Shown: positions 1-64,000 of the stretch, one piece after another
How positions within the stretch are numbered: position 1 is the first letter of the stretch
How the letters are laid out: each line of letters opens with the position of its first letter
From: Minisyncoccota bacterium
Lineage (GTDB): Bacteria > Patescibacteriota > Minisyncoccia > Phycocordibacterales > Phycocordibacteraceae
NCBI GenBank assembly: GCA_041660025.1
Contig: JBAZXD010000002.1
Coordinates: 68,635-132,634 of the forward strand
Reading direction: 5' to 3'
Length of the DNA stretch: 64,000 bases
Program-made: the position numbers and the translations under genes
The notes under the pieces: generated by a model
Seen by the model: the letters and a program-made list of their open reading frames with translations, nothing else
Told to the model about the DNA's origin: nothing
Databases searched by the model: none

Positions 1-131
1 TCGATACTGCGACGGAGGGTTCTTACTCGCTGACCTACGCCGCCACCGACGCCGCCGGCAACATCGGCTCCGCTTCCCGCCTCGTCTCCGTTGTTGCCTC
101 TACGACAGTCGCGACCTCCACCACCCCCTAG
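1..131 (+). CDS. 3' end of a surface protein with an Ig-like (DUF5011-type) domain; the 5' part lies outside the window
   Basis: Frame 3 is open from the window edge and ends at TAG 129-131. The tail '...SYSLTYAATDAAGNIGSASRLVSVV' matches the DUF5011/Ig-like pattern '...YTVTYxAxDAAGNxA...RxVxV'. Confidence 0.5.
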   Translation, partial: DTATEGSYSLTYAATDAAGNIGSASRLVSVVASTTVATSTTP

Positions 132-153
132 GAGAGAATATAGAATGTAGTAT

Positions 154-549
154 ATGGATATACGCGATACAAAGACGGAGAAAATACGAAGTTTCAAGGA
201 TCTGCGGGCTTGGCAGCGAGCGCACGACCTCGCCATACAAACTTATTTGCTTACGAAGAAATTTCCGAAAGAAGAACTCTTTGGTATTACTAATCAAATG
301 CGCCGCGCGGCGGTTTCAGTCCCATCCAACCTTGCCGAAGGATTCAGTAGGAAATCGAGCAAAGAAAAGACACAATTCTACGCCATTTCCAAAGGTTCTT
401 TGACAGAGCTTGAGAGTCAGTACTTGATTTCGCGCGATCTTGGCTATGTCTCCGGTCAAGAATTCGCGGATATCGAGGGGAAAATAGAGCAGGTGGGTAA
501 AATAATAACCGGACTTGCAAAATCTACCAGAATCGAACGTGCGCTATAA
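154..549 (+). CDS. four-helix-bundle protein of the 23S rRNA intervening-sequence (IVS) protein family
   Basis: 131-aa ORF; 'FKDLRAWQRAHDLAIQTY...FPKEELFGITNQMRRAAVSVPSNLAEGFSRKSSKEKTQFYAISKGSLTELESQ' is the characteristic TIGR02436-like signature. The gene sits in a visibly AT-richer stretch than its neighbours. Confidence 0.75.
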   Translation: MDIRDTKTEKIRSFKDLRAWQRAHDLAIQTYLLTKKFPKEELFGITNQMRRAAVSVPSNLAEGFSRKSSKEKTQFYAISKGSLTELESQYLISRDLGYVSGQEFADIEGKIEQVGKIITGLAKSTRIERAL

Positions 550-592
550 TAGGACAGCACCTACTATCTTCTATATACTAAATACTAATTCT

Positions 593-1603
593 ATGGCTAT
601 CCGCGTCGCTATTAACGGTTTCGGGAGGATCGGCAGGGCGTTCGCGCGCCGTTCACACGGACGCGATATTGAGATCGTTGCGGTAAATGACCTCGGTTCG
701 CTCGACAATCTCGCGTACCTGCTCAAGTACGACACGGTGTACGGCCGAGCGCCGTTTACGGTCGAGACAAGAGACGGCGCACTCATCATTGATGGGAAGG
801 AAGTGAAATTCTTTTCGGAGAAGGATCCGGGCGCTCTGCCCTGGAAGGACTTAGCGGTAGACGTCGTCGTGGAGAGCACCGGATTTTTTACGAACTATGA
901 AAAGGCGCAGGTGCACATCACGGCGGGCGCGCGGCGCGTGGTCATTACCGCGCCGGTGAAGGAGGAGTCGAACCTCGGTGCGACGGTGCTTGTGGGTCTC
1001 AATGAGGAAAAGCTCGCGACCTGTTCGATATCCAGCAACGCGTCCTGCACCACGAACTCGGCGAGCCCGGTCATCGCTATTCTCGACGAGGTGATCGGTA
1101 TCGAGAAGGCTGTTCTCTCCACGACGCACGCCTACACCGCTTCGCAATCCCTCGTCGACGGTCCGTCGAGAAAGGATAAGAAGGAGGGCAGAGCGGCGGC
1201 GCAGAACATCGTACCGACGACCACCGGCGCCGCGATAGCGGTTACGGAGGCGTATCCGCAACTCACAGGAAAGTTCGACGGTATATCGCTTCGCGTGCCG
1301 GTAGTCGCGGGCTCCATCGCGGATATCACTTTCGTTGCCAAGCGTCCGACGACTGCCGAGGAGGTGAACGAGCTGTTGCGCAGTGGCGCGAAGGCAGCCC
1401 GCTGGGAGGGCATCTTCACGACGACGGACGAAGAATTGGTCTCGAGCGACATCGTCGGCGAACCGTATGCTTCTATCGCCGATCTCGGAATGACACGCGT
1501 GGTCGACGGTACCTTGGTAAAGGTTCTCGCTTGGTACGACAACGAGATGGGGTATACGGAGAGCCTCGTCCGCCATGTGATCGCCGCGTCCAAAGCTCCA
1601 TGA
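593..1603 (+). CDS. gap: glyceraldehyde-3-phosphate dehydrogenase
   Basis: N-terminus 'MAIRVAINGFGRIGR' is the Rossmann NAD motif. Active site 'SNASCTTNSASP' is present. Start chosen at ATG 593 rather than the upstream ORF-track start at 515. The stop TGA overlaps the rpiB start (ATGA). Confidence 0.93.
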   Translation: MAIRVAINGFGRIGRAFARRSHGRDIEIVAVNDLGSLDNLAYLLKYDTVYGRAPFTVETRDGALIIDGKEVKFFSEKDPGALPWKDLAVDVVVESTGFFTNYEKAQVHITAGARRVVITAPVKEESNLGATVLVGLNEEKLATCSISSNASCTTNSASPVIAILDEVIGIEKAVLSTTHAYTASQSLVDGPSRKDKKEGRAAAQNIVPTTTGAAIAVTEAYPQLTGKFDGISLRVPVVAGSIADITFVAKRPTTAEEVNELLRSGAKAARWEGIFTTTDEELVSSDIVGEPYASIADLGMTRVVDGTLVKVLAWYDNEMGYTESLVRHVIAASKAP

Positions 1604-2085
1604 CCAAGGTCTATTTCGCCGCTGACCACGCGGGATTCGCGCTCAAGAATGCGCTCATCGAGCATGTCCGGACGCGCGGATACGAGGTCGAGGACCTCGG
1701 CGCGTTCGCGCTCGCTCCGGAGGATGATTATCCGGATTTTATGACGCCGCTTGCAGAGCGCGTCTCGAACGAGCCGGACAGTTGCGGCGTCATCATCGGC
1801 GGGAGCGGACAAGGGGAAGCGATGTGCGCGAACCGCATCCGCGGCGTCCGCGCCGCGGTATTCTACGGGCCGATGCGCGTGACCGCCGCGCTCGATATCG
1901 AGGGCGGTCATTCCGAGGACGGCTATGACGCGGTGCGCCTCCCGCGACGGCACAATGATGCGAACGTGCTCTCTATCGGCGCGCGCTTCGTCAGCGGTGA
2001 AGAGGCTGATAAGGCGGTCCGTGTATTTCTCGACACGCCGTTCTCCGGTTCTCCGAGGCACGCGCGCCGCCTCGCTAAATTTTAG
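1600..2085 (+). CDS. rpiB: ribose-5-phosphate isomerase B (RpiB/LacAB family)
   Basis: 'MTKVYFAADHAGFALKNALIEHVRTRGYEVEDLG...CGVIIGGSGQGEAMCANRIRGVRAA' is the RpiB fold signature. Translationally coupled to gap. Confidence 0.88.
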   Translation: MTKVYFAADHAGFALKNALIEHVRTRGYEVEDLGAFALAPEDDYPDFMTPLAERVSNEPDSCGVIIGGSGQGEAMCANRIRGVRAAVFYGPMRVTAALDIEGGHSEDGYDAVRLPRRHNDANVLSIGARFVSGEEADKAVRVFLDTPFSGSPRHARRLAKF

Positions 2086-2102
2086 AGATACACTATATAT
2101 AT

Positions 2103-2816
2103 ATGAGCATTGTCGTCCCGGCTGTGCTCCCTTCTTCGCAAAAAGACCTCGAAGAGAAGCTCGCGCTCTTTGCAAGCATCCCTTCAGTGAGCCGCGTACA
2201 GATCGACGTGGTTGACGGACGCTTCGCCTCGCCCGCATCCTGGCCGTACAACGCTCCCCACGAGCTCAACCGTATGGCCGGCCGGCACGAGCTGTTGCCG
2301 CATCTCGACCGCATCGCGTATGAGATCGACCTTATGTGTCTCGACGCCGAGCTCGCCGCTGCGAAGTGGCTCGCGCTTGGCGCGACACGGCTCACCTTCC
2401 ACGCTGAGACCGCGACCGACCTGCCGCGAATGCTCGTCTCCGCGCGCCAACGTTACGGCGCCGGATTCGCCCCCGGGCTCGTCTCCTTCGGTCTCGCGCT
2501 TAACATCGCGAGCGACCTCGTGCTCATCGAACCCTGTCTCGACGAGATAGAGTATGTGCAATTTATGGGTATCGCGCGGATAGGACGGCAGGGGCAACCC
2601 TTCGACCGACGTGTTCTCGAGAAGGTGCGCGCATTTCACAATCGCCACCCGGAGATTCCGCTCCAGATTGACGGCGGCGTTTCGCTCGAAAGTGCGCGGG
2701 AGCTCGTCGCGCTCGGCGTCTCCAACCTGATCGTCGGTTCCGGCATCCTGCGTGCGAGCGACCCCGCTGCCGCGCTTGCGGCGTTCGAAGAACTGCGGAA
2801 CCTGTACGGCATCTGA
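2103..2816 (+). CDS. rpe: ribulose-phosphate 3-epimerase
   Basis: 'SRVQIDVVDGRFA', 'EIDLMCLDAE' and a C-terminal 'LQIDGGVSLESAREL...GSGI' match Rpe TIM-barrel motifs. Confidence 0.8.
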   Translation: MSIVVPAVLPSSQKDLEEKLALFASIPSVSRVQIDVVDGRFASPASWPYNAPHELNRMAGRHELLPHLDRIAYEIDLMCLDAELAAAKWLALGATRLTFHAETATDLPRMLVSARQRYGAGFAPGLVSFGLALNIASDLVLIEPCLDEIEYVQFMGIARIGRQGQPFDRRVLEKVRAFHNRHPEIPLQIDGGVSLESARELVALGVSNLIVGSGILRASDPAAALAAFEELRNLYGI

Positions 2817-2830
2817 GTTATACTAGACGT

Positions 2831-3688
2831 ATGGCACTTACCGACGAACAAACGCGCGCGCTCGAGAAGAAGGCGGAATCCATCCGCGAGACGATCATCC
2901 AGATGCTCGTCGCGGCGAAGAGCGGACATACCGCTGGCCCTCTGGGTATGGCGGACATCTTTACCGCATTCTATTTCCACATCCTCAATCACGATCCAAA
3001 GGATCCGGATCGGGCGGATCGAGACCGCCTCATCCTCTCCAATGGCCATATCGTACCGGTCCGGTACGCAGCGATGGCGCATGCGGGCTACTTCCCGGTC
3101 GAAGAATGCCTCACTCTGCGTGCGTTCGACAGTCGGCTCCAGGGGCACCCGGAGCGCCTGCGCCTGCCCGGGCTCGAGACTACCTCCGGCCCCTTGGGCG
3201 AAGGGCTCTCGCAAGCGGCGGGTATGGCGTACTCCTTCCGTATGGACGGCGCGAAACAGCGCGTGTATTGCCTGATGAGCGACGGCGAGCAGGAAGCAGG
3301 GAACACTTGGGAAGCGGCACTGTTCGCAGGCAAGAATAAGCTCCACAACCTCACGGCGGTAATGGACCGGAACAATATTCAGATAGACGGAATGACCGAG
3401 GATGTGATGCCGCTTGAGCCGATCGCAGACAAGTATCGTGCGTTCAACTGGCATGTGCTCGAAGTGAACGGACACGATATCCCCGCGTTCATCAGTGCGG
3501 TCGAAGAAGCGAAAACCATCTACGAGAAGCCAACGCTCATCATCGCGCACACTATTCCCGGCAGGGGCGTCCCCGAGATTGAATTCGACTATCACTGGCA
3601 CGGTAAGCCGCCGACCGCGGAAGAAGCGAAGCACTTTCTAAAAGATATCCGCACGATGGGCGGCAAGGTCCCTCACGAATATGCTTAA
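2831..3688 (+). CDS. tkt: transketolase, N-terminal (TPP-binding) subunit of a split transketolase
   Basis: 'SGHTAGPLGMADIFTAFYFHILNHDP...DRLILSNGH...CLMSDGEQEAGNTWEAALFAGKNKLHNLTAVMDRNNIQIDG' is the transketolase PP domain. Confidence 0.9.
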   Translation: MALTDEQTRALEKKAESIRETIIQMLVAAKSGHTAGPLGMADIFTAFYFHILNHDPKDPDRADRDRLILSNGHIVPVRYAAMAHAGYFPVEECLTLRAFDSRLQGHPERLRLPGLETTSGPLGEGLSQAAGMAYSFRMDGAKQRVYCLMSDGEQEAGNTWEAALFAGKNKLHNLTAVMDRNNIQIDGMTEDVMPLEPIADKYRAFNWHVLEVNGHDIPAFISAVEEAKTIYEKPTLIIAHTIPGRGVPEIEFDYHWHGKPPTAEEAKHFLKDIRTMGGKVPHEYA

Positions 3689-4667
3689 TCAAGACGCAAA
3701 ATTGGCCGAAAACATATTTGCGGACGACGTACCGCAGGCGCCGACGCGCGACGGCTTCGGGAAAGGAACGGTGGAGGCGGGGAAGGCCGATACGCGCGTG
3801 GTGGTGCTCTGCGCCGACCTCGCCGAGAGCACGCGCGCCGAGTGGTTCCAGAAAGAATTTCCCGAGCGCTACGTCGAGATGGGCGTCGCCGAGCAAAATA
3901 TGGCAGCCGTCGCCGCCGGTATGGCAGAGGCGGGGAAGATACCGTTCATCGCAAGCTACGCGGCATTCTCGCCGGGCCGCAATTACGAGCAGATCCGCAC
4001 AAGCATTGCGCTCAACCGACAGCCGGTCAAGGTGTGCGGGATGCACGCCGGCGTCTCCGTCGGCCCTGACGGCGCGACACACCAGATGCTCGAGGATATC
4101 GGGATGATGCGTATGCTCCCGGGGATGACGGTCATCGCTCCTGGAGACAGCGAGGAGGCACGCAAAGCGGTCGTCGCCGCCGCGAAAACGGACGGGCCGG
4201 TGTATCTTCGCTTCGGCCGTGCGGCGACGCCGGTCTTCACGACGAGCGAGACGCCGTTTCAGATAGGGAAGGCGCTCGTGCTCTGGGAATCGGAAAAGCC
4301 GCAAGTCGCGATACTCTCGACCGGTTCTCTAAGCTATGCCGCGCTTGTCGCGGCCCGCGCGCTCGCCGAAAGCGGTATCGAGAGCATCGTACTCCACGTG
4401 CCGACCATAAAGCCACTCGACGAGGCGGCAGTACTCGAGGTGGCGAAGCGCGCGGGCCGCGTCATTACCGTCGAAGAACACCAGGCCGCCGGCGGCTTCG
4501 GGAGCGCCGTGGTGGAATTCCTTTCCGAGCACCACCCGGTGCCCGTGCGACGGCTCGGCGTGCAGGACCAGTTCGGCCAGTCGGGTACTCCCGAAGAACT
4601 TTTAAAACACTACGAGCTCGACGCTCTCCACATCACAGAGGCTGCCCATGCGTGCATTCATATATGA
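3681..4667 (+). CDS. tkt: transketolase, C-terminal (Pyr + C-terminal domain) subunit
   Basis: 'TRDGFGKGTVEAGKADTRVVVLCADLAESTRAEWFQKEFPERYVEMGVAEQNMAAVAAGMA' is present, and the ORF overlaps the N-terminal subunit gene by 8 nt. Confidence 0.9.
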   Translation: MLNQDAKLAENIFADDVPQAPTRDGFGKGTVEAGKADTRVVVLCADLAESTRAEWFQKEFPERYVEMGVAEQNMAAVAAGMAEAGKIPFIASYAAFSPGRNYEQIRTSIALNRQPVKVCGMHAGVSVGPDGATHQMLEDIGMMRMLPGMTVIAPGDSEEARKAVVAAAKTDGPVYLRFGRAATPVFTTSETPFQIGKALVLWESEKPQVAILSTGSLSYAALVAARALAESGIESIVLHVPTIKPLDEAAVLEVAKRAGRVITVEEHQAAGGFGSAVVEFLSEHHPVPVRRLGVQDQFGQSGTPEELLKHYELDALHITEAAHACIHI

Positions 4668-4842
4668 TGGGGGTATGAAAAATACGATAAACTCCTATTT
4701 TGCAGTGCTCATCATCACCATCGCAGGCGCGAGCGCCGCTTGGCTCATCGTACATATGGCAAATTCCGTTTCCCTCATCACCACCTTCAGCGGCTCAGAA
4801 GCGACCTACGCGCAGCTTCAGCAGTCCATACTGAAACCGTAA
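4648..4842 (+). CDS. small predicted membrane protein (hypothetical)
   Basis: 64-aa ORF with one hydrophobic helix 'YFAVLIITIAGASAAWLIVHM'. No recognisable family; the start may be the internal Met at about 4675. Confidence 0.3.
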   Translation: MRAFIYDGGMKNTINSYFAVLIITIAGASAAWLIVHMANSVSLITTFSGSEATYAQLQQSILKP

Positions 4843-4855
4843 CGGTTCTTCTTAG

Positions 4856-5839
4856 TTAGAGCGTACGAACGGCGTACGAAGAGGGTGCGTCGTCGAGATA
4901 TTGTTCCAGTGCATTACGCGTGAGCAGGCTTTTCTGCGCGCCGACTTCCTGCACGACCGACATAGCATTTACCGGCCCCCAGAGAAGCGCTTCAGCAAGC
5001 GACTTTCCGAGTGCAAGTGCGGCGACGAACGTTGAAGTTGTCGCGTCGCCCGCGCCCGTGCGGTCGATCGGCGGCGAAGCATCCGGATACATCGGTACCT
5101 TGAGCGTTTCTGTGCCGTCGGAGGCGTATGCGCCGTTTCGTCCGTCGGTAATGAGCACGATCTTCGGGCCGAGCGCGCGCATCTTTTCCAGCAATGTTCG
5201 TATATCCGTCTCGCCGAGCTCCAAGATGCGCTGTGCCTCCTCTTTATTTACGGCGACGACCTCTGTCGCGGCGTAGAGCGCAGCGAGCTTCTCTTTGCCC
5301 ATCTGTATCTGGAACGTGCCGGGCTGGAAGGCAAGCTTCGTCTCGGGATGCTCGTTAAGCCACGCGACCAGCTCGCTGTGGAGCGCTTCGGCACCCTCGC
5401 CGGTCGAGGAGAGATAGAGCCACTTCGGTGCTTTAAAGCCGCTCGGAATGAGGTACGGATATGCTTCGTGCCGGATGAGGATGGTGCGCTCGGCTTCGTA
5501 CCAGAGTACGTAATGATGATTTGTCGGAATGCCGTCGTTCACGGCAACATACGTCGTATCGATACCTTCTCGGGAGAAAGTCGCAAGGATCTCTTCTCCA
5601 TACCGGTCCTTCCCGACGTTTGAGATGAATCCAGAGGAGAGGCCGAGGCGCGCGGCGGCGACTGCGGCGTTCGCCGCATTGCCTACACCCGGCACGAGGA
5701 TGGAGGCATCGTAGGGTATCTTATCGCCCCACCGCATCGAGATGGTGCAATTCTGGTTGTTGATGTCGCAGGTGACGCGCGCGTCCTTAAGCTTGATGAA
5801 CTCGTCAACAGTAGTGTCGCCGATAGCCACAAAATCCAT
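4856..5839 (-). CDS. PfkB-family carbohydrate/ribo-kinase
   Basis: Ribokinase-like motifs 'VPGVGNAANAAVAAARLG' and C-terminal 'DRTGAGDATTSTFVAALALG' (the GAGD anion-hole/ATP motif). Confidence 0.8.
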   Translation of the reverse strand: MDFVAIGDTTVDEFIKLKDARVTCDINNQNCTISMRWGDKIPYDASILVPGVGNAANAAVAAARLGLSSGFISNVGKDRYGEEILATFSREGIDTTYVAVNDGIPTNHHYVLWYEAERTILIRHEAYPYLIPSGFKAPKWLYLSSTGEGAEALHSELVAWLNEHPETKLAFQPGTFQIQMGKEKLAALYAATEVVAVNKEEAQRILELGETDIRTLLEKMRALGPKIVLITDGRNGAYASDGTETLKVPMYPDASPPIDRTGAGDATTSTFVAALALGKSLAEALLWGPVNAMSVVQEVGAQKSLLTRNALEQYLDDAPSSYAVRTL

Positions 5840-5871
5840 AGAAATATTCTAGCACGTGGTACCATAAATCT

Positions 5872-6864
5872 ATGACCGACCTTGTTGCGACCGCCCGTTC
5901 GCTCTTCGCACCCGGCAAAGGCATCCTCGCCGCGGATGAAAGCGAGCATACGGCGACCGCGCGTCTCGCCGAGTACGGCATTCCCGCAAGTGCGGAGACG
6001 CGCCGGCAGTATCGCGACCTCTTCCTCGGTGCGGAGGGTATCGAACACTATCTCTCGGGCATCATCCTTTTCTCCGAGACGCTCGCTCAGAAGGGGAACG
6101 ACAAGAAATTATTTCCGAAATCGCTCGCGGCGCGCGGTATCCTCCCGGGGGTGAAGGTGGATCTCGGGACCGAGCCGATCAGCGAGAGTCCGCGGGAGCT
6201 CATCACGCACGGCCTTCTCGATCTCCCCGAACGGCTCGTCGAATATAAGAAACAGGGTGCGGTCTTCACTAAGTGGCGCGCAGTCATCCGTATCGACGGC
6301 GACGGACTCCCGACGGCGCTCGCCACCCACGAGAACGCGAAGCGTCTGGCGAGCTACGCGAAGGAGGTACAGTCGGCCGGCCTCGTGCCGATACTCGAGC
6401 CAGAAGTATTGCTCGAAGGGAAACATAGCCGCATACGGGCACGTGCGGTTATCGAAGAAACCCTGCAGACACTTTTTTCAGTACTTGCCGAGCATTCGGT
6501 TGACCGTGCGAGCGTCATCGTGAAGACGTCCATGGCGCTCTCGGGGAGCACGAGCGGAAAGAAGGATACGCCCGACGAGGTCGCCGCCGACACGCTCGCG
6601 GCGCTTATCAAGAGCGTGCCGCCCCAGGTGGCGGGCATCGTGTTTCTTTCGGGGGGACAAACGCCCTCGGTGGCAACCGCGAATCTCTCTGCGATAATGA
6701 AACAAGCGAAGAATATGAACGCTCCGTGGCCGCTCACCTTCAGCTTCGCCCGCGCGCTCCAGGAAGAAGCACTCGCCCTGTGGAAGGGGAAGGAAGAAAA
6801 TGTTCCCGCCGCGCGCTCGGCGTTCCTCGCGCGTCTCGCCCGCGTCTCCGCCGCCCTCGGCTGA
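5872..6864 (+). CDS. fba: fructose-bisphosphate aldolase, class I (eukaryote-type)
   Basis: 'LFAPGKGILAADESEHTATARL...ETLAQKGNDKKLFPKSLAARGILPGVKVDLG' matches class I FBA, including the hallmark 'GKGILAADES'. Confidence 0.88.
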   Translation: MTDLVATARSLFAPGKGILAADESEHTATARLAEYGIPASAETRRQYRDLFLGAEGIEHYLSGIILFSETLAQKGNDKKLFPKSLAARGILPGVKVDLGTEPISESPRELITHGLLDLPERLVEYKKQGAVFTKWRAVIRIDGDGLPTALATHENAKRLASYAKEVQSAGLVPILEPEVLLEGKHSRIRARAVIEETLQTLFSVLAEHSVDRASVIVKTSMALSGSTSGKKDTPDEVAADTLAALIKSVPPQVAGIVFLSGGQTPSVATANLSAIMKQAKNMNAPWPLTFSFARALQEEALALWKGKEENVPAARSAFLARLARVSAALG

Positions 6865-6906
6865 AAAGATTGCGTTCCAGGCTCTTTTCAGTTATATTCA
6901 GGCATT

Positions 6907-7554
6907 ATGCTTACGCTCACGGTAGAGAAGCGCGAGAAAACCGGCGCGAGCGCTCCGGCGCTCCGACGCGCGGGGTCCATCCCCGCGGTCGTGTATGGCG
7001 CGCATCACGCGTCGACGCCAATCACCGTCTCGGCGGGCGCGTTCGAAAAGATTTTGCGCGAAGCTGGCGAAGCGACCATTGTGTCGCTTTCGGGTCTCGG
7101 CGCTGCGCTCCCGACGCTTATCCACGAAGTCGACCTCGACCCGCTCACGAATCGCCCGCGCCACGTCGATTTCTATGCAGTGACCAAGGGCGAGAAAGTC
7201 GAGGTCGCCATTCCGCTCTCCTTTGAAGGAGTTTCTGCGGCTGTTGAGGCGGGCGCGAATCTCGTGAAGGTGCTCCACGAACTCGAGGTGGAGGCCGACC
7301 CGATGAGCCTCCCGCACAACATCAGTGTTGATATTTCTCTGCTCGCGGCTCTCGGCGATAAGATTCACGCAAGCGACCTCGTTCTCCCGTCCGGTATTGA
7401 GCTGGTCACGCCGCCGGAAGAGGTCATCGCGCTCGTGCAGGAAGTCGTCGAGGAGAAGGAGGAGGTCGCACCCGCCGATATCGCCTCCATCGAGGTTGAG
7501 AAGAAGGGTAAGGAAGAAGCGGCGGAAGGAGAAGCGCCGGCGGAAAACGCTTAA
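6907..7554 (+). CDS. rplY: 50S ribosomal protein L25 / general stress protein Ctc
   Basis: 'LTVEKREKTGASAPALRRAGSIPAVVYG...HEVDLDPLTNRPRHVDFYAV' is the L25/Ctc fold, followed by an acidic C-terminal tail. Confidence 0.85.
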   Translation: MLTLTVEKREKTGASAPALRRAGSIPAVVYGAHHASTPITVSAGAFEKILREAGEATIVSLSGLGAALPTLIHEVDLDPLTNRPRHVDFYAVTKGEKVEVAIPLSFEGVSAAVEAGANLVKVLHELEVEADPMSLPHNISVDISLLAALGDKIHASDLVLPSGIELVTPPEEVIALVQEVVEEKEEVAPADIASIEVEKKGKEEAAEGEAPAENA

Positions 7555-7590
7555 GGTCTCCCGAAAACATCATGCTAGAATGACCGGACA

Positions 7591-8979
7591 ATGCGCCGGT
7601 TTTTCTTTTTTGTTCTCGGATGCGCGTTCTTTCTTACGCCCTCTGCGGTGTTCGCGCAGGATATTGCACAAGCGGTCACGAACCGCCAGCAGGAACTGCA
7701 GAATCAGCTGGACGAGATCGAACGGCAGATCGCCGCGCAACAACAGCTCCTGGACAAGGCGCAGGGCCAGCGTCAAACGCTCCAGACCCAGATAGACGCC
7801 TTTAACGCGGAGATCAAGAAGACACAACTCCGGATCCAAACGATCAACCTTACGATAACGCAGTTGAATGGCGACATCGGCGTACGCAACAAAACACTCT
7901 CACAACTCTCGGCGCGGCTCACCGCGGAGAAGGAGTCGCTCGCGCAGATATTGCGGCAGACGCAGGTGCTCGACGATTACTCGGTCGTCAGTGTCGCGCT
8001 CGGCTCGAAGAGCGTCTCGGGTTTCTTCAGCGACCTGGACGCCTTCGCCTCTATTAAGAGCTCGCTCGCGAAGTCGTTCGACCAGATCGAACGGACGAGC
8101 ATCTCGACCGAGGCGGAGAAGGAGGCGCTCCAGGCACGGCTCGCGGAACAGGAACAGTTGCGCACCGTCGCACAGCTCGCTAAGCAGGCGGTACAGGCGC
8201 AAGAGCAGGAGAAACAAAAACTGCTCACCCAGACCAAGGGCATCGAGGCGAATTATCAGAAGCTCATCGCGACGAGCCAGCGGACCGCCGCGCAGATCCG
8301 CAGTGAACTCTTCTCGCTCCGCGATAGCGCGGCGATACCGTTCGGTACGGCGCTGACCTATGCGCTCGCCGCCGAGCGGGCGACCGGGACGCGCGCGGCG
8401 GTTACGCTCGGGGTGCTGAAGCAGGAAACGAATCTCGGCGAGAATCTCGGCACCGGCACGTGGCGGGTCGATATGGCGCCTCTGCGCGACCAGCCGGTCT
8501 TCGTTTATATCACGCAGACGCTCGGCTTCGACCCGGACAAGATGCCGGTCTCAAAGAAGCCCTGGTACGGCTGGGGCGGGGCGATGGGCCCGGGGCAGTT
8601 CATCCCCTCGACCTGGGTCTGCTACGGCGGATTCGTGAATACCAAAACGAATACCTGCTCGCCACCGTCGGGCGCGAATAGCTCGTTCTGGCAAGGCCCA
8701 TGGCAATATGTCGCGAGCAAGGACCGTGTTCGGAAGCTCCTGAGCGGCAGCTCGCCGAGCAATCCGTGGGACGCGCAGACGGCCATTATGGCAACCGCGA
8801 TGCTGATGGCCGATAACGGCGCAGGGAAGCAGACGCTCGCCGCAGAGCGGCTCGCGGCGATGCGCTATTTCGCCGGCTGGGCGGGCGCCAATAAACCCGC
8901 CTACGCGTTCTATGGCGACGGCGTGATGGAATTCGCGGCGAAGTTCCAGCGCGACATCGACCTGCTCGGCGGTTCCTAA
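7591..8979 (+). CDS. secreted coiled-coil protein with a C-terminal lytic-transglycosylase-like (MltB/SLT-type) domain
   Basis: Signal peptide 'MRRFFFFVLGCAFFLTPSAVFA', then about 250 aa of Q/E/L-rich heptad repeats. The C-terminal domain carries 'WYGWGGAMGPGQFIPSTW', resembling the MltB-type catalytic motif. Confidence 0.65.
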   Translation: MRRFFFFVLGCAFFLTPSAVFAQDIAQAVTNRQQELQNQLDEIERQIAAQQQLLDKAQGQRQTLQTQIDAFNAEIKKTQLRIQTINLTITQLNGDIGVRNKTLSQLSARLTAEKESLAQILRQTQVLDDYSVVSVALGSKSVSGFFSDLDAFASIKSSLAKSFDQIERTSISTEAEKEALQARLAEQEQLRTVAQLAKQAVQAQEQEKQKLLTQTKGIEANYQKLIATSQRTAAQIRSELFSLRDSAAIPFGTALTYALAAERATGTRAAVTLGVLKQETNLGENLGTGTWRVDMAPLRDQPVFVYITQTLGFDPDKMPVSKKPWYGWGGAMGPGQFIPSTWVCYGGFVNTKTNTCSPPSGANSSFWQGPWQYVASKDRVRKLLSGSSPSNPWDAQTAIMATAMLMADNGAGKQTLAAERLAAMRYFAGWAGANKPAYAFYGDGVMEFAAKFQRDIDLLGGS

Positions 8980-9039
8980 GAGGAGGCGAGCGAGCTACCG
9001 GGCTTCCAAGAATTCCAGTCCTATGGTAAGCTCGGCGGA

Positions 9040-9288
9040 ATGAAGAAAGATATCCATCCCGCAGAATACCGGCAGGTCGTGTTCGAGGATCTCTCCTCGG
9101 GCGCCGCATTCCTTATCGGCTCGACCATCGCGACGACCGAAACGACGAAATTTGAGGGAAAAGAGTACCCGAAAGTGACGGTCGAGATCTCGAGCAAATC
9201 GCACCCATTTTATACCGGTGAGGACCGCACGCTCGACAAGGCCGGCCGAGTTGAACGCTTCAAACAGCGCGCAGCGAAAAAGCGATAG
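9040..9288 (+). CDS. rpmE: 50S ribosomal protein L31
   Basis: '[60 protein letters not shown]' is the L31 signature. Confidence 0.88.
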
Positions 9289-9417
9289 AACCATCCCGCC
9301 TGCATCGTTGCGGGCCCCGGCGATTTTCTCCGCCGTACCTCAGGTACGTCTCCGAAAATCGCCCGCCCGCGCCTTGCATCCGAGGCGGTTCTATCACTTT
9401 TCTGGTATCTTGATTCA

Positions 9418-10362
9418 ATGGAGTATTCTCCGGACTTTAAGAAAAATTTCGCAACCGCATACCTCGCGGAGGAATACGAACGCCTTCTGAAAGAGGCGGC
9501 GGACGCGCGCGCTTCGGCCGGGACCGACGCGGAACTTCTGCAGATGGCGGAAGAGGATGAAACTCGTGTGCGTATTCGACAGGCGGCCATCCTCGCCGAG
9601 ATAGAACAGATACTCGCCAAGGAGAAGGAGGAGGTTGCGAAGCCGATCTCGGTCGTGATGGAATTGCGAGCCGCCGCCGGCGGCGACGAGGCGTCTCTCT
9701 TCGCGCACGAGCTTAAAGATATGTATAGGACATATGCCGAGGGCCGCGGATGGAAGGCACGTTCTATCGACGACCTCACGCTCGAGATATCCGGCGCCGA
9801 TGCGTATGACGCACTACGTTACGAGACTGGCGTGCATCGGGTCCAGCGCGTCCCCTTGACCGAGAAATCGGGCCGCATCCACACCTCGACCGCCTCGGTC
9901 GCCGTACTGCCGATACGCCTGAAGCCGAAGTTTGAGATAAGTCCGGCCGATATCGAGATGGAATTCTCGAGAAGCGGCGGAGCAGGCGGGCAGAACGTGA
10001 ACAAGGTCGAAACGGCCGTGCGGCTCATCCATACGCCCACCGGCATCGATGTGCGCTCTTCGTCAGAACGCAGTCAGCTCGCCAACCGCGAGAAGGCCCT
10101 ACAGATCCTCTCGGCCAAGCTCGAGCAGATGCATGACGAGAAGGAGGCGCGGGAGCATGCCGCGGAGCGCAAGGAACAGATAGGCACGGGCGACCGCTCA
10201 GAGAAGATACGCACCTATAACTACCTTCAGGACCGCATTACCGACCACCGCATCAATGAGTCGTGGCACAATCTGCCGAAGAAGATGGCAGGCGATATCG
10301 GCGATATCGTCGAGGCGCTCCGCTTGCATAGCGGCCAAGATTCGGGTACAGTAGCGGGATAA
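9418..10362 (+). CDS. prfA: peptide chain release factor 1 (short form)
   Basis: '[25 protein letters not shown]' carries the RF1-type PxT motif, not the RF2 SPF motif. The GGQ motif is '[18 protein letters not shown]'. TGA is used as a stop elsewhere in the window, so there is no UGA recoding. Confidence 0.88.
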
Positions 10363-11060
10363 TGAATACGGGAACTGATACGGCAGAACTGAAGCGCCTC
10401 TTCGACACAGGGGCGCATTTCGCGCAGGTAAAGAGCCGCCGGCACCCCTCGATGAAGCCTTACCTGGTGGGTACCAAGGGGCGGCAGGAGATCATCGACC
10501 TCGTGAAGACGACCGAACAGCTCGAAGCGGCGAAGGCCGCGATGAGCGCGCTCGCGAAGGAAGGGAAGACAGTCCTCTTCGTTGGCGGGAAAGTCGAAAT
10601 TGCCGCGCTCGTCAAGTCGGCGGCGCAGGAGATCAGCGCGCCCTACGTAGCGGCGCGCTGGCTCGGCGGCACCATCTCCAACTGGAGCGAGATTAAGAAG
10701 CGGGTCGACCGCCTCGCAGAGCTTAAGGAAATGGCCGCTACCGGCGCGCTCGCCAAACAGCACACGAAGCTCGAACTCGTGAAGCTCGAACGCGAAAAGA
10801 AACGTCTCGAAGAGCGGCTCGACGGCATCACGACGCTCACAAAGCGTCCGGACGCGCTCCTCGTTGTCGACACCAAGCACGAGAAGCACGCGGTGAAGGA
10901 GGCGAACGATGCGGGCATCCCCATTCTCGCCATTATGAGTTCGGACTGCGATCTCCGCGACGCGGCGTACCCGATCGTCGCGAACGATACCTCGCGCGAG
11001 ACGGTCGGGCTTATCCTCTCTGAACTCGCAGGAGCTTTCCAGAAGGGGCAAACAGTGTAA
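10362..11060 (+). CDS. rpsB: 30S ribosomal protein S2
   Basis: 'HFAQVKSRRHPSMKPYLVGTKGRQEIIDLVKT...LFVGGKVEIAALV...LLVVDTKHEKHAVKEANDAGIPILAIMSSDCD' is present. The start overlaps the prfA stop by 1 nt. Confidence 0.9.
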   Translation: MNTGTDTAELKRLFDTGAHFAQVKSRRHPSMKPYLVGTKGRQEIIDLVKTTEQLEAAKAAMSALAKEGKTVLFVGGKVEIAALVKSAAQEISAPYVAARWLGGTISNWSEIKKRVDRLAELKEMAATGALAKQHTKLELVKLEREKKRLEERLDGITTLTKRPDALLVVDTKHEKHAVKEANDAGIPILAIMSSDCDLRDAAYPIVANDTSRETVGLILSELAGAFQKGQTV

Positions 11061-11172
11061 GCTTTGCGGACAAAGCTTTCTCCCTGCGCTCGTTCGGAAA
11101 AATGAAATAGGAATTTCTTTTCCGCTCACTCGCTTGGTAGTAAATTCCGCGTGTTATTATTTTTGAATCATT

Positions 11173-11754
11173 ATGGAAATCACGACCGATGTTATAAAAG
11201 AGTTGCGCGAGATGACGGGCGTATCCGTTATGCAGTGCAAGAAGGCGCTCGAGGAGGCGGGCGGCGACCTCGCAAAAGCCGCGGTCATCCTCAAGAAACA
11301 CTCGGCCGCCTCGGCCGAGAAGAAGGCAGAACGGACGCTCGCGGCCGGCGTCATCGGGAGCTACATCCACGATGGAAGCATCGGCGCGATGGTGGCGCTC
11401 TCGTGCGAGACCGATTTCGTCGCCAAGAATCCCGAATTCGGCGAGCTCGCGCGTTCGCTCGCGATGCAGGTCGCCGCGACGAACCCGGCGTATACAGCAT
11501 CTTCAGAGATTTCCGAGGACGCGAAGCAGGCGGCGACCGCCGTATTCCTGAAGGAAGTTGCCGATAAACCGAAAGAGATGCAGGCGAAGATACTCGAGGG
11601 GAAGCTCGCAAGCTACTTCCGCGACCAGGTGCTCCTCGAACAGCTATTCATCAAGGACGAGAATAAGACGGTGCGCAACCTCCTCGACGAAGCGACGCAG
11701 AAGTTCGGTGAACGCGTCGAGATAAGCCGCTTCACACGTCTTTCCGTCCGCTGA
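11173..11754 (+). CDS. tsf: elongation factor Ts (short form)
   Basis: 'ITTDVIKELREMTGVSVMQCKKALEEAGGDLAKAAVIL...AGVIGSYIHDGSIGAMVALSCETDFVAKN' matches EF-Ts; the rpsB-tsf order is conserved. Confidence 0.88.
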   Translation: MEITTDVIKELREMTGVSVMQCKKALEEAGGDLAKAAVILKKHSAASAEKKAERTLAAGVIGSYIHDGSIGAMVALSCETDFVAKNPEFGELARSLAMQVAATNPAYTASSEISEDAKQAATAVFLKEVADKPKEMQAKILEGKLASYFRDQVLLEQLFIKDENKTVRNLLDEATQKFGERVEISRFTRLSVR

Positions 11755-11759
11755 TCGCT

Positions 11760-12170
11760 ATGGGGAATCTCATCTTCCTTCTCATCACGCTCGCGCTCCT
11801 CGGCGGCTTCGTTGCGCTCACCGAGTACGAGGCGCGGCGCGGCGCGCGCGTATTCGCGCGCGAACGCGCACACCTCGACCGCAACGTCGAGCGCATTGAG
11901 TTTGTCCTCCGACACATTGATCTCGCTGCATTCCTACGGGACGAAGTGCGGCGCCTCGCCGGACGTGTCGGCCACGACATCGCGCATCTCTCGCTCCAAA
12001 CCGTGCGGAACGCTGAACGACTGCTCACGCGCCTCGTCCGGCACCTGCGTTCCCGGCACGAGGTCGAGAGCGCGCCGCGCGAGAGCACCCGGGCGTTCGT
12101 GAAGACACTCTCCGATTTCAAGGGTCGCCTGAAGGCGACGCATCCGGAGATTTCTGATATACAACACTAG
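11760..12170 (+). CDS. hypothetical protein with an N-terminal transmembrane anchor
   Basis: 136-aa ORF with N-terminal 'LIFLLITLALLGGFVAL' followed by an Arg-rich helical region. No family recognised. Confidence 0.45.
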   Translation: MGNLIFLLITLALLGGFVALTEYEARRGARVFARERAHLDRNVERIEFVLRHIDLAAFLRDEVRRLAGRVGHDIAHLSLQTVRNAERLLTRLVRHLRSRHEVESAPRESTRAFVKTLSDFKGRLKATHPEISDIQH

Positions 12171-12175
12171 GAGAG

Positions 12176-12249
12176 GCCGCCTTAGCTCAGTTGGCTAGAG
12201 CGCCACTTTTGTAAAGTGGATGTCCTCGGTTCGAATCCGAGAGGCGGCT
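12176..12249 (+). tRNA. tRNA-Thr (anticodon UGU)
   Basis: Cloverleaf read by eye: acceptor GCCGCCT/AGGCGGC, D-arm GCTCAGTTGGCTAGAGC, anticodon stem CCACT/AGTGG with loop TTTGTAA (anticodon TGT), T-arm CTCGG-TTCGAAT-CCGAG, discriminator T. CCA is not encoded. Confidence 0.85.
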
Positions 12250-12926
12250 CAAAGGTTAGTAGTCGTTTGAGAGGTCGTTGAGACCAGCGCGCCCTTGGGG
12301 AACTGTTTCTCGAGGTCCTCGAGCGTGGTGAAGCCGTAATACTGCTTGCCGTTGATGACGAATGCGGGGAAAGTGCTCTTCACCTTCGTAACGGCGATGA
12401 ACGTTTTCAGGGCGCCGAGGTCGAGATTGTAGTCGAACGAATACACGCGCAAGGTCGGATACGTGTCGCGCAGGTAGGAGAGCGCGTAGCCTGCCTTGTC
12501 GCAGTCGGCGCAATCGCCGGCATTGCTATAGAAATAGAGAACCGTCACCGGCTTCGTACCGCAGGCCTCCGCGAGCTTCTTTGTGATGAGATAGTCGCGT
12601 ATCTCGAGCAGGGAGTATTGCTCCTTCAGCCGTATCACTTGCGCCGTGTCGCTCCCGAGCTGATTCTCGGCGTAGGCAAGGCGATTGCCCATATCTGCGA
12701 GTTCGCCGGTCAGCGCGATAGAAGAGGCGGCGCTGTCGCAGGGCGCCGCCTCGAGCAGGGAGAACTGTGTGTCGAGCGACAGGATGTCGATGGAGAGCTG
12801 GTCCTCGATGGTCGAGAGTTCGTTGATGCGTACGCGGTTCAGGTAGCTGATGGCGTACGCGACCGTGCCCGCAAGCAGGACGGTGATACCGAGAGCTATG
12901 AGCGCGTTCCGGGCAACGAGTGACAT
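12249..12926 (-). CDS. membrane-anchored thioredoxin-fold protein (CxxC 'CADC')
   Basis: N-terminal TM helix 'ALIALGITVLLAGTVAYAI', a coiled linker, and a C-terminal domain 'VTVLYFYSNAGDCADCDKAGYALSYL...FPAFVINGKQYYG' typical of thioredoxin/DsbA-like folds. Its 3' end abuts the tRNA 3' end. Confidence 0.6.
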   Translation of the reverse strand: MSLVARNALIALGITVLLAGTVAYAISYLNRVRINELSTIEDQLSIDILSLDTQFSLLEAAPCDSAASSIALTGELADMGNRLAYAENQLGSDTAQVIRLKEQYSLLEIRDYLITKKLAEACGTKPVTVLYFYSNAGDCADCDKAGYALSYLRDTYPTLRVYSFDYNLDLGALKTFIAVTKVKSTFPAFVINGKQYYGFTTLEDLEKQFPKGALVSTTSQTTTNL

Positions 12927-12929
12927 ATA

Positions 12930-14168
12930 TCAATTCCGCCAATCGCGGCGTTTGCCGGTGGTGACATCAGCCGTGGCACGCAGAAGCCACAGCGGCACGA
13001 CAAGCCCGTAGAGCAGGGTGTAGGAAACGAGTCCGAACGTAATATCTCCCGGCGTCTTCGAGATGCGTTTCCCGATGAGAATGAGGGAGAGCGAGGCGAG
13101 GAGCGTTACCGCACCAAGAACGAGGTAGAAGTTAGCGGAGAAGAACAGCCACTCGAATGAGCCGTGCGGTACGAGCGCATAAGAAAGCGGAACGCCGGCG
13201 CGGACTTCGAAGGCGGCAAAGGCGTTCCGCGCAATCTCAAAGAGCATAAAAAAGAACAGCACCATACCGCTCCCGATAGCGAGAAGCGCGCTTGGGAGCA
13301 TAAGCATACCGAGTGCGCCGTGGCGGCGGTTCGCGATGAGTCCGCGGTATTCGCCGAAGATGTTCCGCAGGAAGCCGGACGTCCAGCGCGTGCGCTGCTT
13401 CAAGAGCTTCATGATGGTACTCGGCGCTTTCGTATAGACGCGCGCGCGCGGTGCGTTCTCGATACCGTACCCCGCCTGTTGGATGCGGAGCGCCATTTCC
13501 ATATCCTCAGTCTGGTGTCCGTAACGGAATCCGCCGAGCTTCTCAATGATGGCGCGCCGGTAGAACGAGAAGGGTCCCGGTGTGACGTAGAGGCCGTTTA
13601 TCGAGGCGATGGCGTGTCGGAATGTGATGCCGAAGATATATTCGGCATTTTGCATATGCTGGAGGATGTTCCCCGGCTTGTGGATCGACATCGCACCGGT
13701 CGCGGCCGCGACGTTCGGGTCCTCAAAGCACGGGAGGATCTCGAGGAGCGCGTCCGGCTCGACGAACGAGTCTGCATCAAGACAGGCGACAAACTCGGCA
13801 TTTGTCGCGGCGACGCCAGCATTTAGCGCGGTGTGTTTGCCGCCGTTCTCTTTGCGGATGATGCGCACTTGCGCTTCGCTCGCGAAACGCGCCATAGCGG
13901 CGGGCGTTGCATCGGTCGAGCCGTCATCGACGAGGATGATCTCGAGTTTCTCCTTCGGATAATCGAGCGCGAGTAGTGATTCGCACGTCGCGGCGACGGT
14001 CGCCGCTTCATTCCAGCAGGGGACGATAATGGCGACGGAAGGCGTCGCGGTACCGGGGGTTCGCGCGCGCGCCGCGCGCGCGGGCTTCGAGAGAAGCGTC
14101 ACAAGGACGAAAGACTCGAAGAATATCGCGATGAAGAGGAACGGATAGGCAAGCGCCTCCAGACTCAT
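12930..14168 (-). CDS. family-2 glycosyltransferase, processive/membrane-integrated type
   Basis: 'VAIIVPCWNEAATVAATCESL...LEIILVDDGSTD...FVACLDADSFVEPDAL' carries the GT-A DxD and 'QxxRW' ('LKQRTRWTSG') motifs, with multiple C-terminal TM helices. Start set at internal Met 'MSLEALAYPFLF'; the ORF-track start at 14261 is likely an upstream read-in. Confidence 0.75.
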   Translation of the reverse strand: MSLEALAYPFLFIAIFFESFVLVTLLSKPARAARARTPGTATPSVAIIVPCWNEAATVAATCESLLALDYPKEKLEIILVDDGSTDATPAAMARFASEAQVRIIRKENGGKHTALNAGVAATNAEFVACLDADSFVEPDALLEILPCFEDPNVAAATGAMSIHKPGNILQHMQNAEYIFGITFRHAIASINGLYVTPGPFSFYRRAIIEKLGGFRYGHQTEDMEMALRIQQAGYGIENAPRARVYTKAPSTIMKLLKQRTRWTSGFLRNIFGEYRGLIANRRHGALGMLMLPSALLAIGSGMVLFFFMLFEIARNAFAAFEVRAGVPLSYALVPHGSFEWLFFSANFYLVLGAVTLLASLSLILIGKRISKTPGDITFGLVSYTLLYGLVVPLWLLRATADVTTGKRRDWRN

Positions 14169-14199
14169 ATATAGCGCCACTGTAGCACAAAATCTCCCG

Positions 14200-15351
14200 C
14201 TAACGAATCGTCGCGCCGAAGTTCTTAACGGTGGCGGCTTCGAGCTTGGAGTGGAGGGCATTCACCTCGTCATTCGTAAGTGTCTTGTCGATGCTTCGGT
14301 AGGTGATTCGGTACGCGTAGCTGACCCTGCCGGCACCCAATTTTTCCTCATTCTCATACGTATCCACGAGCGTCATCTGTTCGGCCATATCACCGACCAC
14401 ATCGCGTACGAGGTCGAAATAATTGTTCGGGACGAAATCCTTGCCGACGACAAAGGAGATATCGCGCACGACCGGCGGATATTTACTGACCTCGACGAAC
14501 GCGTGTCCCAATCGGAGTTGTTTCTTTACGCGTTCATCCTCGCTCCAGAAAAGGCGGATATCGGGAACCTCGGTGCCGATTATCGCGAGCCGTTCGAGCC
14601 CGAAGCCGAATGCCCAGCCGTGGTATCCGACAACGCCCATCTTTTTGAGTACGCTCGCCTTCGGCATACCTCCACCGAGTATTTCGATCCACTCGCTCCC
14701 CGCTGCTTGTGCCGCCGCGCCCGAGACCCCGACCTCCACCTCAAGCGATGGGTCGGTGTACGGGAAGGTGTCGGGATTGAAACGGAATTTCGTATCTTCG
14801 CCGAAGACGCTTTTCACCACCTGCGAGAGCGCGCTCTTAAGGTCCTCGATATCGAGCGGCTCTGACTCTGGAGTAAGGAACCAGCCGCCCATCTGATGGA
14901 AGATGTTCATATGGCGACGGTCGATCTCATCCTTACGATAGACCTTGCCGTAGCAGAGCGCGCCCATCGATTCTCCGCGCAGGATACGCTCCTTGATCTC
15001 GGGCTGGTTGAGGTAGTAGTACCAAAAGACAGTGTCGTGCGTGCGCAGGATATTCTCGGTATCCACGTAGTACGTGTCTGAAGAAGAGCGCGCGGGGTGG
15101 TCGGCAGGGAAGTCGAAGAGGTCGAAGCTGATGCTTGCGGGCACGATTTCCGGTATCTCGATATCATCGAAGTCTTTGAAGACAGGGAGCGCTTTCACGC
15201 GCTCAACAATCTCACGGAGCGGGCTTCCGGGCGTGCGGGAGAGGTCCGGCATCGCCAGATACCGCTTCATACGCTCCGCGTCCACGTCGGTCCGTTGCTC
15301 CAGTTCGGCTCGGAGCAGCTCCTCCTCGGCCCTCGATATTCTGATATCCAT
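14200..15351 (-). CDS. pheS: phenylalanine--tRNA ligase, single-chain mitochondrial-like form (PheS catalytic core fused to a C-terminal FDX-ACB anticodon-binding domain)
   Basis: Class II motifs 'FPYTDPSLEVEV' and 'GWAFGFGLERLAIIG' are PheS alpha-subunit hallmarks. The C-terminal ~90 aa 'RDISFVVGKDFVPNNYFDLVRDVVGDMAEQMTLVDTYENEEKLGAGRVSYAYRITYRSIDKTLTNDEVNALHSKLEAATVKNFGATIR' matches the FDX-ACB domain of PheT C-termini and mitochondrial FARS2. The typical bacterial PheS N-terminal coiled coil is absent. Confidence 0.85.
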   Translation of the reverse strand: MDIRISRAEEELLRAELEQRTDVDAERMKRYLAMPDLSRTPGSPLREIVERVKALPVFKDFDDIEIPEIVPASISFDLFDFPADHPARSSSDTYYVDTENILRTHDTVFWYYYLNQPEIKERILRGESMGALCYGKVYRKDEIDRRHMNIFHQMGGWFLTPESEPLDIEDLKSALSQVVKSVFGEDTKFRFNPDTFPYTDPSLEVEVGVSGAAAQAAGSEWIEILGGGMPKASVLKKMGVVGYHGWAFGFGLERLAIIGTEVPDIRLFWSEDERVKKQLRLGHAFVEVSKYPPVVRDISFVVGKDFVPNNYFDLVRDVVGDMAEQMTLVDTYENEEKLGAGRVSYAYRITYRSIDKTLTNDEVNALHSKLEAATVKNFGATIR

Positions 15352-15400
15352 AGATATTTTAGAATATCACATTTTGTGCTAGAATATAGGCAACAAACGT

Positions 15401-17485
15401 ATGGCTAAAACGACCGACACAGAGCCTAAAAAGAAGGCGTACGACGCCTCGTCTATTACCGTCCTTGAGGGGCTCGAGCCGGTGCGGAAGCGACCGGGTA
15501 TGTATATCGGGACGACCGGTCCCGAGGGACTCCACCATCTCATCTGGGAAATATTCGACAATGCGCGCGACGAGGCGATGGGCGGATATGCGAACGACAT
15601 AGAGGTCGCGCTTCTCCCCGACGGCTATGTGCGCGTGGCGGACAACGGTCGCGGCATTCCGGTCGGCATCCACCCGAAGACGAAAGTCTCCGCGCTCGAG
15701 ACCATTATGACCACGCTTCACGCCGGCGGTAAGTTCGGCGGAGAAGAGTCGGGCTACAAGGTCTCGGGCGGCCTTCACGGCGTCGGTGCGTCAGTGGTGA
15801 ACGCGCTTTCGGTGCACACCTCGGTCATCGTGCACAAGGAGGGCGGCATACACCTGCAGGAATATAAGATCGGGAAACCGCTCGCGAAGGTGAAGAAAGT
15901 CGGCACGACGAAGCTCGTCGGTACCATCGTGAAGTTCAAGCCGGATGCGGAGATATTCAAAGAGGGTGTCGAGTGGGATTGGGAAAAGATCGTCGCGCAC
16001 CTGCGCCAGCAAGCCTACTTGGTGAAAGGGGTTCGCATCAGTGTCATCGACGCGCGCGCTTGCGCGCGTGTCGCCGATGAAGACTGTTTCTATCTGCGCG
16101 AATTGAAGGGATTCGCAGCACCATCGCTCACCTTCTACTTCGAGGGTGGGCTGAAGTCGCTCGTCGCTTTCCATAACAAGCATCAGACGCCGGTGCACAA
16201 GAACATCTTTTATATCGACCGCGAACACGAGAATGTCGCGGTTGAAGTCGCGCTCCAGTATGTCGACGACCTCACGCCGCGGATCACCGCGTTCGCGAAC
16301 AACACCTACAACAGCGAGGGCGGCACGCACATTACCGGCTTCAAGACGGCGCTCACGCGCTCGCTCAACACGTATGGGCGGAACGCGAACATTCTCAAGG
16401 AGAAGGATGAAAACTTCACTGGCGACGATGTGCTCGAGGGTATCACGGCGGTGGTCTCAGTGAAGCTTCCCGAGATCCAGTTCGAGGGACAGACGAAGGC
16501 GAAGCTCGGCTCGGTCGAGGCGCAGGGCGCGGTCGCTACGGTCTTCGGCGAGGCGCTCGGCTCCTTCCTCGAAGAGAATCCGGATGACGCGCGCGCCATC
16601 ATCAACAAAGTCCTTCTCGCGCTCAAGGCGCGTAAGGCGGCGAAAGCGGCGAAGGACTCGGTCCTGCGCAAGGGCGCGCTCGAGGGTATGACGCTCCCGG
16701 GTAAGCTCGCGGACTGCCAGACCAAGAGTGCAGAAGAGGGCGAGCTGTTCATCGTCGAGGGGGATTCGGCCGGCGGCTCGAGCAAGCAGGGTAGGGACCG
16801 CCGCACGCAAGCCATCCTCCCTTTGCGCGGCAAGATCCTCAACGTTGAACGCGCGCGCATTGACCGTATGCTCGCGTCGGTTGAGATTCGCGCGCTCGTT
16901 ATCGCGATGGGCACCGCCATCGGGGACGTCTTTGATATATCGAAACTCCGTTATCATAAAATAATCATCGCGACCGATGCTGACGTCGACGGTGCGCACA
17001 TTCGCACACTTCTCCTCACGCTCCTCTATCGCCACTTCCGGCCGATTATTGAAGGCGGCTTCGTCTATATTGCCCAACCGCCGCTCTATAAAATCACGAA
17101 AGGGAAGTCAATCGCGTATGCGTATTCGGATAAAGAAAAAGAAGTCGTACTGAAAGAGTTCGGCGTTGCCCCTTCGGAGGTCTCTGAGAATCCTCTGGAA
17201 GGCGATGAGGAAACCGTCGGAGAAGAAGCGGAAGCGGAAGCGGAAATCGCGAGCGCGAAGAAGCCAGCGAAGGTGAATATCCAGCGCTACAAAGGTCTCG
17301 GAGAAATGAACCCGAGCGAGCTTTGGGAGACGACGATGGACCCCGCGCGGCGCGTGTTGAAGCGAGTGAACGTCGGGGATGCTGAAGCGGCTGATCGCAT
17401 CTTCGATATCCTTATGGGCACTGACGTCGCTTCGCGCAAGTCGTTCATCCAGTCGAACGCGAAACTCGCGAATCTGGACGTCTAA
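15401..17485 (+). CDS. gyrB: DNA gyrase subunit B
   Basis: GHKL ATPase 'HHLIWEIFDNARDEAMGG...DNGRGIPV...GLHGVGASVVNALS'. Toprim 'ELFIVEGDSAGGSSKQGRDRRTQAILPLRGKILN'. C-terminal 'KGLGEMNPSELWETTMDP'. Confidence 0.92.
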   Translation: MAKTTDTEPKKKAYDASSITVLEGLEPVRKRPGMYIGTTGPEGLHHLIWEIFDNARDEAMGGYANDIEVALLPDGYVRVADNGRGIPVGIHPKTKVSALETIMTTLHAGGKFGGEESGYKVSGGLHGVGASVVNALSVHTSVIVHKEGGIHLQEYKIGKPLAKVKKVGTTKLVGTIVKFKPDAEIFKEGVEWDWEKIVAHLRQQAYLVKGVRISVIDARACARVADEDCFYLRELKGFAAPSLTFYFEGGLKSLVAFHNKHQTPVHKNIFYIDREHENVAVEVALQYVDDLTPRITAFANNTYNSEGGTHITGFKTALTRSLNTYGRNANILKEKDENFTGDDVLEGITAVVSVKLPEIQFEGQTKAKLGSVEAQGAVATVFGEALGSFLEENPDDARAIINKVLLALKARKAAKAAKDSVLRKGALEGMTLPGKLADCQTKSAEEGELFIVEGDSAGGSSKQGRDRRTQAILPLRGKILNVERARIDRMLASVEIRALVIAMGTAIGDVFDISKLRYHKIIIATDADVDGAHIRTLLLTLLYRHFRPIIEGGFVYIAQPPLYKITKGKSIAYAYSDKEKEVVLKEFGVAPSEVSENPLEGDEETVGEEAEAEAEIASAKKPAKVNIQRYKGLGEMNPSELWETTMDPARRVLKRVNVGDAEAADRIFDILMGTDVASRKSFIQSNAKLANLDV

Positions 17486-18255
17486 GATCCGAGAACCGTT
17501 ACCTTCGCGGAAGCACTGTTGTTGTCCGTACTCGATTCTGCGACCGTGCGGTCGAAGTTCGCGGTAATCGAGATCATCTGATCGACCCCTTTGTTCGATT
17601 GGTCGAAGCCGAGCGTGTAGTCGATACTGTCGCCTGGGCCGAGCGTTTGCTGGGTCTGGGATTGGTAGAGATACGCGGTTTGCGTCGGGATGGATGCGCT
17701 CCAGCGCCACGGACCGCTTACGTTCGTACCGATATTTTTAATAGTGAATTTGACTGCGGGGCGGCTGTCGGCAGGGACCGTCGAAGTTGCGACAAATGAT
17801 TCTGCTGAATTCGAGGCGAGGTAGCCGACTGCATTGATGGTCACGACGAAGTCGGGAAGGCCTGAGAGCACACCGGTCGCAAGGGCGCCACCGATCTGAT
17901 ACGTGCCGCCCGTCTTTTTTCCCGCCGTAGGAGCGGTTTTCGTCTCGGCTGGAGCGGTCGGTGAGGTCGTACTTACCTCTGTCGAAGAACCCTCTTCGCC
18001 GAAGGGGATTGTCGTCGATGCGACGGGCGTCGGGACAACCGAGAGGGTAGGCTCGTCCGCCGGAGTGAAGACCGAGCCGAGGTAGACGGCGGCACTGCCG
18101 ATACGACCGGCGACGTCCGGGACATAGCGTGTCGAATAGACCGCGAGCCACATACTCGCGCCGATAAGCGCAACGAATCCAACCACGGCGAGCGTGTTTA
18201 TGAAGAGGTGGCGATTTGAGGCAAGAGACTGCGATTCGTTCATAGATAAATACAT
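17482..18255 (-). CDS. membrane-anchored surface protein with a Ser/Thr/Pro-rich linker and a CARDB-like beta-sandwich domain (hypothetical)
   Basis: N-terminal TM 'LAVVGFVALIGASMWLAVY', linker 'PTLSVVPTPVASTTIPFGEEGSSTEVSTTSPTAPAETKTAPTAG', and C-terminal 'VKFTIKNIGTNVSGPWRWSASIPTQ...ANFDRTVAESSTDNNSASAKVTVLG' resembling CARDB domains. Divergent from the sortase gene. Confidence 0.55.
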   Translation of the reverse strand: MYLSMNESQSLASNRHLFINTLAVVGFVALIGASMWLAVYSTRYVPDVAGRIGSAAVYLGSVFTPADEPTLSVVPTPVASTTIPFGEEGSSTEVSTTSPTAPAETKTAPTAGKKTGGTYQIGGALATGVLSGLPDFVVTINAVGYLASNSAESFVATSTVPADSRPAVKFTIKNIGTNVSGPWRWSASIPTQTAYLYQSQTQQTLGPGDSIDYTLGFDQSNKGVDQMISITANFDRTVAESSTDNNSASAKVTVLGS

Positions 18256-18345
18256 ACCATACTGTACTTTCTATGTCAAGTGTCTGGCGGCGACACCACG
18301 TCTTGACAAGGATGCTACAATGGCGTATTAATGGATTAAGACTAT

Positions 18346-19017
18346 ATGGGGAAAATCATCAACTTCATCGTCCGACTCATCCGGGTCGGCAAGCAGGCGT
18401 ATACGAGGAAGTGGAGCTTCTTCGGCATTTTCGTCATAGCATTCCTCGGCAGTGTGAATATGCTCGCCACACTCGATCTGTTGCCGCAGGTTCCGCTCAC
18501 CGCCGTACTGGCGGCGACGAATCCGACCGTTCCTCAACACGCGCGCGGACAGGAACCGGTCGCGATCGTCGAGCTACCGACGAGCATTGAGATCAAGACC
18601 ATCGATCTCCTCGCGACCATTGAGAATCCGACGGCGACCGATGCCGCACTACTCGACCAGGGGCTGTTGCGCGGTGCGGTGCGTTACCCGACGTCGGCCA
18701 AGCTTGGCGAGACGGGCAATGTCGTCCTTTTCGGCCACTCGAGCTATCTGCCGGTCGTGGGCAACCAAGCGTACAAGACATTCAACGGCATTCAGAAGCT
18801 CGCGGCAGGAGAAGTCATTACCGTATATTCCCTTGATACGGCATATACGTATCGGGTACGGACCGTCGCGAAAGAGAGCGCGGATAATAATACGGCGATC
18901 CCGCTCTCTGTTTCCGGGAAGGCGCTTACGCTCGTGACCTGCAATTCTTTCGCCACGAAGGCAGACCGTTTCGTCGTTACCGCGGACTTTGTTGAAAGTC
19001 GTTCGATTTCCGGCTAA
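18346..19017 (+). CDS. sortase-family transpeptidase
   Basis: N-terminal TM anchor, catalytic His in 'GNVVLFGHSSY', Cys in 'ALTLVTCNSF' (sortase TLxTC motif) and a downstream Arg 'ADRFVVTADF'. Confidence 0.78.
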   Translation: MGKIINFIVRLIRVGKQAYTRKWSFFGIFVIAFLGSVNMLATLDLLPQVPLTAVLAATNPTVPQHARGQEPVAIVELPTSIEIKTIDLLATIENPTATDAALLDQGLLRGAVRYPTSAKLGETGNVVLFGHSSYLPVVGNQAYKTFNGIQKLAAGEVITVYSLDTAYTYRVRTVAKESADNNTAIPLSVSGKALTLVTCNSFATKADRFVVTADFVESRSISG

Positions 19018-19035
19018 CGCCGGAAATCGAACGAC
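18998..19035 (+). terminator. perfect 17-bp hairpin that spans the sortase stop codon (terminator- or attenuator-like)
   Basis: GTCGTTCGATTTCCGGC-TAAC-GCCGGAAATCGAACGAC. The TAA stop of the sortase gene lies in the loop, and no clean U-tract follows. Confidence 0.45.
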
Positions 19036-19119
19036 TCTCCGCAAGGAGAGCAGGAACGTTGTTCTTTCTACTCAATCCGATTAACGCCGCAGTAGCGGCA
19101 CAGCAAAAAGGAGATATCG

Positions 19120-20169
19120 ATGAGTAAAATCATCGCAGTGCTGGCGCTCGCAATCGCGACGCTGGCTGTCCCAGTCGCATCTGTTGCGGCGACTTGGAAA
19201 CCGTTCTTCCGTGGGATTAACAACCCTGCGGAACTCGAGGGCAAGATAGAAGCCTCACTCGCGAAGAACCCGAAGGGTACCAGTATGCTCGACCCGGAGC
19301 GTTGTAAGCGCGACGGATCGTGTGCCACGCCTCTGAATTATTTAGAGGCGCTGAAGCAGGTGGATCCAGGCGCACACCTTACCAGTGTGGCGCAGGTTCC
19401 CGGCTTCCTCCGGACGCTTCAAGTGATTGACGCGCCCGTTGGCGAATACTGGATCTCGTGTTTGAAGCCTTCGGGCCGCGGCACCTATCGGGCAGTACTT
19501 CACTGTCTCTCTCGCTCATTCAAGAAAGGCGAGAAGGCGTGGGTTGATCCGAAGACGAATAAAATCGTGTTCGCCTCGGATTGCACGAATCCGGTGGAAA
19601 AGCCGGTGAAAGAGGAATGTGTGTACATTCCGTTCATCACGAAATCCGTCAACACAGTCGTGCGATTCGCAGCTGTCGGTCCCGCTGACATCCGGAAGGA
19701 CGATGATTGCCTCGCGGTGAAAGCGGCAGGCGATACGGAGTTCGAGAGGTGGTGGGCCGACAAATGTGCTTCGGTGTACTGCGATTTCTCTGCTCCCGCC
19801 GCAGTGGTCGGACAGAGAATCCTGGTCATCGGTAGTTATGAACCGAAACCAGGCGAGCACATCCTGCGTCTTCCGAAGTACTTTGCAGAAAAAGGGTCGC
19901 TGTTCGTGACTCTTCTCTGCATCGAAAATACGAAGATGACGTGGCCGGAGCTTCCGAACCAGTCGGCTTCTCGGGAACAAATCGCTGAATGGATTGCCGG
20001 ACACTCCGACACCATAGGTGTCCGGTGGCATGACTATCGGGTAACGCAATCCGGGAGAAGGGAAGCAAGGGTGTTTTACACCAAGGCCGATGTTCCACCG
20101 GGTCTGTCCGTGTCTCAGTCCGAGCTGTATTGGCATTGGGGCGAATGGGCCCGGATGCAAGCGCGTTAG
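19120..20169 (+). CDS. secreted cysteine-rich protein (hypothetical)
   Basis: Signal peptide 'MSKIIAVLALAIATLAVPVASVAA' followed by about 12 Cys in motifs 'ERCKRDGSCATP', 'DCTNPVEKPVKEECVY', 'DKCASVYCDF'. No sortase C-terminal signal. GC is visibly lower than in neighbouring genes. Confidence 0.6.
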   Translation: MSKIIAVLALAIATLAVPVASVAATWKPFFRGINNPAELEGKIEASLAKNPKGTSMLDPERCKRDGSCATPLNYLEALKQVDPGAHLTSVAQVPGFLRTLQVIDAPVGEYWISCLKPSGRGTYRAVLHCLSRSFKKGEKAWVDPKTNKIVFASDCTNPVEKPVKEECVYIPFITKSVNTVVRFAAVGPADIRKDDDCLAVKAAGDTEFERWWADKCASVYCDFSAPAAVVGQRILVIGSYEPKPGEHILRLPKYFAEKGSLFVTLLCIENTKMTWPELPNQSASREQIAEWIAGHSDTIGVRWHDYRVTQSGRREARVFYTKADVPPGLSVSQSELYWHWGEWARMQAR

Positions 20170-20271
20170 CTTGTCGGACGACAGGGAGAATGCGGGGGCG
20201 TTGAATAAACGCTCTCGCATCCACTCCCTTTTTATACGCCGCGCAAGCGGCAGAGGAGTATTTCACAAATC

Positions 20272-21720
20272 GTGATAAAAACAAAAACAGCACTTACGTA
20301 TTATGGTCGACCGATTCTTATCGGTCTCTTTACCGTGCTATTTACGGTCGCTATCGGCATGTCAATCGCGTTTGCAACAGGCTTCACTACGCCGGCAAAA
20401 GTCTTGGCTCAGGTACTGCCGCCTTGTTGCGTCATACCTCCGCCCCCTCCGCCTGCCCCAGTACTTCCTCCGTGTTGTGTCATTCCGCCACCTCCTCCGC
20501 CACCCCTGCCGCCACCTCCGCCGCCACCCCTGCCTCCTCCTCCGCTTCTCGCACCGACTCCCATAACGCCGGCTCCGACGCCGACGCCTGCTCCCACGCT
20601 CGTTCCGGAACCAACTCCCACACCGACCCCTGAACTCCCTCCCGCGCCTACTCCAACTCCCACACCAACGCCAACGCCAACGCCAACCCCCGAACCCCCG
20701 TCTCCGCCGCCTCCAACTCCCGAACCTCCTCTACCTCCTCCTCCCGAACCCCCACTCCCACCTCCTTCTGGCGGTGGTGGTAGTAGCGGTGGCGGCGGAG
20801 GGGGTGGCGGCGGCGGAGGCTCGCCCTCGCCGACCATCACGCTCGCAGTGCTCCCGCACGTGCTTTCTCAGCCGCTCGCGTATCTCTATCTCTCACAGAT
20901 CCCGTATACCGGCCTCGACCTCGGACCGATCGGCACCGTGCTCTATTGGCTTGCGCTTATCGGTTGGTCGCTTGCGCTCGCCTACCTCATCCTCTTCGGC
21001 GCCGCGCCGCTGGCGAACCGCCGCGTGCGCGACTTCGCATCTCGCATCAAGACCGCGCTCAACGCGCGTGAACTCCTGCCCGAGGAGAGGCAGGCGGTTC
21101 CTGCTGTCGCGCACACGGATGAGAAACCGCGTACGGAGCATACATTCCCCGAACCGTCGCGCGGGCACTCTTCGTATGAAGGATTCAAGTCGTATGCACA
21201 CGGCGGCGCTCTCTCGATCGAGGATATCGTGAAGGCTCTTTCGCGGGAGCGCCACGAAACGGCCACCGAATACGGCTCGCAATCGCGTCCGGCAGTCGAG
21301 CCGGTGTATGAAAATGTCGAGCCGATCTACGAACACACTGAGCCGGTGTATGAAAATGTCGAGCCAATCGCCGCTGCCGAGGTAAGAGTAGTGCCGCCGC
21401 ACATCCGCGGCTTCATCAGCGCGCTTGTTGAGGGCGACCGCACGGCGGTCTTTGCCGGATTGCGCCAGCACGTGCGCGGTGCCGGTGCGCCGGAACAACT
21501 CATCTCGTCCGCGATTTGTCTCCTCGATGATGCCTACCGTGCGCGTGTTGACGGAACCCTCTGCGACGAAAATATCGCGCGGCTGACCGCGCGCCTCAAC
21601 ACGCCGACTCTGGAGAAGCTTATCGCTTCGCTCGCCACAGCGGTCGATTCAAGCTATTCAGAAGGAGTCATCGGCGCGAAACTCGCGCTTACCCGCGCTC
21701 TCGCCGTCATCGGCGCTTAG
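20272..21720 (+). CDS. proline-rich low-complexity membrane protein with an internal sortase-like sorting signal and a cytoplasmic tandem-repeat tail (hypothetical)
   Basis: GTG start, N-terminal TM helix, duplicated 'VLPPCCVIPPPPPP', (PT)n and poly-Gly tracts. Then 'IPYTG' + hydrophobic helix 'LDLGPIGTVLYWLALIGWSLALAYLILFG' + 'NRRVRDFASR'. Then about 230 aa with tandem 'EPVYENVEPIYEHTEPVYENVEPI'. Confidence 0.6.
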   Translation: MIKTKTALTYYGRPILIGLFTVLFTVAIGMSIAFATGFTTPAKVLAQVLPPCCVIPPPPPPAPVLPPCCVIPPPPPPPLPPPPPPPLPPPPLLAPTPITPAPTPTPAPTLVPEPTPTPTPELPPAPTPTPTPTPTPTPTPEPPSPPPPTPEPPLPPPPEPPLPPPSGGGGSSGGGGGGGGGGGSPSPTITLAVLPHVLSQPLAYLYLSQIPYTGLDLGPIGTVLYWLALIGWSLALAYLILFGAAPLANRRVRDFASRIKTALNARELLPEERQAVPAVAHTDEKPRTEHTFPEPSRGHSSYEGFKSYAHGGALSIEDIVKALSRERHETATEYGSQSRPAVEPVYENVEPIYEHTEPVYENVEPIAAAEVRVVPPHIRGFISALVEGDRTAVFAGLRQHVRGAGAPEQLISSAICLLDDAYRARVDGTLCDENIARLTARLNTPTLEKLIASLATAVDSSYSEGVIGAKLALTRALAVIGA

Positions 21721-22950
21721 TTACTTCCGCGAGCGGATCTCTTCGCTCGCTTTCGGTATGAAATCCGAGAGGGAAGCTATATCCAGTTTCCCCTGGTCGC
21801 GACTGTCGACTGAAATGGTTTTCGCCTCTACTTCCTTATCGCCGACGATGAGCAGATAGGGGATTTTTTCCGTCTTTGCATTTCGTATTTTCTTACCGAG
21901 CGATTCGTTCGCCTCATCCGCATCTGCGCGGATATTTGTCGCTTTCAATGCATTCAAAACTTCTTTTGCGTACGCAGTGTGCTTCTCAGAGACCGGGAGC
22001 ACGCGCGCCTGCACCGGACTAAGCCAGAGCGGAAGTATGCCAGCCGTGTGCTCAAGCAGAACAGCCGTGAAGCGCTCAATGGAGCCCATAATGGCGGAGT
22101 GGATCATCACAATGCGCTCGTGCTCGCCTTTCTCATTGACGCAGGAGAGGTCAAAGCGCTCGGGGAGGTTCATGTCGAGCTGAATAGTCGCTACCTGATG
22201 CTGACGGCCAAGAGAATCGCTTGCGATGAAGTCGAGTTTGGGTCCGTAGAGCGCGGCCTCGCCCGGTGCTTCAAAAGAATCGGCACCGCGCTCGCGCGCT
22301 ATCTCTCGCAAAGAATCTTCCGCGCTTTTCCAGATCTCCGGCGTGCCGAGATATTTCTCAGGCGCTTTCGGGTCGTGGAACGAGAGCCGCACTTTGAGGT
22401 CGGTGAATCCGAATTGTGTATAAAAGGTATCGATGATATCCCAAATCTTAAGGAATTCTTCTTTGATTTGCGTTGTGCGGCAAAAAACGTGGCTGTCGTC
22501 CTGCGTGATAGAGAGTACACGCGTGAGTCCGTTCAGTTCTCCCGATTGTTCGTCGCGATACACCATCGTCGTCTCGGCATACCGTTGAGGCATCTCGCGA
22601 TAAGAGTGCGGCCGGCGGGCGAAGATTTGCGTGTGATGCGGACAATTCATCGGTTTGATAGCGTACTCGCGCTCGTCGCGCGAGGTCATTTTGAAGAGGT
22701 CTTCGGCAAATTTTTCCCAATGGCCGGAAGTCTCGTACAGACTGCGCTTCGTGATGTGCGGGATGGTGACTCGCTGATAGTCGTATTTCGAGCGGAGCTC
22801 CCAGACGAACTGGTCCAACTCCTGGCGAACAACTGTGCCCTTTGGCGTCCAGAGCGGGAGGCCGGAGCCTACGAGCTCAGAGAAGGTAAACAAATCGAGC
22901 TCTTTGCCGAGCTTCTTGTGGTCGCGCTCTTTACCAGCTTCTGTATCCAT
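21721..22950 (-). CDS. thrS: threonine--tRNA ligase, catalytic + anticodon-binding domains only (no N-terminal TGS/editing domains)
   Basis: Class II core 'YAIKPMNCPHHTQIF...RVLSITQDDSHVFC' with the Zn ligands and a C-terminal anticodon domain. Start set at internal Met 'MDTEAGKERDHKKLGKELDLF'; the upstream 35 codons in the ORF track look like read-in. Confidence 0.85.
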   Translation of the reverse strand: MDTEAGKERDHKKLGKELDLFTFSELVGSGLPLWTPKGTVVRQELDQFVWELRSKYDYQRVTIPHITKRSLYETSGHWEKFAEDLFKMTSRDEREYAIKPMNCPHHTQIFARRPHSYREMPQRYAETTMVYRDEQSGELNGLTRVLSITQDDSHVFCRTTQIKEEFLKIWDIIDTFYTQFGFTDLKVRLSFHDPKAPEKYLGTPEIWKSAEDSLREIARERGADSFEAPGEAALYGPKLDFIASDSLGRQHQVATIQLDMNLPERFDLSCVNEKGEHERIVMIHSAIMGSIERFTAVLLEHTAGILPLWLSPVQARVLPVSEKHTAYAKEVLNALKATNIRADADEANESLGKKIRNAKTEKIPYLLIVGDKEVEAKTISVDSRDQGKLDIASLSDFIPKASEEIRSRK

Positions 22951-22976
22951 ATAGAGAAGAGAATAGCATACCGAAA

Positions 22977-25900
22977 TCAGAGCGGCTTCAGCTCCTCGAT
23001 AGCGAGCGAAGGCTCGCCGTTCCTGACCGAGACCTTGCCCTTCACCAGGAGGCACGTACCGGGTGCGATAAGAGTCGCGTGTTCCTTTAAGAGCTTCGGG
23101 AAGATAACCGCCTCTATCGAGTCGGTCGTGTCCTCAACGGTGATGAACGCCATCTTCTCTCCGCTCTTGGTAAGGATGTTACGCACGATGGTAACGAGGA
23201 CCGGCAGGATGAGCAGCATTCCCGGTTGCGGCTCCTCCTTCACTTTCTTGATGGAGAGGTGAGCTTTCTTGGTGATAGCCTCGTGCGCGTCGAGCGGATG
23301 ACCGCTCACATAGATACCGAGCAGTTCTTTTTCCCACGCAAGCTTGTCGAGGAGAGACGTCGCTTTTCCTTCGGGAAGGATAAGGGAAGGAGCGGCGAAC
23401 GCGCCGAAGAGGGAATCTTGCGGTGCCGCCGCCGTCGCTTCACGGTGGAATGCAAGCATGGTTTCAATATTTTCGAGCATCGAGCCGCGCTTGTGCTCCG
23501 ACGTGTTGAGAGAATCTAGCGCGCCGCACTTAATCAATGATTCCAGTGATTTTCGGTTCAGATTCTTCGAACCGACGCGCGAGAGGAAGTCGGATAGCGT
23601 CTTGAAGGGACCGTGCGTTTTTCGTTCGGCGATGATGGCTTCCGAAATTCCGTCGCCGAAATTTTTTATTGAAGAAAGTCCAAATCGAATTGCTTCGCCG
23701 TTTGAAACTACCGTAAATACCGTTCCGCTCTCGTTCACATCTGGCGGGAGCACGGGGATTCCCATGCGCTTCGCCTCGGCGACGAAGATGGAGATCTGCT
23801 CAGTGTCGCCCGAGTCGGCGGTGAGGACTGCCGCGAGATATTCCACCGGATAATTCGCTTTCATATAGGCGGTCTGATAGGCGACCTTTCCGTAAGATGC
23901 GGCGTGCGCCTTATTGAAGCCGTAGGCGGCGAACGGCTCTATCAGCTCCCACAGTTTTTCGGAGAGCTGTTTGGAGAGTTTGCCGTATTCCATAAAACCT
24001 TTCATCAATTTCTGCTTCTCCGCCTGCATGACCTTCGGGATTTTCTTGCCCATCGCTTTGCGGAGCGCGTCCGCTTCGAGCCACGAATAACCGCCGAGCT
24101 TGATGGCGGTGAGAAGCACATCGTCCTGATAGACGAGAATGCCGTAGGAGAAATCAAGATACTCTTTCATCCGCGGGTCGAGATAATGGATGAGCTTCGG
24201 GTTATGTTTGCGTTCAATGTAGCTGGGAATCGTTTCCATCGGCCCCGGGCGGTACAGGGCGACCATTGCGTTGATGTCGTGGATGGTGGACGGCTTCAGC
24301 TCTTTGAGCCAGCGAGTCATGCCGGAGCCATTCAGCTGAAACGTTCCTTCGGTTTCGCCGCGCGCGAGCATCTGATAGGTCTTTGCGTCGTCGATCGGTA
24401 CGTTCTCGATATCGACCGCAATTGAGCGCGATTCCTTCACTCGCGCGACCGCATCAGCGAGAATGGCGAGGTTCTTGATACCGAGAAAATCGAATTTCAG
24501 GAGCCCGACGCCGCCGTACTCGTCGGTGATGGAATACATATCGTACTGCGTGATGATCTTTCCGGTGCCTTTCGGGTCGGGCTGAATAGGAGTCCATTCA
24601 ATGAGCGGGGTCGGTGCGACCACGACGCCCGCTGCGTGGACGCCGACGTGTCGCACACATCCCTCGATGCGTTTCGCGAGGTCGAGGATTTCCCGGGACT
24701 CATCGTCCTCATCGTAGAGCGCTTTCAGGTCCGGTTCCAGCTCGAGCGCATGGTCAATGGTCATCGGGAATCCCTGGGAGCCCATCGGGATAAGTTTCGC
24801 GATTCGGTCTCCGGTGGTGTAGGAGTGTCCGAGCGCTCGCGCGACGTCGCGCACCGCCGCGCGCGCCATCATCGTGCCGAAGGTGCCGATCTGTGCCACG
24901 TGGTCCTCCCCATATTTTTTCTTCGTATACGCGATCATCTCGTCGCGTCGATTATCGGCGATGTCCATATCAATATCCGGCGCTTTCGGGCGCTCCGGGT
25001 TAAGGAACCGTTCGAACGGCAGTTTATAGAAAAGCGGGTTCACGTTCGTGATGCCGATGAGATATGCGACGAGACTTCCGGCTGCGCTTCCGCGCGTGGT
25101 GGTGAGGATGCCAGCTCCTCGTGCGAAGGCGAGCAGGTCGGCGACGATGAGGTAGTACACGGCGAAGCCTTTGCCGATGATGATGTTCAATTCGTATTCG
25201 ATGCGGTCGGTGACCTCTTTCGTTTCTTCGAGCTTTCGCGTGGCAATACCGGCATAGGCCTTTGCACGCAGTTCTTCATCGTGATTTTTGAAGCCGGGTG
25301 AGACGGGAACTGCGGGGAAGGTCCATTTCCCGAGGTCGAAGGAGAGGGAACAGCGGTCGGCGATCTTCCGTGAGTTGTCTACCGCCTCGGGGATATCGTT
25401 GAAGAACGAGAGTGCGCGCTTCTCGCCGATGAACGAGAAATCCTCGTCCTCGTTCTTTCCGTGCGCGCCGTGCTGGATGCGGCGCATGATCTCGGTCGCC
25501 TCGCGGTCGTCGGGCGCGAGGTAATAGACGTCGTTCTGGGCGACAAGCGGCGTTGCGCTCGCGCGAGCGAGTGCGACGATTTTTTTCATCAATGCTTCGT
25601 GCCCCTCGACTTTCGGATGGTGCGTAATCTCGAGGAATACATTTTCAGTACCAAAGATGCCCTTGAATTCCGAAAGCGCGGCCGCCGCGCCGTTCTCGTC
25701 GCCCGCGCGCAGGAGCTGGGCGACGTCGCCGGCAAAAGAGGGAATGAGCGCGATGAGACCGCGAGCATGTTCGCGTAGCAACTCTTTATCCATACGCGGC
25801 CGCTCATAGAACCCTTCCGTCCACGACTTCGTCACAAGCGCGAGAAGATTGGTGTAGCCCTCATTATTTTCCGCTAAGAGGACGATGCGCGAGCGCTTCG

Positions 25901-26153
25901 CGTCGATGTTCTGGTCTCGGTCGTGGCGCGAGCGCGGGGCGAGATAGGCGTCGACGCCGAGAATCGGCTTGATGCCCGCACTGGTCGCCGCCTTATAGAA
26001 CTCGATTGCGCCGTGCATATTGCCGGCGTCAGTGAGTGCGAGCGCATCCATCCCCTCCTTTTTCGCTTTCTCCACAAGCTCGTCCACCTTCGGGAGCGCC
26101 TGGAGAAACGAATAGTGGCTGTGCGTATGCAGGTGGATGAAGCGACTTACCAT
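22977..26153 (-). CDS. dnaE: DNA polymerase III alpha subunit (DnaE), compact form of about 1059 aa
   Basis: PHP N-terminus 'MVSRFIHLHTHSHYSFLQALPKVDELVEKAKKEGMDALALTDAGNMHGAIEFYKA' and the Pol III alpha core follow. The ORF track extends to 26864 only because the antisense of rnhB carries no stops; start set at ATG 26153. Confidence 0.9.
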   Translation of the reverse strand: MVSRFIHLHTHSHYSFLQALPKVDELVEKAKKEGMDALALTDAGNMHGAIEFYKAATSAGIKPILGVDAYLAPRSRHDRDQNIDAKRSRIVLLAENNEGYTNLLALVTKSWTEGFYERPRMDKELLREHARGLIALIPSFAGDVAQLLRAGDENGAAAALSEFKGIFGTENVFLEITHHPKVEGHEALMKKIVALARASATPLVAQNDVYYLAPDDREATEIMRRIQHGAHGKNEDEDFSFIGEKRALSFFNDIPEAVDNSRKIADRCSLSFDLGKWTFPAVPVSPGFKNHDEELRAKAYAGIATRKLEETKEVTDRIEYELNIIIGKGFAVYYLIVADLLAFARGAGILTTTRGSAAGSLVAYLIGITNVNPLFYKLPFERFLNPERPKAPDIDMDIADNRRDEMIAYTKKKYGEDHVAQIGTFGTMMARAAVRDVARALGHSYTTGDRIAKLIPMGSQGFPMTIDHALELEPDLKALYDEDDESREILDLAKRIEGCVRHVGVHAAGVVVAPTPLIEWTPIQPDPKGTGKIITQYDMYSITDEYGGVGLLKFDFLGIKNLAILADAVARVKESRSIAVDIENVPIDDAKTYQMLARGETEGTFQLNGSGMTRWLKELKPSTIHDINAMVALYRPGPMETIPSYIERKHNPKLIHYLDPRMKEYLDFSYGILVYQDDVLLTAIKLGGYSWLEADALRKAMGKKIPKVMQAEKQKLMKGFMEYGKLSKQLSEKLWELIEPFAAYGFNKAHAASYGKVAYQTAYMKANYPVEYLAAVLTADSGDTEQISIFVAEAKRMGIPVLPPDVNESGTVFTVVSNGEAIRFGLSSIKNFGDGISEAIIAERKTHGPFKTLSDFLSRVGSKNLNRKSLESLIKCGALDSLNTSEHKRGSMLENIETMLAFHREATAAAPQDSLFGAFAAPSLILPEGKATSLLDKLAWEKELLGIYVSGHPLDAHEAITKKAHLSIKKVKEEPQPGMLLILPVLVTIVRNILTKSGEKMAFITVEDTTDSIEAVIFPKLLKEHATLIAPGTCLLVKGKVSVRNGEPSLAIEELKPL

Positions 26154-26174
26154 GCGCTCCAGTATACTTTCTGT

Positions 26175-26768
26175 ATGCGATTTATGCTCGGGGTGGATGA
26201 GGCGGGGCGGGGGCCTCTTGCGGGGCCGGTAGCGGTCGGCGTGGTCGCCGTACCGGAGGGATTCGATGTGGCGCGGGAGTTCCCGGGAGTTGCAGACTCG
26301 AAAAAGCTCTCGGAAAAGAATCGCGAGAAGATTTTTACACTGCTTACCACGCGCGTCGCGGCGGGCGATGCGCGCTTCGCAGTCGAATTCGAAAGTGCCG
26401 AGGTTATTGATAAGGAAGGCATCGCGGTGGCGGTGCGCCGCGCGCTCGCGCGCGGCGTGAATGCGCTCGCTCCAGATGCGGCGCTCGTGCGTGTCCAGCT
26501 CGACGGCGCGCTTCACGCGCCGCCTGAATATTCCCAAGAAACCATCATCAACGGCGACGAACTCGTCCCGCTCATCTCGCTCGCCTCCATCGCGGCGAAG
26601 GTGGCGCGCGACCGGCTGATGGTGGAGGTCGCGAAAGAGTATCCGCTCTACGGTTTCGAACAGCATAAAGGCTACGGTACTCGGGCGCACTACGAAATGC
26701 TCGAGAAACACGGCCTCTGCGCTATCCACCGCCGCTCCTTCATACACCTTGATTTTAGAGACAAATAG
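26175..26768 (+). CDS. rnhB: ribonuclease HII
   Basis: 'MLGVDEAGRGPLAGPVAVGVVAV...GVADSKKLSEKNRE' is the RNase HII DEDD signature. Start at ATG 26175 or 26184. Divergent from dnaE with only about 21-30 bp between the starts. Confidence 0.85.
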   Translation: MRFMLGVDEAGRGPLAGPVAVGVVAVPEGFDVAREFPGVADSKKLSEKNREKIFTLLTTRVAAGDARFAVEFESAEVIDKEGIAVAVRRALARGVNALAPDAALVRVQLDGALHAPPEYSQETIINGDELVPLISLASIAAKVARDRLMVEVAKEYPLYGFEQHKGYGTRAHYEMLEKHGLCAIHRRSFIHLDFRDK

Positions 26769-26789
26769 GACTATATTGTCCGCTTGTGT

Positions 26790-27215
26790 CCAGCTATGGT
26801 AATCACCATGGGGGATGGGCACATAGAACAAGAACCTTTGATTTCGGAGAAGAGAAAGTGGCAAAAGAAAAAGGGAAGCATTGGTTAGAAGTAGACAGTC
26901 ATAAAAAAAGGCTTAAGGGAACCGGATTTGTAAAATGTATCCAGTGTCCCGGAGCCACAGGAAGAATCGCATCGGGAATCGTGGGAGAAGAGAGGGGCAA
27001 GAAGCTTATGGATTGCTCAAGGGTCTACGGGAAGGTTAAGTTGATAACCGAGGATCAAGCCAAGAGATGTGATGGCAAAAATCCTCTGTCGTCCAGCAAG
27101 GACGAAATACTCCAAGCGCACCATAAGCCAAGTCCTATATTTCCACGTCACAGACATCATCAACTGTGACATCTCGGCTTCGGCCATAACCAGCGCGTCT
27201 CCCTCGGGAGCGCGC
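26790..27215 (+). ncRNA. candidate structured RNA gene in an AT-rich island ending at an intrinsic terminator; identity unresolved (RNase P RNA is one possibility)
   Basis: About 425 bp visibly AT-richer than the flanking CDS. The only ORF here (26786..27169) has non-protein-like composition with no hydrophobic core. It ends at the 27193..27227 terminator. Short matches to bacterial RNase P RNA: 'GUCCCGGAGCCACAGG' (cf. P4 'GUCCGGGCUCCAUAGG'), 'AAGCGCACC' (cf. 'GAGCGCACC'), 'ACAGA...CGGCUU' near the 3' end. Confidence 0.3.
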
Positions 27216-27227
27216 TTTGTATTTTTA
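27193..27227 (+). terminator. rho-independent terminator
   Basis: GCGCG(T)CTCC-CTCG-GGAGCGCGC followed by TTTGTATTTTTA. Confidence 0.6.
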
Positions 27228-27252
27228 TACTCGCTGTGATAAGGTAGCACCT

Positions 27253-27609
27253 ATGTCAATCCGAATGCGCCATACAAGAGGCCACACCGGCAACCGCCGG
27301 TCGCATCACGCGCTCTCCGCCACCAAGACGGTGACGGATAAAGAGAGCGGGAATCTCCGCCTCCCTCACCACCTCGACGAGGCGACGGGTATGTACCGTG
27401 GCAAGCAGATCGCGGCACCGCGCGTGAAGGCCGCGAAGGGCGAGAAGAAGGTAAGAGGTCTATCGACCGAACCGACGCCTGTGCACATTCACGAGCATGC
27501 GGCAGAGGTACACGCGAACGCCGAAGCGAAGAGTTCGAAGGGTATCTCCGGCAAGGTCGCTACCGGCGGTCGGCCGAAGGCGCGGAGCGGTTTCGGCGGT
27601 GGAGTGTAA
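27253..27609 (+). CDS. rpmF: 50S ribosomal protein L32 with an unusually long C-terminal extension
   Basis: 'MSIRMRHTRGHTGNRRSHHALSATKTVTDKESGNLRLPHHLDEATGMYRGKQI' matches the L32 pattern (RRSH.AL...HH...YRGK). An extra ~60 basic/Gly-rich residues follow. Confidence 0.72.
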   Translation: MSIRMRHTRGHTGNRRSHHALSATKTVTDKESGNLRLPHHLDEATGMYRGKQIAAPRVKAAKGEKKVRGLSTEPTPVHIHEHAAEVHANAEAKSSKGISGKVATGGRPKARSGFGGGV

Positions 27610-27623
27610 TTTTCAACAGGAGA

Positions 27624-27652
27624 AAAACGGCCGCGCTTGCGCGGCCGTTTTG
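27624..27652 (+). terminator. rho-independent terminator after rpmF
   Basis: AAAACGGCCGCGC-TT-GCGCGGCCGTTTT, a 13-bp perfect stem, then GTTTGC. Confidence 0.65.
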
Positions 27653-27681
27653 TTTGCTATACTACTCGCACAGATCTTTCC

Positions 27682-28605
27682 ATGGCGAACCGACATTTAG
27701 CGCGCTCAGTTGTTCTCCAGACGCTCTTCGAGTGGGACACCACCCGCGCGAGCGAGAAGGACACGTTTGCCATCCTCGCCCGTAACGTCGCGGAATTTGG
27801 CGGCGATGATGTTGATCAGCCGTTCATGGACAGCCTCCTCAAGGGTGTGCTCGCAAAGAAGGATGATATCGACCTTGTCATCGGCAAGGCGGCGCCTGAG
27901 TGGCCCCTAGAGCGTATCGCCCCAGTCGACCGCAATATCCTCCGGCTCGGGCTCTACGAGCTCCTCTTTGCTGACCGCACGCAGGTGCCGGCGAAGGTCG
28001 CTATTAATGAAGCTATCGAGCTCGCCAAGACCTTCGGCGGGGATTCATCCGGCCGGTTCGTCAACGGTGTCTTGGGCGCGGTCTATAAGGAGCTCGGCGA
28101 GCCGGGCAAGGATGAGCAGGGAGCGAAGAAGGTGAAGCGCGAGGAACTCCCGCTCGAGAAGATGGGCGGCGCTATCGTCTACGCCAAGCACGATGGGCAG
28201 TATTATCTCGCGCTTGTGCACGACGTGTTCGGCCGCTGGACGCTCTCAAAGGGGCACATTGAGGAGGACGCCACGCCCGAGGCGGGCGTGGCGCGCGTCA
28301 TTAAGGAAGAGCTCGGGCTCACTGCCGTAGTGGAGAATCGCGTTGGCGAGAACGAGTACATCGCTTCGCATCCGGAGAAGGGGAAGGTTAGGAAGCACGT
28401 CTGGTTCTTCCTCGCTTCGAGCCAGTTCGAGCCCTTGATACTGAAGAAGAGCGGCGGGCTCGACGACGCGAAATGGTTCCGCCTCCAGGACATCATTGAC
28501 CTCAACTTCTACGATGATATGCTCCCCATCGTTACGGTGGCCGTTCAAAAGCTCCTCGATAAGGCGGGGAGTGAGAGAAGCCGCAGTGCACCAGCACATG
28601 CCTGA
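27682..28605 (+). CDS. nusB: NusB antitermination-factor domain fused to a C-terminal NUDIX hydrolase domain
   Basis: N-terminal 'MANRHLARSVVLQTLFEWD...APEWPLERIAPVDRNILRLGLYELLFADRTQVPAKVAINEAIELAKTFGGDSSGRFVNGVLG' is NusB. The C-terminal 'GGAIVYAKHDGQYYLALVHDVFGRWTLSKGHIEEDATPEAGVARVIKEELGL' carries the Nudix box GX5EX7REUXEEXGU. Confidence 0.8.
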   Translation: MANRHLARSVVLQTLFEWDTTRASEKDTFAILARNVAEFGGDDVDQPFMDSLLKGVLAKKDDIDLVIGKAAPEWPLERIAPVDRNILRLGLYELLFADRTQVPAKVAINEAIELAKTFGGDSSGRFVNGVLGAVYKELGEPGKDEQGAKKVKREELPLEKMGGAIVYAKHDGQYYLALVHDVFGRWTLSKGHIEEDATPEAGVARVIKEELGLTAVVENRVGENEYIASHPEKGKVRKHVWFFLASSQFEPLILKKSGGLDDAKWFRLQDIIDLNFYDDMLPIVTVAVQKLLDKAGSERSRSAPAHA

Positions 28606-29287
28606 TTTCCACACATTTGCAGAAAAACTCGGCCTTTCCTTTAACACTCTCGATCTCCTTATCGAGGCTTTGACGCACCGCTCGTACCTGAACGAGCACC
28701 GCGAGTACACCGGCTCCCACAACGAACGGCTCGAATTTCTCGGAGATGCAGTGCTCGAACTCGCCGCTACTGATTTCCTTTTTAAGAAATTTCCGACGAA
28801 GCCCGAGGGCGAGCTTACCGCGTACCGCGCCGCGCTCGTGAACACCGTCTCCTTGGCCGAGAGCGCACAACTGCTTGGCGTCAACGATTATTTACTGCTC
28901 TCGAAGGGTGAATCGAAGGATACTGGACGCGCGCGCGACGTAATCCTCGCGGACGCGTTCGAGGCCATCATCGGCGCGGTGTATCTCGACCAAGGGTTCG
29001 CGGCCGCCGAAGCGTTCATCGCGAAAAACATTTTTAATAAAATCGATAAGGTCATCGCAAATCGTTCGTACCAGGACGCGAAGAGTCGCTTCCAGGAAAT
29101 CGCACAGGAGAAGCGGGGCACCACGCCGTCATACGAAACGCTCTCTGAAATCGGTCCCGATCATAATAAGCGCTTTACCGTCGGCGTCTTCATCGGTTCC
29201 GAGGAGATCGCCCGCGGAGAAGGGCAGTCGAAACAGGAGGCGGAACAGGCTGCGGCTCAAGCAGGCCTTGACAAAACTGGGTGGTAG
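28598..29287 (+). CDS. rnc: ribonuclease III
   Basis: 'LTHRSYLNEHREYTGSHNERLEFLGDAVLELAATDFLFKKFP...EGELT' is the RNase III signature, with a C-terminal dsRBD 'KSRFQEIAQEKRGTTPSYETLSEIGPDHNKRFTVGVFIGSEEIARGEGQSKQEAEQAAAQ'. Overlaps nusB-nudix by 8 nt. Confidence 0.9.
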   Translation: MPDFHTFAEKLGLSFNTLDLLIEALTHRSYLNEHREYTGSHNERLEFLGDAVLELAATDFLFKKFPTKPEGELTAYRAALVNTVSLAESAQLLGVNDYLLLSKGESKDTGRARDVILADAFEAIIGAVYLDQGFAAAEAFIAKNIFNKIDKVIANRSYQDAKSRFQEIAQEKRGTTPSYETLSEIGPDHNKRFTVGVFIGSEEIARGEGQSKQEAEQAAAQAGLDKTGW

Positions 29288-29356
29288 GTTCATAATTTAA
29301 CCAGAACAGGAGCTGATGAATTCCTCGTCGGCAGAACCTTTGCGAGGTAATTGAAT

Positions 29357-29497
29357 ATGTTTAAATTCAGAACGTGGAAGACTGTACTGCCTGTAGCTTT
29401 TGGTGGTGCCGTTTATGTGGCAACTAAAGGAAACATCCCAGCCACGACCATGATTGCCTTCCTTACCGCATTTGTGATTACGGTATGTGGAATATGA
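29357..29497 (+). CDS. possible 46-aa small hydrophobic protein (not in the ORF track)
   Basis: ATG 29357 to TGA 29495-29497 encodes 'MFKFRTWKTVLPVAFGGAVYVATKGNIPATTMIAFLTAFVITVCGI'. It lies in an AT-rich spacer and is followed by the 29515..29546 terminator. Confidence 0.3.
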   Translation: MFKFRTWKTVLPVAFGGAVYVATKGNIPATTMIAFLTAFVITVCGI

Positions 29498-29514
29498 TGG
29501 ACAGTCACACCGAC

Positions 29515-29546
29515 ACGCCCTCCACCGAGAGGGCGTTTTGTTTTTA
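29515..29546 (+). terminator. rho-independent terminator
   Basis: ACGCCCTC-CACCGA-GAGGGCGT followed by TTTGTTTTTA. Confidence 0.6.
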
Positions 29547-29564
29547 TGGGTTATAATAAAATGA

Positions 29565-31775
29565 ATGTTGAAGCGACTGGAGATAGTCGGATTTAAATCA
29601 TTCGCCAAGAAGACGGTCTTGGACTTTTCGAATGCGACCACGGCGATAGTGGGGCCGAACGGCTCGGGCAAATCAAATGTCGCTGAGGCGTTTCGCTTCG
29701 CGCTCGGCGAGCAGTCGATGAAGAGTATGCGCGGCAAGCGCGCCGAGGATCTCATCTGGGGCGGTTCGCACACCGCGCCGCGGGCGAACCGCGCTTCGGT
29801 CGCCATCATCTTCGACAACTCGCGCCGGCAGTTCAAGATAGATTTCGACGAAGTGTCCCTCGAGCGGGCGGTCTTCCGCGACGGGACGAGCGAATATTCT
29901 ATCAACGGCTCGCGTGTCCGGCTCCGCGACATCGAGGAGCTGCTTGCCGGTGCGAATATCGGCGAGACGGGGCACCACATCATCTCCCAGGGCGAGGCCG
30001 ATCGGATACTGCTCGCCAGCCCTCGCGACCGGCGCGCGATGCTCGAGGACGCGCTCGGGCTTAAAATCTATGAATTCAAGAAGCAGGAGGCGACGAAGAA
30101 GCTCGGGAAAACCGAGGAGAATATCTCGCAGGTGAATTCGCTCCGCCGAGAGCTCGCGCCGCATCTGCGCTTCCTCGAGAATCAGGTGAAGAAGCTCGAG
30201 CGTGCCGACGCTCTGCGCATCGAGCTCGTCGGCCTCGCCCAGACCTATTTCGCCATCGAGGACGTCTATATCGCACAGGAGAAATCGAAAGTTGCGGGAG
30301 AGAAACGCGATGCGACGGAACGGCTCGCGGTGGTAAGTGCCGAGCTCGACCGGGTCGCCGACCCGAAGTCGGCTGACCAGGGGACGATTACGCGCACCGA
30401 AGCATTGCGAAAGGCGGAGCGCGAAGTCTCCGAGCTTTCCGGAGAACGTGCGACGCTCTCGCGCGAGATGGGTCGTATCGAGGGCGCGCTCGCCGAGGTG
30501 AAGCGCCGCGCCACCCTGGTTGCGCGCGAGCCGTATGCGAAGGTGCCGCGCGAGGAGCTCGAGGCCCTGCATACCGAAGTGGAGCGGCAGGCGGAGAACG
30601 TCGGAAGCAATATCGAATCCCTGCGCGCCGCGCTCGACGCCATCCGCGCGGCGGTGAAGTTCTTCTTCAGCCGGCACGGCGCGCCGGGCGACGACCGATT
30701 CTCTGAAGAGGAGGACTCAGCGTTCAGACTTGAGGCGGAACGCGCCGCGCTCGCCGAGAAATATGCAACGATTTCCGCCGGTCTCGAACGGGCAGAAACG
30801 GCACGCGCGCGTTCCCGCGAAGCGATGGTCGCACTCGAAGAGACCGACCGCGAGGTTCGGCGTCGCATTCTCGATTCCGCTCAGGCCAAGGCACACGAGG
30901 AGGGCACTGTCGCAAAGGCCACTGCAAGGGAGTACGAGCTCTCGCTCCTCGCTGAAGCGCTCGAACGCGAGAAGGGAGAGGTGCTCGCGATAGGTGGCGC
31001 CGCGACCGTCTCCTACGCCCCGGTAACGCATCTGCCCGACGAAGACCGTAAGACGCAGGAAGAACGCAAACGGTCTCTCGAACGTACGAAAATTCGCCTC
31101 GAAGAAGCGGGAGGCACGGGCGAGGAGATACGACAGGAGCACAAGGAGGTGTCCGAGCGCGAAGCGTTCCTCGCGACTGAGCTCGACGACCTCGCGAAGT
31201 CAGCCGCGGGATTAAAAGCACTCATCGACGACCTCGATACGGAATTGCAGAAGCATTTCTCCGAGGGGCTTGCTTCGGTCAATGCGTCATTCGGCGAATA
31301 CTTCGCGCTTATGTTCGGCGGCGGCGGTGCCCGACTCACGCTCGAAGAACCTGAAGAGCCTGAGGAACTAGACGGAGAAGAGCAAGAAGAATTTAATGAT
31401 GAACCAAGGGAGAAGGAGCGTCCGGGCATCGAGATCGCCGTCAACCTGCCGAAGAAGAAAGTGCGTTCGCTGATGCAGCTCTCGGGCGGCGAGCGCGCGC
31501 TCACGAGTATCGCGCTCATCTTCGCGATGAGTCAGGTGAACCCGCCGCCGTTTTTGATACTGGACGAGACCGACGCCGCTCTCGATGAAGCCAACAGTCG
31601 CCGCTACGGCGATATGATAGAGAACCTCGCGAAGAAGTCCCAGCTCATCGTCATCACCCACAACCGCGAGACGATGAGCCGCACGAGCATCCTCTACGGC
31701 GTCACGATGGGCGCTGATGGTATCAGTAAGCTCCTCTCGGTGAAGTTCGACGAAGCGGTGGCAGTTGCGAAGTAG
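29565..31775 (+). CDS. smc: SMC-family chromosome segregation ATPase, short form of 736 aa
   Basis: Walker A 'IVGPNGSGKSNVAEAFRFALGEQS', long coiled coil, signature motif and Walker B 'LSGGERALTSIALIFAMSQVNPPPFLILDETDAALDEANSRRYGDMI'. It is much shorter than canonical SMC; a hinge-reduced or RecN/Rad50-like variant cannot be excluded. Confidence 0.8.
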   Translation: MLKRLEIVGFKSFAKKTVLDFSNATTAIVGPNGSGKSNVAEAFRFALGEQSMKSMRGKRAEDLIWGGSHTAPRANRASVAIIFDNSRRQFKIDFDEVSLERAVFRDGTSEYSINGSRVRLRDIEELLAGANIGETGHHIISQGEADRILLASPRDRRAMLEDALGLKIYEFKKQEATKKLGKTEENISQVNSLRRELAPHLRFLENQVKKLERADALRIELVGLAQTYFAIEDVYIAQEKSKVAGEKRDATERLAVVSAELDRVADPKSADQGTITRTEALRKAEREVSELSGERATLSREMGRIEGALAEVKRRATLVAREPYAKVPREELEALHTEVERQAENVGSNIESLRAALDAIRAAVKFFFSRHGAPGDDRFSEEEDSAFRLEAERAALAEKYATISAGLERAETARARSREAMVALEETDREVRRRILDSAQAKAHEEGTVAKATAREYELSLLAEALEREKGEVLAIGGAATVSYAPVTHLPDEDRKTQEERKRSLERTKIRLEEAGGTGEEIRQEHKEVSEREAFLATELDDLAKSAAGLKALIDDLDTELQKHFSEGLASVNASFGEYFALMFGGGGARLTLEEPEEPEELDGEEQEEFNDEPREKERPGIEIAVNLPKKKVRSLMQLSGGERALTSIALIFAMSQVNPPPFLILDETDAALDEANSRRYGDMIENLAKKSQLIVITHNRETMSRTSILYGVTMGADGISKLLSVKFDEAVAVAK

Positions 31776-31802
31776 GTCCGCTTGAAAGCTGGGCGTCTAA
31801 AT

Positions 31803-31831
31803 CGAACGGCTCAGACCCCGTCTGAGCCGTT
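31803..31831. repeat. palindromic hairpin element between convergent smc and rnr, copy 1 of 2 (the second copy is at 62074..62102)
   Basis: CGAACGGCTCAGAC-CCC-GTCTGAGCCGTT. The 29-nt string is identical at 62074..62102. It sits exactly at the rnr stop codon and probably acts as a bidirectional terminator. Confidence 0.7.
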
Positions 31832-33786
31832 CAAATCGGTACGAAATCGAGCTCTTTTTCGGCGAGACGTGCGGCGGTGAGCTTCACCTTGATGGGGTCG
31901 CCGAGGCGATATGACTTCTTCGTGCGGCGGCCGAGGAGCTGATAATTTTTCTCATCGTATTCAAAATAATCATCACCGACGTCCTTCACGCGTATCATAC
32001 CGTCGGCGTGCGTCGTCTGTTCCTCGACGTAGAGACCGCGCTCGGTCACGCCTGAGATGACGGCGTCAAATTCTTCGCCGATGCATGTCGAGAGGAACTC
32101 CACCTGCTTCATCTTGATAGAATCGCGCTCGGCGTCGGAGGCAGCGACCTCGCGCTCGGAACTGTGCAGAGCGAGCTTGTCGAACGCCTGCATTTCAGCT
32201 GGCGTTATCGGCGTGCCGCCCGCGTGCGCCTTGATGAGCCGGTGGATGACGAGGTCGGGGTAACGGCGTATCGGCGAGGTGAAGTGCGTATAGAAGTCGA
32301 AGGCAAGGCCGAAGTGGCCGATGTTGCGCGTGGTGTAGACAGCCTTGCTCATTGAGCGGAGGGTCGCCATCTTCACGAGGTATTCCTCGGGTTTGCCCTT
32401 CACCGACTCGAGAAGTTTGTTCAGTTCCGCGCCGGTGACGGTGCCCGCGCCCGAGGTCTGTAGGTGATAGCCCATCACGCGAAGCAGGTTCGCGAGATTC
32501 TCGATGCGGTCGGTGTCCGGCGCATCGTGAACGCGGTAGAGCGAATAGAAATGCGGGCCGCCGTTCTTGGTCAGCTTAGAAAGATGCTTGGCGACTGCCT
32601 CGTTCGCGAGCAACATAAAGTCCTCGATGAGGAGGTTGGTCGCCTTACGCTCTTTCAGGCGGATAGCGATGGGTTTGCCCTCCTTATCAAGCTCGACCTT
32701 CACTTCGGCGGTGTCGAATTCGATGGCGCCCTTGGCCTGTCGGCGTGCGCGGATCTTCTTCGAGAGCTCGAGAAGCGTCGAGAGCTCTTCGTGCATCGTG
32801 CCGGAGCCCGCATCCAACACTTCCTGGGCGTTCTCGTACGTAAAGCGTTTGTCGGAGTGGATGACCGTCTCGCCGAACCATACGTTCTGGATGTTCGCCT
32901 CGCTATCGAGCGTGAAGACCGCCGAGACCGCGAGGCGATCCTCATCCGGCTTCAGCGAACAGAGGTCGTTGCTGAGTACCTCGGGGAGCATCGGGATGGT
33001 GCGGTCGACGAGGTATACGCTCGTTGCGCGTGCGATGGCCTCCTTGTCGAGGTCGGTGCCGGGCGAAACAAAGTATGAGACATCGGCGATATGTACGCCA
33101 ACCTCGATTTTCCCGCCGGGAAGTTTTTGTACTGAAAGCGCGTCGTCAAAGTCCTTTGCATCGAAGGGGTCGATTGTACAGGTCGGCACTTTGGTAAAGT
33201 CGCGGCGTTTGAGATTCTTCGCTTCTTCGGCGAGAAGCGCGACGCCTTCGGCCTCAAGTCGTTTCGCATCTGCGACGACGCCGGGAGGGAAGTCGCTCGA
33301 GAATCCTTGGCCCAGAGCGAGCGCGCGCATCTCGGTCTCGTGCACACCCGCCTTGCCGATGACCTCGACGACGCTGCCAAGCGGATAATCTTTGTCGGCG
33401 GCCCACTCGCCGAGACGCACAAGCACTTTCTCGCCTAACTGCGCACCTCCTCTGTCCAGTATGACGAGAGGCACGTACATCTTCTTGTAGTCCGGTGCAA
33501 GCAGGGTGAGCCCGTTCTCTTCGACGAGTGTACCGACGAAGGTCTCGCGGGCGCGAGAGATGATCTCGACGACCTTACCCGCCTCCCGTGGAGGCATCGT
33601 CCCGCGCGGGTCGCGATAGGAGCCCGCCGGGGCGACTTTCACTATGTCGCCCGAGAGCGCGTGGTTCGTCCATTCGGGCGGGATGAGCAGGTCTTCTTTG
33701 TCCTCACCCACGGAGAAAAAGCCGAAACCTTTCCGGGTCATCGTGATAGGACCTTCGTAGATGGTATCTCCTGACATTTCCGTCAC
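31831..33786 (-). CDS. rnr: ribonuclease R (RNB-family 3'-5' exoribonuclease)
   Basis: N-terminal cold-shock-like 'TRKGFGFFSV', an RNB catalytic domain, and a C-terminal S1 domain 'GDPIKVKLTAARLAEKELDFVPI'. Confidence 0.88.
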   Translation of the reverse strand: MTEMSGDTIYEGPITMTRKGFGFFSVGEDKEDLLIPPEWTNHALSGDIVKVAPAGSYRDPRGTMPPREAGKVVEIISRARETFVGTLVEENGLTLLAPDYKKMYVPLVILDRGGAQLGEKVLVRLGEWAADKDYPLGSVVEVIGKAGVHETEMRALALGQGFSSDFPPGVVADAKRLEAEGVALLAEEAKNLKRRDFTKVPTCTIDPFDAKDFDDALSVQKLPGGKIEVGVHIADVSYFVSPGTDLDKEAIARATSVYLVDRTIPMLPEVLSNDLCSLKPDEDRLAVSAVFTLDSEANIQNVWFGETVIHSDKRFTYENAQEVLDAGSGTMHEELSTLLELSKKIRARRQAKGAIEFDTAEVKVELDKEGKPIAIRLKERKATNLLIEDFMLLANEAVAKHLSKLTKNGGPHFYSLYRVHDAPDTDRIENLANLLRVMGYHLQTSGAGTVTGAELNKLLESVKGKPEEYLVKMATLRSMSKAVYTTRNIGHFGLAFDFYTHFTSPIRRYPDLVIHRLIKAHAGGTPITPAEMQAFDKLALHSSEREVAASDAERDSIKMKQVEFLSTCIGEEFDAVISGVTERGLYVEEQTTHADGMIRVKDVGDDYFEYDEKNYQLLGRRTKKSYRLGDPIKVKLTAARLAEKELDFVPI

Positions 33787-33845
33787 TGTAGCAAATTATC
33801 AGGCTATTTGCGATTTCGGTACCGTTCTGGTACAGTTCTGCCTAC

Positions 33846-34331
33846 ATGTTGATGATTCGTTTCCAGCGCATCGGCCGGACCAATGATCCGGCGTTTCGCA
33901 TTGTCGTCCTCGAGAAGGAGCGCGCGGCGAAGGCCGGTAATATCGTCGAACTCCTCGGCACCTACAACCCGCGGAGCAAGGCGCTCACGCTGAACGAGGA
34001 GAGCGTAAAGGGCTGGATGGCCAAGGGTGCCCAGCCGACGGACTCCATTCGCAACCTCCTTATCAATAAGAAAGTCATCGAAGGGAAGAAAGTGAACGCG
34101 CTCCCGAAGAGGACGCCGCAGAAGAATGAGGCGAAAATAGCGGCCGAAGCGGCAGCAGCCGAGGCAGCGAAAGTGGCCGCAGCAGCGGCGAAGGCGGAAG
34201 CAGAGGTTCCGGCAGAAGTAGAAGCTCCGACCGAGGCAGAAGTCGCCGCGGAAGCCGAGCCGGCTGTTGAGGAAGCGCCCGCAGAAGTTCCGGTAGTCGA
34301 AGAGACTCCCGCCGAAACTCCGGCAGCCTAA
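33846..34331 (+). CDS. rpsP: 30S ribosomal protein S16 with an Ala/Glu/Pro-rich C-terminal extension
   Basis: 'MIRFQRIGRTNDPAFRIVVLEKERAAKAGNIVELLGTYNP' is S16. It is followed by about 70 aa 'AAEAAAAEAAKVAAAAAKAEAEVPAEVEAPTEAEV...'. Confidence 0.85.
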   Translation: MLMIRFQRIGRTNDPAFRIVVLEKERAAKAGNIVELLGTYNPRSKALTLNEESVKGWMAKGAQPTDSIRNLLINKKVIEGKKVNALPKRTPQKNEAKIAAEAAAAEAAKVAAAAAKAEAEVPAEVEAPTEAEVAAEAEPAVEEAPAEVPVVEETPAETPAA

Positions 34332-34365
34332 CTCATCGCCCTGGTGGCGGTGCTAACATATCCCT

Positions 34366-34665
34366 ATGGAACCAGACCAAGCACTACTCGAATACGCGGT
34401 AAAGGCGATTGTTGACCATCCTGAAGCAGTCGAGACGACGCGCACCATCGACCAGATGGGCGTTCTGCTTACTCTCACCGTCCATCCCGAGGATATGGGC
34501 AAGATCATCGGCAAGAGCGGTAAGACCGCCGAGGCGCTCCGCATCCTCCTGCGCGTCGCTGGTATGAAAGGGAACGCGCGCGTGAACCTCAAGATAAACG
34601 AGCCCGTCGGCGGCAAGCGCGATCCGGAAATAAAAACCGTCGACCAAGTCGTGGAAGAATTGTAA
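34366..34665 (+). CDS. KH-domain RNA-binding protein (YlqC/UPF0109 family)
   Basis: 'LLEYAVKAIVDHPEAVETTRTIDQMGVLLTLTVHPEDMGKIIGKSGKTAEALRILLR' carries the KH GxxG motif 'IGKSGK'. Its position between rpsP and trmD is the conserved one. Confidence 0.82.
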   Translation: MEPDQALLEYAVKAIVDHPEAVETTRTIDQMGVLLTLTVHPEDMGKIIGKSGKTAEALRILLRVAGMKGNARVNLKINEPVGGKRDPEIKTVDQVVEEL

Positions 34666-34750
34666 TCGCTCGGAGGTTCGTAATTTCGGATAGCGTTACG
34701 CTTCGCTGCACTAGGCATTTCAACTATCCGAAATCACAAACCTCTCGCTC

Positions 34751-35407
34751 ATGAAATTCCATCTCATTACATTGTTTCAAGACGCGTGCGACGCGTATTT
34801 AAGCGCGTCTATCATCGGGCGCGCGCGGAAGGAAAAAAAGATTACAATAAAATACCAGAACCCCCGCGACTTCGTCGCGGGACCGGCGGGGAGCTATAAG
34901 AAGGTGGACGAGCGCCCGTACGGCGGTGGCCCGGGAATGGTGATGTCAGCCATGCCTGTCATCAAAGCCGTGGAGAAAGCGCTGAAAGGGAAGAAGGCGA
35001 AACCCGTCATCATCTGGTTCAGCCCGGGAGGGAAGCAGTTTACGAATAAAGACGCCGACGCGCTCGCGAAATACAGCGACGTGGTGCTCGTGTGCGGTCG
35101 GTACGAGGGCATAGACGAACGCGCGAAGAAGATATTAAAGACGCTCGCGTCGGTGAAAGAGTTTGCCGTGGGCGAAGCCGTGTACACGGGCGGGGAAGTC
35201 CCGGCGCTCGCGATAGTAGACGCCGTCACGCGCCGTCTGCCCGGCGTCCTCGGCAAGGACGCTTCCATAGAGGAGCGCCGCATCGCCTCTTCTGCCGTCT
35301 ATACCCGCCCCGAAACCATTTTGTATAAAAAGAAGAAGTATCGCGTCCCGAAGGTTCTCCAAACCGGCCATCACGCCAAGATAGATGCATGGAGGGAGAA
35401 ACAGTGA
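34751..35407 (+). CDS. trmD: tRNA (guanine37-N1)-methyltransferase
   Basis: SPOUT fold 'YGGGPGMVMSAMPVIKAVEKAL', 'VCGRYEGIDERA' and a C-terminal 'VLQTGHHAKIDAWREKQ' (cf. TrmD 'VLLSGNHAEIRRWR'). Confidence 0.88.
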   Translation: MKFHLITLFQDACDAYLSASIIGRARKEKKITIKYQNPRDFVAGPAGSYKKVDERPYGGGPGMVMSAMPVIKAVEKALKGKKAKPVIIWFSPGGKQFTNKDADALAKYSDVVLVCGRYEGIDERAKKILKTLASVKEFAVGEAVYTGGEVPALAIVDAVTRRLPGVLGKDASIEERRIASSAVYTRPETILYKKKKYRVPKVLQTGHHAKIDAWREKQ

Positions 35408-35735
35408 TACGCTTGATACGTGCAAATTTGATAAGGAGATAATTGTGAAGATAGAGTTCTTTACGAACCCCGCGGCGTTGAAAGTCGGAAGTCTCGTCGC
35501 CGGGCCATCGGCACTAACAGACATACGGTTGTTCGGCATGATTGGCACGCCGCTCTACGAGATCACCGAAATCGTTAATCGGCGCGTTCTGTGGGTCAAG
35601 ATGCACTACGCCAAACTCCGCCGCTTGTCTGACGGGGAAGTGCTCAAAATCGACCTGAACTCGCCCAGCGATTTCTTCGCGCGATCTACACCAACGGACC
35701 TGCGAGAAAATTGGGCACAAATCAACCCAATCTGA
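35385..35735 (+). CDS. hypothetical protein in an AT-rich insert downstream of trmD
   Basis: 116-aa ORF; a GTG at about 35446 is a more plausible start ('VKIEFFTNPAALKVG...'). No family recognised. It is in the same frame as the duplicated trmD tail at 35790..35849. Confidence 0.35.
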   Translation: MHGGRNSDTLDTCKFDKEIIVKIEFFTNPAALKVGSLVAGPSALTDIRLFGMIGTPLYEITEIVNRRVLWVKMHYAKLRRLSDGEVLKIDLNSPSDFFARSTPTDLRENWAQINPI

Positions 35736-35789
35736 TTTCCACCACCTCACGGCCACATTCGCCCCGTCCAAAACGGGGCTTTCCTTTAT

Positions 35790-35849
35790 CCAAAAGTCCT
35801 CCAAACCGGCCACCACGCAAACATTGACAAGTGGAGAGAAAAGAGGTAG
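35790..35849 (+). repeat. degenerate duplicate of the trmD 3' end (encodes 'PKVLQTGHHANIDKWREKR*')
   Basis: About 75% nt identity to 35348..35407 ('PKVLQTGHHAKIDAWREKQ*'), including an identical 14-mer CTCCAAACCGGCCA. The differences are largely synonymous. Confidence 0.65.
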
Positions 35850-35928
35850 CATAACTTCAACGTCGCTTGTTCTTTTCCCATCTTGGCAAGCAGGTTCGCG
35901 ACGTTACTGCGGGTCCAAGGAGAAATAA

Positions 35929-36309
35929 ATGAAGTTCCATACTGTCACTATCCCTCTAACTATGACACGGGCTGATGAAGTGAATCCGCATATGAGTGGT
36001 TTTGTGAACGAAGTGAGAAGGATGCGGATACAACGTAAGGCCCGGGTGTACCAAACTTATGTGAACGACGGCGACAAGAAATACGCATTCGTCACCACCT
36101 CCAAGGATTTGCATCTCGGTCTTGGCGAAATGACGAAAGAAGCACAAGTACTTCTGACCAAGCTTCTCGAGTACGAATTTGCCCGAGGAAACTTTGGGCA
36201 ACTGATACTTGGCATTCAGAAAGACGAAGGCGACGAATGCAACTATACGCTGGTTGCCATGTCGACGTATCTCGGTGAGATCAGTTTCGGATTCTCGCCT
36301 ACCCGCTAA
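35929..36309 (+). CDS. hypothetical protein (orphan ORF in an AT-rich region upstream of rpoB)
   Basis: 126-aa ORF 'MKFHTVTIPLTMTRADEVNPHMSGFVNEVRRMRIQRKARVYQTYVNDGDKKYAF...'. No family recognised. GC is lower than in the core genes. Confidence 0.45.
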   Translation: MKFHTVTIPLTMTRADEVNPHMSGFVNEVRRMRIQRKARVYQTYVNDGDKKYAFVTTSKDLHLGLGEMTKEAQVLLTKLLEYEFARGNFGQLILGIQKDEGDECNYTLVAMSTYLGEISFGFSPTR

Positions 36310-36546
36310 TCAACTAGAAACCGCGCCACTCCGGTATATGGGTGGTTTTTTGTTGTCCACACATGGGCTTGCGGGAAAAGGTGGGGGGTGGTAGGTTGGG
36401 GGAACAAGATACGACTGAGTAGCGGAGGGCGGGGCGACAGATTCATACGGGAACCGAAGAAAAACGCATAAGCGCAAGCGGATTTATTTCCGTGCGTTCG
36501 CATTTCTATATTTTGCTTTTTAATTAACAACCTCACGCCACGACTC

Positions 36547-39500
36547 ATGCAAAAGAAACTCGTCCAGAAGACCTTCGGTGCGTACCAGGCTCCCTCGGTT
36601 CCGTTCCCGGATCTCGTCGGCCACCAGCGGTCTTCGTTTGACTGGCTCCTCAAAGACGGACTCACCGAGCTCTTCAAGGAGTTCTCGCCGATCACCGATT
36701 ACTCGGGGAAGAAGTTCGAGCTGAAGTTCGAAGATTTCGAAATTGGCGAACCGAAGTACGACGAGCAGTTCGCGCGCGAGAATATGCGCACCTACGAGTC
36801 GCCGATAAAGATTACCGTCAAGCTCGTGAATAAGACCTTCGGCTCGGAGAAGTCGCAGGAGATATTTCTCACCGATATGCCGATGATGACGCCGCACGGC
36901 TCATTCATCGTCTCCGGCGTCGAGCGCGCCATCGTCCCCCAGCTCGCCCGCTCCTTCGGCGCGTTCTTCGTCTCCGAGCTTCTGCGCGGCAAGCCGTTCT
37001 TCGGCGCGAAGATAATCCCGCTCCGCGGCGTGTGGATCGAGATCGATTCAGAGGCGGACGGCGCCATTTTCGTGAAGATCGACCGGAAGCGAAAGTTCCC
37101 CATCACCCAGCTTCTTACCGTCTTCGGCGGAGGGCTTGGCGAGGCCGTGGCTAAACATTTCGCCAAGGACCCACTCGCCCTCTCGGCTATCAAGGCGACC
37201 CTCGAGCACGACGAAGCGAAGTCGATCGAAGAGGCCTATATCGAGATACACCGCCGTATGCGTGACGGTGATCTCGCCACGCCCGAGAACGCCAAGAATT
37301 TCGTGCAGTCGCTCTTCTCGGTCGAGCGCTACGACGTCGGCCGCGTCGGTCGCCATCGCCTCAACTCGCGCTTCGGTCTCCCTCTTAGCGAGAAGGCGCT
37401 CGAGAAGCGTGTCCTCACGCTCGCGGACTTCGTCCGCATCATTTCAGAAATTACGAAGCTGAACGCCGACCCTTCAGCGCGTCCCGACGATATCGACCAC
37501 CTCGGCTTCCGCCGCGTGCGGTTCGTCGGCGAGCTTCTCCAGGCGCGTATGCGCGTCGGTATGAGCCGTATGAAGCGCAACATCCAGGACCGTATGTCGA
37601 CCATTGAGAGCGAGACTACGCTCCCGACGGCGCTCGTGAATCCGCGCCCCTTCCACGCGTCGGTGCACGAATTCTTCACCGCCAACCAGCTCTCCCAGTT
37701 TATGGATCAGCAGAATATCCTCGCGGAGCTCGAGAATATGCGCACGCTCTCGGCGCTCGGTCCCGGTGGCCTAACTAGAGAGCGGGCGGGCTTCGAGGTG
37801 CGCGACGTACACCCCTCCCACTACGGACGCCTCTGTCCTATCCACACACCGGAAGGCCAGAACATCGGTCTTATCCTCCGGCTTGCGACCCACGCGCGCA
37901 CGAACGACTTCGGCGTTATCGAGACTCCCTACGTCCGCGTAAAGAACGGGAAGGCGACAAGCGAGATAGTGTACCTCAACGCGCTCGATGAAGAGCTCGA
38001 GTACATCGCCCACGGCGCGACCAAGCTCGACGAGAACGGCCGCATTGTCACCGACTCAGTCGAAGCACGCCACAAGGGCGACCCAATCATCGTCACGCGC
38101 GACCTGATCACGCTTATGGACGCCTCGACGTATCAGATGTTCTCCATCGCCACGTCGATGATCCCGTTCGTCGACCACGACGACGCGAACCGCGCCTTGA
38201 TGGGTTCGAACATGCAGAAGCAGGCGACGCCGGTCCTCATCCCCGAGGCCCCGCTCGTCGCCACCGGCATCGAGACCCACGCCGCGATGAGCACCGGCCG
38301 CCTCGTGCTCGCCACCGAATCAGGCGAGGTCACGCAGGTCGACGCCCGCAAAGTCATCGTGAAGAATAAGGAAGGGAAGTCAAAGGAATACCGTCTCCAG
38401 GGGCTTACCCAGACCAACCAGAACTCGGCATTTATGCAGAGGCCGTCGGTCGTGCTCGGCGACACAGTAAAGAAGGGCGACGTGCTCGCGGATAACTCCT
38501 CGACCGAGAAGGGCCAGCTCGCGCTCGGACAGAATGTGCGGGTCGCCTTCATGAGCTGGAACGGCGCCAACTACGAAGACGCCATCATCATCTCCGAACG
38601 GCTTGTCGAAGAGGCGAAGTTCACCACCGTGCATATCGAGGACTTCGATTGCGTCGTGCGCGACACGAAGCTCGGTCCCGAGACCACAACGCACGACATC
38701 CCGAACGTCGGCGAGCTCCGGCTCAAGAATCTCGACGAAGAGGGTGTTATCCGCATCGGTGCGGAGGTGCGCCCGGGCGACATCCTCGTCGGTAAGGTAA
38801 CGCCGAAGGGCGAGACCCAGCTCACACCGGAGGAACGCCTCCTGCGCAGTATCTTTGGCGATAAGGCAAAGGACGTGAAGGATACAAGCCTTCGTATGGA
38901 GGGAGGCAAGCAGGGGCGCGTCATCGGCGTACGCGTCTTCTCTCGCGAGAAGGGAGACCAGCTCGAGACCGGTATCATCAAGAAGATGGTCGTGACGGTC
39001 GCGCAGGTTCGTAACGTCTCGGTCGGCGATAAGCTCGCCGGACGCCACGGCAACAAGGGCGTCATCAGCCGCGTACTGCCGGTCGAGGATATGCCGTACG
39101 ACAAGGACGGCAATCCGATCGACCTCATCCTCACGCCGCTCGGCGTTCCGTCCCGTATGAACCTCGGACAGATCCTCGAGATGCACCTCGGACTCGCGGC
39201 ACACACACTCGGCTACCAGGCCATCGTCCCGCCGTTCGCAGGCGCGACTGCTGACGAGATCCGCGACGAACTCGTCCTCGCAGGGTTCGACAAGAGCGGC
39301 AAGATGCAGCTCTACGACGGCCGCTCGGGCGACGCCTTCGCCCAGACCATCGCGGTCGGCTATATGTATATTCTCAAACTGCACCATATGGTGGAGGACA
39401 AGATCCATATGCGAAGCATCGGTCCTTACAGCCTCATCACGCAGCAGCCGCTCGGCGGCAAGGCGCAGAACGGCGGTCAGCGCTTCGGCGAGATGGAAGT

Positions 39501-39723
39501 GTGGGCTCTCCTCGGCTACGGCGCCGCGTACACGCTCCGCGAGATGCTCACTATCAAGTCAGACGACATCCAGGGCCGCTCTGCCGCCTTCGACGCCATC
39601 GTGAAGGGAGAACCGATCAGCCACACGGGCACTCCGGCATCCTTCGCAGTCCTTACCAACCAGATCCGCGGTCTTGCGCTCGACGTCGAGCCGCTGAATC
39701 TGCCGCCCGAACCGGAGGCGTAA
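36547..39723 (+). CDS. rpoB: DNA-directed RNA polymerase subunit beta (compact, 1058 aa)
   Basis: Rif-region-like 'FFGAKIIPLRGVWIEID', 'LSALGPGGLTRERAGFEVRDVHPSHYGRLCPIHTPEGQNIGL', and a C-terminal 'GGQRFGEMEVWALLGYGAAYTLREMLTIKSDD'. Confidence 0.95.
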   Translation: MQKKLVQKTFGAYQAPSVPFPDLVGHQRSSFDWLLKDGLTELFKEFSPITDYSGKKFELKFEDFEIGEPKYDEQFARENMRTYESPIKITVKLVNKTFGSEKSQEIFLTDMPMMTPHGSFIVSGVERAIVPQLARSFGAFFVSELLRGKPFFGAKIIPLRGVWIEIDSEADGAIFVKIDRKRKFPITQLLTVFGGGLGEAVAKHFAKDPLALSAIKATLEHDEAKSIEEAYIEIHRRMRDGDLATPENAKNFVQSLFSVERYDVGRVGRHRLNSRFGLPLSEKALEKRVLTLADFVRIISEITKLNADPSARPDDIDHLGFRRVRFVGELLQARMRVGMSRMKRNIQDRMSTIESETTLPTALVNPRPFHASVHEFFTANQLSQFMDQQNILAELENMRTLSALGPGGLTRERAGFEVRDVHPSHYGRLCPIHTPEGQNIGLILRLATHARTNDFGVIETPYVRVKNGKATSEIVYLNALDEELEYIAHGATKLDENGRIVTDSVEARHKGDPIIVTRDLITLMDASTYQMFSIATSMIPFVDHDDANRALMGSNMQKQATPVLIPEAPLVATGIETHAAMSTGRLVLATESGEVTQVDARKVIVKNKEGKSKEYRLQGLTQTNQNSAFMQRPSVVLGDTVKKGDVLADNSSTEKGQLALGQNVRVAFMSWNGANYEDAIIISERLVEEAKFTTVHIEDFDCVVRDTKLGPETTTHDIPNVGELRLKNLDEEGVIRIGAEVRPGDILVGKVTPKGETQLTPEERLLRSIFGDKAKDVKDTSLRMEGGKQGRVIGVRVFSREKGDQLETGIIKKMVVTVAQVRNVSVGDKLAGRHGNKGVISRVLPVEDMPYDKDGNPIDLILTPLGVPSRMNLGQILEMHLGLAAHTLGYQAIVPPFAGATADEIRDELVLAGFDKSGKMQLYDGRSGDAFAQTIAVGYMYILKLHHMVEDKIHMRSIGPYSLITQQPLGGKAQNGGQRFGEMEVWALLGYGAAYTLREMLTIKSDDIQGRSAAFDAIVKGEPISHTGTPASFAVLTNQIRGLALDVEPLNLPPEPEA

Positions 39724-39745
39724 CTTTATTAATTCTTCTACCTTT

Positions 39746-43468
<3,723 letters not shown>

Positions 43469-43489
43469 TTTGAAAGTATAAAAAAGTTT

Positions 43490-43530
43490 AACGGCGCGGA
43501 CCTTTTCAGGTTTCCGCGCCGTTTTGGCTT
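43490..43530. terminator. bidirectional intrinsic terminator after rpoC
   Basis: AACGGCGCGGA-(12-nt loop)-TCCGCGCCGTT flanked by A-rich sequence 5' and TTGGCTT 3'. Confidence 0.6.
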
Positions 43531-43708
43531 AACAACGAAAGGTAACGAAAAGAAGAGAACCCCACGCCATGTAATAGAGCTTGTGGACTATCCCAGCCAA
43601 GAAGGCTGTTTCCGAACCTCCAAGTTGAGTACCGATAGCGCTATCGAGCAGAGAACCTACGACAGCACCGATGACTGCAACCACGATGAAAATCAGGCCT
43701 TTATTCAT
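43529..43708 (-). CDS. possible 59-aa small membrane protein (not in the ORF track)
   Basis: The minus strand encodes 'MNKGLIFIVVAVIGAVVGSLLDSAIGTQLGGSETAFLAGIVHKLYYMAWGSLLFVTFRC', with one clear TM helix. Convergent with rpoC. Confidence 0.3.
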   Translation of the reverse strand: MNKGLIFIVVAVIGAVVGSLLDSAIGTQLGGSETAFLAGIVHKLYYMAWGSLLFVTFRC

Positions 43709-43841
43709 GTTCGCTCCTTCTCTGGTGGCCGGACTGTGACCGAAATATTCGACTCACAAACGGCATGCAATCTAAGGGATAGGATAGCATAGTCAAGCAG
43801 TTTTGTCAAGCACGCGCAAAACGCGGTAGAATTGAGAAATC

Positions 43842-45530
43842 ATGGCGAAGGATACGGTGGCGGAGATTAAGGAGCGATTGAGCATTCAGGACATCATCAG
43901 TCCGTATGTGAAGTTGCGGCGGGCGGGGAGGTCGATGGTCGGCCTGTGCCCGTTCCATAAGGAGAAGACCGGTAGCTTCCACGTCAGTCTCGAGCGCGGG
44001 AGCTGGCACTGCTTCGGCTGCGGGGAGGGTGGCGATGGTTTTTCTTTTATTGAGAAGATAGAGGGGGTAGATTTCAAGGGCGCGCTGAAGATGCTCGCCG
44101 AGAAGGCGGGCGTCACTATCGAATATTCTGGTGGTGGCAATAAAGAAGACGCGACGAAGAAAGAACGCCTGCGCGCCTTGATGAGTCGCGCGAGCGAGTG
44201 GTACGCGGGTAAGCTCGCGGGCAGTCCCGCTGAAGCGTATGCGAAACAGCGCGGCTTGACCCCCGAGACTATTGCCACGTGGCGCCTCGGCTATGCGCCC
44301 GAGGCGTGGCGCGCCCTGCTTGAAGCGTTCACGGCCGAGGGATTCTCGGTAGATGAGCTTCTCGCCGCAGGGCTTATCAAGGAGGCGGATGGGAAGCCGG
44401 GCACCTACTACGACCGATTCCGCAATCGGCTGATGTTCCCGATACGTGATGCCGCCGGCCGTGTCGTCGCTTTCACCGGACGCGCGCTCGCGGCGGATGA
44501 CCTCGCGAAGTATCTCAATTCTCCAGAGACCGAGCTCTACCACAAATCCGAGATTCTCTTCGGCATGGACTTCGCGAAGGATGCGATACGGGTGCGTAAG
44601 TTCACGATGCTCGTCGAAGGACAGATAGATGTACTCCTCGCACACCAGGCCGGATTTCAGAATGCAATTGCGCTCTCGGGTACGGCGCTTTCAGAAAAGC
44701 ATCTATCTCTGATGAAGCGGTACAGCGAGAATTTGATGCTCGTTCTCGACGCCGATGCCGCCGGCCTTACCGCGACCGCGCGGTCGTCCGCGCTCGCGCT
44801 TCGCGAGGGGTTACGTGTGAAGGCGGCACGGCTCCCGGCGGGGAAAGATCCGGCAGAGCTCATCAGCGAAGACGCAAAAGATTTTGCGAAGCGTGTTACC
44901 GAGGCGAAACCGATTGTAGATTTTTTTCTTGCGGAGCTCGCAGAAAAGGAGAGCGATCCGCACCGGCTCTTGCGCGTGGCAGAGCATATCGTGCTCCCGC
45001 TCATCGCGGCGATGCCGAGCCCGATGGAGCGTGAACATTTCATACAGGCGACTGCGCGCTCTCTCTCGCTTTCGGGTGAAGCTGTCCGTGAGTCGCTTAA
45101 GCGCCTACCGAAACTTCAGGAAGCCGGCGGTAGTACTACCATACAGAAGCCAATGGCATATTCCGTGCTCTCAGCGCGAAAGGCACGAGAAGAGCAACTC
45201 CTCGCCGTTGTCCACGCTTACCCTGATACGCCCCTTGCCAAACGCATCAAAATTGAGTATTGTCGAATTACTGAAGCTCAGGAGTTGCCGCTCGCTACGC
45301 CTCCGGAATCGGCCCTGTTCTATGCGGAACAGACATTCGGCGAAGGTTCGGACAGTGATGCGGCAAACGAGCTTCTCCACGCCTTTGAAGAAGCGGTTAT
45401 CCGCGAGGCGTATCAGGGAGCAGTAACAAACCTACGAAGAGCCGAGGCTGCAGGGGACGCGGCCGCGGTTGCAGTTGCACAAGCGGTGTGCACCAAGCTC
45501 TCTGCACGTCTCGCGTCGCTCGGGGGCTAA
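43842..45530 (+). CDS. dnaG: DNA primase
   Basis: CHC2 Zn finger '[34 protein letters not shown]', and Toprim '[33 protein letters not shown]...LVLDADAAG'. Confidence 0.92.
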
Positions 45531-45568
45531 TCAAACCATTTTCATTTTATTTCATTGTATTTTTTAGC

Positions 45569-46810
45569 ATGGCGAAATCTGTTGCAAAAAAGAAGAAAGC
45601 CGCAAAGAAGCCCGCAAAGAAGCGAGTTGCTAAGCGCGCGCCTGCCAAGAAGAAAAAGCCGGTGAAGTCGAGTCATAATAAGGCGAAACACGCCGCGAAG
45701 AAGATTATCCGCACCGCAGTGCGCGGTGCGAAGGCAAAGGCGAATACGCAGAAGGCGCTCTCGGCGGAGACACTTATCGAGAAGGGAAAGGAGCGCGGCT
45801 ACGTCACCTACAGCGAAATCCTGAAATCGTTCCCGCACGTCGAGGACGATGTCAGCTTCCTCGAATCGCTCTACGAACGGTTCGCTATCGCGGGCGTCGA
45901 CGTGCTCGAGGGTGGGATGCTCGAGGACGCCGCCGACGAGTATCTCGCCACGCGCAACATCAAGGACCGTCACTCCACCGGCTATGATTCCATTCAGATA
46001 TATCTCCGCGAGATAGGCCAATACCCGCTTCTCACCGCCGCCGAGGAGCGCGAGCTCGCGAAGCGCATCGAGAAGAGCGACGCGGAGGCGCGCAACATCC
46101 TCGCGCGCTCGAACCTGCGCCTCGTGGTCTCTATCGCGAAGAAGTATGTCGGCCGCTCGCCCGACCTCACCCTGCTTGATCTTATTCAAGAAGGGAATCT
46201 CGGCCTGTTCCGCGCCGTAGACAAGTTCGATTGGAAGAAGGGGTACAAGTTCTCGACCTACGCGACGTGGTGGATCCGCCAGGCGATTACGCGCGCCCTA
46301 GCCGACCAGTCGCGCACCATCCGCATCCCCGTGCATATGGTGGAGACCATCGCTAAATATAAGCAGATATCGCGCCGCCTCGCGCAGGCGCTCGGCCGCG
46401 ACCCTCAGCCGGAGGAGATTGCAGTGGAGATGGGTGTCGAGCCGGAGAAGATATATCAGATAGAGAAGATTAATCAGGACACGCTCTCTCTCGAGAATCC
46501 GGTCGGGAGCGACGACGACGATAAATCGACACTCGGCGACTTCATCCCCGACGATAAGATCCCCTCGCCGGTACAGGAATCCTCGGAGCGCATCCTCTCT
46601 GAGCAGGTGAAGGCGATACTGAGCGACCTCTCGCCGAAGGAACGCAAGATTTTGGAAATGCGCCATGGGCTCATGGACGGCATTTATCACACGCTGGAGG
46701 AAGTGGGGCGCGAGTTCGGCGTGACCCGCGAGCGCATCCGCCAGATAGAAGCGAAGGCGCTCGAGAAGATCCGTACCCACGACAAAGCCCGCCACCTGAA
46801 ATCGTACTAG
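45569..46810 (+). CDS. rpoD: RNA polymerase sigma-70 factor
   Basis: Lys-rich N-terminus, region 2 '[41 protein letters not shown]', region 4 '[45 protein letters not shown]'. Start at ATG 45569, in-frame with the longer track ORF. Confidence 0.92.
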
Positions 46811-46826
46811 AGGGTATACTCCTCCC

Positions 46827-47762
46827 ATGAGGAGAAAGAAGAAAACGGTAAAAAAGGGGAAGAAGCTCTTGCCCATCAAGCACTGGAGCCATTCGAGCTT
46901 GATGGCGTTTTTGAGGAATCCCTTGGCTTGGTACAAGCGCTACGTGGAGGAGATATATGACGCGCCCACGACGCCCGCGGCCGTCATCGGGAGCGCGGGG
47001 CACCTCGCGCTGGAGCATTTCTACCTCCAAGTGAGTGAGTGCCAGAAGAACGCTTCAGAGCGCTCTTCTGGCCGAGCGAACGCCGGAGGCAACACTTCCT
47101 TGGAGAAGTGTTATAAGGGCGCGCCGAAGGATATCGCGATACAAAAAGGTCTCGAATACGTACGCAACGTTGCCGACTTCGAGATTAATCTCGGCAAAGC
47201 GAAGAGCAAACGTGCGAAGAAGGAAAAGCGTAAGCACATGGAAGAAGAGTATCTGCGTGCCATCGGGTATTACCTCGCGCGGCCGCCGCGGCACAAGGTG
47301 CTCGGGGTCGAGGTACGAGGTGTTGTGGAGATAGAGGGGGTCCCGCTCCCCATCAAAGCGATTTCAGACCTGGTCGTTGAGTCGCGCGTAGAGAAGGGCG
47401 CGGTGGACATCGTGGACCATAAGTTCGTCGCATCGTTTAGCAAGGGAGGCGCCGCGAAGTCCCTTTTCATCGTGCAAGCGATTTTCAATTACTACACCGT
47501 GAGCGTGATGTTCGGGAAGCCGGTGCGGCGCTTTATCGTCTACGAATGCAAGAAGACGCGGAACGCTGACGGGAGTTCGCAGATGAAGCGGTATGAAATA
47601 GATTTCGCGAAGCACGCACAGGACTTCAAGGTCTTCCATCGGCTCATCAACGATGCGACGGCAGAGATATCTCGACAACGCGTGTACCTCCCGAACCCGT
47701 CCGATATGTTCGAGGGCGACAACTCGTTTGATATTTATCGGCTTGAATTGGTGGACGATTAA
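46827..47762 (+). CDS. PD-(D/E)xK nuclease, Cas4/RecB-like, stand-alone
   Basis: N-terminal 'HWSHSSLMAFLRNPLAWYKRY' (Cas4/AddB-like motif I), and a catalytic core 'ISDLVVESRVEKGAVDIVDHKF' with D...E.K spacing. Confidence 0.6.
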   Translation: MRRKKKTVKKGKKLLPIKHWSHSSLMAFLRNPLAWYKRYVEEIYDAPTTPAAVIGSAGHLALEHFYLQVSECQKNASERSSGRANAGGNTSLEKCYKGAPKDIAIQKGLEYVRNVADFEINLGKAKSKRAKKEKRKHMEEEYLRAIGYYLARPPRHKVLGVEVRGVVEIEGVPLPIKAISDLVVESRVEKGAVDIVDHKFVASFSKGGAAKSLFIVQAIFNYYTVSVMFGKPVRRFIVYECKKTRNADGSSQMKRYEIDFAKHAQDFKVFHRLINDATAEISRQRVYLPNPSDMFEGDNSFDIYRLELVDD

Positions 47763-48421
47763 TTTGCAAGCGCTTCGTCGATAAGTTTCTTTACCGCGTC
47801 GTAGGGGTAGGCGCCTGCCATCTCGATCGGCGGCTTGCCGTCAACGAGGATGAGCGAATAAGGGGTACCCCGGGCGTCCATATCGAGCGCATTCTGGCGG
47901 TCCGCCAGAATGCGCGCCTCAACAGTGGTGGAGGCGCTTGCGAAGCAGGTCGCGAACGCGTCGCCCGAGATACCCACTGAAGCGGCGAGCGTGCCGTAGC
48001 TTCCGGTATCAGCCGGTTGGTTCGCGAAGAGCGCATCACTGAACTTCCAGAAGACATCATTGCCTGCGACGGAGGCGGCACACTCGGCGGCGCGCGCGTG
48101 GGTAAGCGCGTTCGGGTGTATCTCGATGAGCGGGAATTGACGGAAGACCCACGCGACGTCGCCGTCCGCGCCTTCGTTCGCGATGACTTGATGCAGAGTA
48201 TCGTGGAAATCTTTGCAGAATTCGCAGTCGAAGTCCGAGTACTCAATGATCATAACCTTCGCGGCGGGATTTCCGAGGATATGGTCGGCGGCGCCGACTG
48301 GCCGTACAAGCGAAGGGTTGCCGATGTTCGTCGGCGTCTTCGGCACCGAGGCGTAGAGCGCCCCGGCGACGATGACGCCCCCGAGGATAATTGCCAGAGG
48401 GATGGTGTAGGACGACCGCAT
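47759..48421 (-). CDS. DsbA-family thiol:disulfide oxidoreductase
   Basis: N-terminal TM anchor, then 'MIIEYSDFDCEFCKDFH' (CxxC) and 'ARGTPYSLILVDGKPP'. Start at internal Met 'MRSSYTIPLAII'. Confidence 0.8.
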   Translation of the reverse strand: MRSSYTIPLAIILGGVIVAGALYASVPKTPTNIGNPSLVRPVGAADHILGNPAAKVMIIEYSDFDCEFCKDFHDTLHQVIANEGADGDVAWVFRQFPLIEIHPNALTHARAAECAASVAGNDVFWKFSDALFANQPADTGSYGTLAASVGISGDAFATCFASASTTVEARILADRQNALDMDARGTPYSLILVDGKPPIEMAGAYPYDAVKKLIDEALAN

Positions 48422-48497
48422 GTCCCTATAGAGTATCAAAAAAAAGCGCGCGGGTAACTTACCCACGCGCATAACCTTTCCTAGAGCTTCATTCTTT

Positions 48498-48830
48498 TTA
48501 ATTCGACAGAAACTTTCCGATCGGTGAGACCAGGAAGTAGCTCACGCCGACCGCTATCATCACGCCGACCAGAGCACTGGCGAGCGAGTAGCTAGCACAC
48601 AGCAGTATCCAGAATGCCCACGGATAGGCGTGGCCCTGGGGGACAAGGTGCGGCGTATAAAGTACTACGCCGAAAGCCAGTATCGCGGCTGTGTACAGGA
48701 TGGTGCGACCATCCCACACAAGGACAAGCCGCCGCCTGTTTTGAGTCGCGTCGGCGCCCATACAGCCGTGCATGAAGCCGAATGTCACTATCGCCAACCA
48801 GATGGCGGATAACCCGATGTTCTGTAGCAT
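48498..48830 (-). CDS. small multi-pass membrane protein (hypothetical)
   Basis: Three or four hydrophobic helices. ATG at 48830 is preceded by a strong AGGAAAGGAGG RBS; the track ORF starts two codons upstream at a GTG. Confidence 0.5.
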   Translation of the reverse strand: MLQNIGLSAIWLAIVTFGFMHGCMGADATQNRRRLVLVWDGRTILYTAAILAFGVVLYTPHLVPQGHAYPWAFWILLCASYSLASALVGVMIAVGVSYFLVSPIGKFLSN

Positions 48831-48952
48831 CTTCACCCCTCCTTTCCTATGTCCATCTTAATCCGCAGAGTGCGGGTGGCGGGGAATCCGCCGGAACTAC
48901 AAGCCGGATTGCATTATATAGATAAAGATTTCTTTGTCAATTAAAAAACAAA

Positions 48953-48982
48953 AACGCGCGGAGGGATGCCCCGCGCGTTTTT
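48953..48982 (-). terminator. intrinsic terminator for the minus-strand membrane-protein gene 48998..49324
   Basis: AACGCGCGG-AGGGATGCC-CCGCGCGTT. On the minus strand it is followed by TTTTTGTTTTTTAATT. Confidence 0.6.
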
Positions 48983-48997
48983 CCAAGCTGTTGTCGG

Positions 48998-49324
48998 CTA
49001 CTTGCCGCTCTGTAAAGCCGAGCGTTGTTTAAGACCGAGCAGCTTGAAGACGATGCCCCAGAAGTAAAACGAAGCTATCGTCATCGCAATCTCGACAAGT
49101 GCGGAGACGGTATAGTACATCCACAATGACAGACCAGGATACCTCTCAGTCATCGTAAACCCAAACAGTACCGCCCCTACCCAGTACAGACCGAAAGTTG
49201 CCCCCAGCATCATCGGGAGATCCTTATCCGGTTCATTGCTGTTGTACTGGGAACGAAAGGCGCTTCCCATTACCAGCACGGAAATGAGCATTGCTAAGAA
49301 TCCAGCTTCCCCAAACGTCAACAT
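48998..49324 (-). CDS. small multi-pass membrane protein (hypothetical)
   Basis: 108 aa with three hydrophobic helices. No family recognised. Confidence 0.5.
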   Translation of the reverse strand: MLTFGEAGFLAMLISVLVMGSAFRSQYNSNEPDKDLPMMLGATFGLYWVGAVLFGFTMTERYPGLSLWMYYTVSALVEIAMTIASFYFWGIVFKLLGLKQRSALQSGK

Positions 49325-49447
49325 ATAATTCTCCTCCGAGAAATCTCTGTCCCGCAGAGCCGGTGAGCGAAAGATTCGCTAAACAATCAATCTAAAGGCA
49401 GTATAGGTAAAAATTTCGTGTCGTCAACGTACGGCGCCGGAGCTTTT

Positions 49448-50035
49448 CTAGAGCGGGAAGGCGTGGGTCATTGCCGGCGCGAGAGAAGCGCTGGTAGGAA
49501 CAATCCAGTGGGAAGTGTCGAGCTTGATATCGCGGATGTCGCGCAGGTCTTTGTATTTCAGCACGCCATGATTGAGCGCATAGTCGTAGAGCTCGCGCGT
49601 GAGGCGGACGTCCTCGATACAGTATTCGGCGACCTTGTCTCGCTTACCCTCCTTCCACCACTCGCCGGCCTTGAGTCCGTCGCCTTTCTTCCCGCGACCG
49701 AGCGTGGCTTCAGCGAGCGACTGGAGCCGGATACGGCGGCCGAGCACCTTCTGCACCTCGGAGAGCAGGTCGAGCGAGCGGATGTGGGAGAGATTGCCTG
49801 GGTAGTAGCGATTCAAAAGCGGGATGTCGAACGTGTCGGAATTGAATCCGATGAGCTGATCTGCGCGTTCGAGTATTGGCCAGAGCCGAGGGAGCTCTTC
49901 TCTGAAGTATGAGGAATATTCGCCGGTCTCCGAGTCGTGGATGCCGACAACAGTGAGTTCCTGCTGATTCACGTCGATATGGCCGCGCACCACGGAATCG
50001 GAAATGGATTCAATATCGAAGGTGATGGCGCGCAT
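49448..50035 (-). CDS. DEDD-family 3'-5' exonuclease (RNase T/D- or DnaQ-like)
   Basis: Exo I 'AITFDIESI', Exo II 'LIGFNSDTFDIPLL', Exo III 'VAEYCIEDVRLTRELYDY' (DEDDy-like). Confidence 0.7.
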   Translation of the reverse strand: MRAITFDIESISDSVVRGHIDVNQQELTVVGIHDSETGEYSSYFREELPRLWPILERADQLIGFNSDTFDIPLLNRYYPGNLSHIRSLDLLSEVQKVLGRRIRLQSLAEATLGRGKKGDGLKAGEWWKEGKRDKVAEYCIEDVRLTRELYDYALNHGVLKYKDLRDIRDIKLDTSHWIVPTSASLAPAMTHAFPL

Positions 50036-50039
50036 AGGA

Positions 50040-51308
50040 TTAGCTCTCCGCGCGCAAGCGCGCGGAGAGCTCGGAGAGGGGAAGTCCGACTTCCTCGCCG
50101 GTCGCGAGTATCTTCATACGGATCGTATTATTCGTGTTCTCGTCCGCGCCGTAGGCGGCAAAGAGCGGGATGCTGCGTTTCACCGCGTCCTTGATCTGGT
50201 CGCCGAGCGCGCGGCCGCTCAGGTTGACGAAGATGCGACAGCCCTGTGCGCGGAGCGTGTTCGCGAACGCCTGTGCGGCAGGAATGTCGCTCTCGTTCGG
50301 CGTACCGAGATAGAGTTGCGGCCTGCCGTTGCTTGCACTTGGTACGAGCGAATGTGTCTCGAGGAAGTCAGAGAGTGTGACGTCGCCGAGCGCGAAGCCG
50401 ACTGCCGGGATAGGGTCGCCGCCCCAGAGAGCGACCAGGCCGTCGTAGCGGCCGCCGCCGAAGAGCGCACGCGGGTTCGCGGGGTTCGTGTCGTACACTT
50501 CGAAGATCATACCGGTGTAGTAGTCGAATCCGCGCGTGATGCCCGAATCGAAGACGACGTTGCCGACGCCGCGCGCCTTGAGCGATTCGATGAAGTCGAG
50601 CAGTCGGCGCTTCTCGCCCGCAACAGTCGAATCTTCGCTCGAATTCTCGATGAGCGCGAGCGGGTCCTTCGCAGAGATCGTCGCACTCGCCGCGGCGAAG
50701 GCCTCGGGTGCCATCTTCGACTTCTTATCGAGGAGGCGCAGGTATTGCCGGACATCGTCGCCCGTGAGCCCTGCCGCCGCGCATGCGGCAGAGAGTAGGG
50801 TGCGCGAGTTGATGCGGATGATGAAGGAGTTCTCGGCGGCTCCAAATGCCTTGAGTATCGCGGAGGCAATCTGCACAATCTCCATATCCGCTTCGCCCTC
50901 GGGGAGTCCAACCAGGTCGATATCCGCCTGATAGAACTCGCGCAGACGACCTTTCTGCGGCCGCTCGTAGCGGAAGCGGTCGCCGATAGAGAACCAACGA
51001 AGCGGGAAGGCGAGCTCGCGCCGTTTGCCGGCGACCATCCGCGCAAGCGTCGGCGTCATCTCGGGGCGGAGCGTCACGCGGCGGTCGCCGCGGTCGGTGA
51101 AGGTGTAGGTTTGTTCGCCGACTATTTCTTCCGAGGTCTTCGCTTCGTAGAGCTCGGCACGCTCGAGCGGAGAGGCGTTGTACTCTTCATACCCCCACTG
51201 CCGAAGCGTCTCGCGGACGCGCGCGAACAGCGCATCAAGCCTCCGCCAGTCGGCGGGATAGAAATCGCGGACGCCCTTGTAAGGGTCGGTTGAAAGCGGT
51301 TCGGACAT
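50040..51308 (-). CDS. hisS: histidine--tRNA ligase
   Basis: 'KGVRDFYPADW...LRPEMTPTLARMVA...RWFSIGDRFRYERPQKGRLREFYQADIDLVG' is class IIa HisRS, with a C-terminal anticodon-binding domain. Confidence 0.92.
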   Translation of the reverse strand: MSEPLSTDPYKGVRDFYPADWRRLDALFARVRETLRQWGYEEYNASPLERAELYEAKTSEEIVGEQTYTFTDRGDRRVTLRPEMTPTLARMVAGKRRELAFPLRWFSIGDRFRYERPQKGRLREFYQADIDLVGLPEGEADMEIVQIASAILKAFGAAENSFIIRINSRTLLSAACAAAGLTGDDVRQYLRLLDKKSKMAPEAFAAASATISAKDPLALIENSSEDSTVAGEKRRLLDFIESLKARGVGNVVFDSGITRGFDYYTGMIFEVYDTNPANPRALFGGGRYDGLVALWGGDPIPAVGFALGDVTLSDFLETHSLVPSASNGRPQLYLGTPNESDIPAAQAFANTLRAQGCRIFVNLSGRALGDQIKDAVKRSIPLFAAYGADENTNNTIRMKILATGEEVGLPLSELSARLRAES

Positions 51309-51430
51309 AGAGCGATTTTATCACGGACCACAGGGGATAACATCATCCGGTCTGTACGGCAGGTCTATACTAATGACGGATGGGCGGTTGTACACCTTGA
51401 TTCCGATCAACCTTGATAAGGGAGGTGGGT

Positions 51431-51589
51431 ATGAAGATATTCGATGCCATTTTCGATGCTTGGAATGCTTTTTTCGAGCAACGGAGGAAAACGGCTGCGG
51501 AGCGGGAATTCAGGCGCCTTGTTTCGAGATGGGATTCTCGTCATCCGTACAGCGGTAGCGCAGGACCCTATCTCCAACTCGAAAAGTGA
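51431..51589 (+). CDS. possible 52-aa small protein with a strong RBS (not in the ORF track)
   Basis: AAGGGAGGTGGGT-ATG encodes 'MKIFDAIFDAWNAFFEQRRKTAAEREFRRLVSRWDSRHPYSGSAGPYLQLEK'. A same-strand terminator lies about 100 nt downstream. Confidence 0.3.
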   Translation: MKIFDAIFDAWNAFFEQRRKTAAEREFRRLVSRWDSRHPYSGSAGPYLQLEK

Positions 51590-51695
51590 GGTGACTATAT
51601 CTCATCGCCGCGAAGCCCAAGTTAGCCTTGTTCTGATTTCGGCTCATTGTTCGAACGGCGAGGTACAAGTTTTCCCCCGACGATAGGAATTTCGC

Positions 51696-51729
51696 GGGCT
51701 CACACAAGACGGCATCAAAACCGTCTTGT
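51696..51729 (+). terminator. rho-independent terminator (plus-strand orientation)
   Basis: CAAGACGG-CATCAAAA-CCGTCTTG followed by TTTTGTATTT. Confidence 0.55.
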
Positions 51730-51738
51730 TTTGTATTT

Positions 51739-52272
51739 CTATACGCCCGTACCCGGTTTGGTGGAGACGTATTTGAGGATGAGGTCGCGCATTTGCCCGG
51801 GACGTGAGATGCCGCGCATCGTGAATTCCACATCCGCACCTGCGCTCTGGACCTTAATATCGCCGATGTCGAGCAGAGAGGAGACGACCCCGGAGATGTT
51901 CGTTGTCACATCCTGGACGCGCGGCAAGAGCAGGCTCGACACTTCGCGGACGAAGAAGCGACGCTGTTTGATGGTGGCGATGCGCTGGTTGGTGAGCACC
52001 CAGACATTAAGGAAGTAGCGGGTGAAGGAGCCCCACGCGCCCATCCAGGAGAGAAGCAGCCAGATGCCGAGCGTCGCACGCCCGAGCGGCGTGGAGAAGT
52101 CGAAGAATGCCGCGTAGGAAGCGAAGGGCGGCGCAAGGACGAGCAGTTTCGGAAGCGCGAATGGAGCAATGATAAGAATGGCATAAGGCAGGAGCCCCGC
52201 GAGGAAGAGGAGCCAGTGCTTGCGCACCTGCTTCACAACGTGTTCGCCCGGTTCGAGTTCAAATTCTTTCAT
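51739..52272 (-). CDS. membrane protein with a bacterial PH (YdbS/DUF304-like) domain
   Basis: Start at 'MKEFELEPGEHVVKQVRKHWL', then two TM helices, then 'NQRIATIKQRRFFVREVSSLLLPRVQDVTTNISGVVSSLLDIGDIKVQ'. The longer ORF-track start looks like an upstream read-in. Confidence 0.6.
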   Translation of the reverse strand: MKEFELEPGEHVVKQVRKHWLLFLAGLLPYAILIIAPFALPKLLVLAPPFASYAAFFDFSTPLGRATLGIWLLLSWMGAWGSFTRYFLNVWVLTNQRIATIKQRRFFVREVSSLLLPRVQDVTTNISGVVSSLLDIGDIKVQSAGADVEFTMRGISRPGQMRDLILKYVSTKPGTGV

Positions 52273-52562
52273 GGCAGGTATGCGGAGAGGAAATACCCCT
52301 GGCCGGAAAGGACGTACGACATAAGCGCGAGCGATACGAATAGATGGAGAGCTATCGCGGGGAGAGCAACCAGCGAAGCGTGGGAATATTTCAGCCAATG
52401 ATAGATGGCGACCAGCGTGTAGACGGCCCAGAAGGCGAAGACCGCGTAGAGTACCCAGACCACAGTGCCGCCGGTCGAGAAGTTCGCCGAGAATCCGTCC
52501 GGCAGGTACGAGAGCAGGGCAGAGGAGGGTGGCGCAAATGGCTGGAGCGGTTGGTCGAGCAT
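52269..52562 (-). CDS. small membrane protein (hypothetical)
   Basis: Start at 'MLDQPLQPF'. Three hydrophobic helices. Its stop overlaps the downstream start (ATGA) and its start overlaps the prmC stop. Confidence 0.5.
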   Translation of the reverse strand: MLDQPLQPFAPPSSALLSYLPDGFSANFSTGGTVVWVLYAVFAFWAVYTLVAIYHWLKYSHASLVALPAIALHLFVSLALMSYVLSGQGYFLSAYLP

Positions 52563-53302
52563 TAGGAGAATGATACAACGAGGAGGCGGGGAGTGCCGTA
52601 CTGGTCGGTGCGTATCTTCGCGGAGAGGTTTTGTGCCGCAAAGAGCGCGCACGCGGCGGCCGCGTGCGCGCTATCGAATTCGATCCAGGCCTCGCCGCCT
52701 TCGGCGAGCCGTTTTGGGAGCTCCTCGGCGACGCGACGGATAACCGCGAGCCCATCCTCACCGGCGAAGAGGGCGCGGGATGGCTCGTGTTCGGCAACGC
52801 TCGTAGGGAGCGCGCGCCCGGCGGGTATGTAGGGAGGATTTGCGGCGATAATATCGAATTTCAGATTATCGAATGGCTCGAAGAGGTCGCCGATACGCAC
52901 GCTTGCGCGCGATTCATCCAACCCGTTCTCGCGGATATTTTTCAGAATCGTCGCTTCGTGTGCCGGGTCGATCTCGCCGAAAGAGACCCGTGTGTTCGGG
53001 AGCCTGGCGAGCGCCGCGCACCCGATGGCGCCCGAGCCGGAACAGAGGTCGAGGAGATGCAGGGGCTCTGCCGACTCTCGGCTTGTGAGCGTATTGAGCA
53101 ACTGCTCCGTCCACCACTCCGTCTCGGGGCGGGGAATGAGCGGTTTTGAATCAAGGTAGATTTTCAATCCGAGAAAAGGTTGCCAGCCGATGACGTAACC
53201 GAGCGGCTCGCCTGCGGCGAGCCGCTCTCTGTCCGCTGCATATGTCGCTGTCGCGATTCCATTATATTTTTCTTCCAAGAGCCACTGCTCGTCGCGATTC
53301 AT
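52562..53302 (-). CDS. prmC: release-factor glutamine N5-methyltransferase (PrmC/HemK)
   Basis: SAM motif 'LLDLCSGSGAIG' and substrate motif 'DIIAANPPYIP' (NPPY). Confidence 0.85.
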   Translation of the reverse strand: MNRDEQWLLEEKYNGIATATYAADRERLAAGEPLGYVIGWQPFLGLKIYLDSKPLIPRPETEWWTEQLLNTLTSRESAEPLHLLDLCSGSGAIGCAALARLPNTRVSFGEIDPAHEATILKNIRENGLDESRASVRIGDLFEPFDNLKFDIIAANPPYIPAGRALPTSVAEHEPSRALFAGEDGLAVIRRVAEELPKRLAEGGEAWIEFDSAHAAAACALFAAQNLSAKIRTDQYGTPRLLVVSFS

Positions 53303-53397
53303 ACGGGAAAGCTAGCACATTTTTGCGCGGAGGGTGCGCTTTTTGGGTTATACAGGGATATACACAGCTTTTGCACTGTTTTATCCGCAGATTTTAC

Positions 53398-53600
53398 TTG
53401 ACATACGCAATAGGTTAAAGAGAATATATGTAGTTCATTCTCTTTTGGGAAGAACCTTAACAACACTACAGGTCCGTTATATGCGAATTCAATTGTCGCT
53501 ACCTAGGACCACTTATGTAACCGAGGCTCATTCCCAACTAGAAGAATGAACGGGCAGGAGAAGCCCCACACCGTGGGACTTTTCCTTTAATTTTTTTAAT
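53398..53600 (+). promoter_or_regulatory. AT-rich spacer with a sigma70-like promoter and a plus-strand terminator that delimit a candidate small RNA of about 160 nt
   Basis: TTGACA at 53398..53403, then a 17-18-nt spacer, then AGAATA/GAATAT. Downstream is the hairpin GCCCCACACCGTGGGAC followed by TTTTCCTTTAATTTTTTT near 53565..53600. No plus-strand CDS lies within 600 bp. Confidence 0.3.
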
Positions 53601-53627
53601 ACGACGAAATTGGGGAGTATGTAAAAC

Positions 53628-53661
53628 AAGAACGCCCGCGCTTACGCGCGGGCGTTCTTGT
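53628..53661 (-). terminator. intrinsic terminator of the RRM-protein gene
   Basis: AAGAACGCCCGCGC-TTAC-GCGCGGGCGTTCTT. On the minus strand it is followed by GTTTTACAT. Confidence 0.6.
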
Positions 53662-53680
53662 ATTGTCTTGGCGAGACTAA

Positions 53681-54046
53681 TTAGTATCCGCCGCGACCGT
53701 ATCCGCCGCCGTTGCCGCCGCCGAATCCGCCGCGATCACCGCCGCCGAAACCGCCTTCGCGACGCGGAGGGCGATCGCCCTGCGGGCGAGCGAAGGAGAC
53801 CGAGAGCGTGCGCCCGTCGAGCTCCTTACCGTCCCATCGGTCAATAGCCGCCTGAGCTTCCGCCTCGGTGGCCATCTCGACGAAGCCGAAACCGCGCGAG
53901 CGGCCCGTCATACGGTCGGAGATAATGCTCGCGGACACGACATTGCCGGCCTCACCGAAGGCCTTCTTAAGATCGTCTTCCGTCGAGCGATAGGGGATAC
54001 CGCCCACATAGAGCTTGTTCCCCTGTACTGCTGATTGCTGATCCAT
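53681..54046 (-). CDS. glycine-rich RNA-binding protein (single RRM)
   Basis: RNP2 'KLYVGGIPY', RNP1 'RSRGFGFVEM', then an RGG/GGY tail 'GGFGGGDRGGFGGGNGGGYGRGGY'. Start at Met 'MDQQSAVQGNKLYVGG'. Confidence 0.82.
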   Translation of the reverse strand: MDQQSAVQGNKLYVGGIPYRSTEDDLKKAFGEAGNVVSASIISDRMTGRSRGFGFVEMATEAEAQAAIDRWDGKELDGRTLSVSFARPQGDRPPRREGGFGGGDRGGFGGGNGGGYGRGGY

Positions 54047-54201
54047 GAAATACAGATAACTGGTTAATCTCGCCGAAACTGAACACTTGCGGCCGTGAAG
54101 CCGAGCGAAGCTCGAATACTCTGCGAGTGGGAAAAGTATGCCAGAAATGTCAACAAAGCGCAACCCTATATAACAAGGGTGTGGATAAGGTCTTGAGTGC
54201 G

Positions 54202-54229
54202 TTGACAGTGTGTAGTAAGGGAGTACAAT
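54202..54229 (+). promoter_or_regulatory. sigma70-like promoter upstream of the large secreted-protein gene
   Basis: TTGACA (54202..54207), a 16-nt spacer, then TACAAT (54224..54229). Confidence 0.45.
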
Positions 54230-54322
54230 TACCTACGAGATTGACAATTTGTGTTCGTGTTGTCTGGAGGTGATTTTGCCGATCTTATTATCAAGGGGCA
54301 GTTCGTAAAAAATAAAACAAGT

Positions 54323-57300
54323 ATGAAGAATGCACTGCGTGCGTCCCTGCCTGTTCTCTTTTCCGTTCTCGCATTCGGAGCCTCTGCTCCCCTCGCGTTT
54401 GCAGCGACTCTAACCGTTCAGTCGAACGCGGGGAATGCGCCGTACTATAGTGCCGTGGTAAAAGCGGCGGATCACCTCCTGTCACAGCAAAATACTGATG
54501 GTGGTTGGAAATGGTACGGAACCCTTTCCACCCCGAGTGACGAAAATCTTTTTGGTGTTACCGCTTTGGGACTGTTGAACGCATACCAGCTGACGCACAA
54601 GGCAACGTACCTTGCAGGAGCAACTTCGACCGCGGATCACTTGGTTGCTAAACCGATTCCGGCAGATGCAACGGCAGATGCAACGGCAGGAAACAAATTC
54701 TATTCCTCGGACATCACGTTTCTGGCAAAGATGGCTCAGGTGACCGGTAATACTGCCTATTCAGACAAGGCGACTGCCTTGATGACCCACTTCATATCGC
54801 AACCGAATCGTTATTGCACTGCCGGTTGTGCAACGGCGCAGAACATAGCCGATACATATCATGGGTGGTATCCAGCTCCTTCAGGCGTTGGCGATTGGCA
54901 GCTTTCTTTGTGGGTTGAGGCAGCGAAAGCAACGGGGCAAACGACGTGGGGCACCGATCTAGCGAACATCATAAAGACGGATGTTCTTGATTCCGCATAT
55001 GATCCAGCCCTCCATCTCACGCAAGACAAAAACTATGCGCTTGGACTTGCCGCTGCCCTTAAGGCAACCGCATTATTTTCTCTCGATAACGCCAGCATCA
55101 ATACAAAGTTAGTAGCAGAGCAAGACGGAGCCACAGGGGCTATAGCAGCAAACTCTGTTGACGGTATTGATCAGGCGACGGCATATTCCGTGTTAGGACT
55201 TTCTGCTGCAGGCGATTCTCCGCACGCTGCAACTTCAGCACACTTCTTTTTGGGGAATCAAAACCTCAACGGAGGGTGGACGGAGAGTGATACTCTTGAG
55301 TACACGGAAGTAAATAGTGAGATTATTCAGGCAATCTTCAGCATTCTTCCCGCCAATACCTTCTACACCATTCAAGACGCAGTTGACGCCGCCTCGTCTG
55401 GCGACACTGTGAATGTCGAAGCAGGTACGTACACGACAACCGGGCAAGTTGTTATTGATAAGAACCTCTCGATTGTCGGGGCTGCATCTACAACGGTGAC
55501 AATAATGACGGATGGTGATACGGGAAACGCAGGCGATACCAAAGGATGGTTCCTTGTGAATTCTGGAAAGACGTTCAACATCTCTGACGTTACGCTAGAT
55601 GGAACCGGACATAAAATTTATCAGGCAATTCGTTACAACGGCAACGGTGTTGTAAATCGTGTCAGGTTTACGAATATCGCGTATGAACAAAGCGGACCGG
55701 CATACAGGGGAGGCGGTGTACGGATTGGTTCTCCCGGCAATGTAAACATAACGAACTCCACGTTCGATAATATAGGACGGGTCGGAGTGCTCGCCGAAGG
55801 CGGCACCGGTACATTCAGCGATAACACATACACCGGAAAAGGGGCTGGAGATTGGCTCGATTACGCATTCGATATCGAGTATGGCGCGAACATCACGATC
55901 TCGAATAACCAGGTCTCGCATAACAGGGGAGTTGCTACTGTAGACGGTTCGACCTCATCCGCAATCTCCGTGTGGGACGATGCCGGCACGCAGGCGACGA
56001 TAAATGGCAACACGTTCACAGATAATACGGCAGGCATTGCCATCGCAATGGCTTCGGGGGCGAGCGATCCTGTGGTTACCATCGGCTCTGGCAATTCGTT
56101 CGAGGGGAACGATGTCGGTATCGATATACAAAGTGTCGGTACTGTCGGGTCACCGACCGTCGCTGTCACTGGTTCGGCATTCTCGAATAACACATCCGGC
56201 ATTCAGGTGACCGCCGGCATGGATGTGGCTAACATCTCGCTCCACAACAGCTCGTTCTCGAGCAATGCGACAAGCACGGGGAACTACGGTGTCGGTATTC
56301 TTGATGCGCTCAATAATTGGTGGGGCACGGCGAGCTCGACAGAAATTGCCGCTAAGATCATCGGTTCCGTGAATCACGATACGTGGTATCTCAATCCGAG
56401 CATGAGTGTATTGTCGGGCACTGTTATTGACGGAGCGGCAGATTCCACCACCGCTGACTTTGACGTGCCAGGTACGAATTCTGGAACGGCGGATATTCCG
56501 GAGGGCATCACGGACATCACTTTGTCTGATGACACTACGCTCGACCTCTCGAGCGCCACAACGACTTCGGCACTCCCGGATGTCATAATCGGTGGCAACA
56601 CCGTTGACCTGACGCAAGAGGTTATTCTCCAATCCGGAGTTCAGGACGAACCGATTGTATTGAGTAACTCAAACCTCGCGGATGTTAGTGCAAGCATTCC
56701 CGATGGAACGACGATCTCGGGCCCGGCCGAGTGGGACGGTACCATCGCGCCGCCCACTTCCACGACCGGCTCAGGAGACTCCCTGCCAGGTTTCATTGTC
56801 GGCGGGACAGTCATCAGTGTTGGTTCGCCTGATGTAGTACTTGTCTTCAACAAGCCAGTTACATTGACGCTTGCAGGAGTAACGGGACCGGTAGGATATA
56901 GACCGGCAGGCTCGGATACGTGGGTACAGATAACTAACACTTGTTCGGATTACAACAATCCGGCAGATCCGCCGGCTAACAGCGAGTGCGCGGTAAGCAA
57001 CGGCACTGACACCAAGATTCTCACCTACCACTTCACGACATTCGGCTCGCTCATTGCGAATCTGTCCGGACCGGGCAGTGTAGGTGGTAACGGAGGCGGT
57101 GGTGGCGGATACTCGCCAGCAACGCCAGCGACACCCGCGACTCCGGCGACGCCGACCGTGGCCGCGGCAACGCCCGCGACTCCGGCGACGCCAGCCGCGC
57201 CCGCACAGGGACAGGTGCTCGGTGCCACGACGTATAACTTCACCAAGGCGCTTGCGGTCGGCTCGCGCGGTGCTGATGTGACGGCGCTCCAGCAGTTCCT

Positions 57301-57580
57301 CATTGATAACGGCTTCTCGGTGCCGGCCGGCGCGACGGGCTACTACGGCGCGCAGACACGCGCGGCGGTCATTGCCTTCCAGAAGGCTCGAGGCATCGCC
57401 CAGGCGGGCGTTATAGGCCCCCTGACCCGCGCAGAGCTCAATAAGGGCGCGATCATCTCGGCGGTAGCAGGGAAGACGAATCTCACGACAGAGCAGGCGA
57501 ACGCGATCATCTCGATTATCGAGTCTTTCGGGGCCGACGCGGCGGTCATCGCGAAGGTCAAGGCCGCTCTCGGACAGTAG
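54323..57580 (+). CDS. large secreted multidomain protein: alpha/alpha-toroid (prenyltransferase/terpene-cyclase-like repeats), right-handed beta-helix repeats, (PAT)n linker, and a C-terminal peptidoglycan-binding domain
   Basis: Signal peptide 'MKNALRASLPVLFSVLAFGASAPLAFA'. 'LLSQQNTDGGWKW' matches the QxxDGGW repeat. The repeated 'NNxxGIxI/GNDVGIDIQ/NNTSGIQV' matches pectate-lyase-like beta-helix turns. Also 'PATPATPATPATPTVAAATPATPATPAAP'. The C-terminal 'GSRGADVTALQQFLIDNGF...GYYGAQTRAAVIAFQKARGI' is a PG_binding_1-like domain. Confidence 0.75.
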   Translation: MKNALRASLPVLFSVLAFGASAPLAFAATLTVQSNAGNAPYYSAVVKAADHLLSQQNTDGGWKWYGTLSTPSDENLFGVTALGLLNAYQLTHKATYLAGATSTADHLVAKPIPADATADATAGNKFYSSDITFLAKMAQVTGNTAYSDKATALMTHFISQPNRYCTAGCATAQNIADTYHGWYPAPSGVGDWQLSLWVEAAKATGQTTWGTDLANIIKTDVLDSAYDPALHLTQDKNYALGLAAALKATALFSLDNASINTKLVAEQDGATGAIAANSVDGIDQATAYSVLGLSAAGDSPHAATSAHFFLGNQNLNGGWTESDTLEYTEVNSEIIQAIFSILPANTFYTIQDAVDAASSGDTVNVEAGTYTTTGQVVIDKNLSIVGAASTTVTIMTDGDTGNAGDTKGWFLVNSGKTFNISDVTLDGTGHKIYQAIRYNGNGVVNRVRFTNIAYEQSGPAYRGGGVRIGSPGNVNITNSTFDNIGRVGVLAEGGTGTFSDNTYTGKGAGDWLDYAFDIEYGANITISNNQVSHNRGVATVDGSTSSAISVWDDAGTQATINGNTFTDNTAGIAIAMASGASDPVVTIGSGNSFEGNDVGIDIQSVGTVGSPTVAVTGSAFSNNTSGIQVTAGMDVANISLHNSSFSSNATSTGNYGVGILDALNNWWGTASSTEIAAKIIGSVNHDTWYLNPSMSVLSGTVIDGAADSTTADFDVPGTNSGTADIPEGITDITLSDDTTLDLSSATTTSALPDVIIGGNTVDLTQEVILQSGVQDEPIVLSNSNLADVSASIPDGTTISGPAEWDGTIAPPTSTTGSGDSLPGFIVGGTVISVGSPDVVLVFNKPVTLTLAGVTGPVGYRPAGSDTWVQITNTCSDYNNPADPPANSECAVSNGTDTKILTYHFTTFGSLIANLSGPGSVGGNGGGGGGYSPATPATPATPATPTVAAATPATPATPAAPAQGQVLGATTYNFTKALAVGSRGADVTALQQFLIDNGFSVPAGATGYYGAQTRAAVIAFQKARGIAQAGVIGPLTRAELNKGAIISAVAGKTNLTTEQANAIISIIESFGADAAVIAKVKAALGQ

Positions 57581-57594
57581 TTCCGCAACGTAAT

Positions 57595-57632
57595 ACACAA
57601 CCCCCGCCGTAGGCGGGGGTTGTGTGTTTTTA
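57595..57632 (+). terminator. rho-independent terminator
   Basis: ACACAACCCCCGCC-GTAG-GCGGGGGTTGTGT followed by GTTTTTA. Confidence 0.65.
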
Positions 57633-57657
57633 GTATTTGTTGTATCGTTATCGGCAC

Positions 57658-58599
57658 ATGAAGAAGCCGCTTTTGCACCATCTCCACGACTACTTTTTTC
57701 CGCACCCGCGCAATAATTACCGCCCGCATCTTTTCAGCGTTGCTTCGATCGCGGTACTCGCTATCGCCGTCATCATCTTCGAAGCCGGCTATCTGGTGCA
57801 GACGAAATTCGTCTTCCTGAAAACCGATTTCCTCGCGTCCGTCCTCCCGGGTACCCTCGTCGCGCTCGCGAATCAAGACCGCGCGATGATCGGCGTTCTC
57901 GGCGTCACCGAAGACTCGCTCCTGAGCTCGGCAGCGCAGGCGGCCGCCGACGATATGGCGGCAAGGGGTTACTTCTCCCACATCTCGCCCGACGGCAAGA
58001 CGCCGTGGTATTGGCTCGACCAGGCGGGGTACCGCTACAGTTATGCGGGACAAAATCTCGCGGTCAACTTCACCGACTCGGAGAATGTAGAGACGGCGTG
58101 GATGGCGTCGCCGACGCATCGCGCAAATATCGAGAAGCCGCAGTATACGAAAGTCGGCATCGGCGTGGCGAACGGCATCTATGAAGACAAGGAGACGACC
58201 TTTGTTGTTGAATTCTTCGCGGCGCCCGCTTCTCCGGCGGCACAGACGAAAGTCGTAGTCGTGGAGCCACCGCCGGGAGAGCAACTAGCGACGTCTACTC
58301 AAGTGCTCGGCAGTCAAACCGCAGTAGTTGACGCCGCTGAGGTCGCAGTCGCCGCGGCGACTGCTCCGGTCGGGCCGGGCTGGTTCACGCGCCTGCTCGC
58401 CTCTCCTCTAAATACGCTGGTAGCCATTCTGACCGTCCTTCTCGGCGCTATCGCGGTTTCGTTTACCGTCTCTATTTTCATACGCGGCAAAGTCCAGCAC
58501 CCGACCGTGATTATCGGCGGAGTGTTCCTCCTTCTGCTTATTTCCGGAGCGATACTCCTGAGTGTCGTGCTCTCTGGTCCAGTGATTATCAACAACTAA
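57658..58599 (+). CDS. membrane-anchored CAP/SCP/PR-1-like (YkwD-type) domain protein
   Basis: N-terminal TM, then 'AARGYFSHISPDGKTPWYWL...AGQNLAVNF...WMASPTHRANIEKPQYTKVGIGVA' (CAP motifs), then a Thr/Ala-rich region and a C-terminal TM helix. Confidence 0.75.
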   Translation: MKKPLLHHLHDYFFPHPRNNYRPHLFSVASIAVLAIAVIIFEAGYLVQTKFVFLKTDFLASVLPGTLVALANQDRAMIGVLGVTEDSLLSSAAQAAADDMAARGYFSHISPDGKTPWYWLDQAGYRYSYAGQNLAVNFTDSENVETAWMASPTHRANIEKPQYTKVGIGVANGIYEDKETTFVVEFFAAPASPAAQTKVVVVEPPPGEQLATSTQVLGSQTAVVDAAEVAVAAATAPVGPGWFTRLLASPLNTLVAILTVLLGAIAVSFTVSIFIRGKVQHPTVIIGGVFLLLLISGAILLSVVLSGPVIINN

Positions 58600-58606
58600 C
58601 GCTCTC

Positions 58607-58699
58607 TAGTACAAGCCGAAGACGAGACCGGGAATAAGGGTGCCTATCATCCCGAGGGCGAGGAGGAGGACGATGATGATGGCGAACGCGCGTTTCATA
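58607..58699 (-). CDS. possible 30-aa single-helix membrane peptide (not in the ORF track)
   Basis: The minus strand encodes 'MKRAFAIIIVLLLALGMIGTLIPGLVFGLY'. Very short and speculative. Confidence 0.2.
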
Positions 58700-58794
58700 T
58701 CGCTCCAGTATACCCCATGAGATAACGCTATGCTATGCAAGATAAACTCGATGCGTTGTATCTCACGGGGTATACCAAATGTCCAAAAAATTGT

Positions 58795-60459
58795 TCAAGA
58801 GATGGTCTTGATCATATCCCGTTTGATATCGGCAAAGGTGCCACCGACTTTTTTACCCGGATTAAGAATATTGAGCGGATCAAAGACTTTCTTCGTCTGC
58901 TCGAAGAGCGCGACCATCTCCTTCCCAAAGAGCAAGGGGAGGTACGGGGTGCGGATAATGCCGTCGTTGTGCTCGCCGGTCGTCGTGCCGCCTTCCTTGA
59001 TGACCAGTTCGTAGATCTTGGGTGCGAGGTCGAGGATGACCTGTCGGTTATCCGCCTTCGAGAGATCCATAAGCGGGATGATATGGAAATTGCCGTCGCC
59101 GACGTGTCCGGCGATGGTGTAGATGAAGTGCGACTTGTATTCGTCGAGGAGTGCATTCAACTTCGGCAGGAATTCGGCGTAGCAGGCGGGCGGCACGACG
59201 AAGTCGTCGATAAAAGGTGCAGTGTGGAGTCCGTGGACGTTCTTGCGCAGAAGGTTGAAGCTCTCGCGCCGGACTATCCAGTACTTCTCAGACTCTTTTT
59301 CATCCTTCTCTATCTTTATTTTCAGATGCAAGTCCATAAGAGCTTCCTTGACCGCCAGAGCTTTCGCGTCGGCGACTTCGATCGTGTCCTCGGCAAATTC
59401 CGCCATAAGGAGGAGCTTCGGCACGCCGCCGGTCGCGACCATCGCCGCCTCGGGGATGAAGTCGATACCGAGGCGGGCCGCCTTGAGGAATCCCATCTGC
59501 GAGAGCATTCCCGGGATGAGCTTCACGGCGAGCGTGAAGGTGTGGTCGTCGAAGCTCTCGAACGATTCGGGATTGAAGGGGAGCATACGCTTCACCACCT
59601 CCGGCAGTATCGCGAGGTCGTAGAGGAATATGACGACCATCGCACGGTGTTCCTTCGGCTTCACCAGGTTCAATTTTGCTTTCGTCCAGAGCGCGAGCGT
59701 CCCTTGCGAGCCGCAGATAAGCTTCGCGAGATTAAAGGTATTCGTCTTCGTATCGCGGATTCTCCAGAGCGCGTAGCCGGCGGAGTTCTTCGACACCTTC
59801 GGCCGGTGCTCCTCGATGAGCGCGGCGTGTTTGGTAACAAGAGCGTCCATCGTGCGATATATCTCGCCTTCGAGTGTTTGGAGCTTCTTCTTTTCTTCTA
59901 ATTCAGTTGGCGTGAGTGGCCCAAACGTTACCTGCGAGCCGTCGGAGAGGACAACATCGACTGCCTCCACATATTTTTCCGTCTGGCCGTATTGGAGCGT
60001 GCGTTCACCACCGGCATTGTTCGCCACGATACCGCCGAGTGCGGCTATCTCGCGGCTCGCGGGGTAGGAGGGAAGGAGCAACCCCTTCTCGAGCGTCGCC
60101 TTCTCAAAATCTCTATAAAAAACGCCCGGCTCGGTGACGGCATAATCCTCGCCGACTTCAAGCACCTTGTTCATATGTTTCGTGAAGGAGACGACGACGC
60201 CGGTGGTCAAGGGGCCGCCGGACATATCGGTTCCGCCCGAGCGTGCCGCTAAGGAAACCTCCGCGCCAGCCAAGCGGGCGCGGCCTATCTCTCTTACCAT
60301 CGTACTCACATCATTCGCGTCTTCCGGATACACCACCAGCTCCGGCATCCGCTCGAAAAGAGAAGTGTCGCGACTCAACTTTTTTAGCGTTTCCACATCG
60401 TCCGACACTTCTCCCCGCATCGCGCTCGCGAGCGCGCTCTTCAGCTCGTCAGTGGTCAT
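58795..60459 (-). CDS. FAD-linked oxidase (GlcD/D-lactate dehydrogenase family)
   Basis: FAD-binding PCMH domain 'VVYPEDANDVSTMVREI...ARSGGTDMSGG', then a C-terminal 'FAD-oxidase_C'-like region 'AGHVGDGNFHIIPL...GGTTTGEHNDGIIR'. Start at Met 'MTTDELKSAL'. Confidence 0.8.
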   Translation of the reverse strand: MTTDELKSALASAMRGEVSDDVETLKKLSRDTSLFERMPELVVYPEDANDVSTMVREIGRARLAGAEVSLAARSGGTDMSGGPLTTGVVVSFTKHMNKVLEVGEDYAVTEPGVFYRDFEKATLEKGLLLPSYPASREIAALGGIVANNAGGERTLQYGQTEKYVEAVDVVLSDGSQVTFGPLTPTELEEKKKLQTLEGEIYRTMDALVTKHAALIEEHRPKVSKNSAGYALWRIRDTKTNTFNLAKLICGSQGTLALWTKAKLNLVKPKEHRAMVVIFLYDLAILPEVVKRMLPFNPESFESFDDHTFTLAVKLIPGMLSQMGFLKAARLGIDFIPEAAMVATGGVPKLLLMAEFAEDTIEVADAKALAVKEALMDLHLKIKIEKDEKESEKYWIVRRESFNLLRKNVHGLHTAPFIDDFVVPPACYAEFLPKLNALLDEYKSHFIYTIAGHVGDGNFHIIPLMDLSKADNRQVILDLAPKIYELVIKEGGTTTGEHNDGIIRTPYLPLLFGKEMVALFEQTKKVFDPLNILNPGKKVGGTFADIKRDMIKTIS

Positions 60460-60520
60460 ATATTTGCAGTATACAGCATCATTTCTCTTTGAAGCCTCGG
60501 CGAATTGAGTTGAGGTTATA

Positions 60521-60547
60521 AAAAAGCGACCGGATGGTCGCTTTTGC
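60521..60547 (-). terminator. intrinsic terminator in minus-strand orientation, 60 nt upstream of the FAD-oxidase start
   Basis: AAAAGCGACC-GGAT-GGTCGCTTTT. On the minus strand the stem is followed by TTTTTTATAA. Confidence 0.5.
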
Positions 60548-60773
60548 CTCACTTCAGTCGTTCAGTCAGTCCTGCAGAAGTATTCCGCGGAAATCGCGAT
60601 GAAGTTTGCGATCCGTAGATTGCCTTGCCTTTCATCGCGACTCTCCCCGTCTATTGAATCCCGCGCAAGAGGTTCTTCCTGAGCGAAGTGGCCGGACTTA
60701 TGGCCCTTCGATACATAAGTGTCTCTGTCCATCTTCCAATTTCCTTTAAAGAGCATTCGGTTGTAACAAACAA

Positions 60774-60815
60774 TAAAGAGAGCGGCCCTCGCAGAGAGCC
60801 GCTCTCTTTGTTTAT
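60774..60815. terminator. bidirectional hairpin terminator in an AT-rich spacer
   Basis: AAAGAGAGCGGC-CCTCGCAGAGA-GCCGCTCTCTTT, a 12-bp stem, flanked by AATAA and GTTTATT. Confidence 0.5.
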
Positions 60816-60958
60816 TACTAACCAATATAGCACATATATTTCGCAGGAGCAATACTCACCGTCTTATTGACACTCATAGGGGCGAGAGTACCCTGGAATG
60901 AGATTGAAATAAGGATTGAACCCCATCTTCTGTTTCGTGATACTCACAAGGAGGCATC

Positions 60959-61336
60959 ATGTATAGCCACGTCGCAACCTATGTACCGGATGGTCTGAAG
61001 TTTTTCGAGTATTGGTCAGGGCTCGCGGCGAAAGATCCTGAACAATTCGAAATTGAAAGGAAAAAAGCCGTCGAGAAAGCCATATTCCGTTCCTCTGAAA
61101 GAATTCAAAAACGATTGTGGCGGATGCAATGGCACATCGACACATTGCGTGCTCGAGCACGTAATCCGCTCGTCTTTGGCGTCCGCCTGAATCAGATGAT
61201 GTGGGAATCCATCTGCGCCGAAAGAGGATTCTTGAACGCCCATATACATTTCCTGGAATGGAACACTGCTTTTTTCGAACGATACAATCTCCCTCCTCCA
61301 GGAAAGACGCGGGTTCTCCCGTTCAAAAGGAAGTAG
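60959..61336 (+). CDS. DUF3135-like small protein (hypothetical), lower GC than the surroundings
   Basis: RBS AAGGAGG. 'ERIQKRLWRMQWHIDTLRARARNPLVFGVRLNQMMWESI' resembles the DUF3135 pattern 'RLRGLQ..ID..R.....PL..C...S.MMHES', as remembered. Confidence 0.5.
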   Translation: MYSHVATYVPDGLKFFEYWSGLAAKDPEQFEIERKKAVEKAIFRSSERIQKRLWRMQWHIDTLRARARNPLVFGVRLNQMMWESICAERGFLNAHIHFLEWNTAFFERYNLPPPGKTRVLPFKRK

Positions 61337-61344
61337 CGATTACA

Positions 61345-61376
61345 AAAGCCCGGCCGTACAGGCCGGGCTTTTCATT
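61345..61376 (+). terminator. rho-independent terminator
   Basis: AAAGCCCGGCC-GTACA-GGCCGGGCTTT followed by TCATTAC. Confidence 0.55.
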
Positions 61377-61480
61377 ACTCCGGCAAAGTAGCTTCTAGCC
61401 TCCTATATTTCCCTTTTACATCCAAAGTGGTAATCTCGAAAACGGACTGGACTGATTGATCAACCAAAAAGAGGTGCGAA

Positions 61481-62011
61481 ATGCATGGAACGCAAGAATT
61501 GCCGCCGGTGCAAGTACAGGTCCCGCTCAACGTTCTCGTCAAGCTTGAAACCGACAAGGTCAACCACCATCGGCTCAAACTGTGGAGACCTGGGACGGTG
61601 GCCATCACTGAAAACTCGGAGGGAAAGATCCTCCTCATCCGGTCAACGAGAAGTCGGAATTGGGGTTTCCCGCAGGGAGGAGTAGAACGCGACGAAGACC
61701 TCATCCGGGGTCTTGTGCGGGAATTATATGAGGAGACGGGCATTGCGGTGTCTGAAGTGCGCAACTTCTGTCTCCTCGACAAGCAAGATATTCCGAACTG
61801 GGAGAGAGATGGATTTACCAAGGGCAAGCGGTACTATTACTTCCACGTGCTGTGCGAAGGAGTGCCCGACGTCGCTCTTCAGCTCAGCGAGGTTTGCGAC
61901 TTCCAGTGGCTCTCGCCACGACGGGCGGAAGAGTTCATCTCCGCCATCGGAGACGAGTATCGGCAAAAAAGAGAAAGTATGCTCATCGCTCTGAAGAACG
62001 CGGTCGGTTGA
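61481..62011 (+). CDS. NUDIX hydrolase
   Basis: Nudix box 'GFPQGGVERDEDLIRGLVRELYEETGI'. Confidence 0.75.
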   Translation: MHGTQELPPVQVQVPLNVLVKLETDKVNHHRLKLWRPGTVAITENSEGKILLIRSTRSRNWGFPQGGVERDEDLIRGLVRELYEETGIAVSEVRNFCLLDKQDIPNWERDGFTKGKRYYYFHVLCEGVPDVALQLSEVCDFQWLSPRRAEEFISAIGDEYRQKRESMLIALKNAVG

Positions 62012-62073
62012 TCGCGACCTCAAGCGGGGTACGGCTGGCGAATTTGCCAGCCGTTGTTTTTATCCCCCTTCAG

Positions 62074-62102
62074 CGAACGGCTCAGACCCCGTCTGAGCCG
62101 TT
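62074..62102. repeat. second copy of the 29-nt palindromic hairpin element (the first copy is at 31803..31831)
   Basis: CGAACGGCTCAGACCCCGTCTGAGCCGTT, identical to copy 1. It is located after the NUDIX gene and followed by TGGCGC. Confidence 0.7.
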
Positions 62103-62138
62103 TGGCGCACAGTAGAATCCTCAAGATTCTGGTACACT

Positions 62139-62642
62139 TTGAGTATGAAGAAATATGTACTTATTGCCGGGGTGCTGGTGCTGGTTATTGTCGGGGGATT
62201 GTGGGCGGTAAATGTGCGTATTGCGCAGGCGCCCGGTGGGCGGGCGTGCACGATGGAGGCGAAGCTCTGTCCCGACGGCTCCGCCGTCGGGAGGACCGGC
62301 CCGAACTGCGAATTCGCCGAGTGTCCCTTCGGCGATCCCGTCACGCTTGAAGCACAGATAGGGCAGGAGGTCAGCGGCCTCGATGTGCGTGTCACGCCGC
62401 TTACGGTGCTCGAGGACAGTCGGTGCCCCCTCGACGTGGTGTGCATTCAGGCGGGGACGGTGCGGGTGCGAGCGCGCCTCATAAGCGGCCTCGGCACCGC
62501 GATGCAGGAATTCAAGCTCGGTCAGCCGATAACGACGGAGGCGGAGAGTATCACGCTCACGCAAGTCATCCCCCAGCCGAAAGCGGGAATCAAGATACAA
62601 GACAGCGAATACGTATTCAGCTTCGAGGTTGCAAAGCGCTAG
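62139..62642 (+). CDS. secreted/membrane-anchored hypothetical protein with conserved Cys pairs
   Basis: Signal anchor 'MKKYVLIAGVLVLVIVGGLWA', then 'CTMEAKLCPDGSAVGRTGPNCEFAECPF' and a beta-rich C-terminal half. Confidence 0.55.
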   Translation: MSMKKYVLIAGVLVLVIVGGLWAVNVRIAQAPGGRACTMEAKLCPDGSAVGRTGPNCEFAECPFGDPVTLEAQIGQEVSGLDVRVTPLTVLEDSRCPLDVVCIQAGTVRVRARLISGLGTAMQEFKLGQPITTEAESITLTQVIPQPKAGIKIQDSEYVFSFEVAKR

Positions 62643-62720
62643 TCGGGTTGTGCACCTACCGCCGCCGGGCTTTGCCTGGCGGCGGTATCATTATGGTATT
62701 AGCCGAATAACCTTATTGGT

Positions 62721-62996
62721 ATGAATCATCACATCGATCCTGTGAAGACCGGGCTCTCGGTTGGAGCATTCCTCGGCGGGTTACATCTCGTGTGGTCGCT
62801 TCTTGTCGCGTTCGGATGGGCACAGGCGCTCGTCGACTTCGTCCTCTGGATGCATATGATCAACTTGCCGTACGTCGTGACGGCGTTTGATCTCTCCGCA
62901 GCGACGACGCTCGTCGTTATTACCGCGCTATTCGGATGCGTACTCGGTTATTTCTACGCACGCATCTGGAATCGCGTGCACCGCGTGGAAGTCTGA
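62721..62996 (+). CDS. small membrane protein (hypothetical)
   Basis: 91 aa with three hydrophobic helices. Confidence 0.5.
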   Translation: MNHHIDPVKTGLSVGAFLGGLHLVWSLLVAFGWAQALVDFVLWMHMINLPYVVTAFDLSAATTLVVITALFGCVLGYFYARIWNRVHRVEV

Positions 62997-63878
62997 TCAC
63001 CCGGCGAGAAGAGCGAGTCCGAGGAGGATAAGCAGGAAGGAAACGACCTTGACCCACAGTTTCTTCTCATGGAAGTAAAGGTTGCCTGAGATCATTGCGA
63101 AGAATATATTCAGCGCCCGCTTCGCCGCGGCGATGACTGACGCCGTGCCGAAGAAGTAGGCGAAGCCCATGACGGAACTGCCGACGCCCATGAGGAACGA
63201 TTGCGTGAAGAATATCGGATGCGCGAGGAGTCGGAGAGGGTTCTCTTTCGCCCGCGCGAGCGCCATGATGAAAAAGAAGATCACGAGCACGAAACAGACG
63301 ATGCCCTGTTCCGCTTCGACCGAATTAAAGTTGGTAACGTCGTACTTGAAGAGCGAGATCGTGGCAACGGCGTTTACCGCGGTGAAGACGACGAGCCACG
63401 CGCCCTCGCGGCGGATACCATGGTTGATGAATATGAGGATCAGGCTCGCGATGATGAGCGACATCCCGGCGATCTGCGGCAGGCTCACGGAATAGGAGAG
63501 GGCGACGTCCGTGGCAAGGAGGAGCGGAATAGTAATGGTGTGTAGAAAGCCGGATGTGCTCCGGTCGGCGCGCACGATAGCGTACGCGCCCGCGAGTGCC
63601 TGAAGTATCTCGAGCCCGACGCGGGGAAGGAACGTCGGAAGAGAAGCAGTGCTGAAAACAAATCCGCTTGGGAAGCCTGGCGCGAAAAAGTCCTTCGGAA
63701 TGAGGAACGCGAACGCGAGCAGGAACAGGGTTGTCCAAAAATAACTGAGAAAGCCAAGCGACAGCACGCTCTCTTTTCCGCGCGCGGTCTCCCATTTGCC
63801 GACCGAAACGCTGATCTCTTCAACGAAAGCCGCGCCGGCGGTTAATACGATGCCAAACATCCCTACAGTATCGCACAC
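62997..63878 (-). CDS. polytopic membrane protein, possibly a DMT/EamA-like transporter
   Basis: About 9-10 hydrophobic helices across 293 aa. The start may be the Met at 63860 ('MFGIVLTAGAAF'). Confidence 0.55.
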   Translation of the reverse strand: MCDTVGMFGIVLTAGAAFVEEISVSVGKWETARGKESVLSLGFLSYFWTTLFLLAFAFLIPKDFFAPGFPSGFVFSTASLPTFLPRVGLEILQALAGAYAIVRADRSTSGFLHTITIPLLLATDVALSYSVSLPQIAGMSLIIASLILIFINHGIRREGAWLVVFTAVNAVATISLFKYDVTNFNSVEAEQGIVCFVLVIFFFIMALARAKENPLRLLAHPIFFTQSFLMGVGSSVMGFAYFFGTASVIAAAKRALNIFFAMISGNLYFHEKKLWVKVVSFLLILLGLALLAG

Positions 63879-63896
63879 GGTCTGGTATCATCGCCC

Positions 63897-64000
63897 TATG
63901 ACTCAAGGCGAAGCGCTCACGATATTGAAGACGGGTGCGAACGTCTACCTCACCGGCGAGCCGGGGAGCGGGAAGACGCACACGATAAACGAGTTCGTCG
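63897..64000 (+). CDS. 5' end of a P-loop NTPase (helicase/AAA-like); truncated by the window edge
   Basis: 'MTQGEALTILKTGANVYLTGEPGSGKTHTINEFV' is a Walker A 'GEPGSGKT' motif. Confidence 0.6.

What the first reader, a model, noticed from the sequence alone, without database searches (positions are those of the whole stretch)
14200..15351. Single-chain, mitochondrial-type phenylalanyl-tRNA synthetase (PheS core + FDX-ACB domain)
The 383-aa product has the PheS class II catalytic motifs (FPYTDPSLEVEV, GWAFGFGLERLAIIG). It ends in a domain that aligns by eye with the ferredoxin-fold anticodon-binding (FDX-ACB) module: RDISFVV...FYDLVRDVVGD...YRITYRS.DKTLTNDEV. In bacteria that module normally sits at the C-terminus of the beta subunit PheT. 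In mitochondrial FARS2 it is fused to the alpha-like catalytic core, giving a monomeric enzyme. No pheT follows in this window. A FARS2-like PheRS in a bacterium would matter for understanding minimal translation systems and the origin of the organellar enzyme.
Basis: partly seen in the sequence, partly recalled or inferred. Interest (0 to 1): 0.78.

Follow-up and report, generated by a model that had tools for sequence, protein, structure and literature searches.

The report
Single-chain phenylalanyl-tRNA synthetase in CPR bacterium
This ultra-small (CPR/Patescibacteria) bacterium encodes a one-piece phenylalanine-tRNA charging enzyme built like the human mitochondrial one instead of the two-subunit enzyme textbooks give for all bacteria, and the same gene is conserved across hundreds of related species.

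Summary
ORF 14200-15351 (-) encodes 383 aa with a PheS-type class II catalytic core (Pfam tRNA-synt_2d, aa 43-278, E 2e-51) fused to an FDX-ACB anticodon-binding domain (aa 289-383, E 6e-22). The closest solved structure by sequence and by predicted fold is human mitochondrial PheRS, over the full length.

It is not a misassembly. The same two-domain gene, usually next to gyrB, occurs in at least 284 GTDB species. The 80 best are Parcubacteria lineages or unclassified Patescibacteria MAGs. A related form occurs in code-25 Gracilibacteria. dN/dS is about 0.04. All four residues that read anticodon base G34 in the human enzyme are invariant, as are the motif 2 and motif 3 arginines and the Ala that sizes the Phe pocket.

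It falls below every NCBIfam cut-off (pheS_mito, pheS, SrmL), and NCBI calls it "hypothetical protein". In NJ trees it forms a clade (92%) separate from eukaryotic FARS2.

No pheT-like sequence is in the window or in 83 related loci, but genome-wide absence of pheT could not be tested. Best reading: this is the cell's editing-less, probably monomeric PheRS (about 0.75). No paper describing this in bacteria was found.

The parts
14200..15351 (-). Whole gene for the single-chain PheRS (383 aa plus stop codon at 14200-14202)
   Evidence: ORF list. 100% identical to NCBI/JGI protein P0001 from a Candidatus Paceibacterota MAG, on a 137 kb contig.
15226..15351 (-). N-terminal helical segment (aa 1-42) ending in the family motif RMKRYLAMPDLSRTPGSPL. 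It is probably a truncated remnant of the PheS coiled-coil arm.
   Evidence: The AF2 model has helices at aa 8-18 and 23-33. Pfam Phe_tRNA-synt_N is not detected. The motif is conserved in family alignment A1 and present in 23 of the 150 representatives in the phmmer scan. Homology to the end of the E. coli PheS coiled-coil is by eye only.
14518..15225 (-). Class II PheS-type catalytic core (aa 43-278). It carries motif 2 (VYR139KDEID..H147..FHQ153), the Phe pocket (F196-P-Y198-T, A247, W110, G155, W157) and motif 3 (GLER254).
   Evidence: Pfam tRNA-synt_2d at 1.9e-51. Residue conservation in 237 family members. Aligned with human FARS2 and E. coli PheS.
14488..14517 (-). Short inter-domain linker (aa 279-288, LRLGHAFVEV). 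It joins the point where E. coli PheS ends (..LKQFK) to the start of the FDX-ACB domain. Inferred to be a hinge.
   Evidence: Alignments. pLDDT dips here to 78-85. The hinge role is taken from human mitochondrial PheRS residues 311-323 (PMC7540514).
14203..14487 (-). FDX-ACB (ferredoxin-fold anticodon-binding) domain, aa 289-383, with the G34-reading residues D330, Y332, S344 and R383
   Evidence: Pfam FDX-ACB at 6.2e-22, full profile length. 37% identity and 76.6 bits to the human FARS2 anticodon-binding domain, against 25% and 33.5 bits to the E. coli PheT C-terminus. The four residues are invariant or nearly so in 237 homologs.
15401..17485 (+). gyrB, the divergently transcribed neighbour 49 nt away and the conserved syntenic partner of the gene
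   Evidence: ORF translation. gyrB lies within 1.5 kb of the PheRS gene in 62 of the 67 related loci that hold it. Pfam labels in L001-L003.
12930..14168 (-). Family-2 glycosyltransferase gene immediately downstream. The start is probably Met32 of the listed ORF, which leaves a 31-nt gap rather than an overlap with the PheRS gene. It is syntenic context, not part of the enzyme.
   Evidence: ORF list. Orthologous 414-aa GT2 genes follow the PheRS gene in L001-L003. The GT2 hit is present in 42 of 83 loci.

Best explanation
The gene encodes a functional single-chain phenylalanyl-tRNA synthetase. It is most likely the only PheRS of this Paceibacteria-class (CPR/Patescibacteria) bacterium.

Proposed mechanism, by homology to human mitochondrial PheRS:
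- The C-terminal FDX-ACB domain binds the GAA anticodon of tRNA-Phe. It reads G34 through D330 (hydrogen bonds to N1/N2), Y332 (stacking), S344 and R383.
- A short hinge (aa 279-288) lets this domain swing relative to the core, between closed and open states.
- The class II core activates Phe with ATP using the motif 2 arginine R139 and the motif 3 arginine R254. The aromatic pocket is F196/Y198, and A247 sets its size. The core then transfers Phe to A76.
- No beta subunit is involved, so there is no B3/B4 editing site. Fidelity against Tyr and m-Tyr must come from the synthetic site alone.

What is shown: the architecture, the fold, residue conservation, purifying selection, vertical inheritance in a housekeeping neighbourhood, and wide distribution in CPR.

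What is inferred: catalytic activity, the monomeric state, lack of editing, and absence of pheS/pheT elsewhere in the genome.
For: - Domains: both Pfam domains hit strongly.
- Closest solved relative: human mitochondrial PheRS by sequence (E 7e-54) and by fold (Foldseek E about 1e-33 over 394-412 columns). The best TM-score, 0.62, is to the tRNA-bound open state 3tup_A.
- Anticodon reading: the hmit-PheRS G34 contacts Asp364, Phe366, Ser375 and Arg414 (PMC7540514) align to D330, Y332, S344 and R383. In 237 CPR homologs D330 is kept in 235, position 332 is Tyr in 195 and Phe in 42, and S344 and R383 are kept in all 237.
- Catalytic residues: R139, H147, F151-H152-Q153, F196-P197, T199, S202, G245, W246, A247, G249, G251 and R254 are 100% conserved.
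- Selection: dN/dS is about 0.04-0.05 against four orthologs, with synonymous sites near saturation. Both domains are constrained.
- Distribution: at least 284 GTDB species. The best 80 are all Patescibacteria at 63-85% identity over the full length. The family extends to Wolfe-, Staskawicz-, Nealson- and Portnoybacteria and to code-25 Gracilibacteria.
- Inheritance: gyrB is adjacent in 62 of 67 loci, and identity to the window protein tracks GyrB identity (Pearson r 0.73, Spearman 0.75). This fits a vertically inherited housekeeping gene.
- No second copy nearby: there is exactly one PheS-like gene per locus and no B1-B5 PheT homology in 1.33 Mb of window plus related loci.
- Precedent: a core plus FDX-ACB chain is known to be a fully active monomer in mitochondria (PMC3275996).
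Against: - Genome-wide absence of pheT and of a second pheS was not tested. Only 64 kb of this genome, plus syntenic 4-21 kb pieces of relatives, could be read.
- The protein scores below all equivalog cut-offs: pheS_mito 215.6 against 258.35, pheS 157 against 237.45. Its top NCBIfam hit by E-value is the 'PheS-related mystery ligase SrmL' model, at 219 against 300.
- The Glu of the conserved FHQxE motif (Glu159 in hmit-PheRS, which lines the pocket) is Gly155 here, in all 117 members of this subfamily. It comes with L157W and F198Y changes. Gln124 of hmit-PheRS is Trp110. A changed substrate preference cannot be excluded from sequence.
- A 44%-identical homolog sits in a non-housekeeping context in an 'Oligoflexia' MAG. 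This shows that family members can exist as accessory genes.
- There is no biochemical evidence.
Confidence: 0.75

Rival explanations
1. It is an accessory PheS-like paralog (a 'mystery ligase' in the sense of NCBIfam SrmL) that coexists with a canonical (alpha-beta)2 PheRS encoded elsewhere. It would do something other than housekeeping Phe-tRNA-Phe synthesis, for example charging a non-canonical substrate or acting in a tRNA-dependent biosynthetic step.
For: - The best NCBIfam E-value is to NF051887 SrmL.
- The pocket is altered: E to G155, L to W157, F to Y198, Q to W110.
- The homolog P0125 in an Oligoflexia MAG lies among peptidase, GCS2 and racemase-like genes.
- Whole-genome absence of pheST is unverified.
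Against: - The SrmL score of 219 is far below the 300-bit cut-off. Among 95 full-length nearest cluster representatives only one (P0140) reached E 1e-75 against SrmL, at 273.8 bits, still under the cut-off, whereas 87 of the 95 reached E 1e-75 against pheS_mito.
- All G34-reading residues and the Ala that restricts the pocket to Phe are invariant.
- The gene sits in a conserved gyrB/tsf/rpsB neighbourhood and evolves in step with GyrB.
- It is present across two deep CPR classes with 0.5-0.8 Mb genomes, where redundant synthetases are unlikely. The redundancy argument is inference.
- The sister Parcubacteria subfamily keeps an acidic residue (Asp155) with Leu157 and Phe198, so the pocket change is a within-family variation.
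Confidence: 0.17
2. Question of origin rather than function: the resemblance to FARS2 is convergent. A CPR ancestor independently fused its own pheS to the 3' end of its own pheT (the B8 domain), so the gene says nothing about where the mitochondrial enzyme came from.
For: - For the core alone, the bacterial pheS profile scores higher than the mitochondrial profile (158.6 against 135.3 bits). The FDX-ACB domain alone scores almost equally on pheT_bact (69) and pheS_mito (73.4).
- The CPR-type and FARS2-type groups are reciprocally separate, not nested.
- The fusion point is simply the natural PheS C-terminus joined to the natural start of B8, a junction that could easily arise twice.
- No canonical CPR PheS or PheT could be sampled as a control.
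Against: - Pairwise, the FDX-ACB domain is clearly closer to FARS2 (37% identity, 76.6 bits) than to E. coli PheT (25%, 33.5 bits) or to M. tuberculosis, S. haemolyticus, P. aeruginosa and T. thermophilus PheT (24-36 bits).
- Mean FDX-ACB identity is 35% between CPR-type and FARS2-type, 26% between CPR-type and PheT, and 22% between FARS2-type and PheT.
- E. coli PheT's own FDX-ACB does not detect human FARS2 at E<=10, whereas the CPR domain detects both.
- In the core NJ tree the five canonical PheS sequences form a 100% clade apart from all single-chain forms.
Confidence: 0.35
3. It is an assembly or gene-calling artefact: a chimeric join of a pheS fragment to a pheT 3' end.
For: None found.
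Against: - More than 230 distinct full-length homologs from NCBI, JGI, ENA and Logan assemblies share the architecture.
- 80 independent GTDB genomes carry it at full length.
- Synteny is identical on contigs up to 693 kb.
- There is a continuous reading frame under strong purifying selection in both domains.
Confidence: 0.01

Closest known systems
Mitochondrial phenylalanyl-tRNA synthetase (human FARS2, yeast MSF1; NCBIfam TIGR00469 pheS_mito; AARS Online family PheRS-M; PDB 3CMQ, 3TUP)
   Same: - Same two-domain chain: a PheS-type class II core followed directly by an FDX-ACB anticodon-binding domain, with no beta-subunit domains.
- Best sequence and fold match over the full length.
- Identical G34-reading residue set and a shared YRITYR strand.
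- Truncated N-terminal arm.
- A 60%-identical CPR relative (P0121) passes the TIGR00469 cut-off.
   Different: - Bacterial host, and no targeting peptide.
- Shorter: it lacks the roughly 35-aa insertion that splits the FARS2 core match into two stretches.
- Distinct N-terminal motif (..KRYLAMPDLSRTPGSPL) in place of the FARS2 ..NLH..HPL.. motif.
- This protein scores 215.6, under the 258.35 cut-off.
- It belongs to a CPR clade (92% bootstrap) separate from FARS2-type sequences.
- Pocket residues differ: Gly155, Trp157, Tyr198 and Trp110 instead of Glu, Val (Leu in E. coli PheS), Phe and Gln.
Canonical bacterial PheRS alpha subunit PheS (TIGR00468) working with beta subunit PheT (TIGR00472) as an (alpha-beta)2 heterotetramer
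   Same: - The catalytic core is homologous: about 30% identity and 128 bits to E. coli PheS, and 158.6 bits on the pheS profile.
- The C-terminal domain is homologous to PheT domain B8.
- The core ends where E. coli PheS ends.
   Different: - There is no long N-terminal coiled-coil: Pfam Phe_tRNA-synt_N is absent.
- It is below the pheS cut-off (157 against 237.45).
- The anticodon-binding domain is in cis rather than on a separate 800-aa subunit.
- There are no B1-B7 domains (OB fold, B3/B4 editing, B5, catalytic-like module) in the gene, the window or the related loci.
- There is no adjacent pheT.
NCBIfam NF051887 'PheS-related mystery ligase SrmL'
   Same: It is the top NCBIfam hit by E-value (7.9e-65). 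The match spans both domains, profile positions 33-345 of 349, so SrmL evidently shares the core plus FDX-ACB layout.
   Different: The score of 219.2 is well below the curated 300-bit cut-off. None of the 10 relatives scanned individually reaches it, and only one of 95 nearest representatives (P0140, 273.8 bits) reached even E 1e-75 against it. No hit in three database searches carried that name. No literature on SrmL was found. The taxa and genomic context of true SrmL proteins were not seen here.
Single-chain PheRS genes of huge phages (for example LR745206.1, 635 kb; IMGVR_UViG_3300024262_006558)
   Same: Same two-domain architecture at 359-367 aa.
   Different: - Only 27-42% identical to the window protein.
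- In my trees they were assigned to the non-CPR group.
- They are encoded beside phage genes (terminase, homing endonuclease, T4-type RNA ligase) and another synthetase.

Membership tests
Mitochondrial-type monomeric PheRS (FARS2 / TIGR00469 / PheRS-M) | PheS-type class II catalytic core with motifs 1-3 | tested here: met
   Pfam tRNA-synt_2d at 1.9e-51. Motif 2 R139 and motif 3 R254 are invariant in 237 homologs.
Mitochondrial-type monomeric PheRS (FARS2 / TIGR00469 / PheRS-M) | FDX-ACB anticodon-binding domain fused C-terminally in the same polypeptide | tested here: met
   Pfam FDX-ACB aa 289-383, profile positions 1-94 of 94, 6.2e-22. Full-length Foldseek match to 3cmq, 3tup and 5mgw.
Mitochondrial-type monomeric PheRS (FARS2 / TIGR00469 / PheRS-M) | G34 recognition residues (hmit-PheRS Asp364, Phe366, Ser375, Arg414) | tested here: met
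   D330, Y332, S344 and R383 align to them and are conserved across the family. The residue list is from PMC7540514.
Mitochondrial-type monomeric PheRS (FARS2 / TIGR00469 / PheRS-M) | Scores above the curated equivalog cut-off of TIGR00469 | tested here: not met
   215.6 bits against a cut-off of 258.35. The relative P0121 (60% identical) scores 264.3 and passes.
Mitochondrial-type monomeric PheRS (FARS2 / TIGR00469 / PheRS-M) | Branches within the eukaryotic/organellar FARS2 clade | tested here: not met
   NJ trees of the core: CPR-type clade at 92-94% bootstrap, the remaining FARS2-type sequences at 62-75%, reciprocally separate. The method and the outgroup sampling are limited.
Mitochondrial-type monomeric PheRS (FARS2 / TIGR00469 / PheRS-M) | Active as a monomer, with no beta subunit in the compartment or genome | not testable with these tools
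   The oligomeric state needs biochemistry. Only 64 kb of this genome and syntenic pieces of relatives could be read, and none holds PheT B1-B5 homology.
Canonical bacterial PheS alpha subunit (TIGR00468) | Scores above the TIGR00468 cut-off | tested here: not met
   157 bits against 237.45. The core alone scores 158.6.
Canonical bacterial PheS alpha subunit (TIGR00468) | N-terminal coiled-coil tRNA-binding arm (Pfam Phe_tRNA-synt_N) | tested here: not met
   No such Pfam hit at E<=1. Only about 42 aa precede the core.
Canonical bacterial PheS alpha subunit (TIGR00468) | Partnered with a pheT gene, usually adjacent | tested here: not met
   The neighbours are gyrB and a GT2 glycosyltransferase. 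No PheT homology is in the window or in 83 loci. The rest of the genome was not tested.
PheS-related mystery ligase SrmL (NF051887) | Scores above the curated 300-bit cut-off | tested here: not met
   219.2 bits. Nearest relatives score 194-274 bits. Only one of 95 representatives (P0140) reached E 1e-75 against this model, at 273.8 bits.
Bacterial PheT beta subunit (TIGR00472) | B1-B8 multidomain chain including the B3/B4 editing and B5 domains | tested here: not met
   Only profile positions 692-798 of 798 (B8) match, at 67 bits against a cut-off of 402.65.

The most novel reading that the evidence does not exclude
Large parts of the Candidate Phyla Radiation (Parcubacteria/Paceibacteria and code-25 Gracilibacteria) have entirely replaced the supposedly universal bacterial (alpha-beta)2 PheRS with an editing-less monomer. 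This bacterial lineage and mitochondrial FARS2 descend from one ancestral pheS-pheT(B8) fusion. On that reading the organellar enzyme was not invented in eukaryotes but inherited or acquired from a bacterial single-chain PheRS, or the reverse. The invariant pocket changes (Trp110 in both CPR subfamilies, and the Gly155/Trp157/Tyr198 triplet in this subfamily) would be an adaptation that removes the hydrogen-bond partners for Tyr and m-Tyr hydroxyls, compensating for the lost editing site.
Probability: 0.25. Interest if true: 0.85.

Novelty: new variant of a known kind. Interest (0 to 1): 0.62.

Why it matters
The 2010 PheRS review read here describes the heterotetrameric organisation of prokaryotic PheRS as conserved in all known species, and mitochondrial PheRS as the only monomeric enzyme with a class II catalytic module (PMC3275996).

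A conserved, vertically inherited single-chain PheRS in hundreds of free-standing bacterial genomes would matter in four ways:
1. It would overturn that generalisation.
2. It would provide natural bacterial examples of translation without PheRS editing, which bears on how minimal cells cope with Tyr and m-Tyr misacylation.
3. It would give the first prokaryotic relatives with which to root the origin of FARS2.
4. It explains an annotation gap. NCBI calls these genes 'hypothetical protein', so automated pipelines may score these genomes as lacking pheS/pheT marker genes.

It also offers a compact 383-aa bacterial PheRS scaffold for engineering.

Tried and rejected
- Whole-genome pheT test: not possible. 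No CPR PheT seed sequence could be obtained to drive a targeted search.
- Literature: ten full-text searches found no description of a bacterial monomeric PheRS, of pheT loss in CPR, or of SrmL. Mukai 2017 notes only that many CPR PheRS-beta subunits lack the B2 domain, so some CPR lineages do keep pheT. Meheust 2019, Jaffe 2021 and Wang 2023 say nothing relevant.
- SrmL membership: rejected on score.
- Misassembly: rejected.
- T-box or leader control: Rfam at E<=1 finds only the tRNA-Thr in 11000-18500, and the upstream gap to gyrB is 49 nt.
- tRNA-Phe identity check: no tRNA-Phe gene is in the window or in 33 related loci; only a syntenic tRNA-Thr(UGU) is.
- FDX-ACB domain tree: unresolved with 97 columns. 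CPR-type monophyly got 37%. The first attempt failed on saturated distances, and a Biopython tree timed out.
- Apparent 'canonical PheS' sequences among the 150 nearest representatives turned out to be truncated or divergent two-domain proteins. Outgroups therefore had to be taken from E. coli and from bacterial pheS carried in phage-collection records. One of these (L094) was a spurious ORF and was dropped.
- The afdb50 fold library was unavailable. The BFVD viral fold search returned only other class II synthetases.
- dN/dS for 384-codon orthologs was discarded because the ungapped comparison was misaligned.
Full report
**Observation.** The ORF is exactly as reported: 14200..15351 on the minus strand, ATG start, 383 aa. 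All quoted peptide strings are present. Pfam finds tRNA-synt_2d at aa 43-278 (1.9e-51, 175 bits) and FDX-ACB at aa 289-383 (6.2e-22, 78 bits), the latter covering the whole 94-position profile. No Phe_tRNA-synt_N (coiled-coil) domain is found.

**Organism and context.** The protein is 100% identical to a protein of a Candidatus Paceibacterota MAG (locus tag WC814_02660, 137 kb contig). NCBI calls it 'hypothetical protein' and JGI calls it 'phenylalanyl-tRNA synthetase alpha chain'. The window has about 58% G+C and is dense in housekeeping genes:
- gyrB lies 49 nt upstream and is divergently transcribed;
- a GT2 glycosyltransferase and a tRNA-Thr(UGU) lie downstream, followed by tsf and rpsB;
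- farther away are rpoB/rpoC, dnaE, smc, RNase R, hisS, dnaG and rpoD.

No pheT is in the window. tblastn with E. coli PheT gives nothing at E<=0.01, and E. coli PheS hits only this gene. Four additional PheT N-terminal queries from other taxa give only noise. Rfam finds no leader or T-box.

**Not an artefact, and not a one-off.**
- The first database search returned 120 full-length hits at 69-100% identity, all with both Pfam domains.
- The gyrB-PheRS-GT2 order recurs on independent contigs, including a 693 kb JGI contig.
- A scan of one genome per GTDB species found 284 encoded relatives using only six narrow peptide patterns. The best 80 are all Patescibacteria MAGs at 63-85% identity over the full length. 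Those with a lineage name are Kaiser-, Colwell-, Zambryski-, Taylor-, Vogel- and Nomurabacteria, Paceibacterota and similar.
- A more divergent branch (44% identical, P0125) leads to Wolfe-, Staskawicz-, Nealson- and Portnoybacteria.
- A still more divergent branch (36%, P0132) has 13 in-frame TGA codons, several at invariant Gly columns. This indicates genetic code 25. Its relatives are named Candidatus Gracilibacteria or 'uncultured bacterium (gcode 4)'.
- gyrB lies within 1.5 kb in 62 of the 67 loci that hold it. Identity of the PheRS to the window copy correlates with identity of GyrB (Pearson r 0.73, Spearman 0.75; means 69% and 74%).
- Against four 85%-identical orthologs, pS is about 0.70-0.75 (near saturation) and pN about 0.09-0.10, giving dN/dS of about 0.04-0.05. 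Both the core (pN about 0.07) and the FDX-ACB domain (pN about 0.14) are constrained.

This is the behaviour of an old, vertically inherited, essential-type gene.

**Structure.** An AlphaFold2 model built on a 32-sequence family alignment has mean pLDDT 88.7. Foldseek against the PDB ranks the seven human mitochondrial PheRS entries first: E about 1e-33, 394-412 aligned columns, 31-32% identity. Bacterial PheS chains follow and cover only the core. The best TM-score (0.62, rmsd 8.2 A) is to 3tup_A, the tRNA-bound open state. The closed-state entries give about 17 A rmsd. That pattern is expected if two well-modelled domains are joined by a hinge. Sequence search of the PDB agrees: human mitochondrial PheRS at 7e-54, S. 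haemolyticus PheS at 2.5e-33, and PheT chains matching only through their C-terminal 100 residues.

**Functional residues: anticodon reading.** In human mitochondrial PheRS, G34 of tRNA-Phe is read by Asp364, Phe366 (Tyr731 of the T. thermophilus beta subunit), Ser375 and Arg414. D364G abolishes activity (PMC7540514). These align to D330, Y332, S344 and R383. Counts in 237 CPR homologs:

| Residue | Conservation |
|---|---|
| D330 | 235 of 237 |
| Position 332 | Tyr in 195, Phe in 42 |
| S344 | 237 of 237 |
| R383 | 237 of 237 |

**Functional residues: catalytic core.** The following are invariant in all 237: the motif 2 arginine R139, H147, F151-H152-Q153, F196-P197, T199, S202, G245-W246-A247, G249, G251 and the motif 3 arginine R254. 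A247 corresponds to E. coli Ala294, the residue whose enlargement relaxes Phe specificity (PMC3275996).

**Functional residues: a remodelled pocket.** The Glu of FHQxE is Glu159 in the human enzyme. Together with Gln124 it hydrogen-bonds the hydroxyl of bound m-Tyr (PMC3275996). Its state in the two CPR subfamilies is as follows:

| Position | This subfamily (117 sequences) | Other Parcubacteria subfamily (120 sequences) |
|---|---|---|
| 155 | Gly, 117 of 117 | Asp, 120 of 120 |
| 157 | Trp, 117 of 117 | Leu, 110 of 120 |
| 198 | Tyr, 117 of 117 | Phe, 111 of 120 |

Gln124 of the human enzyme corresponds to an invariant Trp110 in both CPR subfamilies. I read this as coupled remodelling of an otherwise intact pocket, not as decay. 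It is also the main sequence-level reason to keep an altered-specificity rival alive.

**Mechanism proposed.** By homology, the FDX-ACB domain captures the GAA anticodon. The 10-residue linker (aa 279-288) acts as the hinge. The core makes Phe-AMP and transfers Phe to tRNA-Phe. There is no editing site, because the B3/B4 domains of PheT are absent from the chain. Architecture, fold, conservation and selection are shown. Activity, monomeric state and absence of a second PheRS are inferred.

**Comparison with known families.** NCBIfam places the protein below every cut-off:

| Model | Score (bits) | Cut-off (bits) |
|---|---|---|
| SrmL 'PheS-related mystery ligase' (NF051887) | 219.2 | 300 |
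| pheS_mito (TIGR00469) | 215.6 | 258.35 |
| pheS (TIGR00468) | 157 | 237.45 |
| pheT_bact (TIGR00472), B8 region only | 67 | 402.65 |

- A 60%-identical relative (P0121) does pass pheS_mito, at 264.3 bits.
- An exhaustive HMMER scan of 1.84 billion cluster representatives found only 190 with E<=1e-30. Of the best 150, 115 have both domains. The few that seemed to lack FDX-ACB are truncated or divergent two-domain proteins.
- Of 95 full-length representatives, 87 match pheS_mito at E<=1e-75. Only one matches SrmL at that level, at 273.8 bits, which is under its cut-off. The protein is therefore not an SrmL by NCBI's own criterion.
- Its nearest relatives outside CPR are FARS2-type proteins.

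**Relationship to FARS2.**
- For the core alone, the bacterial pheS profile (158.6 bits) beats pheS_mito (135.3). blastp gives 138 bits to human FARS2 and 128 bits to E. coli PheS. The core is therefore roughly equidistant from both.
- The FDX-ACB domain is distinctly closer to FARS2 (37% identity, 76.6 bits) than to E. coli PheT (25%, 33.5 bits) or to four other solved PheTs (24-36 bits).
- E. coli's own B8 domain does not detect human FARS2 at E<=10. The CPR domain therefore bridges the two.
- Mean FDX-ACB identities are 35% between CPR-type and FARS2-type, 26% between CPR-type and PheT, and 22% between FARS2-type and PheT.
- In an NJ tree of 222 core columns (300 bootstraps), five canonical PheS sequences (E. 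coli, Pseudomonas, Listeria and two others) form a 100% clade. The CPR-type sequences form a 92% clade and the FARS2-type sequences a 62% clade (similar).

This is consistent with one ancestral fusion shared by the bacterial and organellar forms. The trees are simple, the FDX-ACB tree is unresolved, and no canonical CPR PheS or PheT could be sampled. Convergent fusion therefore remains a serious alternative (about 0.35), and the direction of any transfer is open.

**Is it the only PheRS?** This is the key untested point. In favour:
- there is one PheS-like gene per locus;
- no PheT B1-B5 homology appears in 1.33 Mb of window plus related loci, although these loci are syntenic rather than independent samples of the genomes;
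- the gene has housekeeping synteny and evolves in step with GyrB;
- the tRNA-Phe-reading residues are invariant;
- it is present in two deep CPR classes with very small genomes;
- this architecture is known to be sufficient in mitochondria (PMC3275996).

Against:
- the remodelled pocket;
- a homolog in a non-housekeeping context in an 'Oligoflexia' MAG;
- the fact that some CPR lineages (Microgenomates) do have PheRS-beta (PMC5370408).

I put the sole-PheRS reading at about 0.75 and the accessory-paralog reading at about 0.17.

**Novelty.** Ten full-text searches found no paper describing a bacterial single-chain PheRS or pheT loss in CPR. The 2010 review of PheRS forms states that the heterotetramer is conserved in all known prokaryotes and that the mitochondrial enzyme is the only monomeric class II-core synthetase. 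The domain combination itself is visible in databases, through JGI and UniRef names and precomputed Pfam. What is new is the recognition and interpretation, not the sequences. I rate it a new variant of a known kind, with interest 0.62. It is high for an aaRS or CPR specialist, and is held down by the untested whole-genome and biochemical claims.

**Seen in passing.**
- Single-chain PheRS genes occur on huge-phage contigs: a 494 kb JGI contig that matches an IMG/VR UViG, and the 635 kb record LR745206.1.
- A code-25 Gracilibacteria homolog exists.
- There is a systematic 'hypothetical protein' annotation gap at NCBI.
- The dnaE start in the window is probably over-called.

Noticed in passing
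window 14887-14889 (G155), 14881-14883 (W157), 14758-14760 (Y198), 15022-15024 (W110), minus strand: There is a coupled triple substitution in the amino-acid pocket. All 117 Kaiserbacteria-type homologs have Gly155, Trp157 and Tyr198. In the other Parcubacteria subfamily all 120 have Asp155, 110 have Leu157 and 111 have Phe198. Canonical PheS and human FARS2 have Glu and Phe at 155 and 198. Trp110 replaces the Gln that, with that Glu, hydrogen-bonds m-Tyr in the human enzyme. This may be compensation for the missing editing domain, or it may be a specificity change.
   Followed up: partly
L096:9463-10833 (protein P0132): A 36%-identical single-chain PheRS homolog has 13 in-frame TGA codons, several at columns where the family has invariant Gly. 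This indicates genetic code 25. Its relatives are named Candidatus Gracilibacteria or 'uncultured bacterium (gcode 4)'. The architecture therefore spans at least two deep CPR classes.
   Followed up: yes
L087:10001-11104 (P0137; 494 kb JGI contig, also IMGVR_UViG_3300024262_006558 as L095) and L089:7854-8933 (LR745206.1, 635 kb uncultured phage): Huge-phage genomes encode two-domain (PheS core plus FDX-ACB) PheRS homologs of 359-367 aa. In L087 the gene sits beside a terminase, a NUMOD homing endonuclease, a T4-type RNA ligase, a PNKP-like gene and a class I (Glu/Gln-type) synthetase.
   Followed up: partly
L086:10001-11245 (P0125, MAG labelled Oligoflexia, JAIBBV010000034.1): A 44%-identical homolog carries the CPR-type N-terminal motif but lies among peptidase M20, GCS2, mandelate-racemase-like and beta-lactamase genes in a non-CPR-labelled MAG. 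This is either horizontal transfer into a larger genome, where it would be an accessory gene, or a binning error.
   Followed up: no
window 14200-15351 and homologs P0001, P0027, P0030, P0348, P0359, P0367: NCBI annotates members of this family as 'hypothetical protein' because they fall under all NCBIfam equivalog cut-offs, whereas JGI calls them PheRS alpha chain. Marker-gene pipelines that rely on TIGR00468/TIGR00472 may score these genomes as lacking PheRS genes.
   Followed up: partly
window 22977-26864 (-): The dnaE ORF is 1295 aa and its PHP domain begins only at residue 244, while the ortholog in L001 is 1062 aa. The first-start ORF call probably over-extends the N-terminus by about 230 aa, or this copy has a real extension.
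   Followed up: no
window 154-549 (+): A small ORF matches Pfam 23S_rRNA_IVP / bAvd, the family encoded in 23S rRNA intervening sequences and used as a DGR accessory protein. No rRNA gene or DGR was looked for nearby.
   Followed up: no
window 12176-12250 (+) and the corresponding position in 28 of 33 related loci: A tRNA-Thr(UGU) gene keeps its place 2-3 kb downstream of the PheRS gene across most Paceibacteria loci examined. This is a further marker of conserved synteny. No tRNA-Phe gene was seen in any of these loci.
   Followed up: partly
window 15352-15400: Only 49 nt separate the divergent start codons of the PheRS gene and gyrB. Promoters for both genes must overlap or lie inside coding sequence. 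There is no room for the leader-peptide or T-box control seen for pheST in other bacteria, and Rfam finds none.
   Followed up: partly

Follow-up and report, generated by a model that had tools for sequence, protein, structure and literature searches.

The window, the whole 64-kb stretch of DNA that was analysed, holds a cassette of four genes in the order CARDB-like protein (minus strand), sortase, P3 and P4 (all plus strand). P3 is a Cys-rich secreted protein and P4 a precursor with an internal sorting signal. The four-gene cassette is conserved across Paceibacteria (ultra-small bacteria, Paceibacteria/"Kaiserbacteria"). Its features are the following.

17482..18255, minus strand: CARDB-like protein, N-terminally membrane-anchored, 257 aa
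18139-18195, minus strand: TM segment of the CARDB-like protein, residues 21-39
17509-17790, minus strand: C-terminal CARDB-like region, residues 156-249 (PF07705, sub-threshold)
18346..19017, plus strand: membrane-anchored sortase, 223 aa, TM segment at residues 25-43
18736-18738, plus strand: catalytic His of the sortase, H131 (aligned to PDB sortases)
18940-18942, plus strand: catalytic Cys of the sortase, C199 in LTLVTC (aligned to PDB sortases)
18967-18969, plus strand: catalytic Arg of the sortase, R208 (aligned to PDB sortases)
19120..20169, plus strand: P3, secreted, 349 aa, 10 Cys, signal peptide at residues 1-24 of 349
20272..21720, plus strand: P4 precursor (signal peptide, stalk, internal sorting signal and cytoplasmic module), 482 aa, GTG start
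20272..20409, plus strand: P4 signal peptide or anchor, residues 1-46, h-region at residues 15-33 (hydropathy, K/R counts)
20410..20868, plus strand: P4 ectodomain, residues 47-199, with two PPCC motifs, Pro-rich and PT repeats and a Gly run (DNA tandem repeats)
20869..20937, plus strand: juxtamembrane block QPLAYLYLSQ-IPYTG-LDLGPIGT, residues 200-222 (invariant columns)
20899-20913, plus strand: sortase-type pentapeptide IPYTG, residues 210-214
20938..21051, plus strand: TM helix (residues 223-246) and basic cluster (residues 249-260), NRRVRDFASRIK, parts two and three of the tripartite signal
21052..21393, plus strand: disordered cytoplasmic linker of P4, low pLDDT save one short helix (AF2)
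21169-21240, plus strand: YSSY(D/E)GFKS(F/Y)A..GALSIEDIVK box in the linker (near-invariant residues)
21295-21369, plus strand: EPxYExV repeats in the linker, here EPVYENV (DNA tandem repeat, period 21, 3.4 copies)
21394..21717, plus strand: C-terminal helical-bundle domain of P4, about 105 aa, residues ~375-482, pLDDT >95 (AF2)

All four ORFs were present at the coordinates given by an earlier sequence-only reading of the locus. That reading had also placed an N-anchored CARDB-like protein on the opposite strand; the orientation and the anchor held, and the CARDB assignment is weak. PF07705 covered profile positions 11-100 of 101 with E 3.4e-4 and remained below threshold (21.2 bits vs the 22.7 cut-off), and the orthologues were likewise scored 'CARDB (weak)'. 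Homologues of this protein adjoin the sortase in 45 loci, with the TM and juxtamembrane part conserved. The promoter scan of 17300-21900 detected no sigma-70-like sites, and terminator-like sites in the same interval were no commoner than in shuffled sequence; the scan was uninformative on operon structure.

The sortase domain (PF04203) showed a score of 65.1 bits vs a cut-off of 26.6 (E 6.4e-18, Pfam HMM). H131, C199 and R208 align with the triads of the PDB sortases 4d70 and 2kw8, and this His/Cys/Arg set is invariant among 22-48 orthologues. The enzyme fell below every NCBIfam class cut-off (A-F, GN), the top model being class E (46 bits vs 160), and the class C model gave 30.5 bits vs 160. 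As no NCBIfam class cut-off was reached, the sortase belongs to no recognisable housekeeping class.

P3 is secreted without an anchor of its own. The sequence-only reading had assigned it about 12 Cys and a lower GC content; the number was wrong (10 Cys), and its GC is not meaningfully lower (0.563 vs 0.579 for the window). The further claim that no characterised family is involved held for P3 and P4: P3 gave no Pfam, NCBIfam or PDB match, and neither Pfam nor NCBIfam holds a model for the P4 family. The AF2 model of P3 (pLDDT 88.6) showed a helical N-domain and beta-sandwiches, for which no fold match was found in the PDB. With an iterated HMM, the P3 family was located between sortase and P4 in 40/46 loci, and it was absent or replaced in the distant cassettes L081 and L082. 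We regard P3 as an accessory member of the cassette.

The N-terminal region of P4 has a conserved AxA site (KVLA|QV), and its 'TPxQVxAQ' and 'PPCC' pattern is kept in relatives; cleavage by signal peptidase is inferred. The ectodomain that follows is hypervariable across the family. In this window it is merely a Pro/Thr/Gly stalk (Pro accounts for 73/160 of residues 47-206), and in relatives it spans 13-1109 residues and contains Ig-like repeats, CARDB (8e-19) and SpaA-type domains (3.6e-10). CARDB and SpaA-type domains are typical of wall-anchored proteins. Close homologues of P4 number more than 225, and the family as a whole forms 1038 representative clusters. Short homologues of 260-300 aa also occur, and the JGI gene call for this P4 is 286 aa. 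A non-coding N-terminal half was considered and rejected: stop-to-stop frames run upstream in all complete loci, and the N-terminus of P4, with its signal peptide, is homologous to that of full-length relatives. The short entries are truncations at contig ends or by gene callers.

The sequence-only reading had proposed a tripartite sorting signal in the middle of P4. This held, with motif, TM helix and basic cluster all present; cleavage at the signal is inferred. The juxtamembrane block is near-invariant in the family consensus, QPLAYLYLSQ-[IV]PYTG-LDLGPxGT, and distant relatives retain it as LSQ[IV]PYTG[FY][DE]xGP. Among 189 homologues the pentapeptide was IPYTG in 151, VPYTG in 12, IPQTG in 7 and LPYTG in 7, giving conservation of 100% for P, 98% for T and 97% for G. 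IPYTG is the sole xPxTG with a downstream hydrophobic stretch in the whole window, and because the motif is conserved, it is no chance match. Strong conservation also extends over the 10 residues ahead of the pentapeptide. Such upstream conservation is unusual in LPXTG signals, and it could possibly mean a structural rather than a recognition role.

The TM helix has a hydropathy of 2.09, and AF2 built the region as one long confident helix. P4 has 3 K/R ahead of TM1, none in the 15 residues that precede TM2 and 5 in the 16 that follow it, and this distribution places IPYTG outside the cell. The charge and hydropathy rules thus predict an extracytoplasmic pentapeptide and a cytoplasmic basic cluster. 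The signal is not at the C-terminal end: 236 residues follow the TM, and the median distance from motif to protein end in the family is 273 residues. P4 showed no match to the anchor models PF00746 (Gram_pos_anchor) and TIGR01167 at E <= 1 in Pfam or NCBIfam. Canonical C-terminal sorting signals were looked for as well, and none occurred in the window or the 1.14 Mb of related loci searched; whole genomes were not covered. Other sorting-signal candidates were likewise not seen in the window or ~1.1 Mb of related loci, and further sortases or substrates elsewhere in the genomes are not excluded.

The cytoplasmic module, ~235-236 residues, is the most conserved part of P4. About 230 cytoplasmic residues with tandem EPVYENVEPI repeats had been described before as a tail; the repeats and the length held, and the view of a tail is corrected, since this part is the most conserved one and persists in lineages without a sortase. 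In the Foldseek comparison of the C-terminal domain with the PDB, 8vat_B ranked first, at E 3.4e-4 and with an rmsd of 2-3 A across ~112 columns; clamp-loader subunits made up all of the top ~40 matches. The resemblance to the clamp-loader collar (DnaX domain III) is one of fold only. Clamp-loader homology was rejected for lack of sequence-level support: the domain profile found nothing in the PDB, and the family-wide Pfam scan gave nothing relevant and no PF12169 match. Hhalign against E. coli DnaX 219-367 aligned the expected helices, yet with P 0.0095 and a probability of 4%. The DnaX reference sequence was verified; the related loci gave no dnaX gene for a better profile. P4 has no P-loop or AAA+ module, and upstream of the C-terminal domain lie the TM and the disordered linker.

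The sortase adjoins a motif-bearing P4 in 49/49 informative loci found from P4. In the other direction, the P4 module and motif were present in 21/21 metagenome loci found from the sortase with enough downstream DNA. Synteny of the gene set extends from close relatives to distant Paceibacteria, and it also holds at loci where the gyrB/thrS flanks are different. One rival explanation is that this adjacency is the inherited gene order of a small clade, that IPYTG is incidental and that sortase and P4 are unrelated in function. In its favour, most loci share a gyrB ... thrS ... dnaE backbone, and a single clade, in which gene order is conserved in general, accounts for much of the adjacency. Against it, the cassette is intact despite changed flanks (L012, L023, L065, L082, L108, L156) and is kept in distant relatives with ~29% module identity; the PYTG motif is near-invariant over >1000 representative clusters; and the co-loss described below removes exactly the extracellular parts. 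This explanation is already largely refuted, and we consider it very improbable.

Sortase and motif were present together or lost together in every informative locus. In at least three lineages, P0064 (L085-87), P0225 (L088-89) and P0229 (L093-94), the P4 ectodomain and its PYTG motif are missing together with the sortase, P3 and the CARDB domain; each was seen on 4-5 contigs and in several samples. In these variants the N-terminal TM region of the CARDB protein is fused to the TM and cytoplasmic module of P4.

A second rival explanation, which remains possible, takes P4 for a bitopic adhesin or receptor that is not cleaved. Its ectodomain would then remain physically linked to the cytoplasmic module for outside-in or inside-out coupling, with the QPLAYLYLSQIPYTGLDLGP block as a structural juxtamembrane element, and the sortase would serve other substrates or have a non-catalytic role. 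This is supported by the long, folded cytoplasmic module, which exceeds the ectodomain in conservation and has no precedent as the tail of a sorting signal, by the conservation reaching 10 residues upstream of the pentapeptide and by the missing LPXTG-anchor HMM match. Against it, the pentapeptide conserves precisely the P, T and G that sortases need, and an intact sortase is strictly adjacent in both directions. The motif of an uncleaved protein should persist with the TM, yet it is lost with the sortase in three lineages, and no other candidate substrate is seen in the cassette or its neighbourhood.

On balance we lean towards cleavage: a dedicated sortase would cut P4 at T213|G214, the ectodomain would be exported to the wall or a different acceptor, leaving a functional stub in the membrane. 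Cleavage is inferred here, without biochemical evidence. The sequence-only reading had suggested such a cleavable tether, with the stalk moved to the wall or to another protein, and this is supported, as regards cleavage by co-occurrence and co-loss only. It had also named results that would refute it, namely IPYTG on the cytoplasmic side, or a trio never syntenic in relatives together with a sortase of a housekeeping class with known unrelated substrates. None of them was obtained: the charge and hydropathy rules place IPYTG outside, the set is syntenic in close and distant relatives, and no class cut-off was met.

In the cleavage model, P4 would be exported by Sec via its N-terminal signal peptide, and the TM helix after IPYTG would hold it in the membrane with the variable ectodomain out and the conserved module in the cytoplasm. 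The neighbouring sortase (H131/C199/R208) would recognise LSQ-[IV]PYTG-L(D/E)LGP, cut between T213 and G214 and pass the ectodomain to an amine acceptor. The acceptor is undetermined and would most likely be a peptidoglycan precursor. A cell wall is likely present, because the window encodes a protein with a PG-binding domain and a related locus encodes a D-Ala-D-Ala ligase. The stub G214-A482 would remain as a bitopic membrane protein, and its module (EPxYExV motifs and a collar-like bundle, perhaps oligomerising) is inferred to have its own function, probably in cooperation with the TM segment of the CARDB-like protein. The same apparatus would include P3 and the CARDB ectodomain as extracellular accessories.

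A third rival explanation concerns the acceptor. The sortase may join the P4 ectodomain to a protein and not to the wall, as a polymer or a hetero-complex with P3 or the CARDB-like protein, i.e. a pilus-like or covalent surface assembly. P3 and the CARDB-like protein are inherited and lost along with the sortase, P3 is secreted without an anchor, and SpaA-type pilin-like domains occur in the ectodomains of relatives. Against this, a sorting signal is present in just one cassette gene, the sortase has no class C score, no invariant Lys was seen in the CARDB-like protein, P3 is missing or replaced in the two distant cassettes, and the ectodomain here is only a stalk. We therefore consider protein ligation unlikely. 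A pilus as the main model was rejected on the same three points of a single signal-bearing gene, class C score and Lys; with one motif gene, the cassette does not meet the criterion for a sortase-assembled pilus (class C sortase and >=2 signal-bearing pilin genes).

A bolder form of the cleavage model is that P4 is a two-in-one precursor. Its cleavage by the sortase would yield a fast-evolving surface protein linked to the wall and a cytoplasmic device anchored in the membrane. The device would be the indispensable half; it would consist of a collar-like oligomerising bundle and EPxYExV docking motifs, and its partner would be the TM of the CARDB-like protein. We offer this reading tentatively, as less likely than not. 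If true, one cytoplasmic unit would be made per displayed surface molecule, and display at the envelope could in this way be coupled to a process inside the cell.

The surface and host-attachment biology of Patescibacteria is largely unknown. Our literature search on sortases in Parcubacteria/Patescibacteria/CPR/Kaiserbacteria or on internal signals returned generic mentions only and nothing on the P4 family. The cassette would offer an experimentally tractable handle on the variable CPR cell surface, with a single enzyme, a single peptide motif and variants that naturally lack the sortase. As the P4 family (>1000 clusters, no model) is often mis-called as a truncated gene, describing it would improve the annotation of many MAGs.

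Dedicated sortase-substrate pairs are known from Gram-positive bacteria, such as S. aureus SrtB-IsdC, B. subtilis YhcS-YhcR and the class D/E/F sortases. As in these pairs, a membrane-anchored His-Cys-Arg sortase is encoded beside a single presumed substrate, and P4 has the signal peptide, surface-type ectodomain, xPxTG, TM and basic residues of such substrates. Unlike them, P4 has an internal signal with 236 conserved residues, including a folded domain, after the TM, and its [IV]PYTG motif has extended conserved flanks. The cassette sortase also differs in scoring below the class A-F/GN cut-offs, and the host is a Patescibacterium.

The C-terminal domain of P4 superposes on the collar (domain III) of the clamp-loader gamma/tau, delta and delta' subunits and on the MgsA/RarA C-terminal domain. 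The clamp-loader collar domain mediates oligomerisation. Unlike the collar, the P4 domain is membrane-tethered, without an AAA+ module and without a sequence-level relation.

In Streptococcus gordonii, a C-peptide of ~30 residues is retained in the membrane after sortase A processing, and a separate histidine kinase senses it (PMC11326707, citing its ref. 61). Similarly, the P4 remnant after cleavage is inferred to be no waste product and to have its own role. Unlike the C-peptide, it would carry its own conserved 235-residue module, which also occurs as a stand-alone two-TM protein in the sortase-less lineages.

Sorting signals are generally treated as small, disposable C-terminal tags. Small C-terminal sorting domains are described for LPXTG/sortase, PEP-CTERM/exosortase, PGF-CTERM/archaeosortase, GlyGly-CTERM/rhombosortase and MYXO-CTERM/myxosortase (10.1101/2023.06.07.544157; PMC3237569). 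The P4 signal resembles them in its signature motif, hydrophobic helix, basic cluster and partnered processing enzyme; whereas all of these domains end the protein, that of P4 lies in the middle. To our knowledge, a long folded domain downstream of the signal occurs in no characterised sortase substrate, and an internal sorting signal ahead of a conserved cytoplasmic module has not been described for any known one. If the cleavage model is true, one gene could give two products, one on either side of the membrane, and a class-wide family with an internal signal and a folded cytoplasmic module would widen the definition of a sortase substrate.

The window derives from a metagenome-assembled genome of the Paceibacteria ("Kaiserbacteria"-like, Patescibacteria), and databases list proteins identical to those it encodes under Candidatus Paceibacterota, annotated as hypothetical. 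The four open reading frames that the sequence-only reading had assigned to a sortase-linked surface locus were all present as described. They form the following cassette:

17482-18255, minus strand: CARDB-like protein, 257 aa, with a single N-terminal TM helix
18346-19017, plus strand: sortase, 223 aa, PF04203 at 65.1 bits, with a TM anchor at the N-terminus
19120-20169, plus strand: P3, secreted protein, 349 aa, with 10 Cys
20272-21720, plus strand: P4, protein with the putative internal sorting signal, 482 aa, GTG start

The C-terminal region of the CARDB-like protein matched Pfam CARDB with an E-value of 3.4e-4 and 21.2 bits, slightly under the 22.7 threshold. The sortase triad (H131/C199/R208) aligned with the solved sortases 4d70 and 2kw8 and was invariant among orthologues. 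None of the NCBIfam sortase classes reached its cut-off, the top class being E (46 bits vs 160). No relatives of P3 were found in Pfam, NCBIfam, or PDB; its structure model was confident (pLDDT 88.6), with a helical N-domain and beta-sandwiches, and showed no match to PDB folds. Two earlier statements about P3 failed: it was said to have about 12 Cys, and the count is 10, and it was said to have a lower GC content, but its 0.563 is not meaningfully below the 0.579 of the window.

P4 begins with a signal peptide that carries an AxA site, followed by a stretch rich in Pro/Thr/Gly (73 Pro in the 160 residues from 47 to 206). IPYTG (residues 210-214) precedes a TM helix (residues 223-246) and a basic cluster, NRRVRDFASRIK, after which 222 more residues follow, EPVYENV repeats among them (DNA period 21, 3.4 copies). 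Charge counts placed IPYTG outside and the tail inside, a predicted topology that favours the earlier reading of the motif as extracellular. Within the 64-kb window, no xPxTG motif other than IPYTG of P4 had a hydrophobic stretch after it. LYLSQIPYTGLDLGP is put forward only as an inferred candidate peptide substrate for the window sortase, without cleavage data.

After the predicted signal-peptidase site, P4 carries 'PPCC' twice (window 20419-20430 and 20467-20478), and relatives keep AQVxxPPCC. The same window encodes a membrane-anchored DsbA-like thioredoxin (47759-48472, minus strand). Together, these features are compatible with extracytoplasmic disulfide chemistry for P4 and the 10-Cys P3.

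More than 225 close homologues of the C-terminal 299 residues of P4 were found, in Patescibacteria only. A profile search of a 50%-identity-clustered library gave 1038 representatives at E <= 1e-3, of which 143 reached E <= 1e-30. In a set of 150 of these, with lengths up to 1378 aa, the match almost always ended at or close to the C-terminus; three (P0307, P0312, and P0314) had ~55-65 residues beyond it. Alignments showed a fixed C-terminal module of ~270 residues, for which Pfam and NCBIfam hold no model. Its first block, QPLAYLYLSQ-[IV]PYTG-L(D/E)LGPxGT, is followed in turn by the TM helix, an R/K cluster, the box YSSYDGFKSFAxxGALSI(E/D)DIVKGL, 1-3 EPxYExV repeats, and a terminal domain of ~105 residues with the end sequence TGAKLALTRALAxLGA. 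The sequence N-terminal to the module was hypervariable in the family proteins examined (13-1109 residues), and ectodomains included Ig-like repeats, 'CMDSTATNYN' repeats, CARDB (8e-19), and SpaA-type prealbumin domains (3.6e-10), preceded by either of two signal peptide types. In the 189 homologues with sufficient N-terminal sequence, the pentapeptide was IPYTG (151), VPYTG (12), IPQTG (7), LPYTG (7), or MPYTG (3) in the commonest forms, with P, T, and G conserved in 100%, 98%, and 97%, respectively. LSQ[IV]PYTG[FY][DE]xGP was retained even in distant members with ~29% module identity.

Database entries of 260-300 aa are frequent in the family; the JGI call for the window P4 (cf. P0001) has 286 aa, begins VLSQPLAY, and is without the signal peptide and stalk. 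These short entries are truncations: the open frame in complete loci reaches a homologous signal peptide upstream. Tandem paralogues were observed in one related locus (L095, 1-1643), where the upstream copy had Ig-like repeats, LPYTG, a TM helix, and a shortened C-domain; directly after it, the His/Gly-rich downstream copy (P0316) had the module without the motif. The tandem EPxYExV heptads (VEPVYENVEPIYEHTEPVYENVEPI; window 21295-21369, P4 residues 342-366) were near-invariant family-wide and are predicted to be disordered and cytoplasmic. They look like EPIYA or pY-x-N-type short linear motifs, and by this analogy a docking or phosphorylation site is conceivable.

The linkage of sortase and P4 was analyzed in 80 GTDB species loci located through P4 (L001-L080), ~30 of which start within P4. 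The sortase lay 1.4-4.4 kb upstream of the module in every P4-anchored locus with enough upstream DNA. The commonest order was gyrB(+), CARDB-like(-), sortase(+), P3(+), P4(+), thrS(-). In L012, L023, and L065, the CARDB-like gene was downstream of P4 and gyrB and thrS were missing, with the cassette intact; in L082, the CARDB-like, sortase, and P4 genes directly abutted in a different genomic context. The sortase was also retained in L081 and L084, the loci of distant P4 members. Iterated HMM searches detected P3 in 40 of 46 loci, and it was missing or replaced in L081 and L082. Among informative loci, motif and sortase occurred together in 49, motif alone in 0, sortase alone in 0, and neither in 4. 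The reverse test, anchored on the sortase subfamily in 80 metagenome loci (L097-L176), showed the P4 module with its motif in 21/21 loci with sufficient downstream DNA. The proposed synteny of the gene set thus held, including loci with altered flanks. The other 59 contigs stop <5 kb past the sortase, so that the P4 ectodomain is apparently an assembly break point, possibly through low complexity and/or strain-level hypervariability.

Three variants (P0064, P0225, and P0229), each on 4-5 contigs from several samples, had a collapsed architecture in which a CARDB-like N-terminal tail, TM, and juxtamembrane segment were fused to the TM and cytoplasmic module of P4. The CARDB-derived part was 40-60% identical to residues 3-81 of the window CARDB-like protein, and the fusion junctions were not the same among the three. 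The collapsed gene alone occupied the entire gyrB-thrS interval in L085-L089 and lay in a moved context, between tgt and an FKBP gene, in L093-L094; sortase, P3, CARDB domain, P4 ectodomain, and PYTG motif were all absent from these loci. As gyrB of L085-L089 was 85-87% identical to that of the window, these lineages nest among cassette-bearing relatives. Another short variant, P0246 (L092), lay directly after gyrB with a degenerate FPYSG. The joint absence indicates that the extracellular parts and the sortase are one functional unit, kept or lost together. The module persists without the sortase, which indicates a cytoplasmic function independent of it, and the fusion (Rosetta-stone) suggests that the CARDB-like TM cooperates with the P4 TM/stub within the membrane. 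The cytoplasmic part is more than the tail of the sequence-only reading, being a conserved and separately functional module. That sortase and P4 are adjacent merely by inherited synteny is all but excluded, as it is contradicted by the L082 context, the distant members, the 49 paired against 0 unpaired loci, the reverse test, and the collapsed variants.

With moderate confidence, we favour a mechanism in which a dedicated sortase cuts P4, the ectodomain is transferred, and the stub stays. Sec would export P4, and the TM helix after IPYTG would hold it in the membrane. The neighbouring sortase would cut between T213 and G214 and hand the ectodomain to an amine acceptor, for which a peptidoglycan precursor is the likeliest candidate; the stub G214-A482 would remain as a membrane-anchored cytoplasmic module. 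A wall is plausible because the window encodes a PG_binding_1 protein and a related locus encodes a D-Ala-D-Ala ligase. Comparative genomics supports the earlier interpretation of a sortase with an internal signal; cleavage was not shown, and cleavage, acceptor, and module role are all inferred.

In the main rival reading, P4 stays uncleaved and acts as a bitopic adhesin or receptor whose juxtamembrane motif is structural. In its favour, no sortase substrate with a tail as long as that of P4 is known to us, and conservation reaches upstream of the pentapeptide. We consider it unlikely. It leaves unexplained why the motif vanishes whenever the sortase does, although the TM persists. Ligation of P4 to another protein, or a pilus-like assembly, is less likely still, though not excluded; it lacks a second signal-bearing subunit, a class C score, and an invariant Lys.

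The structure of the module was predicted by AlphaFold2 from an alignment of 56 sequences. A single long confident helix spanned the TM, the linker was disordered with a short helix at ALSIEDIVKAL, the EPxYExV repeats were disordered, and the C-terminus formed a six-helix bundle (pLDDT above 95). In Foldseek against the PDB, the top ~40 matches of the bundle were all clamp-loader subunits (E. coli gamma/tau domain III, delta, delta'), with MgsA/RarA C-terminal domains ranking below; the best match, 8vat_B, had E 3.4e-4, rmsd 2-3 A over ~112 columns, and 15-19% identity. Clamp-loader family membership was not supported: the module profile found nothing among PDB sequences, an hhalign comparison with E. 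coli DnaX 219-367 (sequence verified) matched up the equivalent helices but at a probability of 4%, and a Pfam scan of 56 family members gave no match in any. Without sequence-level support for homology, we take the bundle only to resemble an oligomerisation domain in fold and do not assign it to that family.

Elsewhere in the window, a 1109-aa secreted protein (54251-57580, plus strand) with a C-terminal PG_binding_1 domain (1.2e-13) adjoins a CAP/SCP-domain protein (57637-58599, plus strand); this second surface-related pair lacks any sortase-type signal. Upstream of pheS lie genes for a GT2 (chitin/cellulose-synthase-like) glycosyltransferase and for a small membrane protein (12249-14261, minus strand), which many loci conserve along with the cassette backbone. 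The distant relative L084 carries dnaE with an intein (15052-19482; Intein_splicing and LAGLIDADG matches); no such match is on record for the window dnaE region (22977-26864).

In full-text literature searches, neither the P4 family nor any sortase substrate from Paceibacteria was found described, and P4 matched no anchor HMM. The cassette behaves like a dedicated sortase-substrate pair. A defining feature of LPXTG-type sorting signals is that they form the protein C-terminus, and the internal P4 signal lacks it. Published surveys portray sorting signals as small C-terminal domains (10.1101/2023.06.07.544157; PMC3237569). The closest conceptual precedent for a useful remnant after cleavage is C-peptide sensing in S. 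gordonii (summarised in PMC11326707). In that case a separate kinase senses a short peptide, whereas the proposed P4 stub would carry its own cytoplasmic module.

Follow-up and report, generated by a model that had tools for sequence, protein, structure and literature searches.

The stretch of DNA analyzed here (64 kb in length, hereafter the window) belongs to an ultra-small, uncultivated Candidatus Paceibacterota, a Kaiserbacteria-like member of the Parcubacteria (CPR/Patescibacteria). On its minus strand the window carries thrS, the gene for threonyl-tRNA synthetase (ThrRS), at 21721..22950 (ATG at 22948-22950, stop codon at 21721-21723), downstream of dnaE, the gene for the alpha subunit of DNA polymerase III (22977..26153, minus strand; 1058 aa from MVSRFIHLHTHS). 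About 6 kb from thrS lies a gene for a monomeric PheRS-like protein (14200..15351, minus strand; 383 aa), and the plus strand bears a canonical tRNA-Thr(UGU) gene at 12176..12250, the presumed substrate of the ThrRS, with G1-C72, C2-G71, G35 and U36 and with no encoded CCA. The open reading frame of thrS extends over 21721..23055 and would yield 444 aa from an upstream GTG, or 409 aa from the ATG at 22950. The first-pass annotation had favored the second of these, putting the ThrRS at about 409 aa from its most plausible start, and this choice is borne out by the NCBI record MFA5998270.1 ('threonine--tRNA ligase [Candidatus Paceibacterota bacterium]'), which holds the identical 409-aa sequence, and by JGI, which calls the same start; a 444-aa version was absent from the protein collection searched.

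It had also been proposed that this protein comprises the catalytic core and the anticodon-binding domain only. The HMM domain scan agrees, placing tRNA-synt_2b (PF00587), a class II, and more precisely class IIa, catalytic core, at residues 86-301 (22048..22695, minus strand; E 7.5e-44, profile positions 1-178 of 179) and HGTP_anticodon (PF03129), the anticodon-binding domain, at residues 314-401 (21748..22011, minus strand; E 1.3e-21, profile positions 1-91 of 94). Neither TGS (N1) nor tRNA_SAD (PF07973, the N2 editing domain) gave a Pfam match in the 409-aa protein, even at E<=1. With the NCBIfam model TIGR00418 (thrS), the protein scored 516.4 bits against an equivalog cutoff of 383.65, covering profile positions 166-563 of 565 only and leaving positions 1-165 unmatched. 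Solved ThrRS cores aligned with it unambiguously and over the full length, the best being residues 236-643 of the S. aureus enzyme (E 1.5e-117). The catalytic zinc ligands, which we take to be Cys334, His385 and His511 in E. coli ThrRS, are found here as Cys103 (within PMNCPHH), His154 (DDSHVF) and His284 (VMIHSA), all inside the tRNA-synt_2b span, as read from alignments with S. aureus and enterobacterial ThrRS; among relatives, the Cys and the first His are conserved in 121/121 and the second His in 120/121.

A close counterpart of this arrangement is the deltaN-ThrRS of E. coli (residues 242-642; 1EVK, 1EVL, 1FYF and 1KOG), which matches the window ThrRS in boundaries, domain content and zinc ligands, with residue 9 of the window protein aligning to residue 1 of the 1EVK construct in a full-length match (E 4e-94). 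There are two differences: the window ThrRS begins with an acidic leader of 8 residues (MDTEAGKE), and it is a natural gene product conserved across a bacterial lineage, whereas the E. coli protein is an engineered fragment. The 409-aa thrS product is the catalytic core plus the anticodon-binding domain alone, a natural 'deltaN' form.

The region upstream of thrS is bounded by the stop codon of dnaE, a TGA at 22977-22979 on the same strand and 26 nt before the thrS ATG, so that there is no coding room for the N1/N2 domains. The 35 in-frame codons 5' of the ATG, which the first-pass annotation had judged to be unlike N1/N2, overlap the 3' end of dnaE, and the 26-nt dnaE-thrS spacer (22951..22976, minus strand), where relatives carry ~540 nt encoding N2, holds no remnant of that domain. 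A tblastn search of the 64-kb window with the N2 domains of four close relatives revealed neither an N2 remnant nor an N2 gene (best E 0.44); the top match, at 11784-11969, falls inside a 136-aa ORF without a Pfam match and was dismissed. The comparison of lengths that had been suggested earlier showed that 98 of the best 120 homologues (>=71% identity) are 402-440 aa long. Most of the short forms start 3-14 residues ahead of an RDH(K/R)K motif, often with a leader of the type MDxxxxKE, and this N-terminal boundary is common to ~100 independent 90%-identity clusters of Kaiserbacteria-like Parcubacteria, derived from NCBI, JGI, ENA and Logan assemblies in which the organisms, where named, are Kaiserbacteria, Parcubacteria or Patescibacteria.

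These data bear on whether an N-terminal extension of the ThrRS is concealed by a frameshift, by mis-assembly or by a wrongly called start. Such errors do happen, as exemplified by one related locus (L001) with a frameshifted N2/core junction. We nevertheless regard the probability of such an artefact here as negligible, given the same-strand dnaE stop only 26 nt ahead of thrS, the lack of N2 similarity in any frame of the window, and the identical boundary seen in ~100 clusters from independent NCBI, JGI, ENA and Logan assemblies. A frameshifted N1/N2 region upstream of thrS, which the first-pass annotation had named as one observation that would undo its reading, is not present, and an upstream continuation of the gene is ruled out by the position of the dnaE stop together with the overlap of the 35 codons with dnaE. 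The window ThrRS is a real, conserved bacterial ThrRS without an editing domain, and annotation or completeness rules that are based on domains should not mark this 409-aa protein as truncated.

Relatives with an intact N2 domain are at hand in the same group. These long forms are ~580 aa in length (578-614), bear tRNA_SAD and are 71-78% identical to the window ThrRS over the core. Among 21 in-group long forms, the editing motif CxGxH was found in all 21 and HxxxH in 19, as scanned in an N-terminal window, from which we infer that the ancestor of the short-form ThrRS was probably able to edit. The long forms of 578-593 aa begin at the HxxxH motif of N2 and are themselves without TGS, suggesting that TGS had already been lost in the wider Parcubacteria group before the loss of N2. 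Synteny data came in part from a scan of a genome collection with a long-form query, in which the best 80 matches were all full-length. The order dnaE-thrS is conserved across Parcubacteria: dnaE was found directly upstream of thrS at loci L001-L004, L006-L008, L012, L017, L019, L029, L082 and L083, and N2+core ORFs of 579-629 aa came right after dnaE at L002, L003, L006-L008, L012, L017, L019 and L029. A short-form relative (L082) presents the order dnaE, 28-nt spacer, 408-aa thrS, gyrB and PheRS-like gene, and the dnaE-thrS spacer of the short forms is 26-28 nt. Because N2-bearing relatives share both the dnaE-thrS position and the identity over the core, the window thrS is the syntenic orthologue of the N2-bearing gene, apparently after a clean in-place removal of ~540 nt. 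A full-length ThrRS at the syntenic position had been listed beforehand as a second observation that would speak against an editing-less enzyme; such genes do exist in relatives, but the finding itself stands, since full-length syntenic relatives make the short form a derived, lineage-wide deletion rather than a frameshift. We have here a whole bacterial lineage without ThrRS N2, while sister lineages keep an intact N2 at the same locus. Core-only and N2+core enzymes that are 71-78% identical constitute a natural matched pair for gauging the in vivo worth of ThrRS proofreading, and it is in this pairing with an N2-bearing sister clade that the main value of the short ThrRS lies.

The number and direction of the N2 losses were approached with neighbor-joining trees. 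With midpoint rooting, the long forms form one clade; with outgroup rooting, the long clade was monophyletic in 58/60 bootstraps and nested within the short forms in 50/60. Taken at face value, a nested long clade may mean several N2 losses, or one loss followed by one regain. The boundary and the leader pattern common to the deep short clades argue for one ancient N2 deletion.

A short ThrRS could also be an auxiliary paralogue, for instance an antibiotic-resistant or stress-specific enzyme, in a genome that encodes its full-length housekeeping ThrRS elsewhere. Genomes of CPR bacteria are small, and a second copy of a synthetase gene would be unusual there. Against such a role there are also three features of the gene: 1) it sits in the ancestral dnaE-thrS(-gyrB-pheS) slot, where relatives have the N2-bearing gene; 2) its product is 71-78% identical to the N2-bearing orthologues; 3) its score with TIGR00418 exceeds the equivalog cutoff for thrS. 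On the other side, our inspection covered 64 kb, a part of the genome, and ThrRS gene duplicates are known in other bacteria (PMC4787780). In addition, short ThrRS forms appear to be sporadic in other lineages, as a representative-level search found ~10 clusters of ~405-440 aa at 39-46% identity, among them one labelled Gammaproteobacteria and another that includes a 577-aa Aureabacteria protein. On balance, we consider an auxiliary role very unlikely for the gene in the window.

We therefore turn to the short ThrRS as a housekeeping enzyme. When short and long forms were compared as two classes, 2/409 positions differed consistently, both of them conservative (D84/E and L234/M), with L234 being the residue just before the Tyr that opens the conserved YGPK motif; this two-class comparison is blind to subtle changes that tighten discrimination against serine. 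As judged from these alignments, the synthetic site of the short ThrRS does not seem to have been remodelled. The reading that we favor, and hold to be likely, is that of a housekeeping ThrRS in which N2 was deleted in place after the loss of TGS, which is without post-transfer editing in cis, and whose host tolerates low-level Thr-to-Ser mistranslation. We surmise that N1/TGS would have been lost first in the ancestors of the short form and that N2 would then have been deleted in place, with a new start codon arising within the linker helix between N2 and the core. The resulting 409-aa enzyme is predicted to dimerize and to charge tRNA-Thr in the manner of the E. coli deltaN construct and of the yeast mitochondrial enzyme MST1; its zinc site would still reject valine, and serine would still be misactivated at a low rate. 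With N2 gone, post-transfer hydrolysis of Ser-tRNA-Thr in cis would be absent, and serine misattached to tRNA-Thr is probably no longer removed by the 409-aa ThrRS. Residual fidelity would then reside in kinetic discrimination at the synthetic site, perhaps joined by an MST1-like hydrolysis of Ser-AMP before transfer, with the remaining low-level Thr-to-Ser mistranslation presumably tolerated as in other reduced genomes.

The size of such an error can be gauged from the E. coli enzyme. Dock-Bregeon et al. in 2000 are said to have found that the deltaN-ThrRS mischarges serine and that serine is activated about a thousand-fold less well than threonine; the error at each Thr codon would therefore be capped at around 1 in 1000, absent other intervention. 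The N2 domain is present in the ThrRSs of bacteria and of the eukaryotic cytoplasm and in most of those from mitochondria, and a bacterial ThrRS deprived of N2 is dimeric and fully active in activation but charges tRNA less efficiently (PMC4267643). According to the same source, editing before transfer is not enough by itself to keep mischarging from occurring.

Editing might instead be supplied in trans by a free-standing Ser-tRNA-Thr deacylase encoded outside the window, whether AlaX-like, archaeal ThrRS-ED/DTD-like or of a new family. There is archaeal precedent for such an arrangement in Sulfolobus and other Crenarchaeota, where ThrRS-cat is paired with ThrRS-ed (PMC4267643). The first-pass annotation had called for a search for a free-standing ThrRS-editing or DTD-like gene, and within the 64-kb window, the portion of the genome inspected, none was found: the ~50 ORFs scanned yielded no match to tRNA_SAD, YbaK, DTD or B3/B4, although ~20 of them had no Pfam match of any kind and could be counted in favor of a trans factor. 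A scan of related metagenomes (N2 query, best 80 loci of one collection) likewise gave no free-standing N2, with the ThrRS core immediately following N2 in 75/75 loci that had enough downstream sequence. Among database proteins, the N2-only entries (<300 aa, retrieved with a 171-aa N2 query) were rejected as contig-edge fragments or frameshifts; the ends of those listed are scattered over the N2/core region with no pile-up at the domain boundary, and many run on into the core or are frameshifted. The only apparent split gene, consisting of a 185-aa N2 protein (P0226) and a separate core in L001, is accounted for by a frameshift of 1 nt adjoining a run of six A (A6) in a contig with a 'contig_N' name, likely an assembly error. 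Moreover, the nearby PheRS-like gene is also without an editing module, which points to general loss over relocation. Taking both sides together, we deem a trans-editing deacylase unlikely, and prefer an enzyme that does without post-transfer editing.

The first-pass annotation had drawn its comparisons from editing-less mitochondrial enzymes and from archaea that edit in trans, and both prove apt. The crenarchaeal ThrRS-cat/ThrRS-ed system (Sulfolobus, Aeropyrum; 3A31) resembles the window ThrRS in having a catalytic protein without an editing domain of its own. However, ThrRS-cat is an archaeal-type enzyme partnered with a free-standing editing protein, and no such partner was found in the 64-kb window or at the 75 N2 loci. 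The archaeal-type model NF003068 failed on the window ThrRS (235.6 bits vs. a cutoff of 484), and Aeropyrum ThrRS-1 (3A31) was its weakest PDB match (E 1.5e-51). With that model failed and no partner found in the window or at the 75 N2 loci, the archaeal split system was rejected as the identity of the window ThrRS.

The yeast mitochondrial MST1 (3UGQ and others) is likewise a natural protein made up of the core and the anticodon-binding domain without N2. MST1 misactivates serine and edits at the pre-transfer stage only, and Ser-tRNA-Thr builds up in vitro (PMC4267643). By analogy, MST1 would be the best functional model for the window ThrRS. The setting is different, in that the window ThrRS has neither an organellar context nor a tRNA-Thr with the unusual 8-nt anticodon loop. 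The PDB match to MST1 (E 7.8e-81) is weaker than that to S. aureus 1NYQ (E 1.5e-117), and the nearest kin of the window protein are the N2-bearing Parcubacteria orthologues (71-78% identity). Because its nearest relatives bear N2 and bacterial enzymes come before MST1 in the ranking of PDB matches, N2 was lost independently here, and the window ThrRS, which is not joined to MST1 by common descent, would be a bacterial parallel to it.

The loss of ThrRS N2 fits the known pattern whereby reduced genomes lose quality control in translation. As described in a review that refers to Li 2011 and Melnikov 2018 (PMC10057733), Mycoplasma and further host-restricted bacteria have commonly lost proofreading, and reduced genomes drop synthetase proofreading via point mutation or loss of a whole editing domain. 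The theme of these editing-defective synthetases is the same as in the window ThrRS; the cases that the review names are the Mycoplasma LeuRS and PheRS, along with synthetases of Helicobacter, Borrelia and Rickettsia that it leaves unspecified, not a ThrRS N2 deletion. Our literature search found no paper linking CPR/Patescibacteria to ThrRS N2 deletion or to loss of ThrRS/PheRS editing. With the short ThrRS, the association of reduced genomes with lost proofreading, seen in intracellular parasites and organelles, now also takes in CPR bacteria that are abundant in the environment. More tentatively, and with some doubt on our part, the Kaiserbacteria-like Parcubacteria, a large lineage that is free-living or epibiotic, could be operating a mitochondria-like minimalist pair of ThrRS and PheRS-like enzymes, with no replacement factor and with a 'statistical' proteome at Thr codons. 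If true, the 'statistical' proteome would be measurable at Thr and possibly also at Phe codons. Alternatively, this lineage may draw on a trans-editing factor not yet described, or its synthetic site may be unusually selective.

The PheRS-like gene is, after thrS, a second gene of the window that resembles a synthetase and has no editing domain. Its product contains tRNA-synt_2d and FDX-ACB in a monomeric architecture, lacks the B3/B4 editing domain that is borne by the PheRS beta subunit, and has human mitochondrial PheRS as its closest solved relatives (E ~1e-53). It scored below the cutoff with each of three models, namely 'PheS-related mystery ligase SrmL' (NF051887; 219 bits vs. 300), pheS_mito (TIGR00469; 215.6 vs. 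258) and pheS (TIGR00468; 157 vs. 237), and is labelled hypothetical by NCBI (MFA5998263.1). If this gene is the housekeeping PheRS, the lineage would have lost two cis editing modules, that of PheRS first. The PheRS-like protein is kept at >=69% identity in at least 120 clusters, and its gene also adjoins the N2-bearing thrS of L001.

In outgroup-rooted neighbor-joining trees derived from an alignment of 121 ThrRS cores and 7 outgroups, 50 of the 60 bootstraps placed the clade bearing the N2 editing domain within the forms that lack N2. This nesting would mean that the editing domain was lost more than once or was regained, and it conflicts with the deletion boundary common to the short, core-only forms. 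In L001 (3290-3345), a related locus, a long-form thrS is called as two overlapping genes, one encoding N2 (P0226, 185 aa) and the other the core (406 aa). The two-gene call is rooted in a 1-nt frameshift adjoining an A6 run, on a contig named 'contig_13311', and probably reflects an assembly error, not a gene that is genuinely split between N2 and core.

Protein searches yielded about ten further clusters, defined at 50% identity, of ThrRS proteins 405-440 aa long from unrelated metagenomic lineages (one on a 475-kb contig, one labelled Gammaproteobacteria), with 39-46% identity to the ThrRS of the window. The N-terminally minimal ThrRS may occur more widely than published work indicates; some of these clusters may instead be mis-called starts.

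Convergent with thrS in the window is a 482-aa ORF (20272-21720, plus strand) with predicted membrane segments and long low-complexity runs of Pro, Thr and Gly (PPPPPP, PTPTPT and GGGGSSGGGG), which had no match in Pfam. The stop codons of the two genes abut with a 0-nt spacer; in L082, a related locus with a short-form thrS, gyrB occupies the place held by this ORF.

The window also encodes a monomeric PheRS-like protein of 383 aa (14200-15351, minus strand), comprising tRNA-synt_2d and FDX-ACB domains. It is also present in L001 (7875-9005) and L082 (14632-15762), and its clusters in Kaiserbacteria/Parcubacteria, sharing 69% identity or higher, number at least 120. NCBI labels it hypothetical (MFA5998263.1), and it scored under the cutoffs of the NCBIfam models pheS, pheS_mito and 'PheS-related mystery ligase SrmL'. 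Among solved structures, its best matches are to human mitochondrial PheRS (E about 1e-53), and the protein may represent a bacterial equivalent of the editing-less mitochondrial PheRS, or even be related to it.

Among the other genes of the window, a 322-aa protein (27637-28605, plus strand) fuses a NusB domain to a NUDIX hydrolase domain, a fusion also kept in L082 (4001-4918). Close to the window start lies a 131-aa member of the 23S rRNA intervening-sequence protein family (154-549, plus strand; PF05635), whose second, weaker match is bAvd-like. A 160-aa ORF (53681-54163, minus strand) carries an RRM_1 RNA-recognition motif (E 4e-22) of eukaryote style.
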